A DNA stretch of 64,000 bases. Origin: an uncultured Gammaproteobacteria bacterium (lineage in GTDB: Bacteria; Pseudomonadota; Gammaproteobacteria; Steroidobacterales; GCA-2729495). Positions 1-64,000 of this stretch are shown one piece after another. The stretch spans positions 2,216,022 to 2,280,021 of the forward strand of contig CAWDHQ010000001.1 in assembly GCA_963802215.1 (NCBI GenBank). Reading direction: 5' to 3'. Made by a program: the position numbers and the translations under genes. The notes beneath the pieces are model-generated. The model made no database searches. It was given only the letters and a program-made list of their open reading frames with translations, and had not been told where the DNA came from. The first letter of the stretch is position 1. Each line of letters opens with the position of its first letter.

Positions 1-498
1 GGCGACGGCCCACTGGCTGAGCAACGTGCCGGTGCCGCCGGCCGCGGCGTACAGCAGCAGGGTGTCGCCGGCCTGCACGCGGTAGCTGCGCCGGAGCAGG
101 TACCAGGCCGTCAGGCCCTTCAGCATCACCGACGCCGCCACCTCTTCCGTGATGCCGGCCGGCAGCTTCACGAGCCGCTCCCCCGGCCAGTTGCGGTGGC
201 CCGCGTAGGCGCCGGGCGGGAGGCCCGTGTAGGCCACCCGGTCGCCAACGCCGATGCCGCTGACGCCGGGCCCAAGCGCCTCGACCACGCCGGCTGCCTC
301 GGCGCCGATCACCGCCGGCAGCGTCAGCGGATACAGCCCCGAGCGGTGGTAGGTGTCGATGAAGTTCAGGCCGATGGCAGTCTGGCGGATCGTCACTTCG
401 CCGGCCGCGGGGGGCGGGAGCGGAATCTCCTCCCATTGCAGGACCTCGGGGCCGCCGAAGCGGTGGATGCGGATCGCCGGGGTCAATGCATTCTCCAT
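1..498 (-). CDS. qor: NADPH:quinone oxidoreductase, zinc-type ADH superfamily (N-terminal 166 aa; gene runs off left edge)
   Basis: Own minus-strand translation from ATG at 498: MENALTPAIRIHRFGGPEVLQWEEIPLPPPAAGEVTIRQTAIGLNFIDTYHRSGLYP... Absent from the ORF track because it is truncated by the edge. Confidence 0.75.
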   Translation of the reverse strand, partial: MENALTPAIRIHRFGGPEVLQWEEIPLPPPAAGEVTIRQTAIGLNFIDTYHRSGLYPLTLPAVIGAEAAGVVEALGPGVSGIGVGDRVAYTGLPPGAYAGHRNWPGERLVKLPAGITEEVAASVMLKGLTAWYLLRRSYRVQAGDTLLLYAAAGGTGTLLSQWAVA

Positions 499-518
499 GG
501 GGTCAGTATAATCCGCGC

Positions 519-1748
519 ATGCAGAACACTGTCGTGATTGCCGGTGCGGGACACGCCGCCGGCCAGACCATCGTATCGCTCCGCCAGGGCGGCTTCGCCG
601 GCCGCATCGTCCTGGTGGGCGAAGAGCCCTACCTGCCCTATCAGCGCCCGCCCCTGTCGAAGAAGTTCCTGGCCGGTGAAGTGGACGTTTCCCGGCTGCT
701 GCTTCGGCAGGAGAAGTTCTACGAAGACCATGCGGTCGACGTGCTCCTCAGCACCCGCGTGACGTGCATCGAGCCGGCATTGCGCACCGCCACGCTCTCC
801 ACGGGCGACCGCCTCGGCTACGACAAGCTGGTGCTGGCGACGGGCAGCCGGGTCCGCGAGGTCAGCCTCCCGGGCAGCCGCCTGCCCGGCGTGCACTACC
901 TGCGCACCATTCAGGACGTAGACCGCATCCGCGATCATTTCCATCCCGGCGCGTCCCTCGTGATCATCGGCGCCGGCTATATCGGCCTCGAGGTCGCGGC
1001 CGTCGCCGTCACCCACGGCCTCAAGGTCACGGTGGTGGAGCTGGCGAACCAGGTCATGGCCCGCGTGGAGGCCCCACTCCTGTCGGAGTTCATGACGAGG
1101 GTCCACCAGGAAGCGGGCGTGGAGATCCGGTGCAACACCGGCGTCCACTCCTTCGCCGGCGATACCCGACTCCGGGGGGTGGTCGGCAGCGACGGCGTGG
1201 AGATCCCCGCGGACCTCGCCATCGTGGGCATCGGCATCCTGCCCAACGTGGAGCTGGCGGCGGAAGCCGGCATCGTCTGCGACAACGGCATCGCGGTGGA
1301 CGAGTACTGCCGCACCAGCGATCCCGATGTGCTTGCCGTGGGGGATTGCACCAATCACCCGAATCCGCTGCTGGGGAGACGGCTGCGGCTGGAGTCCGTG
1401 CACAACGCCCAGGAGCAGGCCAAGACCGCGGCCGGCACGATCCTGGGCCGCCTCGAGCCCTATGCCCAGATTCCCTGGTTCTGGTCCGACCAGTACGACC
1501 TCAAGCTGCAGATCGTGGGCATCACGTCCCGGTCGGAACAGGCGGTGATTCGCGGCGACCCGGAGTCCCGGTCGTTCGCGCTCTTCTTCCTTGACGACGG
1601 GCGCCTGACATCCGTCTACGCGGTCAACCACCCGCGAGAGTTCATGCTCTCGAAGAAACTGATCGCGCTGAATGCACGGCCCGACCCCGCGCTGTTGCGC
1701 GACACCACCGTCCCCTTCAAGGAAATCGCCGAGGCGCTCGAGCGCTAA
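519..1748 (+). CDS. FAD-dependent ferredoxin/rubredoxin--NAD(P)+ reductase family oxidoreductase
   Basis: ORF 486..1748. Internal ATG at 519 gives MQNTVVIAGAGHAAG (GxGxxG FAD fold), a second dinucleotide fold IIGAGYIGLEVA, and similarity to putidaredoxin-reductase-like enzymes. Confidence 0.8.
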   Translation: MQNTVVIAGAGHAAGQTIVSLRQGGFAGRIVLVGEEPYLPYQRPPLSKKFLAGEVDVSRLLLRQEKFYEDHAVDVLLSTRVTCIEPALRTATLSTGDRLGYDKLVLATGSRVREVSLPGSRLPGVHYLRTIQDVDRIRDHFHPGASLVIIGAGYIGLEVAAVAVTHGLKVTVVELANQVMARVEAPLLSEFMTRVHQEAGVEIRCNTGVHSFAGDTRLRGVVGSDGVEIPADLAIVGIGILPNVELAAEAGIVCDNGIAVDEYCRTSDPDVLAVGDCTNHPNPLLGRRLRLESVHNAQEQAKTAAGTILGRLEPYAQIPWFWSDQYDLKLQIVGITSRSEQAVIRGDPESRSFALFFLDDGRLTSVYAVNHPREFMLSKKLIALNARPDPALLRDTTVPFKEIAEALER

Positions 1749-2419
1749 CGGGTCGCGACGGGCGGAGGATTCGCCTTGATGGCTATGGCCCAGTCGGGCT
1801 CTGGCCGGTCCGAGCCCGGCGGGGCGAGATACAGCAGTTCCCGGATTTCCCCGGTGAAGCCGGCGTAACGTCCCGAGGCGCCGGTCACCCCCGCCGGATC
1901 CCCGGGGGGGGGCGGGGCAGTCACGGCGTAGGACGGCGCCATCATCTCCCGGTCACCGCCGACGAGCTGGGCGAAGAACGCATCCCGGGCCACCACCCAG
2001 TAATTGCTGCGGGCATTGGCAAAGACGCTCCCTTCACCCGGCCAGAAGATGCTCCAGTGATCAACGGTGCCCAGTTGCGCCCGCCACAGGGAGTTGTCAT
2101 CGGCGATGGCAGACACTTTCACGGCCAGCGCCGCGGGCGTGCCCTCGCCAGCCGGCAGCACGACGATGCCGATGCGGACGTTCGACAAGGCCGGGTCCAT
2201 CAGGGCCACGTCCCGGTTGCGCCGGCCGACGCCGAGAAGGTCGGCCACGCCGCCCTCGCTGCCCCGGTATTCGTCCCAGCGATAGGCCTTGAAGGGCGAC
2301 AGGTCCGCGGGCAGCGGCGGCAGGCCCCGGAACCATGCCAGCGGATTGCCCAGCAGGAGGGAGGCACCGGCCAGGACGCCCAGGACCAGTCCGAGTACCA
2401 CGATGAGCGCGCGCGCCAT
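1745..2419 (-). CDS. hypothetical membrane-anchored/secreted protein
   Basis: C-terminal 224 aa of track ORF 1745..3133 starting MARALIVVLGLVLGVLAGASLLLG (N-terminal hydrophobic helix). Its ATG overlaps the stop of the upstream gene (TGATG). Confidence 0.55.
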   Translation of the reverse strand: MARALIVVLGLVLGVLAGASLLLGNPLAWFRGLPPLPADLSPFKAYRWDEYRGSEGGVADLLGVGRRNRDVALMDPALSNVRIGIVVLPAGEGTPAALAVKVSAIADDNSLWRAQLGTVDHWSIFWPGEGSVFANARSNYWVVARDAFFAQLVGGDREMMAPSYAVTAPPPPGDPAGVTGASGRYAGFTGEIRELLYLAPPGSDRPEPDWAIAIKANPPPVATR

Positions 2420-3120
2420 CAGTTGTCCCCGACGGTGATGGTGGAGAGCAGTATCCGGCCCCGGGTGCTGCCGTCGGCGTTCACCTCTTCCAGGTCCCAG
2501 GTCTCGGTAAAGCTGCCGCGGAGACCGGCAAACTCGCTGGTGCCACGCAGCACCTTCCCCGTCGTCGCCGGCCCGTCGCCCTCCGGGGCTGGCGCCGTGA
2601 TCCGGACACGCGGGCGGTCGGTCCAGGACGCCGCGGCCTGCGCCGGAGCCAGGGCCACGCTGCCCTCGGCGGCGATGCTGCCGCGGACAGTGGTGTCCTG
2701 CACGTCGCTCTGGGCGAGGAACAGCGCGCCGCGGCTGGGAATCACCAGCAGCCAGTTGGTCGCAGACCGGTCTGCGTCGGCGATGGCCCCGCCCGTTCCG
2801 GCCAGCCGGCCGGCCACACCGATGACGTTGTCCTCCGCGTCGCGAAGGCGAAAGAGTTCCGCGCTGACGCGTCGCCCGGCACTGTCTTCCAGCACGGCGG
2901 CGCCGACCGCAGCCGTGGCGGGCAGCCCGGCCCCCTTCTCGCCGGGCCGCGCGATGCGGTCTTCGGGCCAGTGAATGACGAATTCCTCCTGGCGCCCGCC
3001 GTCGGTCGGGACACTGGTGATGGAGCGATAGCGGACATGCTGGGGCAGGGGCCAGAGTGTGGCCGCAACGGCGACTGCCAGGAGACCCGCGAAGAACGCG
3101 ACGACGAACAGCCGTTTCAT
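2419..3120 (-). CDS. hypothetical secreted protein (signal peptide)
   Basis: ORF 2419..3120, MKRLFVVAFFAGLLAVAVAATLW signal-like N-terminus. Translationally coupled to 1745..2419 and lies 57 nt downstream of gshA. Confidence 0.55.
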   Translation of the reverse strand: MKRLFVVAFFAGLLAVAVAATLWPLPQHVRYRSITSVPTDGGRQEEFVIHWPEDRIARPGEKGAGLPATAAVGAAVLEDSAGRRVSAELFRLRDAEDNVIGVAGRLAGTGGAIADADRSATNWLLVIPSRGALFLAQSDVQDTTVRGSIAAEGSVALAPAQAAASWTDRPRVRITAPAPEGDGPATTGKVLRGTSEFAGLRGSFTETWDLEEVNADGSTRGRILLSTITVGDN

Positions 3121-3176
3121 GATCGGGCCCCACCCGCTGGCCGGCAGTGCCGCAGAGTGTAAACGCTCATGGCAAC

Positions 3177-4802
3177 CTAGGCGAGGTAACGCGCGAGGTA
3201 GTCGTCGAAGGGAAGGGCATCCGCCGCCTCGATCTCGGCCTGCTTCACAAGGGAGCGTTCGGCCTCGGTCTCCAGCAATTCCCGATGCTGGTTCAGGTCA
3301 GGGGCCAGGGAGCGGAAGTAGTCCCGGGTTCGCCCCGCGAGTTCCAGGCCGTAGGCAGCCAGTGACTTTCCCTCCGTACGGAGTTCCCGCAGGATGGCCG
3401 CCGAGGGCGTGCGTTCCGGGTCGTCGACGGCCTGCAGCTGGTAGCGGATTGCCTCCACGTGGCCCTGCTGCTCGCCCGGATCGATGAGCCGGGCAACCTG
3501 GACCATGTCATTGCAGATACTGGCAGCCCACTCCCTCAGGAGCACGCTCTCGTTTCCCCGGACCAGTTCAAGGCCGGGCTCCCGACCCCGCCGCGCCACC
3601 AGGCCGTGGTTGCGGTCGATGCGCTCCTGCTCCTCCGCGGATACCGGCGGGCTCGACTGCAAGAGGCAATAGATCAGGAACACCTCGAGGAAGCGGAGCT
3701 GGCGCTGATTGATGCCGACGGGATCCCACGGACTGATGTCCAGGGCCCGGAGCTCGATGTACTGGACACCACCGCGCCGAAGCGCGGCCGTTGGCCTCTC
3801 GCCAGGGCGCGTGACGCGCTTCGGCCGGATGGTGCTGTAGAACTCGTTCTCGATCTGCAGCTGGTTTGCGTTGAGTTGCCGGTACTCGCCGGCCACCTTC
3901 ACGCCAATACGCTCGAACTCGGGCCGCGGCGCGTGGGTGGCCTGGTAGAGGTCCCGCACGTATTCCTCGAGGCTGTTGGCCGAGACAACCAGGGTGGCCT
4001 GGGCACTGTTGCGATAGCCGAGGTCGCTCATGCGCAACGAGGTTGCCCAGGGCCCGTACAGCGTGCCCGCGTCGAGTTCCTCCAGGGCGGTGGGCCCACG
4101 GCCGCGAACGAAGCTCTTGCACAGCGCGGGCGAGGCACCGAACAGGTACAGCAGCAGCCAGTCGAGCCGGCGAACGTTGCGCACGGCCCCCAGGTAAGTC
4201 GCCGACCGGAAGGCCTGCAGGTCTCCGCTCTGCCCTTCCAGCTCCTGGTAGAGGGGCCAGAACGCATCCGGCAGGGAGTAGTTGTAGTGAATGCCCGCAA
4301 TGGCCTGCATGATCCGGCCGTACCGGTGGCCGAGCCCCAGGCGGTAGATCGTCTTCATCCGACCGATGTTGGACGATCCGTACCGGGCGAGGGGTACATC
4401 GTCGTCACTGCTGATGGAGCACGGCATGCTGAGCGGCCAGAGCAGCTCGTCGCCAATGCGCTCCATCACGAACTGATGAACGTCGCAGAGAAACTGGATC
4501 GTCTCCCAGTTGGTCAGCTGTGGCGGCGTGACGAATTCAAGCAGTGCCTCGGAGTAGTCGGTGGTGATGTACTCGTTGGTGAGCGCGGAGCCGAGTGCCC
4601 GCGGATGAGGGGTGCCTGCGAGCTGGCCCGCCGGCGTAATGCGCAGGCACTCCCGTTCGACGCCCCGCTGGCCGCCCCGCACGAGGCCGGCCATCTCGGG
4701 TGCCGAGAGGCGCTTCAGTCGGGCTTCCAGCAGCTGGCCCAAGGGTGGAGTCCTGGATTGGCGGGGTGGGCAGATTACACGGTATCGCGAAGCTGGCGAC
4801 AC
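3177..4802 (-). CDS. gshA: glutamate--cysteine ligase
   Basis: 541-aa ORF collinear with E. coli GshA, sharing motifs such as ALGSALTNEYITTDYSEALLEF, WPLSMPC, LQIENEFYSTIRPKRV and YIELRALDISPW. Confidence 0.95.
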   Translation of the reverse strand: MSPASRYRVICPPRQSRTPPLGQLLEARLKRLSAPEMAGLVRGGQRGVERECLRITPAGQLAGTPHPRALGSALTNEYITTDYSEALLEFVTPPQLTNWETIQFLCDVHQFVMERIGDELLWPLSMPCSISSDDDVPLARYGSSNIGRMKTIYRLGLGHRYGRIMQAIAGIHYNYSLPDAFWPLYQELEGQSGDLQAFRSATYLGAVRNVRRLDWLLLYLFGASPALCKSFVRGRGPTALEELDAGTLYGPWATSLRMSDLGYRNSAQATLVVSANSLEEYVRDLYQATHAPRPEFERIGVKVAGEYRQLNANQLQIENEFYSTIRPKRVTRPGERPTAALRRGGVQYIELRALDISPWDPVGINQRQLRFLEVFLIYCLLQSSPPVSAEEQERIDRNHGLVARRGREPGLELVRGNESVLLREWAASICNDMVQVARLIDPGEQQGHVEAIRYQLQAVDDPERTPSAAILRELRTEGKSLAAYGLELAGRTRDYFRSLAPDLNQHRELLETEAERSLVKQAEIEAADALPFDDYLARYLA

Positions 4803-4900
4803 TGTCCGGCGGGCCCTCGGCGTGACACGCCCGGCAGGTGGAACCCTCGGGCTGCGGGCGGGTCGAATTCAGCGTGAACCGCCATGCTATAAGAACAGGC

Positions 4901-5308
4901 ATGTCCTCCGCCGGCAGCCGTGCCCGCCCTTCGGACCGACGCCTGATCGCCGCGGCCCTGGGCCTGCTGCTCTTCGCGACCACGCCGGCGCTCGCCTTCC
5001 GCTGCGGCAACAAGATCGTGAGCGAGGGCGACCACTACTCGAAGGTGCTCAAGTACTGCGGTGAGCCTGTCGGGGTCCAGGAACGGGTCATCTATCGGGA
5101 AGGCATCACGCGCCCGCGCTTCCGGGTCGAGGGCCCCAACGGCTTGCGGTACGACCCGGAAGTCCTGCAGTACGACCGTTCCTACGTGGAGGTCCTGGTC
5201 GAGGAGTGGACCTACAACTTCGGCCCCCGTCGGCTCATGCAGCTCGTGCGCTTCGAGAACGGCTTCGTGACCGAGGTCGACCGGCTGGGCTACGGCTACA
5301 GGGAGTAG
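4901..5308 (+). CDS. small secreted protein, DUF2845-like
   Basis: ORF 4838..5308. The internal start MSSAGSRARPSDRRLIAAALGLLLFATTPALA is signal-like. The mature part, FRCGNKIVSEGDHYSKVLKYCGEP, resembles DUF2845. Confidence 0.6.
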   Translation: MSSAGSRARPSDRRLIAAALGLLLFATTPALAFRCGNKIVSEGDHYSKVLKYCGEPVGVQERVIYREGITRPRFRVEGPNGLRYDPEVLQYDRSYVEVLVEEWTYNFGPRRLMQLVRFENGFVTEVDRLGYGYRE

Positions 5309-5320
5309 GAGCGCTCCTAC
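5305..5320. repeat. collapsed REP-like perfect palindrome GTAGGAGCGCTCCTAC
   Basis: Perfect 16-bp palindrome made of the outer arms of the GTAGGAGCGC... repeat family. It contains the TAG stops of both convergent flanking genes (5306-5308 plus strand, 5317-5319 minus strand). Confidence 0.85.
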
Positions 5321-6288
5321 TTCAGGAATTGCCGCACCAGGTAGTCATCGGACCAGGTGCGCAGGCTGTAGTCGAGCAGGAACCCGCAATGGCCGCCCCA
5401 TCGGGAGTGGTCGATGGTGAGGGCGGGAGTTCGGGCGAGGCGGGCCGCAGAGCCGGCGGGAATGACGGGATCGTCGTTGGCCAGCAGGATGGACGCCGGC
5501 ACGCTGAGCCGGGCCAGACGCTCGCCGGTGATCGCGTAACCCCGGAGGTAGCTGACGAGATCGGGGAACTCCGTGTAGCGCGTGACGAAGAACTCCGTCA
5601 TGTCCCGTAACGAGCGGAATCGGCTGAGCGGGCCAAAATCGTAGTCGTCGGGAAATGCCCGGGCCTTGCGCTCGAGGGAGCGGCGCCACTTGCTCAGAAA
5701 GTACTGGCGGTAGATCACCGACCCGGAGTCCAGCGCCTCCATGGTCTCTTCCGGGTCCAGCACCGGGCAGATGGCGACGACCCGGGCAAGGCCGAGGGCG
5801 GGACCCTCGGCGGACGCAATGCGCAGGGCAAAGTTGCCGCCGAGGGAATAGCCGCCCAGGTACAGGGGCTCGCCGGAGAAGGTGTCGCGCACCCAGCGTA
5901 CGGCGTCCAGCATTTCATCCAGGCGGCAGGAGTGAAAGATGCCGCGATTCAGGTGCTGGGAATCGCCGTGGTCACGCATGTTGATGCGCAGGATCCGGAA
6001 GCCCTCCCGCCACAACCGGTCGGCACCCGAGACCACGTGGAGCGAGCGGGAGCTGCCTTCCCAGCCGTGCAGCAGGATGGCGACGCGGCCATTCGGCGCG
6101 CGGGGCGGTGTGTGCTGAGCCGTCAGCCGCACGCCATCCCTGCACTCGATGACCAGGTCCTCGGTCTCCGCGAGCAGGCCGTCGGCATTCCCCAGGACCA
6201 TCTTGCGGCGCCAGCCGCTGTTTGCCAGCGCCGCCTGGACGTCAGCGTGCCGCAGCAGCCGCGGCGGGGTGAAACCGGTTGGCGTCAT
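5317..6288 (-). CDS. alpha/beta hydrolase (YheT/ABHD1-3-like)
   Basis: ORF 5317..6375; start taken at MTPTGFTPPRLL (6288), which avoids overlap with the upstream gene. Has the GYSLGGN nucleophile elbow and HGWEGSS. Confidence 0.75.
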   Translation of the reverse strand: MTPTGFTPPRLLRHADVQAALANSGWRRKMVLGNADGLLAETEDLVIECRDGVRLTAQHTPPRAPNGRVAILLHGWEGSSRSLHVVSGADRLWREGFRILRINMRDHGDSQHLNRGIFHSCRLDEMLDAVRWVRDTFSGEPLYLGGYSLGGNFALRIASAEGPALGLARVVAICPVLDPEETMEALDSGSVIYRQYFLSKWRRSLERKARAFPDDYDFGPLSRFRSLRDMTEFFVTRYTEFPDLVSYLRGYAITGERLARLSVPASILLANDDPVIPAGSAARLARTPALTIDHSRWGGHCGFLLDYSLRTWSDDYLVRQFLK

Positions 6289-6305
6289 GAGGAGCTGCTT
6301 CGCCG

Positions 6306-7631
6306 TCACTCGGTCGCCGGTTTCGCGGCAAGCTTCACTTCGACCCGGTGGTTCTGCCGTGCGACCAGGTTCCACTCGCCCGCCGTCATGCCATCGGTCA
6401 CCAGCGGATAGGGCACGAGGGGCCGGGAATTCCCGAGCGGCTCGATTTCCACCCGGATGGGACCGCCCGTCACGGCGAGCTCGGCCAGGTAGTTCGCAAA
6501 GGCCACGGACTGGCGTGCGGACTCCGTGCGTGCGTCGTCCGGGGCCAGCCCGATGCGCTCACAGCGGGAAAGCGGCAGGTCATCGGCGGCCATCGCCCAT
6601 GATCCGTCTGCGGCGCGCCGCATGCAGAAGTCCCCGACATGGCTCTCGAGCCGCACGGTGCCGCGAAAATCCAGCGCCCTCAGGCGGTCGAGAACGCCGG
6701 TAAGCCTGGTGAGCCGCACGTCGTCGAAGGGCAGCGCGTCGGGCGGATAGCTGGCGCCCTGGTTCACGCTCCATTCGAGGGCAGCAGCCACGCCGGCCGA
6801 CCCGGTCTCCGGCTTGCCGGGCTGCCCCTCCGCCGTCGCCCGGGCTGGACGGGCCGCCAGGGTGTTGGCTTCCACGACGTCGCCGGCGCGCAGGGCATTC
6901 AGCTCGGAGAGCAGGCCCATGTTCTGCCGGGTGACCGCCCGCCACTTCGCTTCCGAATCCAGGTGCAGCCAGACGAACGTCGCCGCCACGGCCGCGAGCG
7001 TCGCGATCAGGGCGCCGGCCGGCCAGAACGGCACGCGGCCCCCGGTCCGCCCCGGCTCGCCTGCCGGCGGGAGGCGCTCGACCAGGACGCGGCTCACCGT
7101 CGTCTCGAGGTCCGTACGCAGCGCACGATTGTGATCGGCCAGCATTTCCTGGAGCCAGCGGTGGAGATCGGACCAGTCGGCGGGCGCGTTGACCGACTCC
7201 ACGCCGTAGAGCCCGGGCACGTCGCTCGCCCGCCTCGCCGGCAGGGGCGGCGCGTCGCCGGGAAGCAGGTGCAGGGAGCGGAGCACTTCCCGCACTTCGA
7301 CGGGCTTGATCTGCTTGGGCAGGACGCCCACGGCGCCGAGTGCCCGGGCCTGCCCGACGTAGAGCTCCCCGGACTGGGACGTGTACATCATGACGGGGAT
7401 GGTGGCGGTCGCCGGGTTCTCCTTGATGGCCTTCACCGCCTGGAAGCCATCCATGCCCGGCATCATGTGATCCATGAAGATCACGTCTGGCCGGTGGGCC
7501 GCGAGGTATTCGAGCGCAGCCTCGGCCGACTCCGCCGTCTCGACCCGGAGCTCGTGGTCCGCCAGCATGCGCCGGAGCCCCTCGCGGGCAGTCCGGGAAT
7601 CGTCGACGATCAGCGCGCTTCTCTGGGCCAC
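6306..7631 (-). CDS. response regulator: receiver domain + transmembrane helix + C-terminal OmpA/MotB-like domain
   Basis: N-terminal CheY-like REC (ALIVDDS ... DVIFMDHMMPGMDG ... PKQ). Hydrophobic segment WPAGALIATLAAVAATFVWL. The C-terminus ends ARQNHRVEVKL, resembling the NRRVE end of OmpA_C domains. Confidence 0.7.
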   Translation of the reverse strand: MAQRSALIVDDSRTAREGLRRMLADHELRVETAESAEAALEYLAAHRPDVIFMDHMMPGMDGFQAVKAIKENPATATIPVMMYTSQSGELYVGQARALGAVGVLPKQIKPVEVREVLRSLHLLPGDAPPLPARRASDVPGLYGVESVNAPADWSDLHRWLQEMLADHNRALRTDLETTVSRVLVERLPPAGEPGRTGGRVPFWPAGALIATLAAVAATFVWLHLDSEAKWRAVTRQNMGLLSELNALRAGDVVEANTLAARPARATAEGQPGKPETGSAGVAAALEWSVNQGASYPPDALPFDDVRLTRLTGVLDRLRALDFRGTVRLESHVGDFCMRRAADGSWAMAADDLPLSRCERIGLAPDDARTESARQSVAFANYLAELAVTGGPIRVEIEPLGNSRPLVPYPLVTDGMTAGEWNLVARQNHRVEVKLAAKPATE

Positions 7632-7699
7632 CCGGCCATTCTAAACCGCCCCCGTACCCCGGCGGACGTGCACACGCCCACAGTTGGCGGAAGCCCGCT

Positions 7700-9760
7700 A
7701 TGCTAGGGGCCTTCGAGGGCCGAAAAGCAATAATGCAGCCCCGCACACGCCTACATTCAATGGCTGCCGGCCTGGCTGTCGCAGCGGCGGGTCCGGCGCT
7801 GGCCGCCGACACCGGCGCGGTGACGCCCGTGGTCCTGCTCGCCGTCCTGCTCGGCCTGCTGGTCGCGCTCGCCCTGGTGGCCCTCGTGCTGCGCACCCGG
7901 CTGGCCCGGAGCCAGGGCGCCATCAACGAGCTGACGGGAGCCGTGGAGCGGCTGGCCCAGGGCGACTTCAGCCACGGCATCGGGATCCCTGGCACGGGCG
8001 ATGTCGAGGCGCTGGCGGAGGCCCTGGACCGCCTGCGCCTCGGCCTGCGGACCTCGGCGAGCTCCCGCGACTACCTGAGCCAGGTGATCGCCAGCATGAG
8101 CGACGCCGTCGTGCTGGCGCGCATGGACGGCTCCATATCCCAGGCCAACCCGGCTGCCGAGCGGCTGCTGGGACGGGACGCTGCCGACCTGCGCGGCCAG
8201 TCGCTGGTCAACCTGGTGGCTGAAAGCCAGCGGGCCTCCTTCACGCTGGGCGACACCAGGTCCCGTACGCGGGAAATCGCCCTGGTGAATGCGGCCGGCG
8301 AGGAAGTGCCCGTGTCCTACACCTGCGCAGAGATCACGGCCAATGAGCCTGCCCTGCACGGTTATGTGATCACCGCGCGAAACATCAGCGAGCGCAAGAT
8401 GGCAGAACAGCGCATCCGCTATCTCGCACGCATCGATTCGCTGACGAAGGTGCCGAACCGCATGCAGTTCCAGCACCTGCTGCAGCGGGCGATCGCGCGG
8501 GCCCGCCGCGGCAACCACCGCCTGGCGCTGATCTACCTGGACGTGGACAAGTTCAAGGAGATCAATGACACCTTTGGCCACACAGCCGGCGACCTCTGCC
8601 TCGAGACGCTGACCGACCGGCTGCGGAGCATTCTCCCCGACTCCTCCGTGATCGGCAGGCTGGCCGGTGACGAATTCGGGGTAATCCTCGACAACCTGGA
8701 TCCGGCGCGCAACCTGCGGGCGGAAGTGGTGGCGACCACCCGCTTCCTGCAGGAGACGATCACCGAGCCGCTGCACTACCAGGGCCACCAGGTGTACCTC
8801 AGCACCAGCGCGGGCATCGCCCTGTACCCGACCGACGGCAACAATGTCATCGACCTGATCCGCAACGCCGATGCGGCCCTGTACCGAGCCAAGCGCCAGG
8901 GTGGCGGCGCCCTCGAGGTGTATCACACGGACATGAATGCGGCGGCCGTCGAGCGGCTCATGTTGAAGAGCCGGCTCCGCAAGGCCTTCGAGAAGAACGA
9001 GTTGCGCGTGCACTACCAGCCGAAAGTCGACCTGCGCAATGGCTCGATAGCCGGCGCCGAGGCGCTGGTGCGCTGGGAACTGACCGACCGGGGCATCGTG
9101 CTGCCGTCCGAGTTCATTCCCCTTGCCGAGGAGAGCAACCTCATCCTGCAGATCGGCGAGTGGGTCCTCGACCGCGTGTGCACCGACTACAAAAGCTGGG
9201 CGCTGATGCCGGCCCGGCCGGGTCGCGTATCCGTGAACCTGTCACTGCGCCAGCTGAAGCAGAGGGATTTCATCGGCCGCGTCCAGGCCATCTATGCGAA
9301 ACACGGCATCGCTCCGGACGTCCTTGAACTCGAGATCACCGAAACGACGTTGATGGAGGATCCCAAGCGAACGCTTCACCTGCTCCACGAACTCCATCGC
9401 CTGGGACTGCGCCTGGCCATCGACGACTTCGGCACCGGATACTCCTCCCTGAGCGCGCTCCAGCAGTTCCCGATCAGCACGCTCAAGATCGACCAGTCGT
9501 TCGTCCAGAACGCGACCACCGACCACGACCAGGCGACGATCGTGGCGCTGATCATCGAGATGGGGCACAGCCTGAAGCTGGAGGTCGTTGCGGAGGGCGT
9601 GGAATCCGAGGAGCAGCTGCGCTTCCTCCGGGCTCTCAAATGCGATTACGCCCAGGGCCTCCTCTTCGGCCGCGCCATGGCCGCCGACGACTTCCGGGAC
9701 CTGGTCATCGACCAGGGCGGCGGCGCCGGGCGGTACCAGCCCCTGTTCGCGCGGCGCTGA
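7700..9760 (+). CDS. membrane-bound HAMP-PAS-GGDEF-EAL signalling protein (c-di-GMP turnover)
   Basis: 686-aa ORF with a TM segment, a PAS-like region, a GGDEF domain whose site reads RLAGDEFG, and an EAL domain (EALVRWE, DDFGTGYSSL). Start could also be 7733 or 7760. Confidence 0.85.
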   Translation: MLGAFEGRKAIMQPRTRLHSMAAGLAVAAAGPALAADTGAVTPVVLLAVLLGLLVALALVALVLRTRLARSQGAINELTGAVERLAQGDFSHGIGIPGTGDVEALAEALDRLRLGLRTSASSRDYLSQVIASMSDAVVLARMDGSISQANPAAERLLGRDAADLRGQSLVNLVAESQRASFTLGDTRSRTREIALVNAAGEEVPVSYTCAEITANEPALHGYVITARNISERKMAEQRIRYLARIDSLTKVPNRMQFQHLLQRAIARARRGNHRLALIYLDVDKFKEINDTFGHTAGDLCLETLTDRLRSILPDSSVIGRLAGDEFGVILDNLDPARNLRAEVVATTRFLQETITEPLHYQGHQVYLSTSAGIALYPTDGNNVIDLIRNADAALYRAKRQGGGALEVYHTDMNAAAVERLMLKSRLRKAFEKNELRVHYQPKVDLRNGSIAGAEALVRWELTDRGIVLPSEFIPLAEESNLILQIGEWVLDRVCTDYKSWALMPARPGRVSVNLSLRQLKQRDFIGRVQAIYAKHGIAPDVLELEITETTLMEDPKRTLHLLHELHRLGLRLAIDDFGTGYSSLSALQQFPISTLKIDQSFVQNATTDHDQATIVALIIEMGHSLKLEVVAEGVESEEQLRFLRALKCDYAQGLLFGRAMAADDFRDLVIDQGGGAGRYQPLFARR

Positions 9761-9803
9761 CCCTGCGGCATAATCTGCCCCTCTTCATACCGGAGCCTAT
9801 CTC

Positions 9804-10148
9804 ATGCGCCGCCTCAGCCCCCTTGCCCTGATGGTCCTCGCCACCTTCCTAGCGCCCGCCGCCCAGGCCGCCTGCGAATACCCGGCGGAAGTGAAGATCC
9901 CTGACGGCAAGAGCGCCACGCAGGAGGAAATCACGGCCGCCAGCACGTCGGTGAAGAAGTACCTCGCCGACATGGAGGCCTACACGGCCTGCCTCGATGC
10001 CGAGGTCGCCGCCGTGCCGGTGGAGCAGCAGACCCCCGAGATCAAGGCCATGCACGTCAAGCGGTACAACGCCGCCGTGGATGCCATGGAAGCCACCGCT
10101 AACGCGTTCAACGAGCAGCTCCGGGCCTTCAAGGCCGCGAAGAAGTAG
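9804..10148 (+). CDS. small secreted protein, unknown function
   Basis: 114-aa ORF with signal peptide MRRLSPLALMVLATFLAPAAQA and two Cys in the mature part. Its TAG stop lies inside a REP arm. Confidence 0.55.
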   Translation: MRRLSPLALMVLATFLAPAAQAACEYPAEVKIPDGKSATQEEITAASTSVKKYLADMEAYTACLDAEVAAVPVEQQTPEIKAMHVKRYNAAVDAMEATANAFNEQLRAFKAAKK

Positions 10149-10237
10149 GAGCGCCTTCAGGCGCGACCGGGAATTCCCCGGCAGGCGCGTCTCAGCGCCA
10201 GAGGGGAGTTGCCGGCGGCGCCTGAAGGCGCTCCTGC
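10145..10237. repeat. REP-like inverted pair (GTAGGAGCGCCTTCAGGCGCGAC ... GCGCCTGAAGGCGCTCCTGC)
   Basis: Two inverted arms of about 20-23 nt separated by about 50 nt, immediately after the stop of 9804..10148. Confidence 0.85.
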
Positions 10238-10297
10238 GTTGGAGTGCTTTAAAGCCCAGCGCCGGTTAGAATCCGCGCCCCGAACCGAGGACGACCC

Positions 10298-11275
10298 ATG
10301 ACCAAAGCCGCGAGAGTCACCATTACAGGCGCAGCCGGGCAGATCGGCTACCAGCTTGCCTTCCGTATCGCTTCCGGCCAGCTGCTGGGGCCAAACCAGC
10401 CCGTGATCCTCCAGCTGCTGGAGATCACACCCGCTCTGGGCGCGCTGGGTGGCGTGGTGATGGAACTGGAGGACTGCGCGTTCCCGACCCTGCAGGGCGT
10501 GGTGGCCACCGACCAGGCCGATGTGGCCTTCAAGGACACCGACTACGCGCTGCTGGTCGGCGCCAAGCCCCGGGGCCCCGGCATGGAGCGGGCCGACCTC
10601 CTGCGCGACAACGCGAAGATATTCTCGGTACAGGGCAAGGCACTCAACGAGCATGCGAGCCGGCAGGTCAAGGTGCTGGTAGTCGGCAATCCCGCCAACA
10701 CCAACGCCCTGATCGCCCAGAGCAATGCCCCCAGCCTCAATCCCGCCAATTTCACGGCGATGACGCGCCTCGATCACAACCGGGCGCTGGCCCAGCTGGC
10801 GGCCAAGACCGGCACCCACGTGAGCCAGATCAGCCGCATGACGATCTGGGGCAATCATTCCGCCACCCAGTATCCCGACATCCACCATGCCCTCGTGAAT
10901 GAACGCCGGGCCAGCGAGCTGGTGGATGCCAAGTGGGTGAAGGACGACTTCATCCCCACCGTGCAGCAGCGTGGCGCGGTCATCATCAAGGCCCGGGGCC
11001 TCTCCAGCGCGGCCTCGGCCGCCTCCTCCGCCATCGACCACATCCGCGACTGGGCCCTCGGGACGCCCGGGGACGACTGGGTGAGCATGGCCGTGCCCTC
11101 GGACGGCAGCTACGGCATCAAGGAAGGCATCATCTATTCCTATCCGGTGCGCTGCGCCAAGGGCAGGTACGAGATCGTCGAGGGCCTCGCCATCAGCGAT
11201 TTCAGCCGGGAGCGGATGAAGGCCACCGAAGAAGAGCTGCGCCAGGAACGGGACGCCATCGCCGCGTTGCTTTAA
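10298..11275 (+). CDS. mdh: malate dehydrogenase (LDH-like/cytosolic-type MDH)
   Basis: 325 aa with [15 protein letters not shown] fold, [10 protein letters not shown] and TRLDHNRA motifs. Confidence 0.93.
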
Positions 11276-11293
11276 ACCAACATTTTGGAGTCC

Positions 11294-11341
11294 GCAGGAG
11301 CGCCTTTAGGCGCGATCGGTCGCGCCTAAAGGCGCTCCTGC
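11294..11341. repeat. REP-like hairpin, probable mdh terminator
   Basis: GCAGGAGCGCCTTTAGGCGCGA-tcgg-TCGCGCCTAAAGGCGCTCCTGC: perfect 22-bp stem with a 4-nt loop, 19 nt after the mdh stop. Confidence 0.85.
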
Positions 11342-11377
11342 GGCTATAGTCATGGGCCAATCCCGAGAGATCTGGCC

Positions 11378-13867
11378 ATGGCTGACTTCCTGATCTGGCT
11401 GCTCTGGACCATCGGACTGGCGACGGTCGTCGTCACGCTCGCCTACCGGCGCACCGACCTGCCCACCTCGACCCTCGTACTGGGCTTCGCCCTGGTGGTC
11501 TACTCGCTTTTCGGCACCGGCTGGCTGGCCTGGAAGCTGATCCTCTGGGTTCTGCTGGCAGGCCTGGTGGTTTTGAACTCCACCGGCTTCCGCCGCGAGC
11601 GCATCACGCTGCCGCTCCTCCGCTTTTATCGCACGGTGGTCCCGACACTCTCGGACACCGAGCGCGAGGCGCTGGAAGCCGGGACGGTCGGCTGGGACGG
11701 CGAACTGTTCACCGGCCTCCCGGACTGGGGCAAGCTCATGGCGCTGCCGGCACCTGCGCTGACTGCCGAGGAACAGGCCTTCCTGGACGGCCCCACGGAA
11801 GAGCTGTGCCGCATGGCGGACGATTGGCAGATCACCCACGAACTTGCCGACATGCCGCCCAACGTCTGGGCGTTCATCAAGCAGAACCGCTTCTTCGCGA
11901 TGATCATCCCGAAGCGCTACGGGGGGCTCGAGTTCTCGCCCATCGCCGTGGCCGCAGTGCTGGCGAAGCTCTCGAGCCGCAGTGCCGTGGTTTCCTCCAC
12001 GGTCGGCGTGCCGAACTCCCTGGGGCCCGCGGAACTGTTGCTCCACTACGGCACGGAGGAGCAGCGGGAGCGCTACCTGCCCCGCCTGGCCACGGGCGAG
12101 GAAGTTCCCTGCTTCGCGCTCACCGGGCCCCGCGTCGGATCCGACGCCGCCGCGATTCCGGATACCGGGGTCGTCTGCAAGGGAATCTGGCAGGGCCGCG
12201 AGGTCGTCGGAGTCCGCCTTAACTGGGACAAGCGCTACATCACGCTGGCGCCCGTCGCGACCGTGCTGGGCCTGGCCTTCAAGCTGTCAGATCCCGAGCA
12301 CCTGATTGGCGAGGAAACCGAACGCGGCATCACCGCAGCCCTGATCCCGGTACGCACACCCGGGGTGGAGATCGGACGCCGCCACCACCCCCTGAACATT
12401 CCCTTCCAGAACGGTCCGACCCGGGGCCGGGACGTGTTCGTGCCGCTCGACGCCATCATCGGCGGGCCGGAGCGGGCCGGCCAGGGCTGGAAGATGCTGG
12501 TCGAGCAGCTGTCGGCGGGCAGGGGCATCACGCTCCCGTCGAGCGCCATGGGCGGCAGCAAAGCCGTCGTCTGGGCCTCAGGCGCCTACACGCGCCTGCG
12601 CAAGCAGTTCAACGTGCCGGTCTGCGAGTTCGAGGGCGTGGGTGAGGCACTGGCGCGGATCGCAGGCTATACCTACATCATCAACGCCGGCATGACTGTG
12701 ACTGCCACGGCAATCGCCCGCGGCGAGAAGCCCGCCGTGCCTTCGGCGGTGCTCAAGTATCACTGCACGGAACTGGCCCGGAAGATCGTCAATGACGCCA
12801 TGGACGTCCACGGCGGCAAGGGAATCATGCTCGGGCCCTCCAACTACCTTGCCCGTGGCTACCAGGGCGTGCCCATCGCGATCACAGTTGAGGGCGCCAA
12901 CATCCTGACCCGCAGCCTGATCATCTTCGGGCAGGGGGCCATACGCTGCCATCCCTTCGTACTCAAGGAGATGGAGGCGGCGAAGGACCCGGACTTCAAC
13001 CGCGGATTGCGCGATTTCGACAAGTACCTCTTCGGCCACGTCGGCTATGCATTCAGCAACGCGGCCCGCTCCTTCGTGCTGGCACTGACGAATGCGGAGG
13101 CCGGCAGCGCCCCGGTGGAGGGACCTACGGCGCGCTACTTCCAGCACGTCAATCGCTACAGCGCGGCCTTCGCTCTGGCGGCGGACGTGTCCATGCTGGT
13201 GCTCGGGGGCCGGCTGAAGCGCAAGGAAACGCTCTCGGCCCGCCTCGGCGATGTCTTCAGCAGCATCTACCTGGCAAGCATGGTCCTGAAGCATTTCGAC
13301 AACCAGGGCCGGCAGGCCGGCGACCTGCCGCTGGTTGAATGGGCCTGCCGCACGCTGCTGTACCAGGCCCAGGAGCAGCTGCATGGCTTCCTGCGGAACT
13401 TTCCGAACCGGATGGTGGCGGCGCTGCTGCGCGTGTGCATTTTCCCGCGGGGCCGTATGTACTCGGCGCCGTCCGACGACCTGGGCCGCGAACTCGTGGA
13501 GCTGATCACCCGGCCGACCGAAACCAGGAACAGGCTGTGCGACGGAATCTATGCGACCCGGCAGCCGGACTCGCCGCTGGGCCAGCTGCAGGCGGCGCTC
13601 GAGACTGCAGAGCGCCTGGCCCCGGTGGAGGCCCGGGTCCGCGAGGCCATGCGTGCCGGCATCCTGGAACACGGTGCCGTGCACGAGCGGGTCGCCCAGG
13701 CCCGCGAGCGCGGTGTGATCTCTGCGGAAGAAGCGCGCCAGCTGCAGGACTTCGACAACATGGTGCTGGCCATCACCGGAGTGGACGATTTCGATCCGGC
13801 GGAACTCCGGCGCATCGCCCAGGCCACGGCATTGCCGTTTCATGACACCGCGGGGGTGGTCGGTTAA
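11378..13867 (+). CDS. fadE: acyl-CoA dehydrogenase, FadE type
   Basis: 829 aa. Has the N-terminal membrane-associated segment and the long acyl-CoA dehydrogenase core typical of E. coli FadE (about 814 aa). Confidence 0.88.
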   Translation: MADFLIWLLWTIGLATVVVTLAYRRTDLPTSTLVLGFALVVYSLFGTGWLAWKLILWVLLAGLVVLNSTGFRRERITLPLLRFYRTVVPTLSDTEREALEAGTVGWDGELFTGLPDWGKLMALPAPALTAEEQAFLDGPTEELCRMADDWQITHELADMPPNVWAFIKQNRFFAMIIPKRYGGLEFSPIAVAAVLAKLSSRSAVVSSTVGVPNSLGPAELLLHYGTEEQRERYLPRLATGEEVPCFALTGPRVGSDAAAIPDTGVVCKGIWQGREVVGVRLNWDKRYITLAPVATVLGLAFKLSDPEHLIGEETERGITAALIPVRTPGVEIGRRHHPLNIPFQNGPTRGRDVFVPLDAIIGGPERAGQGWKMLVEQLSAGRGITLPSSAMGGSKAVVWASGAYTRLRKQFNVPVCEFEGVGEALARIAGYTYIINAGMTVTATAIARGEKPAVPSAVLKYHCTELARKIVNDAMDVHGGKGIMLGPSNYLARGYQGVPIAITVEGANILTRSLIIFGQGAIRCHPFVLKEMEAAKDPDFNRGLRDFDKYLFGHVGYAFSNAARSFVLALTNAEAGSAPVEGPTARYFQHVNRYSAAFALAADVSMLVLGGRLKRKETLSARLGDVFSSIYLASMVLKHFDNQGRQAGDLPLVEWACRTLLYQAQEQLHGFLRNFPNRMVAALLRVCIFPRGRMYSAPSDDLGRELVELITRPTETRNRLCDGIYATRQPDSPLGQLQAALETAERLAPVEARVREAMRAGILEHGAVHERVAQARERGVISAEEARQLQDFDNMVLAITGVDDFDPAELRRIAQATALPFHDTAGVVG

Positions 13868-13876
13868 TATCGCGCC

Positions 13877-14398
13877 ATGAAAGTCCAAGCTAGCCGCCTT
13901 CTGCTTCTGGCCGCGTTCGGCCTGGCCATCGCCGCCTGCGGCAAGCCGCCCGCCCCCGAGGCCGAAATGCCAGCCGCTGCCCCGGCGGTAGCGGAAGCAC
14001 CGTCCGTCGAAGCGCCGGCGGCTGAATCCGCCGCGCTGCTGCCGCGCAATACCTCGCCCGAAGGAGCCCGGGTTGAGATCCTGAGCCCGAAGGACGGGGA
14101 TGTCGTCACGTCGCCCGTGAAGGTGGTGTTTGGCCTCGAGGGCATGACCCTGGCGCCCGCCGGCGATCCCACCCCGAATTCGGGACACCATCACCTGCTG
14201 GTGGACGTCGCGGCCCCGGACCTGGCCCTGACCATTCCCAAGGACGCGCAGCACCTGCATTTCGGCCAGGCGCAGAGCGAGGCGGAGATCACACTGGCGC
14301 CAGGGCAACACACGCTGCAGCTCCTGCTGGGTGACACCAATCACGTCCCCCACAACCCGCCGCTGATCTCCGCGCCCATCACCATCACCGTGCAATGA
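13877..14398 (+). CDS. lipoprotein, DUF4399-like
   Basis: Lipobox LAIAAC, an Ala/Pro-rich linker, then an SGHHHLLVD motif as in DUF4399 proteins. Confidence 0.6.
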   Translation: MKVQASRLLLLAAFGLAIAACGKPPAPEAEMPAAAPAVAEAPSVEAPAAESAALLPRNTSPEGARVEILSPKDGDVVTSPVKVVFGLEGMTLAPAGDPTPNSGHHHLLVDVAAPDLALTIPKDAQHLHFGQAQSEAEITLAPGQHTLQLLLGDTNHVPHNPPLISAPITITVQ

Positions 14399-14414
14399 AC
14401 CCCTTAGCGGCGGA

Positions 14415-15947
14415 TTGACTAATCCCGCCGCAGCTCCCGACGGCACGCGCATGGCGCCAACCACGCAACGCAAGGCAACCCCATCACCCGCAACCGGCAC
14501 TCCCGGAATCAGCGGGATGGCGCTGTACCTGCCCGCCTACCGGGTCGACCTCCGGCAGTGGTGCGAATGGACTGGCGGCGACTGGCAGAAGATCCGCCAG
14601 GTCGTAGGCTCCGGATTCCGCCTGCTCGGGCCGCGCCAGAGCGTCTACACGATGGCGGCCAATGCGCTGCTCCGCCTGATCCGCAATTACGACGTGGACC
14701 CGACGAGGATCCGGTACCTGGCCCTCGGCACCGAGTCCAGCACCGACAACTCGGCCGGGGCAATCATCGTGAAGGGCATGGTGGACGACGCCCTCCGCGC
14801 CCTCGGCCTGCCACCGATCGCCCGGACCTGCGAGGTCCCGGAGTTCAAGCACGCCTGCCTCGGAGGGATCTACGCGCTGAAGGGTGCCGTGCGCTTCCTC
14901 AGCACCGACGGTGACGACAGCCTCGCTGTGGTGATCTGCACCGACAAGGCCCTTTACGAACGGGGCAGCAGCGGCGAGCCCACCCAGGGCGCGGGCGCCG
15001 TGGCCATGCTCCTCGAGCCCCGGCCGCGACTGGCCAGCATCGACCTGCGCCACGCGGGCACGGCCTCCGAATACCGGGGCATCGATTTCCGGAAGCCCCT
15101 CACGGGCCGCCTTAACGGCCACGCTCATTCCCTGGATATCCCTGTCTACAACGGCCGATACTCGACCAACTGCTACGTGGATGAGGTGCGCCGGGCGCTC
15201 GATGACCTCTACGCCCGGCGCTCCCTTGCACCTGCCCCTTACCTGCGCAGCGTGGATGCGATCTTCATGCACCGGCCCTACGCGCGCATGCCGGAAACAG
15301 GCTTCGGCGTGGCCTACCTCTTCGCCCTTGCCCAGGGTGACGCCGCCGACCAGGAGGAACTCGCCACCTATTGCCGGGGAGCCGGCGTGCTGATGGGCGA
15401 AGTGCTGGAGGAGATGAGCACGGCGCCCGAGCTCGGACTTCTGGCCGTCTGCGACCGCATCCAGGACGAGATCTTTCCGCTCACCATGGCCGTGCTCAAG
15501 GTCTTCAGGCAGAGCGAAGCCTTTGGCAAGTACGTGCACGGCAAGATGGAACTCGGCGCCGACTGGATGCGCGAGGTCGGCAATCTCTATACCGGCGCAC
15601 TTCCCGCCTGGCTGGCCGCCGGCCTGGCCGACGCCGAGCGCCGCGGAACCGCCCTGGCGGGCCACGAACTTCTCACCATCGGCTATGGCAGCGGCAATGC
15701 GGCAGACGCGATCCCGCTCAGGGTCGTGGAGGGCTGGGAAGCAGCTGCCCGCAAGATTGGCGTGGAAGAGGCGCTGCGTCCCGCGATCGACCTGACCGCG
15801 GAACAGTACCTGGCACTGCGGGACGGGCTGGAGCCACGCGGCCTCGAGATTACACCCGCGGCGGAGTTCGTGGTGGAGCGGATCGGCGTGGAGGTCGGGC
15901 ACGCGTTCCAGGATTCGGGTGTGGAGTATTACCGCTACGTGCACTAG
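14415..15947 (+). CDS. mvaS: hydroxymethylglutaryl-CoA synthase
   Basis: 510-aa ORF (TTG at 14415; ATG alternatives at 14451 and 14517). GTESSTDNS and the EFKHACLGG catalytic Cys region are HMGS-like, and it is adjacent to other mevalonate genes. Confidence 0.8.
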   Translation: MTNPAAAPDGTRMAPTTQRKATPSPATGTPGISGMALYLPAYRVDLRQWCEWTGGDWQKIRQVVGSGFRLLGPRQSVYTMAANALLRLIRNYDVDPTRIRYLALGTESSTDNSAGAIIVKGMVDDALRALGLPPIARTCEVPEFKHACLGGIYALKGAVRFLSTDGDDSLAVVICTDKALYERGSSGEPTQGAGAVAMLLEPRPRLASIDLRHAGTASEYRGIDFRKPLTGRLNGHAHSLDIPVYNGRYSTNCYVDEVRRALDDLYARRSLAPAPYLRSVDAIFMHRPYARMPETGFGVAYLFALAQGDAADQEELATYCRGAGVLMGEVLEEMSTAPELGLLAVCDRIQDEIFPLTMAVLKVFRQSEAFGKYVHGKMELGADWMREVGNLYTGALPAWLAAGLADAERRGTALAGHELLTIGYGSGNAADAIPLRVVEGWEAAARKIGVEEALRPAIDLTAEQYLALRDGLEPRGLEITPAAEFVVERIGVEVGHAFQDSGVEYYRYVH

Positions 15948-16000
15948 TCAGCCGCGGCGCTGACTCTGGCAACGACGCCCGAATCACCCCTGGCGCAGGA

Positions 16001-17110
16001 TCAGCCCTGGCGCAGTCCGACCCGCTGCACATCCCCGCGAACACTGAGCCCCGGCGCGCACAGGTCCACGTCCAGCACCCGGAATCCTGCCGTGGCGAAC
16101 GCGGCGCGCACGGCCCGGTCCACCGCCCGGGAGTCGGTCAGCGCAATGCCAAAGTCGCCGCCCCCGGCGCCGGAGGGCTTGTAGACCGCGCCGTGCTTCA
16201 CGGCAATCGCACGCAACCGTTCATGCACGGGGGAAAAGATCCCGATCCCCGCCGCGGCGTCCAGCAACCGCAGGCCGGACTCGTAGCCGGCAATGGCGCC
16301 GAGCACGCCGGGTGCGTCTTCGGCGTTCCACGCCGCGACAGCCTGGGCGGCATTGGCCCCTAGCCGCTCCATATGGCTCGCAAAGCGCGTGGCATCCCGT
16401 TCCCGGTAGGCGCGTAGCCGACCGAGCATGAACGGGGTGGAGGCGCTCTCTCCCGACCACACGGCCGCCATGGAAAGCTGCCGCGGCCAGGAAACGGGAT
16501 GGGCCCGGGGCACGCTCATACCTGCGCCCTGGTCGCGGGCGAAATCGATGGCTACGGCGCCACCGGTAATCGCCGTGGCGACGTCAATGCCGCTTCCCGC
16601 ACCACCCTGGAGCCTCCGGTGCGCTTCGTGGCAGATGGCGATCAGCATCTGCCGGGGCAGGGCCGGCCCGCCGGCGAAGCGCAACAGGGCACCGGTGAGT
16701 GCAACCACGATCGCGGCGCTGGAGCCCAGGCCGAGCTTCACCCGATGCCCGTCCGGCCCGGCCTGGTGGAACGCCGCTGTAACCAGCTCGATCTGGCAGG
16801 CCGGTAATTCCGTTGCATGGGGCAGCAGGCCGCGCACGGCGAGGATCTCGGCGCAGGCCTCCAGCGGGAGGCCGAAGGCGCCGGGAGAGACGCCTTCCCA
16901 TCGCGTGCCACTCCCGGCGACCCAACGGAACCGGAAACTCTCGCCCGTGTCCGGAATCAGCAGCTGGTTGCCAGACCCGGGCATCGGCCTGATCCGCGCT
17001 TCGGCACGGACGTCGACGGCGACAGCCAGGCCTGGCGCGCCTTCCAGCACGGCGTACTCGCCGACGATGACGAGCTTGCCGGGCGCCTGGGCTTCAATCA
17101 GTTCCGGCAC
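16001..17110 (-). CDS. phosphomevalonate kinase (GHMP kinase family)
   Basis: C-terminal part of track ORF 16001..17299. GTG at 17110 gives VPELIEAQAPGKLVIVGEYAVLEG (PMK-type GEYAV motif) and GLGSSAA. It overlaps the mvaD stop by 17 nt. Confidence 0.7.
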   Translation of the reverse strand: MPELIEAQAPGKLVIVGEYAVLEGAPGLAVAVDVRAEARIRPMPGSGNQLLIPDTGESFRFRWVAGSGTRWEGVSPGAFGLPLEACAEILAVRGLLPHATELPACQIELVTAAFHQAGPDGHRVKLGLGSSAAIVVALTGALLRFAGGPALPRQMLIAICHEAHRRLQGGAGSGIDVATAITGGAVAIDFARDQGAGMSVPRAHPVSWPRQLSMAAVWSGESASTPFMLGRLRAYRERDATRFASHMERLGANAAQAVAAWNAEDAPGVLGAIAGYESGLRLLDAAAGIGIFSPVHERLRAIAVKHGAVYKPSGAGGGDFGIALTDSRAVDRAVRAAFATAGFRVLDVDLCAPGLSVRGDVQRVGLRQG

Positions 17111-18065
17111 GCAGGCGGGCCCCCTCACCCAGCGGGCTGCGCAGGATCCGGAGCACGCCGGGCACGGCGGCGAGCGCTGCCGCGACCTCGTCGGCGGCCC
17201 CCGGCAGGCACACGGCCTTGACCTGGGGCCCCGCATCGACCGTGAAGAACACCGGGACGCCACCGCGTCGCATGTCCTGCACCCGGTGCAGGCAGGCAAG
17301 GGTCGCCGGCGTCCAGTAGATCAGCGGCGGGCGGGTCGTCAGCATGACGGCATGCATCTTCAGGCAGTTGTGCTCGGCGAGCTCGGCGAGCGCCGCGAAA
17401 TCCCGGGAGCGCACGGCCGCCAGCCCGGCGGCAAGGTCAGCCCCGTGGGTCTGCACCCAGGCGTCGTAGTAGGGCGAGGTCTGCTCGCTCAGGGCCATGC
17501 CGGTACGGGAACTCGTTTCCTTGGGGCCGGTCGTGGTGACGGCCACCACGATCTCGAGGGGCCAGTCGGCTGGCGACGTCACCTGCTCGCAGACGGTGGT
17601 TGCGTCCCGGTTCGTGAGCACCACCACTCCACCCAGCAGGGACCGGGGTGCGGAACCGGAGCCGATCCGGGCAATCTCGGCAAGGCGCTGGCCATCGAGG
17701 TGGAGGCCGAGCGCGCCGGCGCCCGCCGTGACCAACGCGGCGAATCCGGACGCCGAAGATGCCAGACCGGCGCCGGTCGGAAAGTCGTTGCGGGATTCGA
17801 CGGTGGCCCGGGCGATCACCCCGGCTTCCCGACGCAACTCGTCGAGGCAGGCGCTGACGCGGGCGGTCGTCTCGGCGTCTTCCCGGCCGTCCAGCAGGAC
17901 GCGGTCCCGGATCAGGGCGGGGTCGAACTGGACGCTGGTCTCGGTGGCCAGGCCGCCCAGGACGAGCGACAGGGACCCGGTGGCCGGCAGATTGCCGGCA
18001 CGGGCGCGCTTGCCCCAGTACTTGACGAGGGCCACGTTGGGGTGGGCCACCGCGACCGCCCGCAT
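17094..18065 (-). CDS. mvaD: diphosphomevalonate decarboxylase
   Basis: 323 aa with NVALVKYWGKR, GLASSASG and GSGSAPRS motifs. Confidence 0.9.
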   Translation of the reverse strand: MRAVAVAHPNVALVKYWGKRARAGNLPATGSLSLVLGGLATETSVQFDPALIRDRVLLDGREDAETTARVSACLDELRREAGVIARATVESRNDFPTGAGLASSASGFAALVTAGAGALGLHLDGQRLAEIARIGSGSAPRSLLGGVVVLTNRDATTVCEQVTSPADWPLEIVVAVTTTGPKETSSRTGMALSEQTSPYYDAWVQTHGADLAAGLAAVRSRDFAALAELAEHNCLKMHAVMLTTRPPLIYWTPATLACLHRVQDMRRGGVPVFFTVDAGPQVKAVCLPGAADEVAAALAAVPGVLRILRSPLGEGARLRAGTD

Positions 18066-18193
18066 CGGGACTCCTCGCCGGGAATTGCTGCCAGTCCGGA
18101 ATTATAGCCCGACCAATATTGGCGCCGGGGTTGGCTCGCTCCCGCGCTACCCACTATCCTGTTGCGGTCCGTCCCACACTCGATCCCCGGTGC

Positions 18194-19087
18194 ATGACCT
18201 TCGCGACCCGCGCTGACGCCTACGTGGCACGCATCGAGAGCGTGCTCGACCACCACCTGCCTGCGGCTGAGGTCGCGCCGGGCCGGTTACACGAAGCCAT
18301 GCGCTACTCGGCGCTGGGCGGCGGGAAGCGCATCCGCCCGATCCTGGTGTATGCGACCGGTGAGGCCCTGGGCGTGCCGCTGGAGGTGCTCGACGCGCCG
18401 GCGGCGGCCATCGAACTCATGCACGCGTTCTCGCTGATCCACGACGACCTGCCGGCCATGGACAACGACGACCTCCGGCGCGGCCGCCCCACGGCCCACC
18501 GGGCCTTCGACGAGGCCACGGCCATTCTCGCCGCCGACGCCATGCAGCCCCTCGCCTTCGAGATCCTGGCCACTCACCCGGCGCTGGTCGGCAATCCCGC
18601 GGCCCAGGTCCGGCTGGTCGCGCTGATCGCCGACGCCTGCGGCTCCCGGGGCATGACGGGCGGCCAGTCCATGGACCTCGCCGCCGAAGGCCGGCGCCTC
18701 GACCCGGCCGAGCTGGAGCACATCTACCGGCTAAAGACGGGCTGCCTGCTGCGGGCCAGTGTGATGGCTGCTGCCTGCTGCGCGGAAAAGGTACCGGACA
18801 CCACCCGCGAAGCCCTGGAGCGCTTCGTGGATGCCCTGGGCCTGGCCTTCCAGGTCCGGGACGACATCCTGGACATCGAGGGCACGACGGAGGAAACGGG
18901 CAAGACCGGCGGCTCGGACCTGGCCAAGGACAAGGCCACCTACCCCCACCTCTTCGGCATGCCCAAGGCCCGCCAGCGGGCCGACGAGCTGCTGCAGCAA
19001 GCCACGGAGGCCCTGGCGGCCTTCGGATCCGGCTACGACGGACTGCGGTGGGCGGCGCGCTACATCGTGCTGCGCCAGCGGGCTTGA
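18194..19087 (+). CDS. ispA: (2E,6E)-farnesyl diphosphate synthase
   Basis: ORF 18119..19087, ATG at 18194 (MTFATRADAY). First and second Asp-rich motifs: LIHDDLPAMDNDDLRRG and FQVRDDILD. Confidence 0.9.
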   Translation: MTFATRADAYVARIESVLDHHLPAAEVAPGRLHEAMRYSALGGGKRIRPILVYATGEALGVPLEVLDAPAAAIELMHAFSLIHDDLPAMDNDDLRRGRPTAHRAFDEATAILAADAMQPLAFEILATHPALVGNPAAQVRLVALIADACGSRGMTGGQSMDLAAEGRRLDPAELEHIYRLKTGCLLRASVMAAACCAEKVPDTTREALERFVDALGLAFQVRDDILDIEGTTEETGKTGGSDLAKDKATYPHLFGMPKARQRADELLQQATEALAAFGSGYDGLRWAARYIVLRQRA

Positions 19088-19109
19088 CGGGCTGCTAGGC
19101 TGGGCCGGG

Positions 19110-20777
19110 ATGTACACCAGTTTCTTCGGCCTCAACGAGAAGCCCTTCTCGATCACACCCGACCCCCGCTATCTCTACATGAGCGAGCGGCACGCGGAGG
19201 CCCTCGCGCACCTGATCTATGGCGTCAAGGAAAGCGGTGGATTCATCCAGTTGACCGGGGAAGTGGGCACGGGCAAGACGACGCTCGTGCGCAGCCTCCT
19301 CCAGCAGCTGCCGGACTTCGCCGACGTGGCCGTGGTGCTGAACTCCCAGTTGTCCCGCGTGGAGTTCCTGAGCTCCATCTGCGAGGAGCTCCACCTGGAG
19401 CTGCCCGAACAGCGCAACAGCATCAAGGCGCTGACCGACGCCCTCAATGTCTACCTGCTCCGCAATCACAGCCAGGGCCGGCGCACGATCCTCATCGTTG
19501 ACGAGGCCCAGAACCTGCGGGTGGAGGTCCTGGAGCAGGTCCGCCTGCTGACCAACCTGGAGACCGCCAAGCAGAAGCTGCTCCAGATCATCCTGATCGG
19601 CCAGCCCGAGCTCCGCGAGCTTCTCGGCCGCAACGACATGCGCCAGCTCGCCCAGCGCATCACGGGGCGTTACCACCTGGAGCCGCTATCCCGGGATGAA
19701 ACCACCGCCTACATCGAGCACCGGCTGAAAGTCGCCGGCGCCATCGGCCCGATCTTCTCGGGCCCCGCCAAGCGCGAGCTGTATCGCCTGTCCGGCGGCG
19801 TGCCGCGCATGATCAACGTGATCGCCGACCGGGCACTGCTGGGCGCGTACACCATCGAAGAACGTGAGGTCACCCCCGAACTCGTCCGGGCGGCGGTGGC
19901 CGAGGTCTTCGACAGGCCGCCGGTCGGCTTCGGCTGGTGGCAGCGCCCCTGGTGGGCGCACCCGTCGGCGCTGGCCGGGCTCGGCCTCACCGGCCTGCTG
20001 ATCGTGCTGGCGTCGGGCTTCGCCGGCGTCCAGTGGCTGCGCGCCAGCCAGGACGCAGCACCCGCTCCCGCCGCCGCCAGCGCGGGAGCAGTCCCGGCGC
20101 AGCCGCCAGCCGCCGCCGCACAACTTGCCGTGGCCGACAGTCCGGCCCCCCTGGTGCCGCTGGCACCCCTGCTGAAGAGCAACGCGGGCCGGACCGGAAC
20201 GGACACTGCCTTCAGCACGCTGTTCAAGCTGTGGAGCGTGGACCTGAAGAGCGACACGAAGCGGCCCTGTGTGCAGGCCGAGGAACGCGGCCTCCACTGC
20301 CTGTACCAGCGGGGTACCCTGGACCAGGTGCGTACCCTCGGGCGACCGGTGATCCTGACCCTGCGCGATGGCAACAGCAATCCGCACCAGGTCGTGCTGG
20401 CCGGCCTCGGACCCCGGTCCGCGGCCATTGATATCGGCGGCACGTCATACAGGGTGGCCAACAGCGAGCTCGAGCAGCTGTGGTTTGGCGAGTACCTGCT
20501 GCTCTGGCGCCCCGGGACCAGCGGCGTGAAGTCCTTCCTGCCCGGGATGCGGGACCCGGACGTGCGCTGGCTGCGGGAAAGCCTCGCGAAGATCCAGGGA
20601 AAACCGGTGGAGCCCATGGACTCGGACCTGTTCGACGAGAACCTGGCTGCCCGGGTGCGGGACTATCAGCGGGACCGGCGCCTGCCCGTCGATGGCATGG
20701 CGGGGCACGCTACCCAGGTGGCGATCAGCTCGGACCTGGGTGGCGGCGACATGCCGCGCCTGGCCCAGGCCAATTAG
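19110..20777 (+). CDS. gspA: ExeA/GspA-type AAA+ ATPase with C-terminal peptidoglycan-binding domain
   Basis: Inner start MYTSFFGLNEKPFSITPDPRYLY, Walker A GEVGTGKT, and a PG_binding_1-like C-terminus (RVRDYQRDRRLPVDGMAG). Upstream part of track ORF 18831..20777 is ignored. Confidence 0.85.
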   Translation: MYTSFFGLNEKPFSITPDPRYLYMSERHAEALAHLIYGVKESGGFIQLTGEVGTGKTTLVRSLLQQLPDFADVAVVLNSQLSRVEFLSSICEELHLELPEQRNSIKALTDALNVYLLRNHSQGRRTILIVDEAQNLRVEVLEQVRLLTNLETAKQKLLQIILIGQPELRELLGRNDMRQLAQRITGRYHLEPLSRDETTAYIEHRLKVAGAIGPIFSGPAKRELYRLSGGVPRMINVIADRALLGAYTIEEREVTPELVRAAVAEVFDRPPVGFGWWQRPWWAHPSALAGLGLTGLLIVLASGFAGVQWLRASQDAAPAPAAASAGAVPAQPPAAAAQLAVADSPAPLVPLAPLLKSNAGRTGTDTAFSTLFKLWSVDLKSDTKRPCVQAEERGLHCLYQRGTLDQVRTLGRPVILTLRDGNSNPHQVVLAGLGPRSAAIDIGGTSYRVANSELEQLWFGEYLLLWRPGTSGVKSFLPGMRDPDVRWLRESLAKIQGKPVEPMDSDLFDENLAARVRDYQRDRRLPVDGMAGHATQVAISSDLGGGDMPRLAQAN

Positions 20778-20822
20778 CCGCCCGATCAGCCCTTGACGAT
20801 CACAACCGGTAGCCACTGAACC

Positions 20823-21572
20823 ATGTCCTTCATCCTTGATGCCCTGCGCAAGAGCGACGCCGAACGGCAGAGGGCCGTGACCCCCGGGCTCTCGGACGTG
20901 CGCTATGCCGCCCACCGCTCGAAGCGGAACATCTGGCTGCCGGTCCTGGTGGCCGTGCTGGCGGCCAACGCCGTGTTCCTTGCCGTCCAGTTCCTCGGCC
21001 GGGACGATGCACCGGTCGCCCCGTCACAGCCGCCGGTACCTGAAGCGCCAGGCGCGGCTCAGCCCGCCGCGGTCCCGCCAGCCGCGGAGTCGCCCGTCGC
21101 CGATATCCGGCCCCTCGCCCGGGAAGCGGAGTTCGGGGAGCCCCTTCCGGAGCCGGAGGTGGAGAGCGAATTCGAGGCGCCGCCGGGACCGGTCCCAGCC
21201 CCCGTGATCGCGGAAACGGCCGAAGGGCCGCCAGTGCCGGACGCAGGCGCGGGCCGGGCGCCGCCGACCGGGACGGCGACGCCCCCGGCCGGGCCGGTGG
21301 CCACCGGGCCCGCCACGCCTTCGCGCATCGTGGCAGGCAATGACCTGCCGACGGCCGAGGAAATGATGGGCTCAGGCGCACTCAATATTCCAATGCTCAA
21401 CCTGGACCTGCACGTCTTCAGCGAAGCCCCGGCCGGTCGCTTCGTGGTCATCAACGCGCAGAAGTACAAGGAAGGGAGCAGGCTGCCCGAAGGGCCCACG
21501 GTCGAGAGCATCACCAGGGACGGTGTCATCCTGTCGAATCAGGGCCGGCGGTTCACGCTGTCCCGGAAATGA
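20823..21572 (+). CDS. gspB: general secretion pathway protein B (ExeB-like)
   Basis: MSFILDALRKSDAERQ N-terminus, one TM helix, a Pro/Ala-rich linker and a conserved C-terminal domain. Located directly after gspA. Confidence 0.75.
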   Translation: MSFILDALRKSDAERQRAVTPGLSDVRYAAHRSKRNIWLPVLVAVLAANAVFLAVQFLGRDDAPVAPSQPPVPEAPGAAQPAAVPPAAESPVADIRPLAREAEFGEPLPEPEVESEFEAPPGPVPAPVIAETAEGPPVPDAGAGRAPPTGTATPPAGPVATGPATPSRIVAGNDLPTAEEMMGSGALNIPMLNLDLHVFSEAPAGRFVVINAQKYKEGSRLPEGPTVESITRDGVILSNQGRRFTLSRK

Positions 21573-23404
21573 AGCAGAGACTGCCCCTCCGCGTGGCCTA
21601 CCTGGATGGCCGCCGCTTTCAGCGGCTGCTCCTCGGTGGCATTGCCCGCCTCGTCGGTGAGCGTGGGCACCTGGACCGCATCAACGTCTACCCGGTCCCC
21701 GACGGGGACACGGGCACGAATCTGGCGCTGACCTTCACGGCCGTCGGGGAGCGCCTGGCGGCTACCAGTACCCGGCATGCGGGCGAACTCCTTGGGGTCG
21801 CCGCCGACGCAGCGCTCGACGGAGCGCGCGGCAACTCCGGCGCGATCTTCGCGCAGTACCTCCAGGGCCTGAGCGAGTTCCTGGCCGGGCACGAGCGGGT
21901 CCGGCCGGAGGAACTGGCACTCGCGCTGGCCTCGGCAGAAGGCTATGCGCGCAGCGCCATCCAGAACCCGGCAGAAGGCACGGTGCTGACGGTCATGCGT
22001 GACATCGCCTCCGCCGTTGCACCCGGCCAGCTACCCGAGAACTCGGACTTCCTGACCCTTCTGACATCCCTGCTCGCCAGGGCGCGGGAAGCGGTCGCGA
22101 CCACCCGCAGGACGCTGGCATCGATGCGCGACGCCGGCGTTGAAGACGCCGGCGCCCGGGGCCTGCTCGTCCTGCTCGAAGGTATGGCCGACGCCCTGCA
22201 GCCGGGACTGGCCCCGGCGATGCCCGTCGTCGAGGAGGGCGATCCGTCGGCCCACAGTCCGGCGGACTACAGCCATGTGGGCCCGCCGGAGCATCGCTTC
22301 TGCACGGAATGCCTGGTCACCGGCTCGCGGGTGGACAGGGACAGCCTGCGGACCGAGCTGGCCCGCATCGGCAGCAGCGCGGTGGTCGTGGGCGGAGCGA
22401 CCAAGGCCCGGCTCCACGTCCACGTCAACGATCCCGCGCAGGCGTTCGCCATTGCGCGCCGGTACGGCAAGGTTTCGGCGGAGAAGGCCGACGACATGCT
22501 GCGCCAGGAGCGCTCGCTGAAGGCGGACGGACGGCGGGTGGCCATCGTGGCGGACTCGGGCGCCGACCTGCCAGCCGATACCTGGGACGCCTTCGGCATC
22601 CAGATGGTCCCCCTGCGGGTGAACTTCGGCAACGAGAGCCATCTCGACAAGGTGGGCATGTCCGCCAGCGGCTTCTGGGACGAGCTGGCGCGGAATCCGC
22701 TGCATCCCAAGACCTCGCAGCCGCCGCCAGGCGACTTCCGCCGGGCCTATGAGCTTCTGTCGTCCCACTTCGAGCATGTGGTGTCGGTCAGTCTCACCGG
22801 GCGCCTCAGCGGCACACTCCAGGCAGCCCAGTCGGCCGCGAGCCGCGTCAGCAAGCCCGGGCAACTGACCATCGTGGACAGCAGGAACGTGTCCGTCGGC
22901 ATGGGGCTGGTCGTGCTCACCGCCGCCGAGAACGCCCAGGCGGGCAAGTCGGCGGCGGAAGTCGTCGCGGCCACCGAGCGGGCGGCGTCCGTCACCCGCA
23001 CGTATGGCGCGATTCCCGATCTCAGCTACGCGGTGCGCGGTGGACGCATTCCCCAGCCCTGGCGCTGGCTGGCGGGCATCCTGCCGCTGGGCTTCCTGCT
23101 GGCCATCGACGGCGTGGGAGGGGTGAAGGTGCGCGGGATCCTGCGCCGGAACAGCGACCGGGTATCCGCCCTGGTGCGACTTGCCACCCAGGACCGGCTG
23201 CTGAAGTCCGGCACAACGCCGCTCCGGCTGGCCATCGCCCACTCGAACTCGCCGGAACTGGCGGAGGCCCTGCGCAGGGCCTGCGAGGTGGCATTCCCGA
23301 ACGTCGAGTCCGTGCACGTCGGGGATCTTGGCCCCGCCTACGGCGCACACGGTGGCCCTGGCACCCTCGCCCTGGCCGTCCAGGAATACGAGGCAGTAGC
23401 GTAG
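21569..23404 (+). CDS. DAK2 (FakA-like) domain fused to DegV (FakB-like) fatty-acid-binding domain
   Basis: The N-terminus INVYPVPDGDTGTNL...GARGNSG is Dak2-type. The C-terminal half VAIVADSGADLP...TSQPPPGDF is DegV-type. The TAG stop is in a REP arm. Confidence 0.75.
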   Translation: MKQRLPLRVAYLDGRRFQRLLLGGIARLVGERGHLDRINVYPVPDGDTGTNLALTFTAVGERLAATSTRHAGELLGVAADAALDGARGNSGAIFAQYLQGLSEFLAGHERVRPEELALALASAEGYARSAIQNPAEGTVLTVMRDIASAVAPGQLPENSDFLTLLTSLLARAREAVATTRRTLASMRDAGVEDAGARGLLVLLEGMADALQPGLAPAMPVVEEGDPSAHSPADYSHVGPPEHRFCTECLVTGSRVDRDSLRTELARIGSSAVVVGGATKARLHVHVNDPAQAFAIARRYGKVSAEKADDMLRQERSLKADGRRVAIVADSGADLPADTWDAFGIQMVPLRVNFGNESHLDKVGMSASGFWDELARNPLHPKTSQPPPGDFRRAYELLSSHFEHVVSVSLTGRLSGTLQAAQSAASRVSKPGQLTIVDSRNVSVGMGLVVLTAAENAQAGKSAAEVVAATERAASVTRTYGAIPDLSYAVRGGRIPQPWRWLAGILPLGFLLAIDGVGGVKVRGILRRNSDRVSALVRLATQDRLLKSGTTPLRLAIAHSNSPELAEALRRACEVAFPNVESVHVGDLGPAYGAHGGPGTLALAVQEYEAVA

Positions 23405-23426
23405 GAGCGCCGACCGGCGCTTCTAC
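23401..23426. repeat. collapsed REP-like hairpin GTAGGAGCGCCGaccGGCGCTTCTAC
   Basis: Imperfect palindrome that carries TAG stops of both convergent genes (23402-23404 plus strand, 23423-23425 minus strand). Confidence 0.75.
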
Positions 23427-24196
23427 TCTCTTATCCGATAGCCCCGGTTCAGCATCAGCACGCAGGCGCCAAAGAGCGCCGCGAGACAGACTGTCATCAT
23501 CAGGTAAGCGATGCCGATGGGCACGTCGGATATACCCAGCATCCCGTAGCGGAAGGCGTTCACCAGGTAAAGGATCGGGTTGAGGCGGGAAATCTGCTGG
23601 GCCGCCTCGGGCAGCAGCGAGATCGAGTAGAACACGCCACCGAGGTAGATGAGCGGCTGCAGAACGAAGGACGGGATGATGGACACGTCGTCGAAGTTCT
23701 TCGCCATGATCCCGTTGATCATGCCGCCCAGGGAGAAAATGGCGGCGCACATCAGGAACACGGAGATCGTGATCAGCGGGTGGGTGAAGGGCAGCGGAGT
23801 AAAGAACAGCGCGACCACCGTCACTGCCAGGCCTACGAGCACGCCGCGGATCATCCCGCCCGCCATGTGGCCCAGCACGATCGTGACGTTCGACATGGGC
23901 GCCACGAGCAGCTCTTCCAGATGGCGGTTGATCTTCGCCGAGAAGAACGACGACACCACGTTGCCATAGGCATTGGTGATGACTGCCATCATGATCAGGC
24001 CAGGAGCGATGTATTGCCGGTAATCGAAGCCGTCCATCTGGCCGATGCGCCGCCCGATGAGATTGCCGAAGATGACGAAGTAGAGCGCCATGTTGATCAC
24101 GGGCGGCAGGATGGTTTGCCCCCAGATGCGCACGACCCGGTGGTACTCCTTGCGGCACAGGGTCGCCAGCGCGATGGCCTGCTGGCGGACGCTCAT
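23423..24196 (-). CDS. ABC-2 type transporter permease (YadH-like)
   Basis: 257 aa with six predicted TM segments and ABC-2 family similarity. Overlaps the ATPase gene by 4 nt. Confidence 0.85.
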   Translation of the reverse strand: MSVRQQAIALATLCRKEYHRVVRIWGQTILPPVINMALYFVIFGNLIGRRIGQMDGFDYRQYIAPGLIMMAVITNAYGNVVSSFFSAKINRHLEELLVAPMSNVTIVLGHMAGGMIRGVLVGLAVTVVALFFTPLPFTHPLITISVFLMCAAIFSLGGMINGIMAKNFDDVSIIPSFVLQPLIYLGGVFYSISLLPEAAQQISRLNPILYLVNAFRYGMLGISDVPIGIAYLMMTVCLAALFGACVLMLNRGYRIRE

Positions 24197-25116
24197 CGTG
24201 CGCCCCCCTTGCGCTCGGTAACGGTGAGGAAGAGTTCCTCGAGGCGATTGGACTTGTTGCGCATGCTGAGGATGTGGATGCCCGCGGCGGACAGTGCTGC
24301 GAACAGCTCATTGACGCTGCGCGACCGCGGGAGCGCCACCTCGATCTCCTGGGGACCGTTCAGCCGGATATCGAAGCCAGGCAGGCTGGGCGCCACGGGG
24401 ACGGGATCCCGTGGCGTCAGCAGAAAGACTTCCTCGTGGAGCTTGGCGAGTACGCTGGTCATCGGGCCCCGCTCGATGACCCGGCCGTGGTCGATGATCG
24501 CAACGTTCCGGCAGAGGTTTTCCGCCTCTTCCAGGTAGTGGGTGGTAAGGATGATCGTCGTCCCGGCGGCATTCAGTTCCCGCAGGAACTCCCACATGGA
24601 GCGCCGTATTTCAATGTCCACGCCGGCGGTGGGCTCGTCCAGGATCAACAGGCGCGGTTCGTGCACCAGGGCGCGGGCAATCATCAGCCGGCGCTTCATG
24701 CCCCCGGACAGGCTGCGCGCCGTCTCGTTGCGCTTCTCCCAGAGCTGCAGCTGCCGGAGGCAGATCTCGGCTCGTTGGCGCGCGCGGTCCCGGGTGAGGC
24801 CGTAGAACCCCGCCTGGTTGATGACGATGTTCTGCGCCTTGTCCCACAGGTTCAGGTTCAGCTCCTGGGGCACGACGCCGATGGCATTCTTGACGGCGTT
24901 GATATTCCGGTCCAGGTCCTGGCCGAACACGCTCACCCGGCCACTGGTCTTGGTGACCAGCGAGGTCACGATCCCGATGAGGCTCGTCTTCCCCGCTCCA
25001 TTCGGCCCGAGCAGTGCGAAGAAGTCGCCGGTCTCCACGGCGAGGTCGATCCCGTCCAGTGCCCGGACGCCGTTGGCGTAGACCTTGGTGAGTTGCTGGA
25101 CCGAGAGCGCGTGCAT
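24193..25116 (-). CDS. ABC transporter ATP-binding protein (YadG-like)
   Basis: Walker A GPNGAGKT, signature LSGGMKRR, Walker B LLILDEPT. ATG at 25116 is preferred over TTG at 25152. Confidence 0.88.
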   Translation of the reverse strand: MHALSVQQLTKVYANGVRALDGIDLAVETGDFFALLGPNGAGKTSLIGIVTSLVTKTSGRVSVFGQDLDRNINAVKNAIGVVPQELNLNLWDKAQNIVINQAGFYGLTRDRARQRAEICLRQLQLWEKRNETARSLSGGMKRRLMIARALVHEPRLLILDEPTAGVDIEIRRSMWEFLRELNAAGTTIILTTHYLEEAENLCRNVAIIDHGRVIERGPMTSVLAKLHEEVFLLTPRDPVPVAPSLPGFDIRLNGPQEIEVALPRSRSVNELFAALSAAGIHILSMRNKSNRLEELFLTVTERKGGAR

Positions 25117-25206
25117 GGCGCGGCATTGTGCCTGCTGGGCATGCGGAAACAACGCTTGCTGGCCGGTACACCGCGCATTGAACCCGGCGATCCCGGCCGC
25201 GGATGT

Positions 25207-25803
25207 TCAGCGGCGACTCAAGAGGGTGAGCTGCACGACCGAGAGTCGCGTAGCCATCAGCACCTGCGCGTCCGACTGGGAGGCAGCCCGCACCAGGTCC
25301 GGCCAGATCCGGGGGTGCCGGCAGAAGCGGGCCTCGAGACACCCGACCGCTCCCGCGGCGGCGCGTTGCAGGTCACGGAAGCCGGCACTGGCCAGCTGCT
25401 CGACAGCGAGGTTCCCCGGGCCGATGCAGAGCGCCGCGAGAAGCCGGTCCTGCCGGGCCGTGTGCCAGAGCCACGTGAGCAGCGACGCGGCGAACAGGCG
25501 CGCGGCTTCGGCATGTGCCGCGACTGTCGGGCTCATCGGCAAGCCGGTGCCTGACCCCGGGTTCTCGGCGACACCCCGCGGCAGCAGCCGGGGTGGCAGT
25601 ACGGCGAAGGCCGACAGCAGGCAGGGCGTTTCCGCGATGGTCTCGAGCTGGGCCGGCGCCAGCAATCCCAGGCGTTGCCTCACGTTGGGCGCCAGGCCGA
25701 AGGCCTCCCCCGCCCGGCTATCCGTGCACAACAGCTCCAGAAACTCCCGGTTGAAGTCGCGGATTTCCCGCCGGAGCAGCGTATCGGGCCATTTTCTGGG
25801 CAT
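25207..25803 (-). CDS. hypothetical protein, divergent partner of the FlhC-like gene
   Basis: 198-aa ORF with an ATG start and GC-rich third codon positions. No family recognised. Confidence 0.5.
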   Translation of the reverse strand: MPRKWPDTLLRREIRDFNREFLELLCTDSRAGEAFGLAPNVRQRLGLLAPAQLETIAETPCLLSAFAVLPPRLLPRGVAENPGSGTGLPMSPTVAAHAEAARLFAASLLTWLWHTARQDRLLAALCIGPGNLAVEQLASAGFRDLQRAAAGAVGCLEARFCRHPRIWPDLVRAASQSDAQVLMATRLSVVQLTLLSRR

Positions 25804-25842
25804 TTGCGAGCTTCCCCGGGAGCGACCGGCAGGTACTATAAA

Positions 25843-25858
25843 TGTTCCAAATGGAACA
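25843..25858. promoter_or_regulatory. operator-like palindrome TGTTCCA-aa-TGGAACA in an AT-rich divergent intergenic region
   Basis: Perfect 7-bp inverted repeat at 25843-25858, with a further half-site TGTTCCA at 25884-25890. It lies between the divergent genes 25207..25803 and 25924..26475. Confidence 0.5.
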
Positions 25859-25923
25859 AATAAACAAACGGATTAACCAGATTTGTTCCAAAATGACCAA
25901 AACTGGTGGGAAATGGGGGAAAC

Positions 25924-26475
25924 ATGCGGGCGACAGACAACCGCTATGCCGGCGAGCGGGAACGATTCGACCTGGCCATCCGGATGATCGAGCACGAGGC
26001 CCGGACCGGGACCATCCGGCTCTGCACCGGGTTCACGGAGGACCGGATCCGGAAGATCTGCGCGAGCTACTTCCCGGGCCGGGAGGCCGTCCGGCGCCGG
26101 CGGGGCAAGACCCCGAGCCAGGTCGCCCCTTTCGTCAACTCGGCGCGCCGCCAGGGTGAGGCCAGCCTGCTGGCCCTGCTCTTCGTGCAGACGGGGGTCG
26201 TCCGGCTGGACCCGGACACCCGGGCGCTGCCCGCCGTCTCCCCGCCCGGTGTCGCCCTGGGCGCCGGCCTCTGCGATGCCTTCGAGGCGTACCTGGTCCT
26301 GCACCCGGAGCCGCAACTCTCCTTCGAGTGGGCGTGGAACCTGTACCGCTGCCTCGTGTCACGCCGGGAACTGCGGCTGGTCTGGTGCGCCCTGTGCGAG
26401 GGTCCCTACGTGCAGGATGCCTACGCACTCGACTACGAAAGGTGCCCGTTTTGCGAACTCAAGGATCATGCGTAA
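25924..26475 (+). CDS. FlhC-like transcriptional regulator (zinc-ribbon C-terminus)
   Basis: Collinear with FlhC: DLAIRMIEHEARTGTIRLCTGFTEDRIRKIC compared with FlhC LAMELITLGARLQMLE...LSRGRLIKLY. C-terminal CALCEGPY...CPFC four-Cys site. ATG at 25924 follows GGGGGA. Confidence 0.6.
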   Translation: MRATDNRYAGERERFDLAIRMIEHEARTGTIRLCTGFTEDRIRKICASYFPGREAVRRRRGKTPSQVAPFVNSARRQGEASLLALLFVQTGVVRLDPDTRALPAVSPPGVALGAGLCDAFEAYLVLHPEPQLSFEWAWNLYRCLVSRRELRLVWCALCEGPYVQDAYALDYERCPFCELKDHA

Positions 26476-27388
26476 CCTGAACCCCATGACCCGTGACAGC
26501 GCCCGTGACAGCGCCCGCATCACCTTCACCGGCTCCGGCATCGAGCGCCTGTCGCCCCTGCGGCAGCAGGCGGAAGAGCTGGCGGCGGCGTTCGCGGCAG
26601 CCGACACGCGCTTCGTGCCTATCTGGCAGTCCCGGTGTCTGCTCCAGGACGGCGGCGTCGTGGTCTGCCGCCGGGAAGACCTGGAGCCCCTCACCGGCGG
26701 GCACGAATCAGCCGTGTTCCTGGGGCGGCGCGGCGGCCAGGCGCTCTTCGCCGTCGATGTGCGGGGCGACGAGCCACCGCCATCGCTGCCGGCCATTGGC
26801 TTCCGCGGCCTGCGGGAGGTCCTTGGCCGGGTCAGCGAAGCCGACGCCGCCCTGCTCGCCTACGCGCGCGCCATGATCCTCTGGCAGGAGCGCCACAGGC
26901 ACTGCGGCGTCTGCGGCGCGCCGAACCGCGCCGGCGAGGGTGGCTTCGTGATGGCCTGCACCCGCCCCGGCTGCGACCACAAGAGTTTCCCCCGCATCGA
27001 CCCCGCTGTGATCGTGCTCGTGCACCGGGGCGAGCGCTGCCTGCTGGGCCGCCAGGCGGCCTGGCCGGCCGGGCGCTTCTCCACCATCGCCGGCTTCGTG
27101 GAGCCGGGCGAGTCCCTCGAGGATGCGGTGGTCCGGGAAGTGCACGAGGAGGCCAACATCCAGGTCGGCGACTGTACCTATATCGGTTCCCAGCCCTGGC
27201 CGTTCCCTGCCGCCATGATGCTGGGCTTCCATGCCACGGGCCTCACCGACGACATCCGCTTCAACGACGGCGAGCTCGTCGAAGCCCGGTGGTTCCACCG
27301 GGATGATCTCCGCGCCGGCGCCGTCGCCTTGCCGCCCCGGGAGTCCATCGCCTTCCGCCTGATCGAGGCGTGGCTCGACCGTACCTGA
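26468..27388 (+). CDS. nudC: NAD+ diphosphatase (NADH pyrophosphatase), Nudix family
   Basis: Zinc ribbon HCGVCGAP...CTRPGCDH and Nudix box GFVEPGESLEDAVVREVHEEANI, followed by SQPWPFP. Start is 26468 or 26486. Confidence 0.88.
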   Translation: MRNLNPMTRDSARDSARITFTGSGIERLSPLRQQAEELAAAFAAADTRFVPIWQSRCLLQDGGVVVCRREDLEPLTGGHESAVFLGRRGGQALFAVDVRGDEPPPSLPAIGFRGLREVLGRVSEADAALLAYARAMILWQERHRHCGVCGAPNRAGEGGFVMACTRPGCDHKSFPRIDPAVIVLVHRGERCLLGRQAAWPAGRFSTIAGFVEPGESLEDAVVREVHEEANIQVGDCTYIGSQPWPFPAAMMLGFHATGLTDDIRFNDGELVEARWFHRDDLRAGAVALPPRESIAFRLIEAWLDRT

Positions 27389-27392
27389 CCCC

Positions 27393-28163
27393 ATGTGCCT
27401 CGTTGCCGTTGCCTGGCAGGCCCATCCCCGATACCCGCTCATCCTGCTGGGCAACCGGGACGAGTTTCATCAGCGGCCCACGGTCCCCGCCGGGTGGTGG
27501 CCCGAGGCGGACCACGTGTTCGGGGGCCGGGACCTGCAGGCTGGCGGCAGCTGGCTCGGCGTCACCCGGCACGGCCGCGTGGCCGTGGTGACGAACAATC
27601 CGCTTCGCCCCCCCGGCGTCAACCACACCCGCAGCCGGGGTGCGCTGGTGCGCGCATGGCTTACGGGCGACAGCGCTTCAGGCGCTTTCCTGGACACCGT
27701 CGAGAACGACGTGGGGCACTACGCCGGGTTCAGCCTGCTGGTGGGCACGCTGGGTGCCGGGCTCGACGGTTTCGTCACGCCGGCAGGCAGCCTGGGCCCG
27801 CGCTGGCGCCTGCCCACCGGCGTCACGGTGCTGTCGAACTCGCCCCGGGAAACGCCCTGGCCAAAGGTCGGCTGGCTGCAGAAGGCGCTGGACAACTACC
27901 TTCGGCGGCCGATGCCCGCAACCGGGCCCGATGCCGAAGAACTGCTGTCCCTGGTTGGGCGACGCATGCCCGTGGCGGAACCCGAGGCCGACACGCCCGT
28001 CGCACGGGCCCGGGTGACGCCCTTCGTCACGGGTACCGACTACGGAACGCGGGCCGCGACCCTGATACTGGCCGATGACGACGGCGGGTGGCGCTGCATC
28101 GAGCGGCGCTTCGGGCCTGGGGGCATGCCAGCCGGCGAATCCCAGGCGCGCCACTCCCCGTAG
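27393..28163 (+). CDS. NRDE family protein (TANGO2/DUF833-like)
   Basis: MCLVAVAW...PLILLGNRDEF N-terminus is diagnostic of the NRDE family. Confidence 0.8.
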   Translation: MCLVAVAWQAHPRYPLILLGNRDEFHQRPTVPAGWWPEADHVFGGRDLQAGGSWLGVTRHGRVAVVTNNPLRPPGVNHTRSRGALVRAWLTGDSASGAFLDTVENDVGHYAGFSLLVGTLGAGLDGFVTPAGSLGPRWRLPTGVTVLSNSPRETPWPKVGWLQKALDNYLRRPMPATGPDAEELLSLVGRRMPVAEPEADTPVARARVTPFVTGTDYGTRAATLILADDDGGWRCIERRFGPGGMPAGESQARHSP

Positions 28164-28172
28164 GAGCGCCTA
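28160..28172. repeat. degenerate REP remnant GTAGGAGCGCCTA
   Basis: Near-palindrome TAGGAGCGCCTA supplies the TAG stops of convergent genes 27393..28163 and 28170..28739. Confidence 0.55.
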
Positions 28173-28739
28173 TGTACGGCGAATGGCTTCCGCGACGGCG
28201 GCCTGGGCCGCCGCCAACTGCTCCCGGTTGAGTCGCCGCGCCACGCCCTCCAGGTTCTGCTGGGCTGACGGATGGCCCTGCAGCGCGGCCAGTGTCCACC
28301 ACCGGTAGACCTCTGCCAGGGGCGGTTCGCCGGCAACCCCGTTGTAGAGAAGCGCGCCCAGGTTGAACTGGGCCTTGGGGTGGCCCTGTTCAGCCGCAGT
28401 CCGGAAGCACTGAAGGGCCGCGGTGTCGTTCCGGGGCACGCCCGTGCCGTTCAGGTGCATCAGTCCCAGGTTGACCCGGGCGTCCGCATTGCCCTGGTCC
28501 GCGGCGCGCCGGTACCACTCCGCCGCCTCGGCCTCGTTGCGCGGGACGCCGTCGCCGGAATCGCACATCAGCCCCAGGTGCAGCTGGGCCTCGGCGTGTC
28601 CCTGGTCAGCGGCCAGGCGGTACCAGCGGGCCGCCTCGGCCGGGTTCCGGCCCTCGCCTTCGACGTTGTCGTGATGAAGGCCCAGCTCGTACTGGGCCTG
28701 GGCATCGCCGGCGGCGGCAGCGTTCAGCAGCTCTTCCAT
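28170..28739 (-). CDS. Sel1-repeat (TPR-like) protein
   Basis: Five tandem about 36-aa repeats of the form A..WYR.AA.QG...AQ..LG. Confidence 0.85.
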   Translation of the reverse strand: MEELLNAAAAGDAQAQYELGLHHDNVEGEGRNPAEAARWYRLAADQGHAEAQLHLGLMCDSGDGVPRNEAEAAEWYRRAADQGNADARVNLGLMHLNGTGVPRNDTAALQCFRTAAEQGHPKAQFNLGALLYNGVAGEPPLAEVYRWWTLAALQGHPSAQQNLEGVARRLNREQLAAAQAAVAEAIRRT

Positions 28740-28747
28740 GTCCGCAT

Positions 28748-28805
28748 TGTAGGAGCGGCTTCAGCCGCGACCAACCAGCGGGTCGCGGCTGAAGCCGCTC
28801 CTACA
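28748..28805. repeat. REP-like hairpin, variant core (TGTAGGAGCGGCTTCAGCCGCGACC ... GGTCGCGGCTGAAGCCGCTCCTACA)
   Basis: 25-nt inverted arms with an 8-nt loop, between the divergent Sel1 gene and argR. Confidence 0.85.
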
Positions 28806-28820
28806 GCGTGAACTCCGGGC

Positions 28821-28848
28821 TTGACAGCCGGACCGATCTGGATAGTAT
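28821..28848 (+). promoter_or_regulatory. sigma70-type promoter for argR (TTGACA-16 nt-TAGTAT)
   Basis: Consensus -35 TTGACA at 28821-28826 and -10 TAGTAT at 28843-28848, directly upstream of the argR coding frame. Confidence 0.55.
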
Positions 28849-28868
28849 GCGCATCCCTTCTGGCTTAT

Positions 28869-29342
28869 GTGCATGGAGAGAGCGTGCCCATCTCGGCCGA
28901 ACAACGGGAGCAGCGGCAGCAGGCGATCCTCAAGATCCTGCGCCGCCAGCACGTCACGCGGCAGGAGGAACTGGTCGAGCTGCTCCGGAAGCGGGGCATC
29001 GAGGCCACCCAGTCGAGCATCAGCCGTGACCTGCGCCAGCTGGGGATCACCAAGCTGGACCAGGAGTACCGGCCGGTGGCGGCGGACGGGGCCGATGACA
29101 CCAGCCACGACCTGGCCATGCTGGCGGAGTTCGTCGAAGAGACCCGCACGGCGGGCCCCTACCAGACGGTCGTGAAGACCGTGACGGGGGCGGCGGGGCA
29201 GGTGGCGCTGGCGCTGGACCGCTGCGGCTGGCCGGAGATCGTGGGCACGGTCTCGGGGGACGACACCATTTTTATCGCCACCCGCACCGGTGGCGATCAG
29301 AAGCGGCTCGTGGCAAAGCTGCGGGCGAGGCTTGGAGAGTAG
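28869..29342 (+). CDS. argR: arginine repressor
   Basis: Winged-helix N-terminus QEELVELLRKRGIEATQSSISRDLRQLG and C-terminal oligomerisation domain GTVSGDDTIFI. Start is GTG 28869 or GTG 28884, because the earlier part of the ORF is the promoter. Confidence 0.85.
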   Translation: MHGESVPISAEQREQRQQAILKILRRQHVTRQEELVELLRKRGIEATQSSISRDLRQLGITKLDQEYRPVAADGADDTSHDLAMLAEFVEETRTAGPYQTVVKTVTGAAGQVALALDRCGWPEIVGTVSGDDTIFIATRTGGDQKRLVAKLRARLGE

Positions 29343-29393
29343 GAGCGCCTTCAGGCGCGACCGATACCTGATCGCGCCTGAAGGCGCTCCTAC
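29339..29393. repeat. REP-like hairpin after argR
   Basis: GTAGGAGCGCCTTCAGGCGCGA-ccgatacctga-TCGCGCCTGAAGGCGCTCCTAC. The argR TAG stop (29340-29342) is inside the left arm. Confidence 0.88.
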
Positions 29394-29419
29394 AGGGCGA
29401 AATCTGACAGAGAGCTGAT

Positions 29420-30664
29420 ATGACCACCGACACCACGATCCAGAAGAAGAACGTCTCACCGATCATCCTCGGGTTCTCGGGGGGGCTCGACACGTCCTTC
29501 TGCGTGCCCTGGATGAAGGAACACTACGGCCGGCCGGTCGTCACCGTGACCATCAACACGGGCGGCATCGACGCCGAGGCCGCGAAGGACCTGGAGCGGC
29601 GCTCCGTCGCCCTCGGCGCCATCGAGCACGTGCTCGTGGAGGCCCGGTCCGTGTTCTTCGACCGGGTGCTCAGGTACCTGATCTTCGGCAACGTGCGCCG
29701 GGGGCATCTCTATCCGCTGTGCGTCGGTGCGGAGCGGGGCATCCAGGCCACGCTGCTGGCGGAACTGGCAAAGAAGCGCGGCAGCCAGACCGTCGCCCAC
29801 GGCTGCACGGCCGCCGGCAACGACCAGGTGCGTTTCGAGGTGGCCCTGCGCACCATCGCGCCGGGGCTGGAAGTACTCGCACCGGTCCGGGACCAGGGCT
29901 TCATCCGCACCGAGCAGCAGAAGTACCTGGAACAGCACGGGTTCCCCGTTCCCGTGAAGGGCTCCGCCTACTCTGTAAATCGGGGCCTGTGGGGCGTCAC
30001 CGTGGGCGGCCGGGAAACCCTGGACTCGAAGGAGTCCATCCCGGAAGACGCCTGGGTGCTCTCGCCCAACGCCTTCGACAAGCCGAAGCCCGCGGCCCGG
30101 CACACCATCAGCTTCACGCAGGGCATTCCAACCGCCCTGGACGGCAAGGCCATGGATCCGGTCACCCTGATCGAGACCCTGGAGACCGTCGCCGGGCCCT
30201 ATGGCATTGGCCGCGGCATCCACGTGGGCGACACCGTGCTCGGCACCAAGGGCCGGGTGGCCTTCGAGGCCCCCGCCGCCGACATCCTGCTGACCGCGCA
30301 CCGGGAGCTGGAAAAGCTGGTCCTGTCCGGGCCCCAGCAGCGCATCAAGGACCAGGTGGCCACCCAGTACGGCGACTTCGTGCACGAGGGCAAGCAGCTC
30401 GACCCGGTGTGCCGGGACATCGAGGCCCTGCTCGCCTCGGCCCAGCAGCGGGTCACCGGGGACGTGAAGATCGTGCTCCGGCCCGGCAACCTGTTCATCG
30501 AGGGCGTGGTCTCGCCCCACTCGCTGCTGGCCGCCACCAAGGGCGTCTACGGCGAGAAGGCCGGCGAATGGACCCCCGCCGACGCCCTGGGCTACTCGCG
30601 CATCCTCTCGCTGCCCGGGATCCTGCAGACACGAGCCGGCGGCAAGCAGTCAGGCAAGCCATGA
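29420..30664 (+). CDS. argG: argininosuccinate synthase
   Basis: 414 aa with FSGGLDTS ATP-binding motif, AHGCTAAGNDQVRFE, and conservation along the full length. Confidence 0.93.
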   Translation: MTTDTTIQKKNVSPIILGFSGGLDTSFCVPWMKEHYGRPVVTVTINTGGIDAEAAKDLERRSVALGAIEHVLVEARSVFFDRVLRYLIFGNVRRGHLYPLCVGAERGIQATLLAELAKKRGSQTVAHGCTAAGNDQVRFEVALRTIAPGLEVLAPVRDQGFIRTEQQKYLEQHGFPVPVKGSAYSVNRGLWGVTVGGRETLDSKESIPEDAWVLSPNAFDKPKPAARHTISFTQGIPTALDGKAMDPVTLIETLETVAGPYGIGRGIHVGDTVLGTKGRVAFEAPAADILLTAHRELEKLVLSGPQQRIKDQVATQYGDFVHEGKQLDPVCRDIEALLASAQQRVTGDVKIVLRPGNLFIEGVVSPHSLLAATKGVYGEKAGEWTPADALGYSRILSLPGILQTRAGGKQSGKP

Positions 30665-31734
30665 AAACCGTCATTGCGGACAAGATCGCGTCCATCGCCC
30701 AGAACCTGAACCTCAAGCGGGAGCTGCGGGTGAGCGCGGACATCCCCTGCGAGGAAGGCGTGCTGATTGCCGCCGAGGTGCTCAACAACAAGAACACCTA
30801 CAACCAGCTGGAGCTCACCAGCGGCCGGATGGCCGTGGTCAAGAAGGGCGACATCGTCGTCGGCGCGCTCGGGCACCGGAAAGCCCTGTTCGGCTACTCC
30901 GGACACATCCCGGAGAAGCTCGCGGTTGGCGACACCCTGCAGCTGCTGAACATGGGTGGCGTCATCGGCGTGTGCGATTCCATCAATGCCAGCTTCGGCC
31001 AGCCCTTCGATGCCCGGGTACTCGGCGCGGTGCTCGACTTTCCGTATCTTGGCGAGCGCATTGGCGTCCCGGCACGGATCGGCATGCAGAAGCTGGCGAC
31101 CGAGCCCGTGCTGGATACCCGGGGCGTGCCAGTGGTGGCCATCGCCGGCACCTGCATGAACTCCGGCAAGACGGCAGCCGCCTGCGCCATCGTGAGCCGG
31201 CTCCGGCACCACGGGCACACGGTGGATGCCTTCAAGGCCACCGGCGTGTCCCTGCGTCGGGACATCCTGGCCATGGAGGACGCGGGCGCCCGCAACACGC
31301 TGATCTTCACGGATTTTGGCGTGGCCTGCACCACGGGACTGAATGGCCCCGCGGTGACGCGCACCATGCTCACGCGGCTCGCCGCCAGCAAGCCGGACGT
31401 GATCGTCTTCGAGCTGGGCGACGGCATCCTGGGCGCCTACGGCGTGGAGGCGATCCTCCGGGACGCGGGGATCCGTGACGCGCTCACCTGCCTGGTCCTG
31501 TGCGCCAATGACCCCGTCGCGGCCTGGGGCGGCGTGAAGCTGCTGCGCGAGGATTTCGGCATCGAGCCGGCGATCGTCACCGGTCCCGCCACGGACAACG
31601 ACGTGGGCAAGGACATCATCGTCCAGCGCATGGGCGTGAAGGCGATCAACGCCGTCACCGAATCCATGCAGCTGGGCGACGCGGTGACCACCCAGGTGGG
31701 CCTGAAGCTCTCCCAGCCGGACGCTTCGTCCTGA
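30661..31734 (+). CDS. P-loop (GTxxxxGKT) protein of unknown function embedded in the arg operon, BioD/CobQ/DUF1611-like
   Basis: 357 aa, ATG overlapping the argG stop (ATGA). The motif VVAIAGTCMNSGKTAAACAIV, followed by ATG...TDF and FELGDG, resembles the DUF1611 pattern GTDCAVGKRTT...ATGQTG...DF...EGQG (comparison from memory). Confidence 0.6.
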   Translation: MKTVIADKIASIAQNLNLKRELRVSADIPCEEGVLIAAEVLNNKNTYNQLELTSGRMAVVKKGDIVVGALGHRKALFGYSGHIPEKLAVGDTLQLLNMGGVIGVCDSINASFGQPFDARVLGAVLDFPYLGERIGVPARIGMQKLATEPVLDTRGVPVVAIAGTCMNSGKTAAACAIVSRLRHHGHTVDAFKATGVSLRRDILAMEDAGARNTLIFTDFGVACTTGLNGPAVTRTMLTRLAASKPDVIVFELGDGILGAYGVEAILRDAGIRDALTCLVLCANDPVAAWGGVKLLREDFGIEPAIVTGPATDNDVGKDIIVQRMGVKAINAVTESMQLGDAVTTQVGLKLSQPDASS

Positions 31735-31738
31735 GGGG

Positions 31739-32812
31739 ATGACTGGCATGAGCAACCGGACTCCGGCCCTGATCATCGGCGGCACAGGTTACGTGGCCGG
31801 CGAACTGCTGCGCCTCGTGGGCCAGCACCCCGACCTGACGCTGGCCGGTGTTTCGTCGGAGAGCCAGGCCGGCACGGCGGTGAGCGCGGCCTTTCCGCAC
31901 CTTGCTCCCGTGGTGAGGGACCTGCCCTTCGTCACCCAGGCGGAACTGGCGGCGCGGATCACGGCCCCCCGGGTCGCGCTGTTCTCGGCCGCTCCCCACG
32001 TGGTGAGCGCCGGCGTCGTGGCCAGCATGCTGGAGGCGGCTGGCTCCAGCGGCAGCAATCTTTCCGTCGTGGACGCGTCATCGGACTTCCGCTTCCGGAA
32101 CGCGGCGGACTTCGAGGCCGTGTACAAGCAGCCCCACGGCGCACCCGGGCTGCTGCCGCAGTTCACCTGCGCGCTGCCGGAGCATGTGGCCGGCATTCCC
32201 GGCCCTCACGTCGGGCACCCGGGGTGCTTCGCCACGTCGATGCTGGCCGGCCTCGTGCCGCTGCTGAAGCCGGGCCTGGCCGACGGCCCTGTTTATGCAT
32301 CGGGCGTCACCGGCAGCACCGGTGCGGGCCGGACTCCCATCGCCACCACCCACCACCCGGAGCGGCACTCCAACCTGTTCGCCTACAACCCGCTGAGGCA
32401 CCGCCACGCGCCGGAAGTGGTGCAGATCTGCCGGGAACTGACGGGCGTGGCGCCGGACCTGCATTTCGTGCCCCACTCCGGACCCTTCGCCCGCGGGATC
32501 CACATGACGCTGCAGGGGCGCCTCGACCGGCCGCAGACCAGCGACCAGTTGCGCGAGGTCTTCGCGCAGTTCTATGCCGGCCAGGAGTTCGTGCGTGTGG
32601 TGGATGGCGCGCCACGGGTGAAGGACGTTGCCGGCAGCAACTACTGCCACATCGGCGCGGCAACGTCGGGCAATGGCCAGACCTTCGTCGTGCTGGTGGC
32701 CATCGACAACCTGGTCAAGGGCGCGGCGGGCGGCGCCGTGCAATGGATGAACCGGTTGCTGGGCCTGCCGGAGTCCGCCGGGCTCACAGCACCGGCGCCC
32801 GGCTGGATCTAG
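31739..32812 (+). CDS. argC: N-acetyl-gamma-glutamyl-phosphate reductase
   Basis: IIGGTGYVAGELLRL NAD fold, catalytic Cys in HPGCFATS, and DNLVKGAAGGAVQ near the C-terminus. Confidence 0.9.
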   Translation: MTGMSNRTPALIIGGTGYVAGELLRLVGQHPDLTLAGVSSESQAGTAVSAAFPHLAPVVRDLPFVTQAELAARITAPRVALFSAAPHVVSAGVVASMLEAAGSSGSNLSVVDASSDFRFRNAADFEAVYKQPHGAPGLLPQFTCALPEHVAGIPGPHVGHPGCFATSMLAGLVPLLKPGLADGPVYASGVTGSTGAGRTPIATTHHPERHSNLFAYNPLRHRHAPEVVQICRELTGVAPDLHFVPHSGPFARGIHMTLQGRLDRPQTSDQLREVFAQFYAGQEFVRVVDGAPRVKDVAGSNYCHIGAATSGNGQTFVVLVAIDNLVKGAAGGAVQWMNRLLGLPESAGLTAPAPGWI

Positions 32813-32814
32813 GA

Positions 32815-33978
32815 ATGCCGATGGCAACGACTTCCCAGAACGCCGAGGCACGGCACCTCCTGCAGGTCTACGGCCAGCTGCCGCTGGAAACCACGTCCGC
32901 CGAGGGCGTGTACCTGCACGCCGGCAAGCGGCGGATCATCGACTTCTACGGCGGTCACGCCGTGGCGGCGCTGGGGTACGCACATCCCGACCTGCTGGCA
33001 GCCCTGGAGACCCAGGCAAGGACCATGTACTTCCAGAGCAACGCCGTGGCGCTCCAGGTACGGGCGAAGGCGGGCGATGCGCTGGCCGGCATCGCCCCGG
33101 AAGGACTCAACCGCGTCTTCTTCGTGAACAGCGGCGCCGAGGCCAACGAGAACGCCCTGCGCGTGGCCTGCCGGGCGACGGGCCGCTCGCGGGTGCTGGC
33201 GCTCGAGCACGGCTTCCACGGCCGGACCGCTGCCGCCTCTGCCGTCACCTGGGGGGCCGCGAAGAGCTGGTACGGCTTCCCCCGCACCCCGTTCGACGTG
33301 GAGTTCATGCCGCGGGACGACGCGGCCCGGGCGCGGGAAATGATCAACGGCGATACCGCGGCGGTGATCATCGAGCTCGTGCAGGGCCTCGCCGGTGCCT
33401 ACGACCTGGACCCGGGCTTCGTGCAGGCGGTCGCCGAAGCCTGCCACAGGACCGGCGCACTGCTGATCGTGGATGAGGTGCAGAGTGGCGTCGGCCGGAC
33501 CGGCGCCCCCTTCGCCGCAAACCTCTACGACGTTAAGCCAGACATGCTGACCACCGCGAAAGCCCTGGGCGGTGGCTTCCCCTGCAGCGCGCTCCTGATG
33601 ACCGAGGCTCTGGCGCACACCCTGAAGTCCGGGGACCTGGGCACCACATTTGGTGGAGGCCCAATGGCCTGCGCCCTGGTGAGCACCGTCATCGAGGTGA
33701 TCCGGCGGGACCGGCTCATGGACAACGTGCGCACGCTGTCCGATGAGATCCGCAAGCACGCGGTCACCGGGCCGGTGCAGGCGATCCAGGGCAGGGGCTT
33801 CCTCCTGGGACTTCGCTGCCGGCGCCCGGCCAGGGACATCCAGGCGGCGTTGCTGGACCGGGACATCCTGGTCGGCACGAGTTCGGATCCGCAGATCGTG
33901 CGGCTCCTGCCGCCGCTCACCCTGGAGAAGCAGCACGTGGCTAAACTGGTCAGCGCACTGTGTGATATCGGCCCATAA
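32815..33978 (+). CDS. argD: acetylornithine (acyl-ornithine) aminotransferase, class III PLP
   Basis: Inner start MPMATTSQNAEARHLLQVYG of track ORF 32224..33978. Has GFHGRT, DEVQSGVGRTG and the PLP lysine context TTAKALGGG. Confidence 0.88.
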   Translation: MPMATTSQNAEARHLLQVYGQLPLETTSAEGVYLHAGKRRIIDFYGGHAVAALGYAHPDLLAALETQARTMYFQSNAVALQVRAKAGDALAGIAPEGLNRVFFVNSGAEANENALRVACRATGRSRVLALEHGFHGRTAAASAVTWGAAKSWYGFPRTPFDVEFMPRDDAARAREMINGDTAAVIIELVQGLAGAYDLDPGFVQAVAEACHRTGALLIVDEVQSGVGRTGAPFAANLYDVKPDMLTTAKALGGGFPCSALLMTEALAHTLKSGDLGTTFGGGPMACALVSTVIEVIRRDRLMDNVRTLSDEIRKHAVTGPVQAIQGRGFLLGLRCRRPARDIQAALLDRDILVGTSSDPQIVRLLPPLTLEKQHVAKLVSALCDIGP

Positions 33979-33987
33979 GGAACCTGC

Positions 33988-35001
33988 ATGGCACTCAAGC
34001 TTTTCAACGACCTCGCGGACTTCAGCATTCCGGAAGTGGAAGCCCTGCTGAAGCTGGCCCGCCGGCTGCAGACGAACCCCGAGCCCCGGGCCCTGGAGGG
34101 CAAGGTGCTCGCGATGCTGTTCCTGAGCCCGTCACTGCGCACGCTGTCGTCCTTCCAGGCGGCGATGGTGCGGCTCGGCGGCGGCTCCTTCGTGATCTCG
34201 CCGGACATGTCCATCCACGGCCTGGAGACCCGCTCGGGCATCGTGATGGACGGCGTGGCCGCGGAGCACCTGCGGGAGGCGATCCCCGTGATCAGCTCCT
34301 ACGGTGACGCACTGGGAATCCGGGCCTTCGCCAACCGGGTGAACCTGGCCACCGACCTGGCCGACACGGAGTTCCTGGCCATGCGCGAGCTGGTGAAGGT
34401 ACCGCTCATCAACATGGAGTCGGCGATCCAGCACCCGTGCCAGAGCCTGGCGGACTGGAAGACGATGGACGAGCTGAACGTCCCGAAGAAGGGCGGCAAG
34501 TTCGTCCTGTCCTGGTCCTGGCACCCGAAGGCCCTGCCCCTGGCCGTGCCGTCTGCCACGCTGCATATGGCGGCCATGCGCGGCATGGACGTCACCGTCG
34601 TCCGGCCCGACGGCTTCGAACTGCCGCCCGCGATCATGGACAAGGCCCGCAAGGCTGCGACGCTGTCGGGCGGCTCGGTGCGCGAAACCAACGACCGGGC
34701 AGAGGCCTACCAGGACGCCCACATCATCTACGCGAAAGAGTGGTCCTCCACGCGGCACTATGGCGACCGGGTCGCCGACCAGAAGCTGCGGGAGCAGCTC
34801 CAGGACTGGATAGTGGACGAGCCGTCGTTCGCGAAGGCGCAGCCGTCGGCCCGCTTCATGCACTGCCTGCCCGTGCGACGCGGCGTGGCCGTGACGGACC
34901 GCATTCTCGACGGACCGCGCAGCGTGGTGATCCACGAGGCGCAGAACAGGATGTGGGGCCAGATGGCCGTGGTCTACCAGATGATGGGCCCCGGGGCTTA
35001 A
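33988..35001 (+). CDS. argF': N-acetylornithine carbamoyltransferase-like transcarbamylase (AOTCase/SOTCase family)
   Basis: Collinear with Xanthomonas AOTCase: SPSLRT, PLINMESAIQHPCQSLAD, HCLPVRRGV. The loop HGLETRSGIVMDG aligns a Glu with the acetyl-specific Glu of WPIEFNLGTVMDG (alignment from memory). Confidence 0.8.
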   Translation: MALKLFNDLADFSIPEVEALLKLARRLQTNPEPRALEGKVLAMLFLSPSLRTLSSFQAAMVRLGGGSFVISPDMSIHGLETRSGIVMDGVAAEHLREAIPVISSYGDALGIRAFANRVNLATDLADTEFLAMRELVKVPLINMESAIQHPCQSLADWKTMDELNVPKKGGKFVLSWSWHPKALPLAVPSATLHMAAMRGMDVTVVRPDGFELPPAIMDKARKAATLSGGSVRETNDRAEAYQDAHIIYAKEWSSTRHYGDRVADQKLREQLQDWIVDEPSFAKAQPSARFMHCLPVRRGVAVTDRILDGPRSVVIHEAQNRMWGQMAVVYQMMGPGA

Positions 35002-35003
35002 GA

Positions 35004-35057
35004 GTAGGAGCGCCTTCAGGCGCGAACGGGGCAGGTCGCGCCTGAAGGCGCTCCTAC
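35004..35057. repeat. REP-like hairpin between argF' and argB
   Basis: GTAGGAGCGCCTTCAGGCGCGA-acggggcagg-TCGCGCCTGAAGGCGCTCCTAC, starting 2 nt after the argF' TAA. Confidence 0.88.
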
Positions 35058-35071
35058 AAAGGAACAGCAGT

Positions 35072-36004
35072 ATGAAGAGTCATGAACGGGATGTGGTCGT
35101 CTCCGCGCTCAAACACGCGGCTCCCTACATCCGCCTCTACAAGAAGAAGATCTTCGTCCTCAAGGCGGGCGGCGAGGTCTTCACGTCGGACGAGGCCACC
35201 AGGCACCTGCTGGAGCAGGTCGCGCTGTTGCACCAGGTTGGCATCCGGGTCGTGCTGGTGCACGGCGGCGGGCCCCAGTCCACGGAGCTGGCCAACGCCC
35301 TGGGCGTACCGACGCAGATGGTCGGGGGCCGCCGGGTCACCGACAAGCAGACGCTCGACGTCACCACGATGGTGCTCAATGGCACGGTGAACACGCGGAT
35401 CCTGGCGGCCTGCCGGGACCTGCACCTGCCGGCCGTCGGGATCAGCGGCGTGGACGCGGGCCTCATCAAGGCCCACAAGCGCCCGCCGGTCCAGGTGGAG
35501 GGCCACGCGGGCGGTCCGGTGGACTTCGGCTTCGTCGGCGACATCGACAGCGTGGACACCGACGTGGTGCGCGCCCAGCTCGAGAACGGGATGGTTCCCA
35601 TTGTCAGCCCCCTGTCGGCCGACGAGAACGGCACGGTGCTCAACATCAATGCCGACACCGTGGCCGCGGCGCTGGCCACGTCGCTGCGCGCCTCCAAGCT
35701 CATCCTCACGATGGGCGCACCCGGCATCCTGGAGGACCGGCACGACCTGTCGTCGCTGGTGTCCTACCTGGACCTGGAGGACCTGCAGGAACTGCGCGCC
35801 AACGGCTCCCTGGCGGAGGGCATGCTGCCGAAGGCCCGGGCCATCGAGGCGGCGATCAAGGGCGGCGTGCCGCGCGTCCACCTGATCTCCTACAAGATCC
35901 CCGACAGCCTGCTGCTGGAGATCTTCACCAACGAGGGCACGGGCACGCTGGTCGTGGAGGACACGGACACGCTGACACCCGAAGAGCAGGAAGCCGGCGC
36001 CTGA
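35072..36004 (+). CDS. argB: acetylglutamate kinase
   Basis: 310 aa. Amino-acid kinase fold with VLKAGGE, VLVHGGGPQ and NINADTVAAALA. No fused GNAT/NAGS domain. Confidence 0.9.
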   Translation: MKSHERDVVVSALKHAAPYIRLYKKKIFVLKAGGEVFTSDEATRHLLEQVALLHQVGIRVVLVHGGGPQSTELANALGVPTQMVGGRRVTDKQTLDVTTMVLNGTVNTRILAACRDLHLPAVGISGVDAGLIKAHKRPPVQVEGHAGGPVDFGFVGDIDSVDTDVVRAQLENGMVPIVSPLSADENGTVLNINADTVAAALATSLRASKLILTMGAPGILEDRHDLSSLVSYLDLEDLQELRANGSLAEGMLPKARAIEAAIKGGVPRVHLISYKIPDSLLLEIFTNEGTGTLVVEDTDTLTPEEQEAGA

Positions 36005-36014
36005 GGGCCAAGTG

Positions 36015-37211
36015 ATGAAACGTCTCTGGGACAAGGGCGAGCCTCTGGACTCGCGCATTCTCCGCTACACCGCCGGGGAAGATCACCTGCTGGATGCCCG
36101 GCTGGTGCCCTACGACGTGCGCGCCTCCATCGCCCACGCCCAGATGCTGCACGGGCAGAAGCTGCTGGCTGCCGACGACCTTCGGCAGATCATCACCGGC
36201 CTGGAGGCAATCGCGGCATCACACGCCGCTGGCGAGTGGCAGATCAGCCTCGAGGAGGAGGACTGCCACACGGCGCTGGAGCACCGGCTCACCCAGATGA
36301 TCGGCGAGGCCGGCCGGCGAGTGCATCTCGGCCGGTCGCGCAATGACCAGGTCCTGGTTGCGCTCCGCCTCTACCTGCTGGACGCGGCGGAAGGCATTGC
36401 CGCAGCCGCCCGGGACGTGGCGACGGCCCTCGATGAGCTGGCGACGCGGGAGAAGGCCACCGTGCTGCCGGGTTACACCCACATGCAGCAGGCCATGCCG
36501 AGCTCCGTGCCCCTCTGGGCAGGCGGCTTCGCGGCAGAACTCCGCGACGACGCCGAGGGAATCGCCGCCAGCCGCCGCCGGCTCTCCAGGAACCCGCTCG
36601 GCAGCGCGGCCGGCTATGGCGTACCCGGGCTCCCCATAGACCGCGAGGCGACCCGTCGCACGCTGGGCTTCGACGTGGTGCACGAGCCCGTCACCGCCGT
36701 CCAGATCTCCCGGGGCAAGGGCGAAGCCGGGCTGGTCTTCGAGCTGGCCCTCCTCACCCAGGACCTGGGCCGGATGGCGGCGGACCTCCTGCTGTTCTAC
36801 ACGCAGGAATTCCGCTTCGTCGCGCTGCCCGACACGATGACCACGGGCTCGTCGATCATGCCCCAGAAGCGCAATCCCGACGTGCTCGAGCTCGTGCGGG
36901 GCGCCGTGCCGACGATGCAGGCGGCGCTGGTGGAGATTCTCGGCCTGCCGGCCAAGCTCGGCTCCGGCTACCAGCGCGACCTCCAGAGGATGAAGGCGCC
37001 CCTGTTCCGTGCCATCGACCTGGCGGGCGATTCGGCCCGGGTGATGGCCCACCTGATCCGCGGGCTCAGGTTCCTGCCCGAGAACATTCACCTCGACGAT
37101 TCGATCCATGCGGCCGAGCGGGCGAACGAACTGGTGCAGAAGGAAGGCATCAGCTTCCGGGAGGCCTATCAGCGGGTGGGAGCGGCGCTGGCCCGGCGAA
37201 AACCTGGCTAG
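36015..37211 (+). CDS. argH: argininosuccinate lyase
   Basis: Fumarate-lyase signature GSSIMPQKRNPD, plus RSRNDQV and TGYTHMQQA-like motifs. A GTG at 36012 is also possible. Confidence 0.9.
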   Translation: MKRLWDKGEPLDSRILRYTAGEDHLLDARLVPYDVRASIAHAQMLHGQKLLAADDLRQIITGLEAIAASHAAGEWQISLEEEDCHTALEHRLTQMIGEAGRRVHLGRSRNDQVLVALRLYLLDAAEGIAAAARDVATALDELATREKATVLPGYTHMQQAMPSSVPLWAGGFAAELRDDAEGIAASRRRLSRNPLGSAAGYGVPGLPIDREATRRTLGFDVVHEPVTAVQISRGKGEAGLVFELALLTQDLGRMAADLLLFYTQEFRFVALPDTMTTGSSIMPQKRNPDVLELVRGAVPTMQAALVEILGLPAKLGSGYQRDLQRMKAPLFRAIDLAGDSARVMAHLIRGLRFLPENIHLDDSIHAAERANELVQKEGISFREAYQRVGAALARRKPG

Positions 37212-37220
37212 GACAGTTCC

Positions 37221-38636
37221 TTGGCCGTCCACCTCCACGATTACGGCCAGGCCGGCGTTGGCTCCGGCGGCGCGCCCATCAACTACTCGGAAGTGTCGCG
37301 GCTGATTCTGGCGACGCGGGATCTCGCACCCGCGCGCCACGATTTCCACGCACTGGTGGCGGAGGGTTCCGCGACCGCCCTGCGCCACGTCATCCGGGCC
37401 GGGGACACCCTGGTGTGCACGGCGGGGCCTTACGCGCATCTCTATCACTACTGGCGCGAGAAGTCGGGTCTGGACTTCCGCATCGTCCGGGACGCGCGCA
37501 CCACCGCCTGGTCGCCGTACCTGGCCCAGGAGTGGCTGGCTGCACCGCTTCTCCGGGACGGGGACACGCTGATCCTGCCATCGGATTTTGCGCGGGAGTT
37601 CTACCAGCAGTCGTTCCCCCAACTGGCCGGCACGAGCGTGTGCGTGCTATATCCGCTCTCCGCGCACCTGCCTGCGATCGGGCGCACCCCCGGACGCAGC
37701 GATGGCAGGCTTCGCATCGGTTGCCTCGGGCGCATCGCCGACGACAAGAACGTGACGGCAGCCTTCGCATTCCTGCGGGACGTGCAGCGGATCCGGCCCG
37801 CGGAGCTGCACCTGGCGGGGGCGTTCTACCCCCGGGGCACCGAACTCCCCGATGCCGGGTCCATCCCGGCCTGTGCCGGACGACTTGGCCTGGAACCCGG
37901 TTCCGTCGTCTACCACGGGGATCTGCCCTATCAGGCCATCTGGCGCTTTCTGGGCGATCTGGATCTACTGTACTTTCCTGCCGTGTCCAGCAATGAATCC
38001 TTCGGCCGGGTGCTGCTCGAGGCGGGCCGCGCGGGCGTGCCGGTCATCGCCACGGACTACGCGGCCGCGGCCGAACTGGTGCCGGCCACCAACCTCGTTA
38101 CGGTCGACTATCACGCCGTGAACGATGCGCCCATCACCCGGCCGGTGTCGCTCGGCACGCCCCGCATCGGCGACGCCCTCGCGATACTTGCCCGCGATCC
38201 CATGGCCGCCGACCCGTCCGGTGCTGCCCGATACTCGGCCAAGGCCTTTCTGGATCTCCTGCGTGACGGGCGGTCACCCCTGGCCGGGCAGTTCAATCCG
38301 ACGTCCGGCGTCCAGCGCTTTCTCAAGGGAATGTCGATCTCGGGGCTGAGCCGCCTCGACCGCCGCGAGGCAATCACCCTGTGCGCCGAGCAGCTGCGCT
38401 TCATGCGCGCCCTGAACCATCCCCGGCTCACGGCGCGCCTCGGGGCACTCGCCCGCGTGGTGCGTCACCTGCCCGGCGACCCGATGCTCCAGCGTGTGGC
38501 CCGTGAGCGCCTCCTGGGCGCAACGCCGACCGGCGTCCTCCGGAACGGTGTCGCCTGCGCGCGCGTGCTCGGTTTCGACCCGCGACTCACGCTGGCGGCA
38601 GCGCCAGCCCGTATCCCGGCGCCGGGTCCCGCATGA
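37221..38636 (+). CDS. glycosyltransferase, GT1/GT4 family
   Basis: The C-terminal half has the E-x7-E-type motif region SSNESFGRVLLEAGRAGVPVIATD. Start is uncertain (TTG 37221, no early ATG). Confidence 0.65.
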   Translation: MAVHLHDYGQAGVGSGGAPINYSEVSRLILATRDLAPARHDFHALVAEGSATALRHVIRAGDTLVCTAGPYAHLYHYWREKSGLDFRIVRDARTTAWSPYLAQEWLAAPLLRDGDTLILPSDFAREFYQQSFPQLAGTSVCVLYPLSAHLPAIGRTPGRSDGRLRIGCLGRIADDKNVTAAFAFLRDVQRIRPAELHLAGAFYPRGTELPDAGSIPACAGRLGLEPGSVVYHGDLPYQAIWRFLGDLDLLYFPAVSSNESFGRVLLEAGRAGVPVIATDYAAAAELVPATNLVTVDYHAVNDAPITRPVSLGTPRIGDALAILARDPMAADPSGAARYSAKAFLDLLRDGRSPLAGQFNPTSGVQRFLKGMSISGLSRLDRREAITLCAEQLRFMRALNHPRLTARLGALARVVRHLPGDPMLQRVARERLLGATPTGVLRNGVACARVLGFDPRLTLAAAPARIPAPGPA

Positions 38637-39508
38637 ACCCGCCCGTCAGCGTCGTGGTGCCGTTCTACGGTGTGGAGTTGCAGCGCCTGCAACGGCTGCT
38701 GGACAGCCTGGCACACCAGGACTACGCCGGGCCGGTCGAGCTGATCGTGGTGGACAACAACGAGGAGCCGCTGGTGCCGGCCACCGCCATCAGGGGCCGG
38801 CTACTCCACGAACCGCAGCCCGGCTCCTACGTGGCGCGCAATGCCGCGCTCCGGGAGGCAACCGGCGAGATCATCGCCTTTACCGACAGCGATTGCGTCT
38901 GCACGCGCGAGTGGCTGTCCCGCGGGGTGGCGGCTTTGCTGCGGGATCCCGCGGTAGGCGTGGTTGGCGGCGGGGTCCTGCCACTGACGGCAGGCAGGTC
39001 CGGGCCATCGCTCACCGAGCGCTACGACGCATTCTTTCACATGCGCCAGGCCCACTATGTTGCCAACATGGGTTTCGCGGCCACGGCCAACTGCATCGTC
39101 CGCCGCTCGCTGTTCGACGAGGTGGGGCCCTTCGACACGCGCTTCCGCAGCGGCGGCGACCGGGCCTGGTGCGGCAAGGTGCTGGAGGCCGGCTACACGC
39201 TGGCGTATTGCGCAGAGGCGGCTGTGCTCCACGATGCGCGCCGGCTGGACGGCCTGGTGCTGAAGTCCAGGCGGCTGGCAGGCCAGGAGTGGAGCCGCTC
39301 CCGGACGGCAGGCGGCGGCCTGCGTTCGGCGCTGCGCTCTGATCTCCGGATCTACTCGATGCGGATCCGCCGGCTGGTTGACGCCCGGGAACCTGCCACA
39401 CTGCCGGATCGGGTGGCCTTCGGCATGATCAGCCTGGCGTTGCAGGCGGTGAGGGTGGCAGAACTGGTGCGGATTCGTGTGACGGGTAGAAGCCCGGAGC
39501 GTCGCTAG
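38633..39508 (+). CDS. glycosyltransferase family 2
   Basis: VSVVVPFYG, ELIVVDNN and IAFTDSDC (DxD) motifs. Overlaps the upstream GT gene by 4 nt. Confidence 0.8.
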   Translation: MNPPVSVVVPFYGVELQRLQRLLDSLAHQDYAGPVELIVVDNNEEPLVPATAIRGRLLHEPQPGSYVARNAALREATGEIIAFTDSDCVCTREWLSRGVAALLRDPAVGVVGGGVLPLTAGRSGPSLTERYDAFFHMRQAHYVANMGFAATANCIVRRSLFDEVGPFDTRFRSGGDRAWCGKVLEAGYTLAYCAEAAVLHDARRLDGLVLKSRRLAGQEWSRSRTAGGGLRSALRSDLRIYSMRIRRLVDAREPATLPDRVAFGMISLALQAVRVAELVRIRVTGRSPERR

Positions 39509-39531
39509 GGCAACGCGCTGCGGAAGCGCCC

Positions 39532-40155
39532 TCAGGTGGGCTCGGCCACCGGGTGCTCGCATTCGTCCTTCAGCTCATACAGCGACCGGATGTTCGCCGG
39601 GCGCATTTCCATGATGCCTTTGCGCTCGATCACCTCGATGAAGAACCCCCCGAACAGCGGCTCGGTGAATGCCTGGCGCAGGCAGTTGTCCCCCTCGCGC
39701 ACTTCGACGATGGCTCGCCCGGGATTCCCATCCCCGGCGCCGCCCACGAAACGCAGGCCGATGGCCGCCAGGTCCAGCACCGCAGCCCGCACGTTGGGCA
39801 CGACGAAGGCGACGTGCTGGAGTCCCTCGCCGCCCGTCTGCGCCAGGAACTCGACCAGCTGCCCCCGGCCGCCCGTTGGTGCCGCAAGTACCACATGCAC
39901 CCCGGTATCCGGGTCCCGGACCTCGGCAATGCGCATGCCGTTCCCGGCGTCGCCGATCAGGTACTCGCCGAAGGTTGATGCCGGCAGCTGCTGCCGGGCA
40001 TACCGTACATAACGGTCGAAGTTGGCGGCTTCGACACAGAGCGCGACGTGGTCCACCTGGCAGCGGGCCAGGCTGGCGGCGCGGCGCCCGACCCGGGCCA
40101 CGGCGGAAGGGATATCCGGGATACCGGGCAAGTCCAGGTGTTTATAAGCAAAGTG
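39532..40155 (-). CDS. VOC-family protein, 4-hydroxyphenylpyruvate-dioxygenase C-terminal-domain-like
   Basis: LQHVAFVV and FFIEVIERKG motifs as in HPPD-like dioxygenases. ATG at 40155 (MHFAYKH) is preferred over 40233. Confidence 0.6.
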   Translation of the reverse strand, partial: HFAYKHLDLPGIPDIPSAVARVGRRAASLARCQVDHVALCVEAANFDRYVRYARQQLPASTFGEYLIGDAGNGMRIAEVRDPDTGVHVVLAAPTGGRGQLVEFLAQTGGEGLQHVAFVVPNVRAAVLDLAAIGLRFVGGAGDGNPGRAIVEVREGDNCLRQAFTEPLFGGFFIEVIERKGIMEMRPANIRSLYELKDECEHPVAEPT

Positions 40156-40224
40156 CATTCCACGCCCCCGAGGGCCGTCGCCCGGAGCGAGTCTACCTGA
40201 GTTGCCGCGCCGTATACTCTCCCG

Positions 40225-40401
40225 ATGCGTCACCTGCTCCCGTTGCCCGCCCTCCTGCTCCTGTCAGCCTGTGGCATGAAGGGCGATCTGTACGAGGCAC
40301 CGCCGCCGGCCGAACCGGCGTTGGAGCCGGCGCCCGACGGGCTGGACAAGGGCGAGCGGAAAACGATCCCCTCCACCCCTGATCCGGCCAGGTCCGAATG
40401 A
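40225..40401 (+). CDS. lptM: small lipoprotein, LptM/YifL-like (58 aa, below the ORF-track cutoff)
   Basis: Own translation: MRHLLPLPALLLLSACGMKGDLYEAPPPAEPA... The lipobox LSAC followed by G.KG.LY is the YifL/LptM signature. Confidence 0.6.
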   Translation: MRHLLPLPALLLLSACGMKGDLYEAPPPAEPALEPAPDGLDKGERKTIPSTPDPARSE

Positions 40402-40432
40402 CCGTCATCCCGAACCTGCACCTTCGCCGGCC

Positions 40433-43243
40433 ATGAGTGAAGCAGGCCCGGGCAACCCGGCCCGCCGGCTCGTCCTCATCGACGGCTACTCCTACCTGTA
40501 CCGCGCGTTCCACGCGCTGCCGCCGTTGACCACGTCGAAGGGCCAGCCCACCGGCGCGATCTTCGGCTTCCTTAACATGCTGCGGCAGATCCAGCGCACG
40601 CGGAAGCCGGACCTGATCGCCGTGGTCATGGACGCGCCGGGGCCGACGTTCCGCGACGAGCTTTACGCGGAGTACAAGGCGACCCGGGAAAAGATGCCCG
40701 ACGAGCTCCAGTCCCAGATCGAGCCGCTGCTGGAGATGGTCAGGGCCCTCGGGCTTCCCCTGTTGCGGGAGCCCGGCGTGGAAGCGGATGACGTGATCGG
40801 AACCCTGGCGAAGCGGGCGCAGGCTGCTGGAATCGACACGCTCATCGCCACCAGTGACAAGGACATGGCCCAGCTGGTCAACGGGCACATCCGCCTGTTC
40901 GACGGTATCAGCAACCGGGAGCTGGACGCGGCGGGCGTGGTGGAGAAGTTCGGCGTCCCGCCCGAACGGATCATCGACTACCTGACGCTGGTCGGCGACA
41001 CGTCGGACAACATCCCGGGTGTGCCCAGTGTCGGCCCGAAGACCGCCGCCAAGTGGCTGGCCGAGTACGGCACGCTGGATGCCATCGTGGACCGGGCCGG
41101 CGAGATCAAGGGCAAGGTGGGCGAGAAGCTGCGCGCGAGCCTGCCGCAGATCCCCCTGTCGAGGCAGCTGGCCACGATCCACGTGGACGTGCCGCTGGCG
41201 CTGAAGCCCACGGACCTTCTGGCTGGCCCGCCCGACCTGCCCGTCCTCCGGAAACTCGCCGAGCAACTGGAGATCCGCAGCCTGCTCCGCGTCGTGGAAG
41301 AAGCATCAGCGGAAGGACCGGACGCAACCGCCGACCCACCGGCCAGCAATGTGCCAGCCGCCGCAGACACGGCAGCCGGTCCGGGTGTGGCGGAGGAGCC
41401 GGCAGCCACTCCCATCCGCCTGCCCGACCCCGTGACCCGCCACTACGAGACCATCTGCACGGCCGAGCAGTTCGACGCCTGGCTCATCCTCATCGAGAAC
41501 GCCGAGCTCGTGGCCTTCGACACGGAGACCACGAGCCTCAACTACATGGACGCGGAGGTCGTGGGCGTCTCCTTCGGCCTCGCCCCGGGCAAGGCGGCCT
41601 ACCTGCCGGTCGCGCACCGCTACGTGGGGGCGCCGGAACAGCTCGACCGCACCGTCGTTCTCGACCGCCTGAAGCCCTGGCTGGAGAACCCCGAGGCCCA
41701 CAAGGTGGGCCATCACCTGAGGTACGACGCCCACGTCCTCGCCAACCACGGCATCCGGCTCGCCGGCATGCGCTACGACTCCATGCTGGAGTCCTACGTG
41801 CTGGACAGCACGGCGACCCGGCACGACATGGACTCGGTGGCCCGGAAGTACCTGGGCCTCGACACGATCCACTTCGAGGACGTGGCCGGCAAGGGTGCCA
41901 AGCAGATCACCTTCGACCAGGTGTCGGTGGAGAAGGCCGCGGAGTACGCCGCCGAGGACGCGGATATCACGCTCAGGCTCCATCACGTGCTCTGGCCGAA
42001 GCTCGAGGCGATCCCCGGGCTCGCCGAACTCTACGACACCATCGAGAAGCCGCTGGTGCCGGTGCTCGCCCGCATGGAGGAGACGGGAGTGCTCGTGGAC
42101 ACCCGCCTGCTCCGGGCGATGTCCGGCGAGTTTGCCGGGAAGATGGCAGCCCTGGAGAAGGAAGCCCACGAGGCGGCAGGCCATCCCTTCAATATTGGTT
42201 CGCCCAAGCAGCTTCAGGAAGTCCTCTACAACGAGCTGAAGCTGCCGGTCACCCAGTACACGCCGACCAAGCAGCCCTCCACGAACGAGGACGCGCTGGC
42301 CGAGCTCGCGGAACAGCACCACCTGCCGCAGCTGATCCTCGACTACCGGTCCTTAAGCAAGCTCAAGTCCACCTACACGGACAAGCTGCCCGACCAGGTC
42401 TGCGCGCGCACGGGACGGATCCACACGTCCTATCACCAGGCGGTGGCGGCGACTGGCCGGCTGTCCTCGTCGGACCCGAACCTGCAGAACATCCCGATCC
42501 GCACGGAGGAAGGCCGGCGCATCCGCCAGGCCTTCATTGCGAAGAAGGGCTGCAAGCTGCTGGCGGCGGACTATTCCCAGATCGAGCTCCGGATCATGGC
42601 GCACCTCTCGGAGGATGCAGGCCTGCTCAAGGCCTTTGCCGCGGACAAGGATGTGCACCAGGCGACAGCCGCCGAGGTGTTCGGCGTCCCGCTCGAGGCG
42701 GTGACGACGGACCAGCGCCGGTCCGCGAAAGCCATCAACTTCGGCCTCATCTACGGCATGTCGGCCTTCGGCCTGGCGCGGCAGCTGGGCATCGGCCGGG
42801 ACGAGGCGCAGAAGTACGTGGACCTGTACTTCGCCCGCTACCCTGGCGTGAAGGCCTACATGGACCGGACGCGGGCCCAGGCCCGGGAGCAGGGCTACGT
42901 GGAAACGGTCTTCGGACGCCGGCTCTACCTGCCCGACATCCAGGCCCGCCAGCAGTCCCGCCGCCAGTACGCAGAACGCAGCGCCATCAACGCGCCCATG
43001 CAGGGGACTGCGGCGGACATCATCAAGAAAGCCATGATCAGCGTGGACGCCTGGCTGCGGCAGAGCGGCACCGGAGCGGAGATCATCATGCAGGTCCACG
43101 ACGAGCTGGTGCTGGAAGTGCCGACAGCCGTCCTGGCTGCGGTGCAGAAACAGGTGACGCAGCTCATGTCCTCCGCGGCCGAGCTCCGGGTGCCACTCAA
43201 GGTCGACGCCGGCAGCGGCGCCAACTGGGACGAAGCCCACTAA
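40433..43243 (+). CDS. polA: DNA polymerase I
   Basis: 936 aa with 5'-3' exonuclease, 3'-5' exonuclease (FDTETTSL) and polymerase domains (DYSQIELRIMAH, QVHDELV). Confidence 0.97.
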   Translation: MSEAGPGNPARRLVLIDGYSYLYRAFHALPPLTTSKGQPTGAIFGFLNMLRQIQRTRKPDLIAVVMDAPGPTFRDELYAEYKATREKMPDELQSQIEPLLEMVRALGLPLLREPGVEADDVIGTLAKRAQAAGIDTLIATSDKDMAQLVNGHIRLFDGISNRELDAAGVVEKFGVPPERIIDYLTLVGDTSDNIPGVPSVGPKTAAKWLAEYGTLDAIVDRAGEIKGKVGEKLRASLPQIPLSRQLATIHVDVPLALKPTDLLAGPPDLPVLRKLAEQLEIRSLLRVVEEASAEGPDATADPPASNVPAAADTAAGPGVAEEPAATPIRLPDPVTRHYETICTAEQFDAWLILIENAELVAFDTETTSLNYMDAEVVGVSFGLAPGKAAYLPVAHRYVGAPEQLDRTVVLDRLKPWLENPEAHKVGHHLRYDAHVLANHGIRLAGMRYDSMLESYVLDSTATRHDMDSVARKYLGLDTIHFEDVAGKGAKQITFDQVSVEKAAEYAAEDADITLRLHHVLWPKLEAIPGLAELYDTIEKPLVPVLARMEETGVLVDTRLLRAMSGEFAGKMAALEKEAHEAAGHPFNIGSPKQLQEVLYNELKLPVTQYTPTKQPSTNEDALAELAEQHHLPQLILDYRSLSKLKSTYTDKLPDQVCARTGRIHTSYHQAVAATGRLSSSDPNLQNIPIRTEEGRRIRQAFIAKKGCKLLAADYSQIELRIMAHLSEDAGLLKAFAADKDVHQATAAEVFGVPLEAVTTDQRRSAKAINFGLIYGMSAFGLARQLGIGRDEAQKYVDLYFARYPGVKAYMDRTRAQAREQGYVETVFGRRLYLPDIQARQQSRRQYAERSAINAPMQGTAADIIKKAMISVDAWLRQSGTGAEIIMQVHDELVLEVPTAVLAAVQKQVTQLMSSAAELRVPLKVDAGSGANWDEAH

Positions 43244-43252
43244 CGGAGTCGT

Positions 43253-43270
43253 GCCTGAAGGCGCTCCTAC
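43253..43270. repeat. solo REP half-site GCCTGAAGGCGCTCCTAC
   Basis: Matches the right arm of the REP family, 10 nt after the polA stop. No inverted partner nearby. Confidence 0.7.
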
Positions 43271-43425
43271 CAAGGGAACTTCGCCGCTTAGACCCAGTCC
43301 AAACCGGTACCGAGAAGGTGCCCGCCGTACTCCCTGGGCGGGCGAAGCAGACGGTCACCCCAACCGGATGCTCATTGGCCCCGGGTGCCTCCCCCCCTAA
43401 GCGCGCCCGGGGCCTCTTTTCTCCC

Positions 43426-44025
43426 TCAGGAAGCGGCGTTTCCGGTCAGCATGGACTTGAGGGCCGTCCGCGCGGCATCCAGGCCCAGCTTCGACGTGGC
43501 CGAGAACAGCTGCACATCCACCCGCAGATCCTCCAGCTCCCGCTTCGCGGCAGCGAGCGCCGCGGCAGCCTCCTGGCGCGAGAGCTTGTCGGCCTTCGTG
43601 AGCAGGACGTGGAGCTGGCAGTCCAGCGCCCGGCCCCAGTCCAGCATCTGCAGGTCGAAGTCCCCGATGCCCCGCCGGCTGTCCACCACCACCATCAGGC
43701 CGGCCAGGGATTCCCGGGAGTCAAAATAGTCCCCCAGCATCTCCCGCCACTGGTCACGCATCTCCTTCGACACCCGGGCATAGCCATAGCCGGGCAGGTC
43801 CACCAGACGTTGGCCTTCGGTGAGGGCGAAAAAGTTGATGAGCTGGGTGCGACCCGGCGTCTTGCTGGTCCGCGCAAAGTCCCTGCGGCCAAGGATGGCG
43901 TTGATGGCGCTGGACTTGCCCGCGTTCGAGCGGCCGGCAAACGCCACTTCGGCGCCCTCGTCCGGCAGGAACTGGGCGGCGCGGGCGGCGCTGGTGAGAA
44001 ACCGGGCCTCGGGGAACAGGGACAT
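43426..44025 (-). CDS. engB: ribosome biogenesis GTP-binding protein YihA/EngB
   Basis: C-terminal 199 aa of track ORF 43426..45390, from MSLFPEARFLTSA. G1 GRSNAGKSS, G3 DLPGYG, G4 TKADK. Confidence 0.9.
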   Translation of the reverse strand: MSLFPEARFLTSAARAAQFLPDEGAEVAFAGRSNAGKSSAINAILGRRDFARTSKTPGRTQLINFFALTEGQRLVDLPGYGYARVSKEMRDQWREMLGDYFDSRESLAGLMVVVDSRRGIGDFDLQMLDWGRALDCQLHVLLTKADKLSRQEAAAALAAAKRELEDLRVDVQLFSATSKLGLDAARTALKSMLTGNAAS

Positions 44026-44118
44026 CTGGGTGGCTCGGCCGGGGCGCTGGTGTACAATTCCGCGCGGCCGGAGTCTAGCACGGTACCTACCCCGAATTTC
44101 CCTTACAGAACAAGCGCT

Positions 44119-44751
44119 ATGCAACTTGTGAAACTCTCCCTGCCCGCACTCTCCCTGGTGGCTGTCGCCATCGCCGGCACCGCCATTTCCGGTCCGGCCC
44201 TTGCAGCCGGTTCCGCCGAGGCGGGCCAGGCCAAGGCCGTCACCTGTTCCGCCTGTCACGGGATGGACGGCAACAGCCTGAACCCCGAATGGCCAAGCCT
44301 CGCCGGACAGCACGAGAGCTACATCACCAAGTCGCTCCAGTCCTTCAAGAGCGGTGCCCGGCAGAACGTCCTGATGAGCGGCATGGCCCTGCCGCTCACC
44401 GATGAAGACATCGCGGATCTCGCCGCCTTCTTCTCGGCGCAGAAGCGCGCGGGGGGCGTCGCCGATCCTGAGCTGGTCAGCGCGGGCGAGCGGCTGTACC
44501 GGGGCGGTAACAGGGAGACGGGCGTGCCCGCCTGCCTCGCGTGCCACGGCCCCACCGGCCTCGGCAATCCGGCCGCCGGGTGGCCGGCCATAGCCGGCCA
44601 GCACGCCGCCTACTCGGCAGCCCAGCTGGTGGCCTACCGGTCCAAGCAGCGTACGACGGACGGCGACACGCAGATGATGCGGAACGTATCCGCCATGCTC
44701 ACCGACGACGAAATCAAGGCCGTCACTTCCTACATCCAGGGCCTGCGCTGA
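44119..44751 (+). CDS. dihaem cytochrome c4
   Basis: Signal peptide, then two CxxCH sites (CSACH and CLACH) each followed by a distal Met region. Embedded in the spurious track ORF 41053..44751. Confidence 0.88.
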   Translation: MQLVKLSLPALSLVAVAIAGTAISGPALAAGSAEAGQAKAVTCSACHGMDGNSLNPEWPSLAGQHESYITKSLQSFKSGARQNVLMSGMALPLTDEDIADLAAFFSAQKRAGGVADPELVSAGERLYRGGNRETGVPACLACHGPTGLGNPAAGWPAIAGQHAAYSAAQLVAYRSKQRTTDGDTQMMRNVSAMLTDDEIKAVTSYIQGLR

Positions 44752-44775
44752 CGCGCGGCGGTTGAGGGTACCTAC

Positions 44776-45666
44776 ATGACTGAGACAGGCACGACCCAGA
44801 TTGGCATGACCCGGATCCGATTCCTGCTGCTCGCCGCCGTCATGGCCGTCGCCGCCGCGTGCGGCAAGGCACCGGCGCCCGAGGCAACTGCCCCGTCGGC
44901 AACCACCGCCGAGAGCGCGCCACCGGCCGCAATTGCGGCGCCCGCGCCAGCCCCCCAGGCCCCGGCGGAATCCGCGGCAGCGGCCTCCGTCGTGGAGGAA
45001 TCCGCGGGCACGGAAGCCACGGCGGCCGCCGACAACGGCGCCCTCGGCAAGGACATCGTGCTGGCGCAGAACTCCTCCACCGCCCCCACAAAGACCGACT
45101 GGCAGTACCAGGAAGGCAAGCACTTCAGCACGCTCACGTCCGCCCAGGGCACCAGCAGCTCGGCTGGCAAGATCGAGGTGGCGGAGGTCTTCGCGTACAG
45201 CTGCATTCACTGCTACAACCTGGAGCACGTGCTGAGCGACTGGGTCAAGAAGCTGCCTGCCGACGTCAGCTTCGTCCGCATCCCGGTCATGTGGAATCCC
45301 GCCAACGAGATCCACGGCCGCGTCTATTACACCGCCGAGGCGCTGGGCAAGCTCGACAGGATCAACCCCGCCATGTTCAAGGCGATCCACATCGAGAACC
45401 GCCCCTTGACGGAGGAAAAGGACATCCTGGCGTTCTTCGAGGAGAACGGGGTGTCAGCCGCCGACTTCAACAAGACGTTCCGGTCCTTTGCGGTCGAGAG
45501 CGCCATCAAGCGGGCCAAGGACCTGACTGTGAGGTACAAGGTGCGCGGCACGCCGCTGCTGGTGATCGACGGGAAGTACACGACCGATGGCCCGGAGATC
45601 CGCAGCCACCAGGACCTGCTGGCTGTTGCGGAAGAGCTTATCCAGCGGGAGCGTCAGAAGACCTGA
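44776..45666 (+). CDS. dsbA: thiol:disulfide interchange protein DsbA with lipoprotein-type signal and Ala/Pro-rich linker
   Basis: CIHC active site in FAYSCIHCYNLE and a DsbA C-terminal fold (VRGTPLLVIDGKY). The likely true start is 44806 (MTRIRFLLLAAVMAVAAAC). Confidence 0.85.
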   Translation: MTETGTTQIGMTRIRFLLLAAVMAVAAACGKAPAPEATAPSATTAESAPPAAIAAPAPAPQAPAESAAAASVVEESAGTEATAAADNGALGKDIVLAQNSSTAPTKTDWQYQEGKHFSTLTSAQGTSSSAGKIEVAEVFAYSCIHCYNLEHVLSDWVKKLPADVSFVRIPVMWNPANEIHGRVYYTAEALGKLDRINPAMFKAIHIENRPLTEEKDILAFFEENGVSAADFNKTFRSFAVESAIKRAKDLTVRYKVRGTPLLVIDGKYTTDGPEIRSHQDLLAVAEELIQRERQKT

Positions 45667-46081
45667 CCTCACAGTTGATCCAGCCGGAGTCACCTTCGGC
45701 GTAGTGCTCCTTCTTCCAGATCGGCACGCGGGTCTTCACTTCGTCAATGATGTAGCGACAGGCCGCGAAGGCGGCGTCGCGATGGGCGGCCGTGACACCC
45801 ACCCAGACGGCCAGGTCGCCAATTTCGAGCACGCCGAGCCGGTGCACACAATGGGCCCTGGCGATGGGGAAACGGGCAAAGGCCTCCGCGATGATCCGGT
45901 CGCCCTCCGCGATGCCCAGCGCCTCATAGCCCTCGTATTCCAGGCGCTGCACGCCCCGGCCCTCGTTGTGATTGCGCACCCAGCCCTCGAAGCTGGCGTA
46001 CCCGCCGGCCACGGGATCGGCGACCCGGGAGCGATAGCGTTCCGGCGTGAATGATTCGCGGCTGAACTCGAAGTGGCTCAC
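45638..46081 (-). CDS. moaE: molybdopterin synthase catalytic subunit
   Basis: 147 aa, MoaE family (GWVRNHNEGR, VPIWKKE). Its 3' end overlaps the dsbA 3' end by 29 nt (convergent). Confidence 0.88.
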   Translation of the reverse strand: MSHFEFSRESFTPERYRSRVADPVAGGYASFEGWVRNHNEGRGVQRLEYEGYEALGIAEGDRIIAEAFARFPIARAHCVHRLGVLEIGDLAVWVGVTAAHRDAAFAACRYIIDEVKTRVPIWKKEHYAEGDSGWINCEVRSSDAPAG

Positions 46082-46341
46082 CCGCCGGCTACTGGGGGGA
46101 TGAAGACGACGAAGTCCCCGTCCTGCACGGGAGAGCTCCAGTCCCTGAACTCGTCGTTCACCGCCACCTTCACCCTGCCGAGGGCGGGAAAAGCGTAGCG
46201 CTGGTCCAGCTCGGCATACAGGTCGCCCACCGTCGACGCGGTGGTGCGCAGCTCCTCCCGCGCGCGTCCCACGTGTTCACGCAGGATGGCGAAGTACTCA
46301 ATGCGAACCGAGATGCCGCCGTCTGGGGGACCCTGTGCCAT
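46078..46341 (-). CDS. moaD: molybdopterin synthase sulfur carrier subunit
   Basis: 87 aa ending in PPVAGG (C-terminal GG). Overlaps the moaE start by 4 nt. Confidence 0.85.
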   Translation of the reverse strand: MAQGPPDGGISVRIEYFAILREHVGRAREELRTTASTVGDLYAELDQRYAFPALGRVKVAVNDEFRDWSSPVQDGDFVVFIPPVAGG

Positions 46342-55117: not shown

Positions 55118-56479
55118 TTGAGCGCACGGAAGGGAGACCCATCTGTGCGCGCGATCATCGGTGCCCGCTTGCTGGCAAGCGGGGCCGCCCAGCCCAAGGC
55201 CAAACCGTTCGACATCCGGGATAGTCGCCTGGCGGGCTTCCTATTGCGCGTCCAGCCCTCCGGAGCACGGTCCTTCTGTGTCCAGCTCGGCAGGGGCAGA
55301 AGGCTGACCCTGGGCAAGGTGGGCCACCTGACCCCCGAGCAGGCGCGCCACCGGTGCGAGCAGGTGCTGGGGAACGTCGCCCACGGCCGGGAGCCGCTGG
55401 CGGGCCTGGATGGGGCCGCGCGGCTCAGCCTCGGGGAGTTCATCCGGAACCAGTACGAGCCCTGGATCCAGGCCAACCGGCCCCGGAACGCGGCATCCGC
55501 CCTGGCCCGGGTCGAGAACTGCTTTGGCCACTGGTACGACCAGCCCATGTGCGGCCTGTCCACCTACCAGCTCGAAGCCTGGAAGACGGGTCGCCTGGGG
55601 AAGGGCAAGCGGCCGGCTACCGTGCTCCGGGACCTGACCACGTTGTCAGGCATCCTGAGTTTCGCTGTCCGGCTGGGCCTTCTGGCTGACAACCCCATGC
55701 GGCGTGTCCTCAAGCCACGGCTGGACCGGACGCCCAATGTGCGGTTCCTGGACCCCGAGGAAGAGTCACGCCTCCGGTCGGCTCTGGAAGATCGGGACCA
55801 TCGCATCAGGGCCGCCCGGGAGTCCGGCAACGCCTGGCGGCGGGCCCGGAATCATGCGCCGCTGCCCAAGCTCACCGGCTTCGGCGACCACCTGACGCCC
55901 GCTGTCCTGGTCAGCCTCAACACGGGATTGCGCCGCGGCGAGTTGCTGGCGCTCTGCTGGCACGATATCAACCTGCGGCTGGCCGTGCTGTCGGTTCAGG
56001 CCACGTCGGCCAAGAGCGGGCAAACGCGCCACGTCCCCCTCAACGCCGAATGCATCGAGACCCTGAAACGCTGGCGGGACCAGAATCCGGATGCCAGTCC
56101 CCTCGACAAGGTGTTTGCGGTCAGCACCTCATTCAAGACCGCCTGGTCGGTGGTTCTGAAAGCGGCCGGTATCAAGAGATTCCGCTGGCACGACCTGCGC
56201 CACCACTTCGCCTCGCGGCTCGTCCAGGCCGACGTCAATCTCAATACCGTCCGGGAGCTGCTGGGTCACGGCTCACTGGCAATGACGCTGCGGTATGCGC
56301 ACCTGGGACCGGATCAAAAGCGTGAGGCCGTTGACCGGCTGTCCATGCGGCGGGAGGAACCGGCTGAAGCAAGGGCAACGGCAGCGCTGCTGGGATTTCC
56401 GCGAGCTGGCGAATTGCCACCGCCAGACTATTGCCTGCCACCCGCAGCCCGGGGCGGCCTGTCTGCGGCGCACCCTTGA
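55118..56479 (+). CDS. tyrosine-type site-specific integrase, P4-like (DUF4102 arm-binding N-terminus)
   Basis: FDIRDSRLAGFLLRVQPSGARSF N-terminal domain. Catalytic region TGLRRGEL, WHDLRHHFAS, LGHGSLAMTLRYAHL. Start is TTG 55118 or GTG 55144 (after GGGAGA). Confidence 0.88.
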   Translation: MSARKGDPSVRAIIGARLLASGAAQPKAKPFDIRDSRLAGFLLRVQPSGARSFCVQLGRGRRLTLGKVGHLTPEQARHRCEQVLGNVAHGREPLAGLDGAARLSLGEFIRNQYEPWIQANRPRNAASALARVENCFGHWYDQPMCGLSTYQLEAWKTGRLGKGKRPATVLRDLTTLSGILSFAVRLGLLADNPMRRVLKPRLDRTPNVRFLDPEEESRLRSALEDRDHRIRAARESGNAWRRARNHAPLPKLTGFGDHLTPAVLVSLNTGLRRGELLALCWHDINLRLAVLSVQATSAKSGQTRHVPLNAECIETLKRWRDQNPDASPLDKVFAVSTSFKTAWSVVLKAAGIKRFRWHDLRHHFASRLVQADVNLNTVRELLGHGSLAMTLRYAHLGPDQKREAVDRLSMRREEPAEARATAALLGFPRAGELPPPDYCLPPAARGGLSAAHP

Positions 56480-56488
56480 CCGCCTGCG

Positions 56489-56833
56489 TTACTGCCGCGC
56501 GGGCATACCGAGCGCGAGTGTCAATCCGTCGTCGATCTCGTCGGCTCCCAGAATTCCGTTCTGCAGCGCGTAGATCACGCTGAGGTCGACGGAACCCAGC
56601 ACGTACCGCTTGTAGAGGTCGCGCGAAACGCCATCGTGGAACTTGTGCACCGCCTCATTCAGATCGAACGCGCCGTTCTCCCTGCCTCCCCAACGCTCGA
56701 ACTCCTCGTAGAGATCGGTTAGTGCGGCGGTCAACTCCCGTGCATGGGCTGTCGCCGCCAGCTGGCGGAGCTGGGTCCGCTGGCTCTTGGTCAAAGATGA
56801 CACGGGGCAGGCAAAACCTTCACAAGATGTCAC
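56489..56833 (-). CDS. hypothetical protein (114 aa)
   Basis: Track ORF with a GTG start inside CTTAGGTG. Convergent with the integrase, 9 nt apart. Confidence 0.45.
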   Translation of the reverse strand: MTSCEGFACPVSSLTKSQRTQLRQLAATAHARELTAALTDLYEEFERWGGRENGAFDLNEAVHKFHDGVSRDLYKRYVLGSVDLSVIYALQNGILGADEIDDGLTLALGMPARQ

Positions 56834-56853
56834 CTAAGGACATAGCGATTGAG

Positions 56854-57258
56854 TTATGCGCCCTGGGCATGAATCGAAAGTGAGCGATCAATAGAATCCC
56901 AAGGACATGAAGACCCGTTCCAGGTTACGTGCGTAGGCTTAAACATGCTGGGGTCGTCAAGCGAAGCCGCATATACGAAGCACACATCCGGAAATGCCCT
57001 GACAGTGATCAGCGTCGGGCTGCCACACGTTGCACAGAAGCCCCGGGAAATCACGTTGCCGCTGCCGCCAGTAACGTCGTGGTAGTGGACATCCCCGCGT
57101 ATCGAACCGCCGCCCAGGCTGAACATTGCCAGCGGAGCGTGCCCAGAGCCCGTGGCGCGCTGGCAATCGCGGCACTGACAGAAATACGAGAACCTCGGCC
57201 CATCATGGAACTCGTACCGGATTGCACGGCAGGCGCAGCCACCGGTGAATGAAGCCAT
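56854..57258 (-). CDS. GFA-family (CENP-V/glutathione-dependent formaldehyde-activating-like) zinc protein
   Basis: GGCACRAIRYE, CQCRDCQR and CATCGSP Cys motifs characteristic of the GFA family. Confidence 0.8.
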   Translation of the reverse strand: MASFTGGCACRAIRYEFHDGPRFSYFCQCRDCQRATGSGHAPLAMFSLGGGSIRGDVHYHDVTGGSGNVISRGFCATCGSPTLITVRAFPDVCFVYAASLDDPSMFKPTHVTWNGSSCPWDSIDRSLSIHAQGA

Positions 57259-57316
57259 ACCTAGTGTCTCCTCTCGGCTGAACTATGGCGCAAAACGCCG
57301 CGGTCAGCCGACGACG

Positions 57317-57706
57317 CTATTTCGCTTTGAGTGCTGCCTGTACCCGAAGCCAGAGGTCGTCTGACATAGTGTTCTGCCACACTCCAGCGAGTAAGCCACG
57401 AAAGGCGCTGCTTTGCTGGGCCTCCTGCTCAACCAGCTCGATGAGCCGATTGCCGTGCTCCGCCAACAGATCCTCCAATGGACCCGCAGCCAGGCACTCC
57501 AACGCCTGGGTGGAGTGAGTTCGCTCAAGGATCTCCAGAACTACGCTCCAAGCCAATTCCGGGTCGTTGCGGCACAGAGCATCAAGCTGCTCCCAGACCC
57601 AGAACCTTTCGTCGGGGACCTGCGCCCGGCTTTTGGCCACCAGAGCAGGATCGGTATATCTCTCGATCCACGTCCGGATGAGTGTCTCTCGATCGAAGCG
57701 CTCCAT
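57317..57706 (-). CDS. hypothetical helical protein (129 aa)
   Basis: Track ORF with an ATG start. No family recognised with confidence. Confidence 0.5.
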   Translation of the reverse strand: MERFDRETLIRTWIERYTDPALVAKSRAQVPDERFWVWEQLDALCRNDPELAWSVVLEILERTHSTQALECLAAGPLEDLLAEHGNRLIELVEQEAQQSSAFRGLLAGVWQNTMSDDLWLRVQAALKAK

Positions 57707-57768
57707 CAGCTTACGCCGGCAAACGGTTGAGCTGAATGGGCCGCGCGCCGGTGAGTGGGCTTGGCACT

Positions 57769-58173
57769 TTATTCATTCCGGCTGCGCTCAAGCGAAGTGC
57801 TAGGCGGCAAACTGCCGTTGCTCCGTCGCCCGAAATACATTCCGATCACGATTGCGGCGATGAGCATTGGGATCAGAGCTGTCGCGTACGCAATCGGCGT
57901 GTAACTGGTACCGAGTTCGGCCCGAACGGCTTCCACGAAGCCTGGATCGTGAGCGTTATGCCACGCGCTCAGGAAACCGAGGACTCCCCACGCAGCCGGC
58001 AGCAAAGCCAGCCATGGACGCCAGAGACCCAACGTGAGAGCAAGCGCTCCCACGACTACCCCTTCACCCAGCATCCAATTCTGTGATGGCATCTTGTCGG
58101 AGATCCCAGCGATGGCAGAGATCGGCACAGTGATCCCGACAGTGAGCCCCCAAATTGAATGTTGTCGTTTCAT
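57769..58173 (-). CDS. hypothetical membrane protein
   Basis: Start taken at ATG 58173 (MKRQHSIWGLTVG). Four hydrophobic segments. Confidence 0.5.
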   Translation of the reverse strand: MKRQHSIWGLTVGITVPISAIAGISDKMPSQNWMLGEGVVVGALALTLGLWRPWLALLPAAWGVLGFLSAWHNAHDPGFVEAVRAELGTSYTPIAYATALIPMLIAAIVIGMYFGRRSNGSLPPSTSLERSRNE

Positions 58174-58293
58174 CAGCTCTCTCTTACCGAGCTTCGGTGC
58201 TTGCACCTAACCAGTCGCTGCACCAGTCGCATGACGCACCTGCCACGCGGCTTTCACCCGCAACCCGCGCGGCAGCCGCGATTCGCCGGCGAG

Positions 58294-58479
58294 TCACTGG
58301 TTGTCCGTCTCCGGCTTCTGCCATTCGCCACGCTCTTCCAGGACCTCTCGGTAGGCAATCTGCCCCTCCTCGTTGATGTAGCCGGTGTTCAACAACTGCC
58401 TGATCTTGTCCGATGGGAGCTTTCTATAACGTTCCTTGGCCCGCTCAATACCGTGGTACTTCTCGTCGCGCTTTGTCAC
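58294..58479 (-). CDS. small hypothetical protein (61 aa)
   Basis: Track ORF with a GTG start, highly charged sequence. Confidence 0.35.
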   Translation of the reverse strand: MTKRDEKYHGIERAKERYRKLPSDKIRQLLNTGYINEEGQIAYREVLEERGEWQKPETDNQ

Positions 58480-58587
58480 GGAACAGGCACCTAGCGCTTC
58501 GCATCAGCGACGCGCCGATGCCCCAACCCAGAACCCACTGCGGCAGACACGACTTTCACCTGCAACTCCGAAGGGTGCACTCAGCGT

Positions 58588-58872
58588 TCAACGCAACGAC
58601 TCTGAGTCTGCCTTGGCCTGCGCTGTTTGAAACGCCTCTTCCACGTAGTCTTGGACTCGTCGATATAGTGCCCGATCCGCAACGGCAGGTTCCATACGTT
58701 GCGCCACAAAGACGGCGTCTACGAAGGAGACGACGTTGTCCGGTGGCTTCTCGCAGAGTTCGTCGTACTGTTGCCAATCAAGACAGAATCCAAGGTCGAC
58801 GCACAGCTTACCGAGAAGCAACTCGACGTCCTCCGGGCGAAGGGCATTTGTCATCGGAGCCACGCTCTCCAT
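58588..58872 (-). CDS. hypothetical protein (94 aa)
   Basis: Track ORF. The ATG lies 8 nt downstream of a GTTAGGC core. Confidence 0.45.
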   Translation of the reverse strand: MESVAPMTNALRPEDVELLLGKLCVDLGFCLDWQQYDELCEKPPDNVVSFVDAVFVAQRMEPAVADRALYRRVQDYVEEAFQTAQAKADSESLR

Positions 58873-58903
58873 GAGGGTCGCCTAACCTTACCCTCTCGCA
58901 TAG

Positions 58904-59314
58904 TTATGTGCCGCCCTTTGTCGAGTGGGAACCAGGAGGGCGCAGGCCTCTTGAGCGTTCCACCTGCTTCTTGTGAAGCTGCCGGCACGCACGGCAACGA
59001 GCTGCCCGCTTGTACGCAGGCGCCTTTGCAACCTCGTACCACCACTTTTGTTGCGTTGACGTCCATACCTCTGACCGTCCACAGTCCCGGCAAGTGAACG
59101 GTTCGTCAACGTAATACCCGCGGACCAGAAAGAGCGGACGGCGCTTGAAGTGTGTGAGTGCCAACGGGTTCACACTAATGTCGACTTGTTGATTCCCGTG
59201 ACGGGCACGCGCAGCCCAAGTAGCTGCGGCCCTTTCTTCCTTGCGCGCCTTCTTGATGCTACGTACGAGCTTTCGAGTCGCCTTGGCTTGCTTGGATTCT
59301 GGCGCGCGCTTCAT
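58904..59314 (-). CDS. zinc-ribbon protein (CxxC ... CxxC)
   Basis: FTCRDCGRSEVWTSTQQKWWYEVAKAPAYKRAARCRACR resembles the probable zinc-ribbon family (CxDCG...EQ...RCxxCR). ATG at 59314 is preferred over 59362. Confidence 0.5.
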   Translation of the reverse strand: MKRAPESKQAKATRKLVRSIKKARKEERAAATWAARARHGNQQVDISVNPLALTHFKRRPLFLVRGYYVDEPFTCRDCGRSEVWTSTQQKWWYEVAKAPAYKRAARCRACRQLHKKQVERSRGLRPPGSHSTKGGT

Positions 59315-59336
59315 ACGGCGGGGCTGGAGCAAGCTC

Positions 59337-59777
59337 TCAAGCGCGACGGACGCGCGCGCCACGGCGCTGAACCGGACCGGTGGAGCGAATGGTTATGCCT
59401 GCGATGGCGCCAAACGAAAGGGCAACGGCTAGGCCCAGTGTGGCTCCCCATAGCACCTGGACGGTTCCAAATGCCGCTGATGATCCCAGCAATAAGCCAA
59501 GAATCGTCAGGGAACAGAAGAATGTGAGTATTCCTCCACAAATGCCAACAAGGGCGAGCGTCACTAGGTTCAACTGGCCAAAGTGTCGAAGGATAAGAAT
59601 GGCCGGCAACCCTATGAACAACATTCCGGCGTAAGAGCTACCGGCAACAAGGCCTACCGTCAGGAACCCCCATGAGAAGCCAACTCCGTTGGCGAGTTCC
59701 AAGCCACCCACGAGCAACGGTAGGACAGCCGGAGCCACGGCAGCTGCGAGTGAGGTACGACGTCTATCGAGTCGCAT
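59337..59777 (-). CDS. hypothetical membrane protein
   Basis: ATG at 59777 (MRLDRRRTSLAAAVAPAVLPLLVG). Four hydrophobic segments. The ATG is embedded in a GTTATGC core. Confidence 0.5.
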   Translation of the reverse strand: MRLDRRRTSLAAAVAPAVLPLLVGGLELANGVGFSWGFLTVGLVAGSSYAGMLFIGLPAILILRHFGQLNLVTLALVGICGGILTFFCSLTILGLLLGSSAAFGTVQVLWGATLGLAVALSFGAIAGITIRSTGPVQRRGARVRRA

Positions 59778-59860
59778 AACGTTGGAGGTGAGCGCCGCGC
59801 GCGCTGCTGTACGAACGTGCCACACGTCTTCCAAGTGCGCGCTCCAGCGAGGTGTCAGGC
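59774..59860 (-). repeat. probable attC site (87 nt) of the 59870..60229 cassette
   Basis: The plus strand reads GCATAAC...GTCAGGC. The 5-nt unpaired spacers are followed by the paired GAGCGC box with one extra base. Weaker than the sites further right. Confidence 0.45.
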
Positions 59861-59869
59861 GGCATGCGC

Positions 59870-60229
59870 TCAGCTATACGGGGCCTCGTCCGTGCGGACG
59901 AAAGCGCCGTCGCGGCTGTAAACAAAGATGTCCGGGTCTTGAAAGTTGTGAATGCAACCTTCAGAGAAGGTCTCTTCGACAAGATGGATGCTCACCCGAA
60001 ATGTACCATCAGGTGCAGCATCGAGCTCGAACTTGCAGGCGTGTTGACCGCCAGTGCAAACGTCCCGCTTTCTCGCCTGAGCATCCTCAAGTCCAGCAGC
60101 TTGCGCCGAATTACTAGGGATTGAGCTATCGCAGGAATAGTCGTTGCGGAGACGAGGAAATAGGTAGTCAATACAGATTGCGGCAATCACGAGGTTGATG
60201 GCGACCTTGATGGTCGTGCGTACGCTCAT
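59870..60229 (-). CDS. hypothetical protein with N-terminal TM helix (119 aa)
   Basis: Track ORF. The ATG is 6 nt from the GTTAGGC core. Confidence 0.5.
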   Translation of the reverse strand: MSVRTTIKVAINLVIAAICIDYLFPRLRNDYSCDSSIPSNSAQAAGLEDAQARKRDVCTGGQHACKFELDAAPDGTFRVSIHLVEETFSEGCIHNFQDPDIFVYSRDGAFVRTDEAPYS

Positions 60230-60235
60230 GGTGCC

Positions 60236-60369
60236 GCCTAACGGCTGAGTTCAGCGGCGGCACGCCAGCGCCATTTTGGCGCGCGGGCGCAACGCGCCCG
60301 CCCAGAAAGTGATGGCGCGCGCCCGCGCGCTAGCACTTTATGGGTCCCCGGAGAGTTCCTACGAAAAAG
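60236..60369 (-). repeat. attC of the ddl cassette, distal part (R' side), separated from its partner by the IS
   Basis: GCCTAAC-ggctga-GTTCAGCGG pairs with CCGCTGGAAC-gcctg-GTTAGCG at 61604-61628 (one extrahelical base). Confidence 0.6.
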
Positions 60370-60383
60370 TGGACACCCATGGG

Positions 60384-61268
60384 TTAGGTACATGTGCGTT
60401 CGAACTCGATCGGTGAGCGGTAGCCCAGGGCAGAGTGTAGTCGCACGCGGTTGTAGAAATCGACGTAGGAGCGGAGGGCCGAGCGCAGGGCACCGTCGCT
60501 GCTGAAGGTGTAGCGGTGGATCAGGTCGGACTTCAGGGACTTGAACATCGACTCCATGTGGGCGTTGTCGGTCATGCGGCGCGGGCGGTTCGTGCTCTGG
60601 CCCAGTCCGGCGCGGCGCAGGCTGGCGGTGTACTCGCCGGCCAGGTACTCAACGCCACGGTCACTGTGGAACAGGGTTCCCGGCCCCGGGCGGCGGGTCT
60701 GCAGGGCCTGACGCAGGGCGCGCCGGGTCAAGGCCGCCGTCTTCTCCGGGCCCAGGCTCCACCCCAACAGCCGCCGCGAGTAACGATCCATGACCGTCGC
60801 CAGGTAGCGCCACTCGGAGCGCACCTTGAGGTACGTCACGTCACCGACCCACACCTGGTCGGGTCGCTCGATGGTGGTGTTGAAGATCTGATTACCGACG
60901 CTGGCATAGAAGCGGCCCAGGCCCGGCAAGTGGCGATACAGGCGGGCCGAGCAGGCCCGGACGCCGTTCTCCCGCATCAAACGCTCGATCCGGCGGCGAC
61001 CCACGCGCTCACCGGCCTGGGTCAGCTCGGCGTGGATCCGGGGACTGCCGTAGGTCTCCCGGCTGGCCTGGTGCGCCGCCTGGATCTTCGCCACCAGTCT
61101 CTGATCCTCGGTGGCGCGCTCACTCGGTGGTCTGGCCCGCCACGCGTAGAAGCCGCTCGGGCTGACGCCATACAGCTGGCACATCGTCCTCACCGGGAAG
61201 AGCGCCTGGCAGTGCTCGATGAAGGCGAAGACGTCGCTTTTTGTTCGGAAGTGAACTCGATGGCTTTT
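60384..61268 (-). CDS. IS3 transposase OrfB (DDE/rve domain), expressed as OrfAB by -1 frameshift
   Basis: Track ORF 60384..61406. Has [16 protein letters not shown] and DNAHMES DDE motifs. Its frame is -1 relative to orfA at the TTAAAAAAAG site (61264-61272). Confidence 0.85.
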
Positions 61269-61546
61269 TTTAAAATCTCGTGCTCGAGCTTCAGGCGCTC
61301 GTAATCCCGCTTCATGGCGCGCAGCGCCTTGAGCTCGGCGGCCGTGTCCTTGTCGATGGCGATCCCTTTGGTCACGATCAGGCCCTCGCGCGCTTGCTTG
61401 CGCCAACGAGACAACATGAACGGATGGATGTAAAGAGACTCGGCCACATCTTGCACGGCAACTCCGGGCAACTGGCTCAAACGCACGGCGGTCGCTTTGA
61501 ATCGGTCGCTGTACTTGTACGTCGTTCTCGGGCCTGGTCGTGGCAT
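61190..61546 (-). CDS. IS3 transposase OrfA (HTH)
   Basis: 118 aa, [23 protein letters not shown]... with a leucine-zipper-like tail, typical of IS3 OrfA. Confidence 0.85.
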
Positions 61547-61583
61547 CTTGGGGTACTCCTGAAGGGTTAGTTCAGGGTGTCCA

Positions 61584-61628
61584 CTTAACCGAAGGAACTA
61601 TCGCGTCCGCTGGAACGCCTGGTTAGCG
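61584..61628 (-). repeat. attC of the ddl cassette, proximal part (R'' side)
   Basis: Ends in GTTAGCG (61622-61628), which contains the ddl TAA stop. AGGAACT here pairs with AGTTCCT on the other side of the IS. Confidence 0.6.
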
Positions 61629-62642
61629 GTCACTTTGCCTGCCTCTGCAGCTTGATATTGCCAATTGGCAAATGCGCTCGCACAACTCAGGGAAGTCAAT
61701 TCCGACCGCCTTTGCCGACTGTGGCAATAAACTCGTCGCAGTGAGCCCAGGAACACTATTGGCCTCCAAGCACCAGATTTGCCCCGCCTCATCCATTCGG
61801 AAGTCCACACGCGAGTAGCCGCCGAGCTTGAGAGCCTTGTGGACCCTAACTCCTAGCTCCTGAATCTCGCGTGTGGTGAATGGCGGAATGTCCGCCGGGA
61901 ATACTTCGCGAGCGCCACCGTGCTGATATTTGCTTGCGTAGTCGAAGATTTCCGTTGGCGCCACAATCTCGCCTACCGCGAGAGCCTGCCCATCAAGTAT
62001 TCCCACCGTGAACTCGCGACCCGGCACATACGCCTCAAGCATGACCTCACGACCAAACGTTGCTGCCTTGGACATCGCCGACTGGAGATCAGCGGCTTCG
62101 CGAACCAACGATAAGCCGATGGTGGACCCTTGGGCGTTGGGTTTAATGATAACGGGATACCCGAGGGTATTTGTTACCGTATCGTCGGGCGTGCACATCT
62201 GCCATGCCGGCGTCGGAACGCCAATCGCGACCATTAGACGTTTGGACACATCCTTGTCCATTGCGATCGCGCTGCCAACATGGCCTGACCCGGTGAATGG
62301 AATACGCAAAGCCTCCAACAAGGCTTGGAAGGTCCCGTCCTCACCCGTGCCCCCGTGCAGAGCGATGAAAACCAGATCGACATCTCGCAGTTCCGGCGAA
62401 CTAGCGACCGCTACCGGAGACTGGCTTCGCGCTTCTACCAGTGCGGTAGTTTCTGGCGGCTTGGTGAAGACCTCAAACCCCTCAAGTGCACGCTCTGCTT
62501 CTTTTGAAAGCACGCCCCTTGCCGTATCTACTGCGATGACGTTGTGGCCGGCAGCCCGAAGCCCGGAGATAACCTGAAGGCCACTAGCGATAGACACGTC
62601 ACGTTCCTCGCTAGAACCGCCAAAAAGCACCGCAACTCTCAC
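61623..62642 (-). CDS. ddl: D-alanine--D-alanine ligase (ATP-grasp)
   Basis: 339 aa with VAVLFGGSSEERDVS, IALHGGTGEDGT, PVIIKPNAQGSTIG, FDYASKY and LEANSVPGLT motifs collinear with E. coli DdlB. Confidence 0.9.
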   Translation of the reverse strand: MRVAVLFGGSSEERDVSIASGLQVISGLRAAGHNVIAVDTARGVLSKEAERALEGFEVFTKPPETTALVEARSQSPVAVASSPELRDVDLVFIALHGGTGEDGTFQALLEALRIPFTGSGHVGSAIAMDKDVSKRLMVAIGVPTPAWQMCTPDDTVTNTLGYPVIIKPNAQGSTIGLSLVREAADLQSAMSKAATFGREVMLEAYVPGREFTVGILDGQALAVGEIVAPTEIFDYASKYQHGGAREVFPADIPPFTTREIQELGVRVHKALKLGGYSRVDFRMDEAGQIWCLEANSVPGLTATSLLPQSAKAVGIDFPELCERICQLAISSCRGRQSDR

Positions 62643-62682
62643 GACGTAACACCGAGCATTGGATGAGGCGCCCGCACGTGAC

Positions 62683-62747
62683 CGCTAACGTCTACGCTGA
62701 CCGGCGCGTGCCCTTCGCCGCGCGACCGGTCGAGCGTTTGGTTAGAG
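62683..62747 (-). repeat. attC site (65 nt) of the brnT-brnA cassette, copy 1
   Basis: CGCTAAC-gtcta-CGCTGACCGGCGCG-loop-CGCGCGACCGGTCGAGCG-tttg-GTTAGAG. Core boxes, unpaired spacers and two extrahelical bases match the canonical attC architecture. Confidence 0.75.
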
Positions 62748-62982
62748 GCCGGTCCGAATGACGATCAGCATAGGTGTCCAGGAGGCTCCGAATCATTCTC
62801 TGATACGGCACCTTTGAGCGTGCGGCATGAGCCTTGAAGAAGTCGACGCTCTTCTTGCTGAGGGAAATGGTGACCTTGACCCCATCTTCCTTCAGGACCA
62901 GCTGGTCTGGGGGCGGAAGAAAGTCATCAATGACCTCCAGCCGGCCGAGCGGCTCATCTGGGTACTTTTGAATGCGCTTCAT
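62692..62982 (-). CDS. brnA: BrnA-type antitoxin (CopG/RHH)
   Basis: 96 aa. KVTISLSKKSVDFFKAHAARSKVPYQRMIRSLLDTYA matches the BrnA family. The C-terminal about 17 aa are encoded by the attC. Confidence 0.8.
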   Translation of the reverse strand: MKRIQKYPDEPLGRLEVIDDFLPPPDQLVLKEDGVKVTISLSKKSVDFFKAHAARSKVPYQRMIRSLLDTYADRHSDRPLTKRSTGRAAKGTRRSA

Positions 62983-63241
62983 AGAGTTTCCTGCCTCTGC
63001 GCCAGAAACCGGCGCCGATGATCCGGATGATGTTGCCTCGATAGGTGAACCTGACCGTCAGGACACCCTCCGATACGCGGCCGAAGCAGTAGTAGCGCTG
63101 CTCAGCCTGGCTGTGCCGCATGTCGCGGGCTATGACGCGGCCAGGATCAAGAAAGGCAATCTGGGCCTCGCCAAACGACACGCCGTGCTTTCGTTGATTC
63201 TCGGCATCCTTGGCCGGGTCCCAGTCGAAATCGGCTGCCAT
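62954..63241 (-). CDS. brnT: BrnT-type toxin (DUF497 ribonuclease)
   Basis: 95 aa. FDWDPAKDAENQRKHGVSFGEA and RIIGAGFWRRG are BrnT/DUF497 hallmarks. The toxin gene is upstream of the antitoxin, as in BrnTA. Confidence 0.85.
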   Translation of the reverse strand: MAADFDWDPAKDAENQRKHGVSFGEAQIAFLDPGRVIARDMRHSQAEQRYYCFGRVSEGVLTVRFTYRGNIIRIIGAGFWRRGRKLYEAHSKVPR

Positions 63242-63303
63242 GCTGGGAGCCTACCACCGGTATGGAGAAAGAGCCATACAACAGTATGGAATATGTGCGC
63301 GGC

Positions 63304-63399
63304 CTCTAACGTTCGAGGTAACCGGCGACCGGAGCGCGAAGCGCGGAGGGTACCGAGAAGCGCAGCTTCTCGGGCGTCCGGTTGACCGAGGGGTTAGGC
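63304..63399 (-). repeat. attC site (96 nt) of the VOC cassette
   Basis: CTCTAAC ... AACCGG ... CCGGTT ... GTTAGGC. The VOC gene TAA stop lies inside the GCCTAAC core (minus strand). Confidence 0.6.
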
Positions 63400-63780
63400 A
63401 CCTGGCGCAAAGTTGAGCTCAATTCCGTTGCCTGCTGGGTCTGCAAAGAAGATTTGGCGGTGACCGATGCCAGGAATCGTGTCGGTCGTGTAGGAAACCT
63501 GGTGTCGTTTCAATGCATCTTCGAATTGGTCAAACTCGGAGCACGCAAGAGCGACATGATCGAGGGTGCTGGCGACATTGGGTGGATGACACTCACCCTC
63601 AAACATGACGGACAAATGGACGATGGGTCGGTTGTCCGCATATAGCCAGTATCCGCTACTGGCAAACGCCGGGCGGGGGCCGAGCTGTAGGCCAAGGACG
63701 GTTAAGTAGAAGTCTTTAACTTGGTCGATGACCGCAGACGACGCGCGAATGTTGTAGTGATCAATGCCGTGGACTGCCAT
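63394..63780 (-). CDS. VOC-family (glyoxalase/bleomycin-resistance/dioxygenase) protein
   Basis: 128 aa. IDHYNIR...LGL and DHVALAC...FFADPAGNGIEL are typical VOC motifs. Confidence 0.8.
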   Translation of the reverse strand: MAVHGIDHYNIRASSAVIDQVKDFYLTVLGLQLGPRPAFASSGYWLYADNRPIVHLSVMFEGECHPPNVASTLDHVALACSEFDQFEDALKRHQVSYTTDTIPGIGHRQIFFADPAGNGIELNFAPGA

Positions 63781-63827
63781 GATTGTCTTGAGTGGATCAG
63801 ATCGTGTTGAAGTCGACTGTGGATGGT

Positions 63828-63892
63828 GCCTAACGTCTACGCTGACCGGCGCGTGCCCTTCGCCGCGCGACCGGTCGAGCGTTTGGTTAGAG
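63828..63892 (-). repeat. attC site (65 nt) of the brnT-brnA cassette, copy 2
   Basis: Identical to 62685-62747 apart from the outermost core bases (GCCTAAC instead of CGCTAAC). Confidence 0.75.
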
Positions 63893-64000
63893 GCCGGTCC
63901 GAATGACGATCAGCATAGGTGTCCAGGAGGCTCCGAATCATTCTCTGATACGGCACCTTTGAGCGTGCGGCATGAGCCTTGAAGAAGTCGACGCTCTTCT
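63837..64000 (-). CDS. brnA: BrnA-type antitoxin, second copy (3' part; gene runs off right edge)
   Basis: 63830-64000 is base-for-base identical to 62685-62855, so the same reading frame and TAG stop apply. Confidence 0.75.
   Translation of the reverse strand, partial: KSVDFFKAHAARSKVPYQRMIRSLLDTYADRHSDRPLTKRSTGRAAKGTRRSA

Follow-up and report, generated by a model that had tools for sequence, protein, structure and literature searches.

A conserved P-loop protein encoded in arginine operons of Steroidobacterales as a candidate N-succinyl-L-glutamate synthase

An arginine operon with a gene of an unnamed family

The window, a stretch of 64,000 nucleotides from an uncultured gammaproteobacterium of the Steroidobacterales (contig CAWDHQ010000001.1), carries an arginine biosynthesis operon whose genes all lie on the + strand, to which every coordinate below refers, in the order argR-argG-X-argC-argD-argF'-argB-argH. 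This arrangement had been read from the open reading frames in an initial annotation, and the Pfam and NCBIfam profiles confirm it. The arginine repressor gene argR (28821..29342; Pfam Arg_repressor and Arg_repressor_C) is followed by argG for argininosuccinate synthase (29420..30664; TIGR00032, 287 bits, cutoff 268) and by the gene that we call X (30661..31734). Downstream of it lie argC (31739..32812; TIGR01850, 291 bits, cutoff 234), argD for the N-acylornithine aminotransferase (32848..33978; Pfam Aminotran_3, with the argD model TIGR00707 as the best NCBIfam match), argF' for the N-acylornithine carbamoyltransferase (33988..35001; NF003384, 332 bits, cutoff 288; 223 bits to the Xanthomonas campestris enzyme), argB for the N-acylglutamate kinase (35072..36004; TIGR00761, 219 bits, cutoff 151) and argH for a short, 399-residue form of argininosuccinate lyase (36012..37211; TIGR00838, 302 bits, cutoff 279.5). 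The product of argB is, as had been claimed, a plain kinase of 310 residues, with the AA_kinase domain only and no GNAT domain. The absence of ArgA, ArgJ and ArgE from the cluster, also noted at the outset, is borne out over a wider region: none of these enzymes, nor any M20 domain, was found among the open reading frames at 486-48398 and 53331-56479, which make up about 50 kb of the window.

Gene X encodes a protein of 357 residues belonging to an unnamed family, for which we consider the role of N-succinyl-L-glutamate synthase below. Its start codon (ATG, 30661-30663) overlaps the stop codon of argG (TGA, 30662-30664) in an ATGA (30661..30664); both the length of the frame and this overlap agree with the initial annotation, and the overlap suggests that argG and X are translationally coupled. 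A longer open reading frame extends upstream in the frame of X (29719..), but we regard the extension as spurious because every homologue begins at the same MKT. The GC content of the three codon positions in X (0.66/0.44/0.91) is typical for coding DNA here, more than 7,900 proteins in the databases match it, and the family falls into at least 1,469 clusters when grouped at 50% identity. Of the operon's proteins X is conserved best: its median identity across 80 species is 69.5%, while ArgC, D, B, H, G and F' have 53-69%. On these sequence grounds a chance open reading frame is ruled out. At the same time, no Pfam or NCBIfam family reaches its threshold for X.

The carbamoyltransferase of the operon bears on the nature of the acyl group. 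The database label for ArgF' is of the acetyl type (NCBIfam N-acetylornithine carbamoyltransferase, above its cutoff), but residue 92 points to succinyl. The codon at 34261..34263 specifies alanine in the place of E92 of the X. campestris enzyme (MDGVAAEH as against the wild-type MDGDTEEH), so that at this residue the ArgF' of the window matches the E92A mutant in the PDB (3l02). Alanine is found at this position in 63/63 neighbouring ArgF' proteins of related loci, and in the distant clusters every scorable neighbour has Ala, Ser or Val. According to the findings of Shi et al. 2007 that are quoted in the GapMind 2026 preprint, the substitutions E92A, P, S and V shift specificity to succinylornithine. 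Because ArgF' carries Ala at position 92, the acyl group handled by this pathway is probably succinyl rather than acetyl.

Domain architecture and relationships of X

Structural models point to a two-domain protein, in which an N-terminal beta domain lacking a solved relative would precede a P-loop domain of the BioD type. The N-terminal all-beta domain is predicted to span residues ~1-130 (30661..31050; AlphaFold2 model of residues 1-152, pLDDT 92.6), and S11, G33, E51, R73 and P84 are invariant or near-invariant in it across the family alignment. A Foldseek search of the PDB with this model gave a best match of only E=1.1, and neither 2OBN nor 7XRJ was matched. The C-terminal domain (residues ~156-345; 31126..31695) is modeled as a BioD-like alpha/beta P-loop domain of the SIMIBI class (full-length AlphaFold2 model, pLDDT 80). 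It bears the sequence motifs previously picked out in X (GTCMNSGKT, ATG...DF and FELGDG), which we find to be not only present but also conserved among the homologues. The first is an extended Walker A motif, GTCMNSGKT (residues 163-171; 31147..31173), which aligns with the BioD GTDTEVGKT and in which G169 and K170 are invariant. The next, FKATGVSLRRD (residues 191-201, of which FKATGV forms 191-196; 31231..31263), contains the invariant K192, which corresponds to K37 of BioD, and D201, which corresponds to D54. Last, FELGDG (residues 250-255; 31408..31425) has at a Walker-B-like position the invariant E251, the counterpart of E115, an Mg2+ ligand in BioD. FTDFG (residues 216-220) is conserved as well. 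X contains neither an NKxD guanine motif nor a recognisable acyl-binding motif, neither Peptidase_M20 nor its dimerisation domain, and a GNAT (Acetyltransf_1) match was obtained neither in X nor in any of 44 diverse family members.

The structure and profile comparisons with BioD, DUF1611 and DgcN called for by the initial annotation place BioD closest and DgcN at a remote distance. BioD (1dts) ranks first in the Foldseek search with the full-length model (E 6.7e-7), with SRP GTPases, HypB, the DUF1611 protein 2obn and DgcN 7xrj among the further matches. A plain sequence search of the PDB with X returned 0 matches at E<=10; a profile search with the family recovered M. tuberculosis BioD (3fgn, E 3.6e-4), and high-ranking structural or profile matches also include HypB, MobB and SRP GTPases. 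In an hhalign comparison with a hand-entered BioD sequence (probability 71%), K15, T16, K37, D54 and E115 of BioD align with K170, T171, K192, D201 and E251 of X. Conservation of the last three in the family alignment is complete or no less than 90%, and the equivalence of K37 is additionally backed by the alignment with 3fgn. The Pfam models AAA_26 and CbiA have no match in X, and family members match them weakly (CbiA with E 3.4e-6 and AAA_26 with E 1.8e-4 at best). The BioD superfamily, which includes BioD, CobQ/CobB and CTP synthase, catalyzes ATP-dependent N-C bond formation, and activation of a free acid by ATP is its usual chemistry.

Of the resemblances first suggested for X, that to the BioD/CobQ type stands by virtue of the fold and the aligned residues, but membership in DUF1611 does not. 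X scores 13 bits with Pfam PF07755 (DUF1611_C), below the gathering score of 25; its orthologue in Steroidobacter denitrificans scores 17.3 bits and the best members of the family 23-24.6 bits. The match covers only ~40 residues around the P-loop (profile positions ~10-50 of 201). The N-terminal domain also differs: in a listing of the 25 families matched most often (E<=1), DUF1611_N (PF17396) was hit by 0/44 family members. A PDB sequence search begun from the homologue that scores highest with DUF1611 did not reach 2OBN or 7XRJ either. The structural matches of X to 2obn (E 3.2e-5) and 7xrj (E 5.8e-5) have a TM of ~0.4 by either chain and are equaled or bettered by BioD, SRP GTPases and HypB, with DgcN 7XRJ in 38th place among the Foldseek matches (~15% identity and an rmsd of 5.2 A across 234 columns). 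On its profile score and its N-terminal domain, we do not classify X in DUF1611. DUF1611 proteins may themselves retain equivalents of K37, D54 and E115. The initial description of DgcN as a glutamate N-acetyltransferase agrees with the deposition of 7XRJ as an N-acetyltransferase; the enzyme reportedly uses acetyl-CoA for the N-acetylation of D-glutamate and is, to our knowledge, the sole characterised glutamate N-acylating enzyme with this fold.

Gene neighborhoods and an orthologue in Steroidobacter

We surveyed 80 genomes at species level, from Steroidobacteraceae, Woeseiaceae and allied MAGs, which were found with a close alignment (A1) and are biased to one gammaproteobacterial clade, a bias offset by 12 look-ups of distant representatives. 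The linkage of X to arg genes in other taxa, on which its interpretation had been made to depend, holds in 80/80 of these genomes and in 7/8 of the more distant bacterial contexts, but it does not extend to the Planctomycetota and archaeal homologues. It persists across phyla down to 28-35% identity, in diverse arrangements: argR-X-argC-argD-argF-argB (49% identity), argG-X-argF'-argH (35%, a subfamily with X between argG and argF'), argH-X (33%), X-argC-argB (28%) and, in Blastocatellia, argR-argG-X-argC-argF-argB. Six loci and locus L085 are reduced to X-argC-argB; ArgB and ArgC work directly on N-acylglutamate. In two clusters (L100 and L096) an M20 ArgE-like peptidase is encoded by a separate gene alongside the X homologue. 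A fusion of X to an amino-acid kinase (P0234) occurs on four contigs from four samples, all of one lineage and forming a single cluster, and is thus weak evidence. An apparent fusion of X to ArgC (P0170) was rejected as an artefact, since the same contig also 'fuses' ArgR to ArgG and OTCase to ArgB, as is typical of frameshifted long-read assemblies.

Outside arginine operons, the Planctomycetota homologue lies beside a NUDIX gene, and the archaeal homologues adjoin, and are translationally coupled to, genes for ATP-dependent glutamate ligases of the RimK type. In 8/80 of the sampled loci a GNAT gene lies ~2 kb downstream of the arg genes and could be the ArgA there. TANGO2, NUDIX and polA accompany the arg cluster in conserved synteny at 36-40 of the 80 loci; a functional link was rejected in favor of lineage synteny, as the distant clusters lack these genes.

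The closest point of reference in a cultured organism is ACG33_14140 (ACG33_RS14135; UniProt A0A127FCT3; P0433 in this analysis) of Steroidobacter denitrificans DSM 18526. With 67% identity over 353/357 residues (BLASTP, 488 bits) and no substantive difference from X, it is by sequence and synteny the orthologue of X: the operon has the same gene order, argR-argG-X-argC-argD-argF'-argB-argH, its flanks match those of the window with TANGO2 upstream and polA downstream, and its ArgF' likewise has Ala92. S. denitrificans grows in minimal medium without an ArgA homologue, the ArgA and ArgE steps are both missing from its genome, and the X family never co-occurs with the Pseudomonas-type ArgA (GapMind 2026 preprint). 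The same study predicted computationally that ACG33_14140 is an N-succinylglutamate synthase, that is, an alternative ArgA. The missing-synthase hypothesis is thus sound yet not new: the GapMind 2026 preprint arrived at it first and independently, and the credit for it belongs there.

Possible functions and relation to known systems

We consider it probable that X is an N-acylglutamate synthase, whatever its mechanism. This was one of the roles envisaged in the initial annotation, and the arg linkage, the X-argC-argB operons, the coexistence with M20 peptidases, the kinase fusion and the preprint all lend it support. As to the step at which X would act, the X-argC-argB loci keep only enzymes acting on N-acylglutamate, and the kinase fusion mirrors the kinase-GNAT ArgA and ArgA/B. 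The reading that we favor, more tentatively in its full form, is that X may be a non-GNAT N-succinyl-L-glutamate synthase that uses succinyl-CoA and is the missing first enzyme of the operon. Such an enzyme would acylate the alpha-amino group of L-glutamate, most likely with succinyl; the resulting N-succinyl-L-glutamate would pass to ArgB, ArgC, ArgD and the succinyl-type ArgF', and a desuccinylase encoded elsewhere would free citrulline for ArgG and ArgH. Residue 92 of ArgF', the high conservation of X and the kinship of its C-terminal domain with BioD and DUF1611, including DgcN, also speak for this reading. The P-loop domain may bind the nucleotide-phosphate part of the acyl donor, for which succinyl-CoA is suggested by analogy with the acetyl-CoA-dependent DgcN, and the conserved basic residues R73, K192, R199 and R200 might, together with the N-terminal domain, hold both dicarboxylates. 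However, the similarity to DgcN is remote and no better than that to BioD, SRP GTPases or HypB, the DUF1611 threshold is missed and the N-terminal domain is different, and the Mg2+/NTP constellation suits an ATP user at least as well as a user of CoA esters. The homologues of Planctomycetota and archaea that are not arg-linked, and the GNAT genes near 8/80 loci, also count against this reading.

The Mg2+/NTP constellation also invites a reading of X as an ATP-dependent succinate:L-glutamate ligase, which would form succinyl phosphate and then let the glutamate amine attack it, yielding N-succinylglutamate, ADP and phosphate without a CoA ester. We hold this to be somewhat unlikely, though several points favor it: phosphorylation of a carboxylate is the chemistry of BioD, CobQ, CTP synthase and formyl-THF synthetase; the sequence profiles and the first Foldseek rank put X nearer to BioD than to other solved proteins; the P-loop is of the extended BioD type; all five catalytic or Mg2+-binding residues of BioD align with invariant or near-invariant residues of X; and binding of a CoA thioester needs no Mg2+ ligands. 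The archaeal homologues coupled to ATP-dependent glutamate ligases fit it as well. Conversely, DgcN, the characterised glutamate N-acylating enzyme of this fold, reportedly uses acetyl-CoA, the residues in question may be shared by DUF1611 proteins, the alignment with BioD has just the probability given above and depends on a hand-entered sequence, and the succinylations by DapD, AstA and MetA use succinyl-CoA. Extended to the whole family, the ATP-dependent reading would make X the founder of an enzyme family that is a general stand-in for GNAT amino-acid N-acyltransferases. Glutamate would be N-acylated from a free dicarboxylic acid at the expense of ATP, through a BioD-type acyl phosphate and not from an acyl-CoA, on a two-domain scaffold with an N-terminal fold that lacks solved relatives; the bacterial versions would partner ArgB and ArgC, substituting for ArgA, and the archaeal ones RimK-type alpha-L-glutamate ligases. 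This broader proposal, taken with both pairings, is rather doubtful. The archaeal pairing has a parallel in Ngg, the N-acetylglutaminylglutamine synthetase, in which a GNAT domain is paired with an ATP-grasp domain, and, if true, it would mean that archaea make an N-acyl-glutamyl peptide not yet described.

The remaining readings give X another place in the pathway, or none as an enzyme. That HypB, MobB and SRP GTPases rank among the best matches, and that no acyl-binding motif is recognisable, could be explained if X were an accessory or regulatory NTPase, serving in metal insertion, complex assembly or as a scaffold for the arg enzymes in the manner of HypB, UreG, MobB or MeaB. We judge this improbable: X lacks NKxD and has the extended P-loop of BioD, conservation at the level of core enzymes would be unusual for such a factor, the kinase fusion and the X-argC-argB operons speak for a tie at the level of substrates, and both ArgA and ArgE would be left unexplained in a prototroph. 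An ArgJ-like transacylase, moving succinyl from N-succinylcitrulline or N-succinylornithine to glutamate, would close in one recycling step both gaps, ArgA and ArgE, which are missing from the cluster and, by the preprint, from the S. denitrificans genome, and would suit a gene lying between argG and argC or, in one subfamily, between argG and argF'. It would, however, render the conserved NTP/Mg2+ site purposeless and still need a priming synthase, an M20 deacylase candidate already accompanies X in L100 and L096, and we know of no P-loop enzyme that acts in this way; the chances of such a role appear slim. Equally slim are those of X making N-acetyl-L-glutamate for an acetylated route of the Xanthomonas type, to which the above-cutoff NCBIfam name of ArgF' and the acetyltransferase activity of DgcN would lead: in the window and at 63/63 loci Ala replaces the acetyl-defining Glu92, as in the engineered 3l02. 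Least probable is the other role initially envisaged, that of a deacylase replacing ArgE as N-succinylcitrulline desuccinylase. The cluster does lack ArgE, and X adjoins argG just as argE does in Xanthomonas, but a P-loop NTP-binding fold is no amide-hydrolase scaffold, the X-argC-argB operons have no late genes, M20 peptidases share clusters with X, and X is fused to the kinase domain of an early step.

Many prototrophic bacteria have no recognisable first enzyme of arginine synthesis, including the Woeseiaceae and Steroidobacteraceae, which are abundant in sediment and soil, and MAGs of Acidobacteriota and Myxococcota. If it is a synthase, the X family would fill this gap with a fold never before tied to this step. 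The prediction of auxotrophies and metabolism from metagenomes would thereby improve, and two likely misannotations would be corrected, namely ArgF' as an acetyl-type enzyme and X-like proteins as DUF1611 or DgcN.

As a putative synthase, X finds parallels at several levels in known systems. With BioD, its best match by both sequence profile and Foldseek, it shares an extended P-loop, GxxxxxGK[ST], with which the domain opens; it differs from that superfamily in its extra N-terminal domain of 130 residues and in its unrelated substrates and gene neighborhood. Its C-terminal P-loop domain can be superposed on that of DgcN, at the remote similarity given above, and its proposed reaction likewise takes place at the amino group of glutamate, but its N-terminal domain has a different all-beta fold, and the catabolic D-Glu and acetyl of DgcN contrast with the anabolic L-Glu and succinyl predicted for X. 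To ArgJ, the ornithine acetyltransferase, and ArgE, the M20 deacetylase, which supply the functions absent from the cluster, X has no similarity in sequence or fold. Its functional counterparts would be the GNAT ArgA, the Xanthomonas ArgA/B and the GNAT N-succinylglutamate synthase of Bacteroides, for which the same reaction and the same place in the pathway apply as proposed for X. An argF'-type cluster in which a gene stands between argR and argC is also reminiscent of the Bacteroides layout. These enzymes have a fold unrelated to that of X, which has no GNAT domain, and X would thus be their non-orthologous replacement.

Genomic context of X and its arginine operon

The ORF that the initial annotation had placed at 30661-31734 (+), encoding the 357-aa protein X, and its coupling to argG are borne out: the start ATG of X and the argG stop share an ATGA overlap, and GC at the third codon position is 0.91. 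The operon runs argR, argG, X, argC, argD, argF', argB, argH on a single strand, with intergenic gaps of -4 to 77 nt; each arg neighbour matches a Pfam or NCBIfam model, in most cases above the curated cutoff, and ArgB is, as described, a plain 310-aa kinase from which a GNAT domain is absent. The gap claimed for this cluster likewise holds, as no ArgA, ArgJ, ArgE or M20 protein emerged when the remaining credible ORFs of the window at 486-48398, plus two at 53-56 kb, were searched with Pfam. Elsewhere in the window, an apparently gammaproteobacterial genome carries mevalonate-pathway genes, namely an HMG-CoA synthase-like gene (14415-15947, +) and a diphosphomevalonate decarboxylase-like gene (17094-18065, -). 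A large serine recombinase (53331-54938, +) adjoins a tyrosine integrase (55118-56479, +), and the two probably mark a mobile element that has integrated here; between about 50 and 64 kb, genes are sparse and the GC3 signal is weak.

Homologues of X with 66-87% identity lie within an arg cluster in 80/80 species-level genomes of a close-locus sample, which comprises Steroidobacteraceae, Woeseiaceae and 'Chromatiaceae'-labelled MAGs and amounts to one broad clade. The usual order, argR-argG-X-argC-(argD)-argF'-argB-argH, is complete in most, six loci are reduced to X-argC-argB, and among the operon proteins X is conserved most (median identity 69.5%). Across about a dozen distant contexts the link to arg genes is kept, with exceptions. 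It is seen as argR-X-argC-argD-argF-argB (49% identity), argG-X-argF'-argH-argS (35%), argH-X (33%) and X-argC-argB with argD on the other strand (28%), as well as argR-argG-X-argC-argF-argB in a Blastocatellia genome and X-argC-argD-argB-M20 peptidase-argR-argG-argH on a 6 Mb contig (L100). As exceptions, a Planctomycetota homologue adjoins a NUDIX gene, and two archaeal-type homologues (31-32% identity) share a 4-nt overlap with genes for RimK-family alpha-L-glutamate ligases (loci L087-L089, 8054-10014 in L087; L090/L091, 10001-12878 in L090). These archaeal-type loci suggest a second role of the family outside arginine, in glutamate-peptide chemistry. One haloarchaeal X-like locus holds three ATP-grasp genes and an MscS/C39-like gene.

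Two further neighbours deserve mention. Directly upstream of the arg cluster lies a gene for a TANGO2-family protein (27393-28163, +), which starts MC... as in Cys-nucleophile Ntn hydrolases; an amidase-like fold beside an arg cluster devoid of its own deacylase is noteworthy. A homologue occurs less than 10 kb upstream in 38 of the 80 loci, and also in Steroidobacter denitrificans, a proximity that is probably lineage synteny. In eight of the 80 loci a GNAT (FR47-like) acetyltransferase gene (14652-15497 in L034; homologues in L012, L013, L020, L024, L025, L048 and L063) lies ~2 kb downstream of the arg genes, with DoxX and VIT1 genes between; in this subclade it may compete for the role of ArgA or reflect synteny alone.

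An unnamed family with a BioD-type P-loop domain

X falls below every Pfam and NCBIfam threshold, the only two traces being MobB (16.7 bits) and DUF1611_C (13 bits, cutoff 25). A 90%-clustered protein database yields more than 7,900 matches, every one named 'hypothetical protein', and clustering at 50% gives 1,469 representatives at E<=1e-3 and 205 at E<=1e-30; judged by these matches, X is a member of a large family without a name. In an alignment of 44 members (28-67% identity), P84, G169, K170, K192, E251 and D284 are invariant, and S11, E51, R73, T171, D201 and D218 reach 90% conservation or more.

The AlphaFold2 model has two domains, of which the C-terminal one (about aa 156-345) is predicted to fold as a SIMIBI-class P-loop domain. 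The top Foldseek match is BioD (1dts, E 6.7e-7), followed by SRP GTPases and HypB; the DUF1611 structure 2OBN stands at rank 26, and the DUF1611-family D-glutamate N-acetyltransferase DgcN (7XRJ) at rank 38 (E 5.8e-5, rmsd 5.2 A). The family profile matches M. tuberculosis BioD (E 3.6e-4), and among the structures searched it matched none of DUF1611. With a hand-entered E. coli BioD sequence, hhalign gives 71% probability and pairs GTCMNSGKT with GTDTEVGKT, K192 with K37, D201 with D54 and E251 with E115, the residues that serve phosphoryl transfer and Mg2+ binding in BioD. On its own, the N-terminal part (aa 1 to about 130) is modelled as an all-beta domain with pLDDT 92.6, and its best match in the PDB is no better than E=1.1. 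Hence, of the likeness originally drawn to both BioD/CobQ and DUF1611, the BioD-type P-loop domain stands on Foldseek, profile and hhalign evidence, whereas DUF1611 membership does not (13 bits vs 25). X and DUF1611 have the class of P-loop domain in common and nothing further; X is not a DUF1611 member and forms a separate family.

Pathway step, acyl group and mechanism

We favour the first step, glutamate N-acylation, over the deacylase for X because of four features. The minimal X-argC-argB operons place solely N-acylglutamate-handling enzymes beside X. An M20 ArgE-like peptidase shares the arg cluster with X homologues in L100 (11174-12259) and L096 (about 13785-14402), such a gene being absent from the surveyed window ORFs and the 80 closer loci. 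In a 626-aa fusion protein, aa 4-306 are X-like and aa 363-597 form an amino-acid kinase domain; it occurs in four contigs from four samples (L092-L095; 8001-9881 in L092), representing one lineage and one database cluster, and its gene adjoins an arginase-family gene outside arg operons. Finally, a P-loop fold is implausible as an amide hydrolase. Together with the arg linkage, these comparisons back the proposal that X is a replacement for N-acylglutamate synthase, as a predicted function. An apparent X-ArgC fusion (P0170) was rejected as an assembly artefact, as the same long-read metagenome contig (L096) also joins ArgR with ArgG and OTCase with ArgB through frameshifts; such joined gene calls in protein databases can misguide Rosetta-stone arguments.

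The acyl group is addressed by argF' (33988-35001), the N-acylornithine carbamoyltransferase gene, whose codon 92 (34261-34263) encodes Ala in place of Glu92 of the X. campestris N-acetylornithine carbamoyltransferase; in the alignment the protein resembles at this position the deposited E92A mutant 3l02, not the wild type. Ala92 recurs in 63/63 scorable ArgF' proteins adjoining X and in S. denitrificans, and distant X clusters have Ser, Val or Ala. Since E92A/P/S/V turns the enzyme into a succinylornithine carbamoyltransferase (Shi et al., 2007, as summarised in the GapMind 2026 preprint), the route is probably succinylated. An NCBIfam equivalog model whose cutoff this ArgF' passes names it 'N-acetylornithine carbamoyltransferase', which is probably wrong here, and automatic annotation of the clade is probably off systematically.

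That X is an N-acylglutamate synthase, by a mechanism of any kind, we consider likely. More tentatively, and at somewhat below even chances, it may be an N-succinyl-L-glutamate synthase with succinyl-CoA as donor, which by analogy with DgcN would be held via the P-loop domain. By analogy with the BioD superfamily, X might instead activate free succinate with ATP as an acyl phosphate; the kept Mg2+ and phosphoryl-transfer residues suit this chemistry at least equally well, and we regard it as rather unlikely overall. Both donors are compatible with the data. An accessory NTPase and an ArgJ-like transacylase share what remains with the deacylase and an acetyl instead of a succinyl product.

Relation to the predicted ArgA of S. 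denitrificans and to DgcN

The S. denitrificans protein ACG33_14140 (P0433; CP011971.1) is 67% identical to X over its full length and has the same operon and wider flanks; on sequence comparison X is therefore orthologous to a protein with a publicly predicted function. The GapMind 2026 preprint bases this prediction on the conservation of arg genes around the locus, growth of S. denitrificans in minimal medium with an ArgA homologue absent, a family never found alongside Pseudomonas-type ArgA, a structural match to 7XRJ that Foldseek scores as weak, and the ArgF' position-92 rule; the assignment is presented there as a prediction, without experiment on the protein. The idea of X as a glutamate N-acylating enzyme is thus anticipated. 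To it we add an independent replication on a different, larger genome sample; the negative DUF1611 result and an N-terminal fold for which no relative has been solved; the equivalents in X of BioD's catalytic residues, which raise the ATP-ligase alternative; the X-argC-argB operons, kinase fusion and M20 co-occurrence as evidence on the step; and the archaeal pairing with RimK-type ligases. If the prediction is true, X would be a genuine non-orthologous replacement. A 2025 survey counts Woeseiales among the major dgcN carriers (PMC12363236). Because UniRef labels the S. denitrificans orthologue 'DUF1611 domain-containing', and X lies in Woeseiaceae arg operons, part of these 'dgcN' counts may belong to the arginine-operon family of X.

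Follow-up and report, generated by a model that had tools for sequence, protein, structure and literature searches.

Organization of the locus

The window is the whole stretch of DNA that was analyzed, 64 kb from an uncultured gammaproteobacterium. Its right end, from 56489 to 64000, carries 14 ORFs, all 14 of them on the minus strand, and has a G+C content of 0.58 to 0.62 versus about 0.69 in the host DNA. Every attC match in this region is also on the minus strand, with the site 3' of its ORF. Sites were scored with R1, a covariance model built from 130 attC sites of other genomes and zero window sequence, and with R2, the iterated model. The right segment (60.2 to 64 kb) contains the following features.

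63837-64000, minus strand: second BrnA antitoxin gene, 3' part; duplicated BrnT/BrnA cassette, truncated by the window end
63827-63893, minus strand: attC A1, intact (R1 55.3 bits, E 4e-12; fold with R box, spacers, L box and bulges, z -3.2)
63394-63780, minus strand: VOC/glyoxalase-family ORF, 128 aa (PF00903, E 1.5e-6)
63303-63400, minus strand: attC A2, intact, 98 nt (R1 64.5 bits, R2 66.5 bits; fold)
62954-63241, minus strand: BrnT toxin gene (PF04365, 78.5 bits, cutoff 34.5)
62692-62982, minus strand: BrnA-like antitoxin gene (PF14384, 18.8 bits, cutoff 26.1)
62682-62748, minus strand: attC A3, intact (R1 56.5 bits; fold); a duplicate of A1 except for the distal R' bases
61623-62642, minus strand: D-Ala-D-Ala ligase (Ddl) ORF, 339 aa (PF07478, PF01820; NF002378, 326 bits, cutoff 243)
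61603-61629, minus strand: attC A4, 5' arm (by eye against the model consensus; R'' CGCTAAC, spacer CAGGC, L'' GTT-C-CAGCGG-A)
60351-61602 (minimal 60367-61586), minus strand: IS3-family insertion sequence inside A4 (HTH_Tnp_1, HTH_21 and rve domains)
60235-60350, minus strand: attC A4, 3' part (branched variable region, L' CCGCTG-AAC, spacer, R' GTTAGGC at 60242)

Left of the insertion sequence (56.5 to 60.2 kb), nine ORFs are parted only by attC relics that score at most 25 bits.

59870-60229, minus strand: orphan ORF p119, putative first fossil cassette (ORF list; no Pfam or NCBIfam family)
59773-59861, minus strand: decayed attC relic (R2 24.7 bits, E 6e-4 window-wide; R'' GCCTGAC, R' GTTATGC)
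59337-59834, minus strand: orphan membrane ORF p165 (hydrophobic translation; no family match)
59275-59399, minus strand: attC relic (5' 80 nt well kept, GCATAAC-CATTC-GCT-C-CACCGG...; 3' arm mutated)
58904-59362, minus strand: zf_Tbcl-domain ORF (PF13451, E 3e-13)
58879-58910, minus strand: minimal relic just upstream of p94 (ACATAAC, 16 nt, GTTAGGC; core 58886)
58588-58872, minus strand: orphan ORF p94 (ORF list; no family match)
58294-58479, minus strand: orphan ORF p61 (ORF list; no family match)
57769-58206, minus strand: membrane ORF p145, preceded by the core GTTAGGT at 58211
57717-57806, minus strand: decayed attC relic (R2 19.0 bits; E 0.017 for the whole window, 0.001 for the 4 kb; R'' GCCTAGC, R' GTTTGCC)
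57317-57706, minus strand: DUF6869 ORF (PF21746, E 1e-32)
56854-57258, minus strand: GFA-family ORF (PF04828, E 1e-22)
56489-56833, minus strand: orphan ORF p114, last of the array (no family; convergent with the integrase gene 9 nt away)
55118-56479, plus strand: P4-type tyrosine integrase, left limit of the array (PF00589, PF13356)
54909-54952, minus strand: 3' 44 nt of tRNA-Arg(CCG), an att-site remnant that ends in the anticodon loop

The toxin-antitoxin, VOC, and GFA genes listed as cargo in an earlier note, made from the sequence alone, are present; that note did not name the 339-aa Ddl cassette or the IS3 element.

Intact attC sites and their cassettes

A seed pattern taken from two window sites recovered at least 120 loci in other genomes, where we estimate that about 2 would be expected by chance. 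The models were seeded from one attC subtype, that with an ACCGG L box, so sites of other subtypes may score too low. In the alignment of 130 of these sites, paired cells made up 91.5% compared with 75.5% in shuffles, and double-sided changes numbered 469 versus 170. In the window, R1 matched A2, A3, and A1, on the minus strand only, and across both models these three sites scored 55 to 66 bits (E 1e-11 to 1e-14). The best R1 match outside the array reached 13.5 bits in the 64-kb window, and neither model found an attC copy in the remaining 56 kb of host DNA. Scores were asymmetric between strands, at about 56 bits on one and about 20 bits on the other. When folded as DNA, the three sites showed a paired R box, unpaired spacers of 4 to 6 nt, z values of about -3, and L-stem bulges on the 3' arm of the plus strand. 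R''/R' boxes, spacers, an L stem, and extrahelical bases are found at three sites detected by the covariance model and at a refolded fourth. The four attC sites that the earlier note had proposed are therefore real, three by an independent model and by folds of canonical architecture and the fourth by refolding after removal of the insertion sequence.

That fourth site, A4, is split. Its 5' arm gave a partial R2 match (61556-61629, 11.4 bits). When the arms were rejoined in silico without the IS, A4 folded as an attC of 143 nt (175 nt if the smaller IS boundaries are used) in which the R and L boxes pair and one base is bulged. The IS3-family element comprises orfA (61190-61546) and orfB (60384-61406), with an A7G slippery run at 61264-61271 and imperfect inverted repeats that share the core AAGTGGACACCC, which has an imperfect extension. 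No clean target-site duplication was found flanking it. The insertion, into the variable loop of A4, appears to be recent.

Each cassette of the right segment is closed by one of these sites. The VOC cassette spans 63310-63833, and its TAA stop lies within R'' (GCCTAAC). BrnT is the first gene of a two-gene cassette (62689-63309), and BrnA follows and overlaps it, the toxin-then-antitoxin order of BrnT/BrnA type II modules. Because the PF14384 score falls under the cutoff, the identity of BrnA rests on gene order and the 29-nt overlap. Its final ~18 codons are supplied by attC. The Ddl cassette starts at 62688, and its TAA stop lies within R'' (CGCTAAC). Stop codons had been described inside the inverse core; this is so for VOC and Ddl, and not for the two BrnA copies, in which the ORF runs past R'' to a stop in the 3' spacer. 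Within the part that the window covers, the second BrnT/BrnA copy is identical to the first (63830-64000 equals 62685-62855 at 100% identity), which suggests recent IntI activity.

Six minus-strand GTTAG(G/A/C) cores were confirmed, at 63834, 63310, 62689, 60242, 58886, and 58211. The claim that a core lies within a few nucleotides of every ORF did not hold, since three of the six are no more than about 15 nt from a start codon and the others are 47 to 69 nt upstream. On both strands together, GTTAG[GAC] occurs 12 times in 56 to 64 kb and 6 times in the other 56 kb; among the five plus-strand copies in 56 to 64 kb are four attC inverse cores. A seventh GTTAG core, at 61850 inside ddl, looks like a chance occurrence.

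Related cassettes and integrons in other genomes

The models matched 435 attC sites in 100 of the pattern-found loci, and two of the window's cassettes recur in other genomes. BrnT/BrnA (62684-63311) is 87.7% identical to positions 3050-3677 of locus L095, where the similarity stops at the cores and BrnA is 92.6% identical by tblastn, and is 83% identical to locus L070. Ddl (61606-62689) is 91.4% identical at the nucleotide level to locus L121, with similarity beginning exactly at the GTTAGC core. Since these similarities start or end at GTTAG cores, BrnT/BrnA and Ddl, each an ORF plus attC found in other genomes, are discrete mobile units. The L121 Ddl cassette has no array around it and can be likened to the solo cassettes reported to insert outside att sites (bioRxiv 10.1101/2022.09.11.507474). 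The window Ddl differs in lying inside an array, whereas the L121 copy keeps only a truncated attC 5' arm.

In four loci (L055, L090, L061, and L093; betaproteobacterial, Duganella, and Blastocatellia MAGs), an IntI gene scoring 472 to 490 bits with TIGR02249 (cutoff 265) adjoins arrays with the attC subtype of the window: CTAAC, 5 nt, NNT-C-NACCGG-A, then CCGGTN-ANN, 6 nt, GTTAG. In these complete integrons the array lies on one strand and intI is divergent, upstream of the first cassette. They share this arrangement with what is predicted for the window, and they differ from it in taxon, in cassettes, and in having IntI present.

Location of the integron integrase

Neither intI nor an intI remnant was found in the 64-kb window with the TIGR02249 profile or with tblastn using four IntI proteins. 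Likewise, no attI or Pc was seen in the window, which ends 107 nt past the last attC, before the first cassette. The P4-type integrase was ruled out as an IntI (TIGR02249, 33.7 bits versus a cutoff of 265). From cassette orientation, we lean slightly toward placing intI (on the plus strand), attI, and Pc beyond position 64000; the geometry of the four complete integrons agrees with this placement.

A real attC cluster with no integron integrase nearby (CALIN) is a serious contender, to which we give somewhat less than an even chance. The platform would have been lost by rearrangement, or the array delivered with a tRNA-Arg island, and the cassettes would be mobile only with IntI supplied in trans. 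CALINs outnumber complete integrons in complete genomes, 279 to 164, and about half of them are in genomes without IntI (PMC4889954). The window array resembles them (PMC4889954) in that two or more attC sites lie on one strand at distances below 4 kb, the available sequence contains no intI, and an IS sits within the array. Successive sites starting at 63827, 63303, 62682, and 60235 are 524, 621, and 2,447 nt apart, with relics at 59773 and 57717 beyond. The 64 kb free of any intI remnant, the surrounding mobile DNA (the IS3 element, the P4-like integrase, and a large serine recombinase), and the decay of half of the array also favor a CALIN. However, the four attC sites on the right are intact, one cassette has a 100% identical second copy, the same attC type adjoins intI in four other genomes, and by orientation the missing platform falls just where the window ends. 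Unlike in a CALIN as defined (PMC4889954), the absence of intI can be asserted for the left side only, as the right side stops 107 nt past the last attC.

Origin of the left segment

Two left-segment relics have statistical support from R2 (59773-59861 and 57717-57806), and a third is recognizable by homology, since its 59318-59395 part matches, at 87% identity, the 5' portion of a 125-nt attC in L070 that scores 46 bits there. This third relic would have become part of both flanking reading frames, at the 3' end in p165 and in the 5' extension in the zf_Tbcl ORF. The true start of the latter is probably the ATG at 59314, and p145 probably encodes 134 aa from the ATG at 58173, following the 134-aa gene call. 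Degenerate sites had been proposed at 59780, 58495, and 56838; the first is borne out (24.7 bits), the other two have no model support, and the relics at 57717-57806 (19 bits) and about 59275-59399 are new. By model and folds, no statistically supported attC was found at the junctions 58879-58910, 58487-58596, 58205-58306, and 56830-56862. With R2, the first of these, whose interior is deleted, reaches 4.2 bits (minus strand) and 8.7 bits (plus strand). At these four junctions, former-cassette status rests on context. The GFA ORF has a homologue, 33% identical, between attC sites in locus L008 (1777-2145; next attC at 2225-2319).

It is quite improbable, in our judgment, that only 60.2 to 64 kb is an integron array and that the nine ORFs at 56.5 to 60.2 kb are cargo of a P4-integrase island that were never cassettes, their attC-like junctions being chance or terminators. 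The four junctions without a significant match would fit such an origin, as would the plain hairpin without AAC/GTT triplets at 57255-57322 and the direct abutment of the ORFs on the P4-like integrase with no spacer. Against it, two junctions reach window-wide E values of 6e-4 and 0.017 with the correct strand and position, and a third matches a genuine attC from another genome at 87% identity. GTTAGG(C/T) cores stand just upstream of p119, p94, and p145, where we estimate 0.2 by chance from the rest-of-window rate, and the left ORFs all resemble the intact part in strand and in low G+C.

Another class of palindrome between small genes (REP/BIME-like repeats or intrinsic terminators) would also be G+C rich, imperfect, and downstream of ORFs, yet this identity is refuted by covarying stems with conserved CTAAC/GTTAG boxes and fixed 5- and 6-nt spacers and bulge positions, by one-strand scores (about 56 versus about 20 bits), by homology between genomes bounded by the cores, by linkage to IntI genes elsewhere, and by zero copies in the rest of the host DNA (56 kb).

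DISCUSSION

With high confidence, we read 56489-64000 as part of an integron gene-cassette array, namely its promoter-distal stretch, carried on the chromosome of an uncultured gammaproteobacterium. The model matches, the recurring attC-bounded cassettes, and the lack of a detectable IntI uphold the earlier proposal of an integron-type array without intI in the window. Its recombination sites are intact in the right half and decayed in the left half. The degeneration toward the P4-type integrase noted earlier stands in substance, as a sharp step at the IS and not as a smooth gradient.

In the array as we read it, each cassette consists of one or two promoterless minus-strand ORFs followed by an attC site. 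The plus strand, which is the attC bottom strand, folds when single stranded into a hairpin recognized by IntI, in which the R box is paired, the spacers are not, and the L box carries extrahelical G and T/A. IntI cleaves between the G and the TT of the GTTAG core. The right segment, with four intact attC sites and cassettes for BrnT/BrnA (twice, identical), VOC, and Ddl, looks recombination competent, as judged from its sequence. In the left segment, the cassettes of the nine co-oriented ORFs would no longer be excisable once their attC sites had decayed. The BrnT/BrnA modules would help to keep the array in place.

The array is genuine but ordinary and adds to an already known kind of system. 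With the sedentary chromosomal integrons of Gamma- and Betaproteobacteria (PMC4889954) it shares co-oriented promoterless cassettes, each with a terminal attC (R''/R', L''/L', extrahelical bases), a cargo of toxin-antitoxin modules, small enzymes, and orphan proteins, a G+C content below that of the host, and duplicated cassettes. It differs from them (PMC4889954) in that its platform (intI, attI, and Pc) is not visible in the window, half of the array in the window no longer has attC sites, and it appears to lie within a tRNA-gene insertion, next to a P4-type integrase.

The array appears to belong to a block of at least 13.5 kb that was acquired at a tRNA-Arg(CCG) locus. Compared with a related genome (locus L122), the window carries an insertion: synteny stops at 50481, beside the tRNA-Arg of that genome, and the window's tRNA-Arg(CCG) fragment matches the 3' end of the intact tRNA there at 100% identity. 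ARAGORN found no whole tRNA in the window. The tRNA 3' direct repeat occurs as a single copy within the 64-kb window, and the P4-type integrase lies at the crossover end of the tRNA fragment, not beside an intact tRNA. A tentative and rather unlikely extension is that the whole array, with or without intI, is cargo of a tRNA-Arg(CCG) integrative island movable by the adjacent P4-type integrase. If so, an environmental integron would have a second, coarser level of mobility, and the left half would record cassette fixation, with attC sites decaying while the ORFs stay open.

Gene content and composition of the array

In the ORF listing, positions 56489 to 64000 are occupied by minus-strand genes only. 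Pfam and NCBIfam assignments gave the following order, reading from right to left.

Genes of the array.
Window right end, minus: truncated BrnA'
63394-63780, minus: VOC protein
62954-63241, minus: BrnT
62692-62982, minus: BrnA
61623-62642, minus: D-Ala-D-Ala ligase (Ddl), 339 aa
60384-61546, minus: IS3-family element, orfA and orfB
Left of the IS, minus: p119, membrane protein p165, zf_Tbcl, p94, p61, membrane protein p145, DUF6869, GFA, p114

The G+C content is 0.58 to 0.62 in the array, compared with about 0.69 in the host. Enrichment of the GTTAG(G/A/C) motif is strong (the 8 kb of the array contain 12 copies, the other 56 kb contain 6), and the cores that an earlier note had read in front of these ORFs were borne out at their positions. 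Since the 171 nt at 63830-64000 are identical to 62685-62855, the BrnT/BrnA cassette is present twice.

No match was found with Rfam and ARAGORN over the window, in genome_contigs or metagenome_contigs for the exact DNA of a VOC oligomer, in exact-protein look-ups with VOC, BrnT, BrnA, Ddl, and IS orfA, or among metagenome proteins searched with p119. A Ddl and a PolA that are 100% identical to those of the window are encoded on a 2,314,610-bp NCBI/ENA contig, the source of the window. The plasmid collection held nothing close to 50-64 kb, and GFA and the serine recombinase left of the array matched only short Logan contigs of ERR12035938.

Three intact attC sites

Inspection by eye of the minus (top) strand revealed a plan common to three distinct attC sites: YCTAAC, a 5-nt spacer, NNT-C-NA(C/G)CGG-A, a variable region, the complementary L', a 6-nt spacer, and GTTAG. 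A pattern taken from the part common to two of the window's sites was run against one genome per species and had at least 120 matching loci, versus about 2 estimated by chance; among the matches listed, most came from MAGs of Beta- and Gammaproteobacteria and of Acidobacteria. An alignment of 130 matched sites showed clear covariation where the pattern had left positions free, with 91.5% of cells paired, versus 75.5% in shuffles and 23 to 42% when partners were slid, and with 469 double-sided changes versus 170.

A covariance model trained on these 130 sites, with the window sequence excluded, scored 64.5 bits at 63303-63400, 56.5 bits at 62682-62748, and 55.3 bits at 63827-63893 on the minus strand, versus 10 to 21 bits for the same intervals on the opposite strand. 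Outside the array, no match in the rest of the window exceeded 13.5 bits. When the plus strand was folded as DNA, the R box was paired, the spacers were open, and the L stem carried bulged bases on its 3' arm. These canonical folds identify the plus strand as the bottom strand, as expected for cassettes that code on the minus strand. The attC sites and the bottom-strand folding proposed in the earlier note are thus upheld, and the three intervals are intact attC sites of a real and well-formed array. A model match of 11 bits at 56687-56725, inside p114, was treated as chance.

The ACCGG/CCGGT L-box subtype of attC occurred, among the matches listed, in Beta- and Gammaproteobacteria and Acidobacteria (Blastocatellia), as well as in Nitrospirota, Planctomycetota, Anaerolineae, and MAGs labelled Actinomycetota and Saccharimonadales. 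More than 17 such sites fell within single 8-kb blocks in some cases (L041 and L048, two of the matched loci).

Cassettes recur as discrete units in other genomes

The BrnT/BrnA cassette (62684-63311) was 87.7% identical to a sequence in a gammaproteobacterial MAG (L095) and 83% identical to one in an Anaerolineae MAG (L070), and in both cases the similarity stopped at the cores on both sides. The Ddl cassette (61606-62689) was 91.4% identical to a Logan contig (L121), with similarity starting exactly at GTTAGC. Similarity bounded by cores is the mark left when cassettes move by site-specific recombination. A second Ddl relative, 76% identical (L123), was rejected as a cassette.

The Ddl copy in L121 lies at 9954-11040 of a 14-kb contig in which no attC array was detected, and it keeps only a truncated attC 5' arm. 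Its sequence suggests a solo cassette that integrated elsewhere than in an integron. Extra copies of ddl can raise tolerance to D-cycloserine, and an additional D-Ala-D-Ala ligase on a cassette is noteworthy given this link.

The BrnA ORF reads through the whole attC (62692-62748 and 63837-63893): R'' is translated as Leu-Thr, and the TAG stop lies in the 3' spacer. About 18 C-terminal residues of BrnA are therefore encoded by attC, a feature common to the homologues in L095 and L070.

An IS3-family element splits a fourth attC site

The arms CGCTAAC-CAGGC-GTT-C-CAGCGG-A and CCGCTG-AAC-TCAGCC-GTTAGGC flank the IS and belong to a fourth attC, A4. Their L box is perfectly complementary and the usual extra C is present. 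With the IS removed, A4 refolds as a 143-nt attC, or as one of 175 nt if smaller IS boundaries are used, in agreement with the split site described in the earlier note. The element in its variable loop (60351-61602) is apparently intact and has an A7G frameshift run at 61264-61271. No clean target duplication was found for this interval, and the plasmid collection offered no relative useful for fixing the ends of the IS. Among the fetched loci, its nearest relative was in L099, with 64% (orfA) and 50% (orfB) amino acid identity.

Cassettes left of the IS are fossil

A second, iterated model, trained on 150 sites from 30 arrays, added two relics, at 59773-59861 (24.7 bits; E of 6e-4 over the whole window) and at 57717-57806 (19 bits; E of 0.017). 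Both are intergenic and on the expected strand, with their critical AAC/GTT triplets mutated. The p165/zf_Tbcl junction has an excellent 5' arm, which over 78 nt shares 87% identity with the 5' part of a 125-nt attC in L070, and a drifted 3' arm that now lies within an ORF. No supported fold or model match was obtained at the junctions 58879-58910, which retains a core pair only; 58205-58306, which retains a lone GTTAGGT core; or 58487-58596 and 56830-56862, which have no recognizable core. Since the left attC sites are mutated or lack such support and the right ones are intact, the array is two-tiered, intact right of the IS and fossil left of it. The sites had been described as progressively degenerate; the leftward direction of decay holds, but the change is a step at the IS rather than a gradient.

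Between DUF6869 and GFA, 57255-57322 forms a stable hairpin (z of -3.7) whose geometry resembles that of an attC (an outer stem of 7 bp, an internal loop, and an inner stem of 8 bp) but which lacks AAC/GTT triplets. It may be a terminator or an attC that has accumulated many mutations.

Link to the integron integrase

The 100 loci searched held 435 attC matches and are therefore arrays. In four of them (L055, L090, L061, and L093), a full-length tyrosine recombinase stands at the array's upstream end on the opposite strand and scores 472 to 490 bits on TIGR02249, versus a cutoff of 265. By analogy, the intI of the window's array should lie right of position 64000, on the plus strand.

No IntI was found within the 64-kb window, either with TIGR02249 or by tblastn with four IntI proteins, and the earlier reading on this point is confirmed. 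The P4-type integrase (55118-56479) scored 33.7 bits on TIGR02249, and tblastn detected only its generic catalytic domain and one weak match. The latter, at 59081-59356 on the plus strand (IntI C-terminal part; E of 9e-4, 31% over 95 aa), was rejected as an intI fossil between the tiers: catalytic residues are absent, no HMM matched, and the interval is antisense to the 5' end of zf_Tbcl. The similarity is probably due to chance.

By the definitions of IntegronFinder (PMC4889954), the locus qualifies at minimum as a cluster of attC sites. The window ends at 64000, and the choice is between such a cluster without an integrase (CALIN) and a complete integron with intI, attI, and Pc. We lean cautiously toward a complete integron, given the intact state of the proximal sites and the duplication of one cassette without a single change.

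The array probably lies in DNA acquired at a tRNA-Arg locus

By its PolA, the host belongs to the uncultured Gammaproteobacteria; relatives at 90 to 92% identity carry the label Gammaproteobacteria or Chromatiales bacterium. Synteny with a related MAG (L122) extends over window positions 30447-50481, after which L122 has an intact tRNA-Arg(CCG) (within L122 19894-20060), flanked there by Crp-regulator and cytochrome c genes. Past 50481, the window has a 4.4-kb insert containing a large serine recombinase of 535 aa and two orphan ORFs, then a tRNA 3' fragment (insert and fragment together span 50482-54952), and then the P4-type integrase and the array. The fragment (54909-54952) is the 3' 44 nt of tRNA-Arg(CCG), identical to L122 and ending in the anticodon loop; this 44-nt core has no second copy within the window. 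Because synteny with L122 breaks here, at least 13.5 kb of acquired DNA, probably with the array as part of it, sits at the tRNA-Arg locus.

The last codons of the serine recombinase run into the tRNA fragment, and the host flank is short of about 90 nt. Directly past the fragment's 3' end is a strong, terminator-like hairpin (54869-54897, minus strand; AAGAGGGCACTTGATCGGTGCCCTTTTTT), which differs from the L122 sequence at that position. The P4-type integrase is located at the fragment's anticodon-loop (crossover) end and is oriented away from the fragment, an unusual tRNA-integrase arrangement.

Mechanism and significance

Several elements of the integron mechanism are shown here: how the attC sites are built and on which strand, where the cassettes begin and end, that cassettes recur elsewhere, and that this type of attC accompanies IntI in other genomes. 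Following established integron biology, IntI would bind the folded bottom strand and exchange strands between G and TT with attI or another attC. Cassettes closest to Pc would be expressed, toxin-antitoxin cassettes may stabilize large arrays, and attC sites with mutated triplets would be dead.

The locus is a real integron cassette array of a well-known kind, and it changes nothing in what is known about integrons. Its cassettes are mostly of unknown function, and it represents one further environmental array, here from an uncultured lineage of Gammaproteobacteria. Its notable details are the live/fossil split, the IS3-family element within the loop of an attC, the Ddl cassette and its solo copy elsewhere, and the setting in a probable tRNA-Arg island. 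With live and fossil cassettes side by side, the array is useful for studies of cassette domestication and of the rate at which attC sites decay after recombination stops.

Follow-up and report, generated by a model that had tools for sequence, protein, structure and literature searches.

The ddl open reading frame at 61623 to 62642 of the DNA analysed here is a genuine integron gene cassette, as seen from an intact integron integrase gene, an attI junction, a row of attC-bounded cassettes on one strand, and canonical boundaries of its own. We consider it fairly probable that this cassette encodes a functional, horizontally acquired D-Ala-D-Ala ligase resembling the DdlA of Pseudomonas aeruginosa (PaDdlA-like), that it is a single-gene cassette with no detected promoter at position 4 of a sedentary chromosomal integron, and that it adds to the Ddl activity of its host. 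The whole stretch of 64,000 nucleotides (the window) corresponds to C1:2216022-2280021 of a 3.69-Mb genome in 3 contigs, and the contig carrying the integron is 2.3 Mb long and chromosomal. Coordinates without a contig name are those of the window.

The Integron and Its Cassette Array

The integrase gene was sought genome-wide with the integron-integrase model TIGR02249 and was found to start ~590 bp past the end of the window, divergent from the cassette array. The attI junction (minus strand, read from intI) is ...TATAGTTAGAGGC at about 64455. All of the ORFs from this junction down to about 56.5 kb are located on the minus strand, and the array is at least 6 kb in length. The integrase gene and the first four cassettes are as follows.

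64593-65555 (window-equivalent), plus strand: intI, 320 aa, ATG at 64593, no internal stops; TIGR02249 match at C1:2280635-2281573, 452 bits (cut-off 265)
63834-64454 (window part 63834..64000), minus strand: cassette 1, BrnT/BrnA copy 1, array position 1; ends where attI begins
63310..63833, minus strand: cassette 2, glyoxalase/VOC, array position 2; Pfam Glyoxalase
62689..63309, minus strand: cassette 3, BrnT/BrnA toxin-antitoxin copy 2, array position 3, directly upstream of ddl; Pfam BrnT_toxin and weak BrnA_antitoxin
60242..62688, minus strand: cassette 4, ddl; begins at the T following the G|TT crossover in the attC before it and ends on the G of its own R'; 1195 bp when the IS is left out

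Cassettes 1 and 3, the BrnTA pair, match each other at 621 of 621 positions. Their identity ends no more than four bases from the crossover on one side and no more than one base from it on the other, and the bases by which it overruns the crossover are those common to the neighbouring cores. Each of cassettes 1 to 4 opens with six bases that are complementary to its own R'' (TTAGAG/CTCTAA, TTAGGC/GCCTAA, TTAGAG/CTCTAA, and TTAGCG/CGCTAA, respectively), which is the signature of a circularisable cassette.

Two other settings were considered. A clinical mobile resistance integron (class 1-5) was ruled out by the 2.3-Mb chromosomal contig, the array of at least 6 kb, and the lack of any PLSDB plasmid match at 60% or more. 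A tRNA-type genomic island run by a 453-aa P4-like integrase (55118-56479) was rejected for the ddl segment, which is explained by attC, attI, and intI.

Boundaries of the ddl Cassette and the IS3 Element

The sequence-only reading had described ddl as bounded by attC cores, with its TAA stop in GTTAGCG and a cassette start TTAGCGG at 62688, and both core positions were confirmed. The stop codon (61623-61625) lies inside the plus-strand GTTAGCG at 61622-61628, read on the coding strand as the R'' core CGCTAAC, while a coding-strand GTTAGCG at 62689-62683 places the start of the cassette at 62688. The attC sites were evaluated with a covariance model (R1) of eight aligned attCs taken partly from the window integron and partly from another integron, located on contig C2. 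The sites around ddl, and the insertion sequence (IS) that splits one of them, are listed below.

63304-63399, minus strand: attC of the glyoxalase/VOC cassette; model R1 77.5 bits
62683..62747, minus strand: attC of cassette 3 (BrnT/BrnA), the R' of which (GTTAGCG) is the ddl 5' boundary; hairpin fold; model R1 60.3 bits, E 4.6e-13 (a training member)
61603..61628, minus strand: 5' part of the ddl attC, R'' CGCTAAC (with the stop codon) and L''; forms pairs with the 3' part when the IS is taken out
60351..61602, minus strand: IS3-family element splitting the ddl attC; orfA 61190-61546, orfB 60384-61406; NCBIfam transpos_IS3 292 bits
60236..60350, minus strand: 3' part of the ddl attC, variable region, L', and R' GTTAGGC; model R1 28.7 bits, E 8.5e-5 on this part alone

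The following cassette begins at 60241. The IS3-family element is bordered by 28-nt inverted repeats (60351-60378 and 61575-61602) and adds 1.25 kb at 19 nt after R'', its exact ends and any target duplication being uncertain by a few bases. Another copy of this IS, 89% identical, is present at C2:1296513-1297729, where folding of the flanks as a candidate attC gave no convincing structure.

When the IS is removed, the ddl attC is 141 nt long and folds from end to end at -50.4 kcal/mol (z = -4.25; none of 200 shuffles was as good), with R'' pairing to R' and L'' to L' around a branched centre. In the alignment of eight sites, the shared R''/L''...L'/R' structure has 86% of its cells paired, compared with 26-39% in controls that shift the partner by 1-3 columns. 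Compensatory evidence is also present, with changes on both sides in 8 of 20 pairs and an observed covariation that no shuffle reached. Judging from these values and from the 60 bits of the site at 62683-62747, the flanking sites withstood the examination as attC sites on which the sequence-only reading had staked its cassette claim in advance. In the 64-kb window, model R1 matched array positions only, and the 55 kb of core DNA gave no match at E < 1. One of the sites that it found was outside its training set and lies between two small ORFs, at 59774-59860 (22 bits, E 0.005). A home-made hairpin scan (R''/R' anchors plus DNA folding) was specific and insensitive in its strict form, giving two to three true sites in 66 kb and one false site inside the IS transposase, and was too noisy when relaxed (1-3 matches per 10-17-kb locus); no conclusions were drawn from it.

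The IS3 insertion probably immobilises the ddl cassette and likely blocks its excision and integration by IntI, because the two halves of the attC are held 1.25 kb apart, which would probably stop formation of the hairpin.

The Cassette Gene and Its Product

61623..62642, minus strand: cassette ddl ORF, 339 aa, GTG start, TAA stop; Pfam and NCBIfam matches, 59% identity to PDB 8evv

The product had been described as a full-length ATP-grasp Ddl, and this was borne out by both Pfam Ddl domains [PF01820 Dala_Dala_lig_N, 87.4 bits (cut-off 34.6); PF07478 Dala_Dala_lig_C, 162.5 bits (cut-off 24)] and by two NCBIfam models [NF002378/PRK01372, 326.1 bits (cut-off 243); TIGR01205, 286.3 bits (cut-off 245.65)]. 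The gene call in the protein database is 324 aa, starting 15 codons further downstream; the GTG at 62642 is the likely start because homologs extend over the whole N-terminus, in which the conserved GGxSxERxVS motif lies.

Among solved structures, the closest is PDB 8evv, annotated as "D-alanine--D-alanine ligase A", which scored 420 bits and is 59% identical over 334 aligned residues; DdlB-type structures scored ~170-205 bits and VanA ~150 bits. Entries 8EVV, 8EVW, and 8EVX are presumably P. aeruginosa DdlA (PA4201). The 8evv chain (347 aa) and the cassette enzyme (339 aa) both carry an insertion of ~35 residues in the N-domain relative to DdlB, and their active-site residues are all identical. 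E. coli DdlB (PDB 2DLN/1IOV) and the Ddl of the host's own dcw cluster have the ATP-grasp fold, the catalytic residues, and the Lys-Tyr end of the omega loop in common with the cassette enzyme, but the DdlB type is only 38% identical to it, lacks the N-domain insertion, and is located in the mur/fts cluster.

Alignment to E. coli DdlB showed that E15, H63, K97, K144, S150, E180, E187, K215-Y216, R255, D257, E270, N272, G276, and S281-L282 are kept; in cassette Ddl numbering, the matching residues include E13, H96, K130, K167, S173, E203, K238-Y239, R278, D280, E293, N295, G299, and S304-L305. The omega-loop segment reads FDYASKY where E. coli DdlB has FYDYEAKY, with K238-Y239 in the place of K215-Y216. 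Because all of the DdlB catalytic residues are kept, including the omega-loop Lys-Tyr and Leu282, the enzyme is predicted to be a D-Ala-D-Ala ligase rather than a Van-type ligase, that is, to make D-Ala-D-Ala.

The phylogenetic tree of 82 sequences was built by maximum likelihood in a quick search, with SH-aLRT values as support, and VanA/VanB served as its root. The next to branch after this root are E. coli DdlA and a VanG-like sequence, and the DdlB-type pair stands apart from the 8evv-like family. The cassette enzyme falls inside this family, in a 32-sequence clade that has support 100 (starred) and a long stem (0.48) and from which the 8evv protein itself is excluded. A search of this clade for active-site changes suggestive of insensitivity to inhibitors gave no more than eight substitutions specific to it, mild or mostly conservative, and none at known catalytic positions.

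Housekeeping ddl and the Origin of the Cassette Gene

C1:1750707-1751441: housekeeping ddl, between murB and ftsQ/ftsA; 316 aa, DdlB-type, FYDYQAKY, all catalytic residues

A housekeeping ddl had been expected in the dcw cluster elsewhere in the genome, and it is located there, in the order murB-ddl-ftsQ-ftsA, so that the cassette copy is not the sole ddl of this bacterium. The two enzymes share 38% identity over the full alignment and 41% over the best local match. Close relatives of the housekeeping Ddl are labelled as Gammaproteobacteria or Chromatiales metagenome-assembled genomes (MAGs), from which we take the host to be a gammaproteobacterium of uncultured type. The GC content, which had been noted as visibly lower than that of the core, is indeed 57.3% in the cassette ddl (GC3 60.9%) as against 67.4% in the whole genome, while the housekeeping ddl has 70.0% (GC3 92.4%). 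The cassette-type ddl was found in none of the 24 genomes of the same genus that were searched, the only match being one of ~40% to their own housekeeping gene; one incomplete genome among these congeners gave no ddl match at all. Judging from its composition and its absence from the searched congeners, the cassette ddl looks foreign, that is, horizontally acquired.

Copies and Relatives in Other Contexts

The nearest relatives of the cassette Ddl are two metagenome proteins at 92% identity. One metagenome contig (L028) shows 91.6% nucleotide identity to the window solely over 62687 to 61627, from the 5' boundary of the cassette to R'', and its flanks are unrelated, with an ORF of 200 aa on the upstream side and, on the downstream side, a convergent PIN/DUF433 pair. 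This copy may be a decayed cassette, because its two cores are degenerate, with GGTAGCG at the upstream one and CTAAC missing at the downstream one. The dN/dS between the cassette ddl and the L028 copy is 0.16. The gene is thus under purifying selection by this sequence measure, which reflects past selection over the two lineages and not necessarily a present function in this host.

More distant relatives (71-76% identity) sit amid small, unrelated genes on the same strand, and three of them, at 71-75% identity, are neighbours of attC-model matches. One of the three is in a Verrucomicrobiales MAG (L032), where the ddl start is preceded at 45 nt by GTTAGCC and TGACCGCTAAC lies at the stop; three weak attC-model matches there each begin within a few bases of a stop codon, namely the ddl stop and those of two downstream genes. 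In a 991-kb contig (L103), an attC match (E 0.0014) ends 37 nt ahead of the ddl start, and in a Thiodiazotropha MAG (L104), two attC matches (E 2e-4 and 1e-3) are located at the ends of two small upstream genes on the same strand. Full integron integrases over the cut-off are encoded in the Thiodiazotropha MAG and in a gammaproteobacterial MAG (L035) with a 76% relative, neither being linked to the ddl locus; the integrase matches in the Verrucomicrobiales MAG are partial, below the cut-off, at a contig end, and likewise unlinked to ddl. The eight-attC model found almost nothing in 54 loci of distant homologs and nothing in four sister-subclade loci. These are weak negatives, because the model is tuned to the GC-rich attC type of the window genome.

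Searching 75 homolog loci (flanks up to 8 kb) by tblastn with IntI, FtsQ, MurB, and FtsA gave no IntI, and dcw neighbours only beside two distant homologs. Most family members are therefore neither in dcw nor near intI within these flanks. No PLSDB plasmid carries the cassette-type ddl at 60% identity or more, the nearest matches being a Burkholderia replicon (56%) and a plasmid of an Acinetobacter lake isolate (51%).

The attC matches beside the gene in three other contexts and the one boundary-to-boundary copy lead us to suggest, tentatively and with more doubt than belief, that the 32-sequence PaDdlA-like clade may circulate as cassettes in unrelated environmental phyla (Gammaproteobacteria and Verrucomicrobiota), where it could be an unrecognised reservoir of transferable resistance to Ddl inhibitors, possibly through a less sensitive enzyme.

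Possible Role of the Cassette Enzyme

By analogy with published systems, the cassette likely serves to counter Ddl inhibitors such as D-cycloserine, through target dosage or bypass. Transcription of the gene would start at the integron promoter or run on from the toxin-antitoxin cassette upstream, the activity of its product would be added to that of the housekeeping enzyme, and the extra Ddl would give more tolerance to competitive Ddl inhibitors, of which D-cycloserine is the archetype. Expression of the Treponema cassettes ddl6 and ddl7 in E. coli raised the MIC of D-cycloserine but not those of vancomycin and β-lactams (PMC7691350), and amplification of ddlA in E. coli leads to D-cycloserine resistance (PMC8579933). 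Functional selections for D-cycloserine resistance also recover Ddl, which was interpreted as target overexpression (PMC3675766).

It is unlikely, though the likeliest of the alternatives, that the gene is a silent passenger, stored essentially unexpressed in the integron "library", giving no current benefit, and frozen there by the IS. Distal cassettes in sedentary integrons are generally poorly expressed, and this one is at position 4 with its attC broken. Promoter scans found no sigma-70 consensus promoter between intI and ddl, and the start context is weak, with no obvious Shine-Dalgarno sequence before the GTG. On the other hand, the ORF is intact with all catalytic residues present, its dN/dS against the L028 copy is 0.16, and the toxin-antitoxin cassette immediately upstream needs transcription to work and could read through into ddl. 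That the enzyme instead serves as an alternative housekeeping isozyme with other kinetics or regulation, useful in particular growth conditions as in species that keep both DdlA and DdlB, seems to us improbable. Its subfamily does include a second Ddl, the "ligase A" of PDB 8evv beside a "ligase B", and the cassette type is the only Ddl found (E <= 1e-30) in two genomes of the same order, so that this type is able to fill the housekeeping role; but its absence from all 24 congeners searched, its arrival as a mobile cassette of foreign composition, and the resistance phenotype of the published ddl cassettes all argue against such a role here.

Least probable by a wide distance, we believe, is a Van-like ligase of altered specificity that would make D-Ala-D-Lac or D-Ala-D-Ser. 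VanA, VanB, and VanG-type ligases belong to the same superfamily and are 30-34% identical to the cassette Ddl, and this similarity is weak also in terms of models, the VanG model giving 192 bits and the D_ala_D_lac model 162 bits. All of the Van models remained far under their cut-offs of 495-775 bits (VanG, the best, 192 against 495), and VanA and VanB are outside the family in the tree. The omega loop is longer in VanA and VanB and has Glu-Val and Glu-Asn, respectively, in place of the Lys-Tyr (K238-Y239) of the cassette enzyme, and the position of DdlB 282 is Arg in VanA, VanB, and the VanG-like sequence but Leu (L305) here. Domains typical of vanH, vanX, and vanT were absent from the array ORFs scanned (ten with Pfam and four others with NCBIfam). 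Accordingly, of the two suggestions made earlier on specificity, the one drawn from the resemblance of FDYASKY to FYDYEAKY, namely D-Ala-D-Ala, is upheld by the conserved residues and by the failure to reach any Van cut-off, whereas the possibility of an altered dipeptide specificity found no support.

Comparison with the Treponema ddl Cassettes

A ddl carried as an integron cassette and giving D-cycloserine resistance has already been published (PMC7691350), and neither the principle nor the mechanism is new. Because such an element in Treponema gave D-cycloserine resistance, the present cassette is a solid new example rather than a new principle. The new elements are the lineage to which the Ddl belongs, its setting in a classical chromosomal integron of a gammaproteobacterium, a copy elsewhere with homology that ends at the cassette boundaries, and the hints that a subclade crosses phyla as cassettes. 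The single published case of an integron-borne ddl, from the reverse integrons of oral Treponema, is thereby extended to an environmental gammaproteobacterium and to another Ddl lineage. This extension to another integron type and another lineage suggests that integrons have captured the essential ddl family more than once. Outside the clinic, copies of antibiotic targets may thus serve repeatedly, and in transferable form, as a means of resistance. The locus also offers clean, textbook cassette biology, with an exact cassette duplication, the boundary-complementarity rule, and an attC that an IS has probably disabled.

The Treponema cassettes were closest to Firmicutes enzymes, at ~55% identity (PMC7691350), while the cassette in the window is 59% identical to the DdlA of PDB 8evv. 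They occupy position 1 of a "reverse" integron, in contrast to position 4 of a classical integron with a divergent intI here. The present cassette also differs in that its attC is disrupted by an IS, its host is an environmental gammaproteobacterium, and it is known from sequence alone. The likeness is otherwise close: the ddl6 and ddl7 genes of Treponema denticola and ddl(GC) of T. pedis are each a second, horizontally acquired ddl on an integron cassette (Rahman et al., 2020, Sci Rep, PMC7691350), and, as here, the stop codon lies in the R'' core of the attC, the GC content is below that of the host, a separate housekeeping ddl is present, and the omega loop carries the Tyr (PMC7691350).

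Cassette Duplication and IS3-Family Insertions in the Two Integrons

The 621-bp cassette encoding the BrnT/BrnA toxin-antitoxin pair is present twice in the chromosomal integron of the window:

62689-63309: BrnT/BrnA cassette, array position 3
63834-64454 (extends beyond the window end): BrnT/BrnA cassette, array position 1

Because the two copies match at 621 of 621 positions and their identity stops at the G|TT crossovers, the integrase appears to have duplicated this cassette recently, as a whole unit. The same genome (G000) bears a second integron on contig C2, the intI of which (G000:C2:1302155-1303092) was matched by the integron-integrase model in two frames (model positions 2-288 and 289-314), suggesting that the gene is frameshifted near its C-terminus. 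Clear attC sites were found upstream of this intI, with R' cores at 1301408, 1300903, 1299552, 1295291, and 1294606.

An IS3-family element has only two copies in the genome, 89% identical to one another, and both are located within integron cassette arrays:

Window 60351-61602: IS3-family element, copy 1, within the ddl attC
G000:C2:1296513-1297729: IS3-family element, copy 2, within the C2 cassette array

Copy 1 interrupts the attC of the D-Ala-D-Ala ligase (Ddl) cassette 19 nt past the R'' core site, and copy 2 lies ~4.4 kb away from the second intI.

Distal End of the Array

An attC at 59774-59860 (-), between ORFs of 119 and 165 aa, was outside the training set of our covariance model and scored 22 bits (E 0.005), while recognisable GTTAG cores were absent at the array boundaries below ~58200 of the window. 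Convergent with the distal array end is a 453-aa P4-like tyrosine integrase (55118-56479, +) with Arm-DNA-bind_3 and Phage_integrase domains, which is not an integron integrase, scoring just 34 bits against TIGR02249. Judging from this non-integron type of integrase beside the array end, the low-GC region is an integron joined to another mobile element.

Related ddl Genes

In metagenome contig L115 (6299-9008), a 72%-identical ddl is found among a run of small same-strand genes, which also holds a YkuD L,D-transpeptidase and a GFA-family protein and is ended by IS66; the attC model, built from attCs of G000, matched nothing at this run. Plasmid p12SAAs474 (135 kb) of the lake isolate Acinetobacter sp. 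SAAs474 carries an IS982 transposase with an annotated ddl gene on each side, and one of these two ligases shares 50.6% identity with the cassette enzyme:

NZ_CP127913.1:69822-82811 (L111): ddl pair and IS982 transposase, p12SAAs474

In two genomes of the same order, G035 (L017) and G032 (L018), a search at E <= 1e-30 turned up no Ddl other than one of the PaDdlA-like subfamily (that of ligase A in PDB 8evv; 58-59% identity). Some lineages thus seem to rely on this subfamily alone for their housekeeping ligase, with its gene located outside the dcw (mur/fts) cluster.
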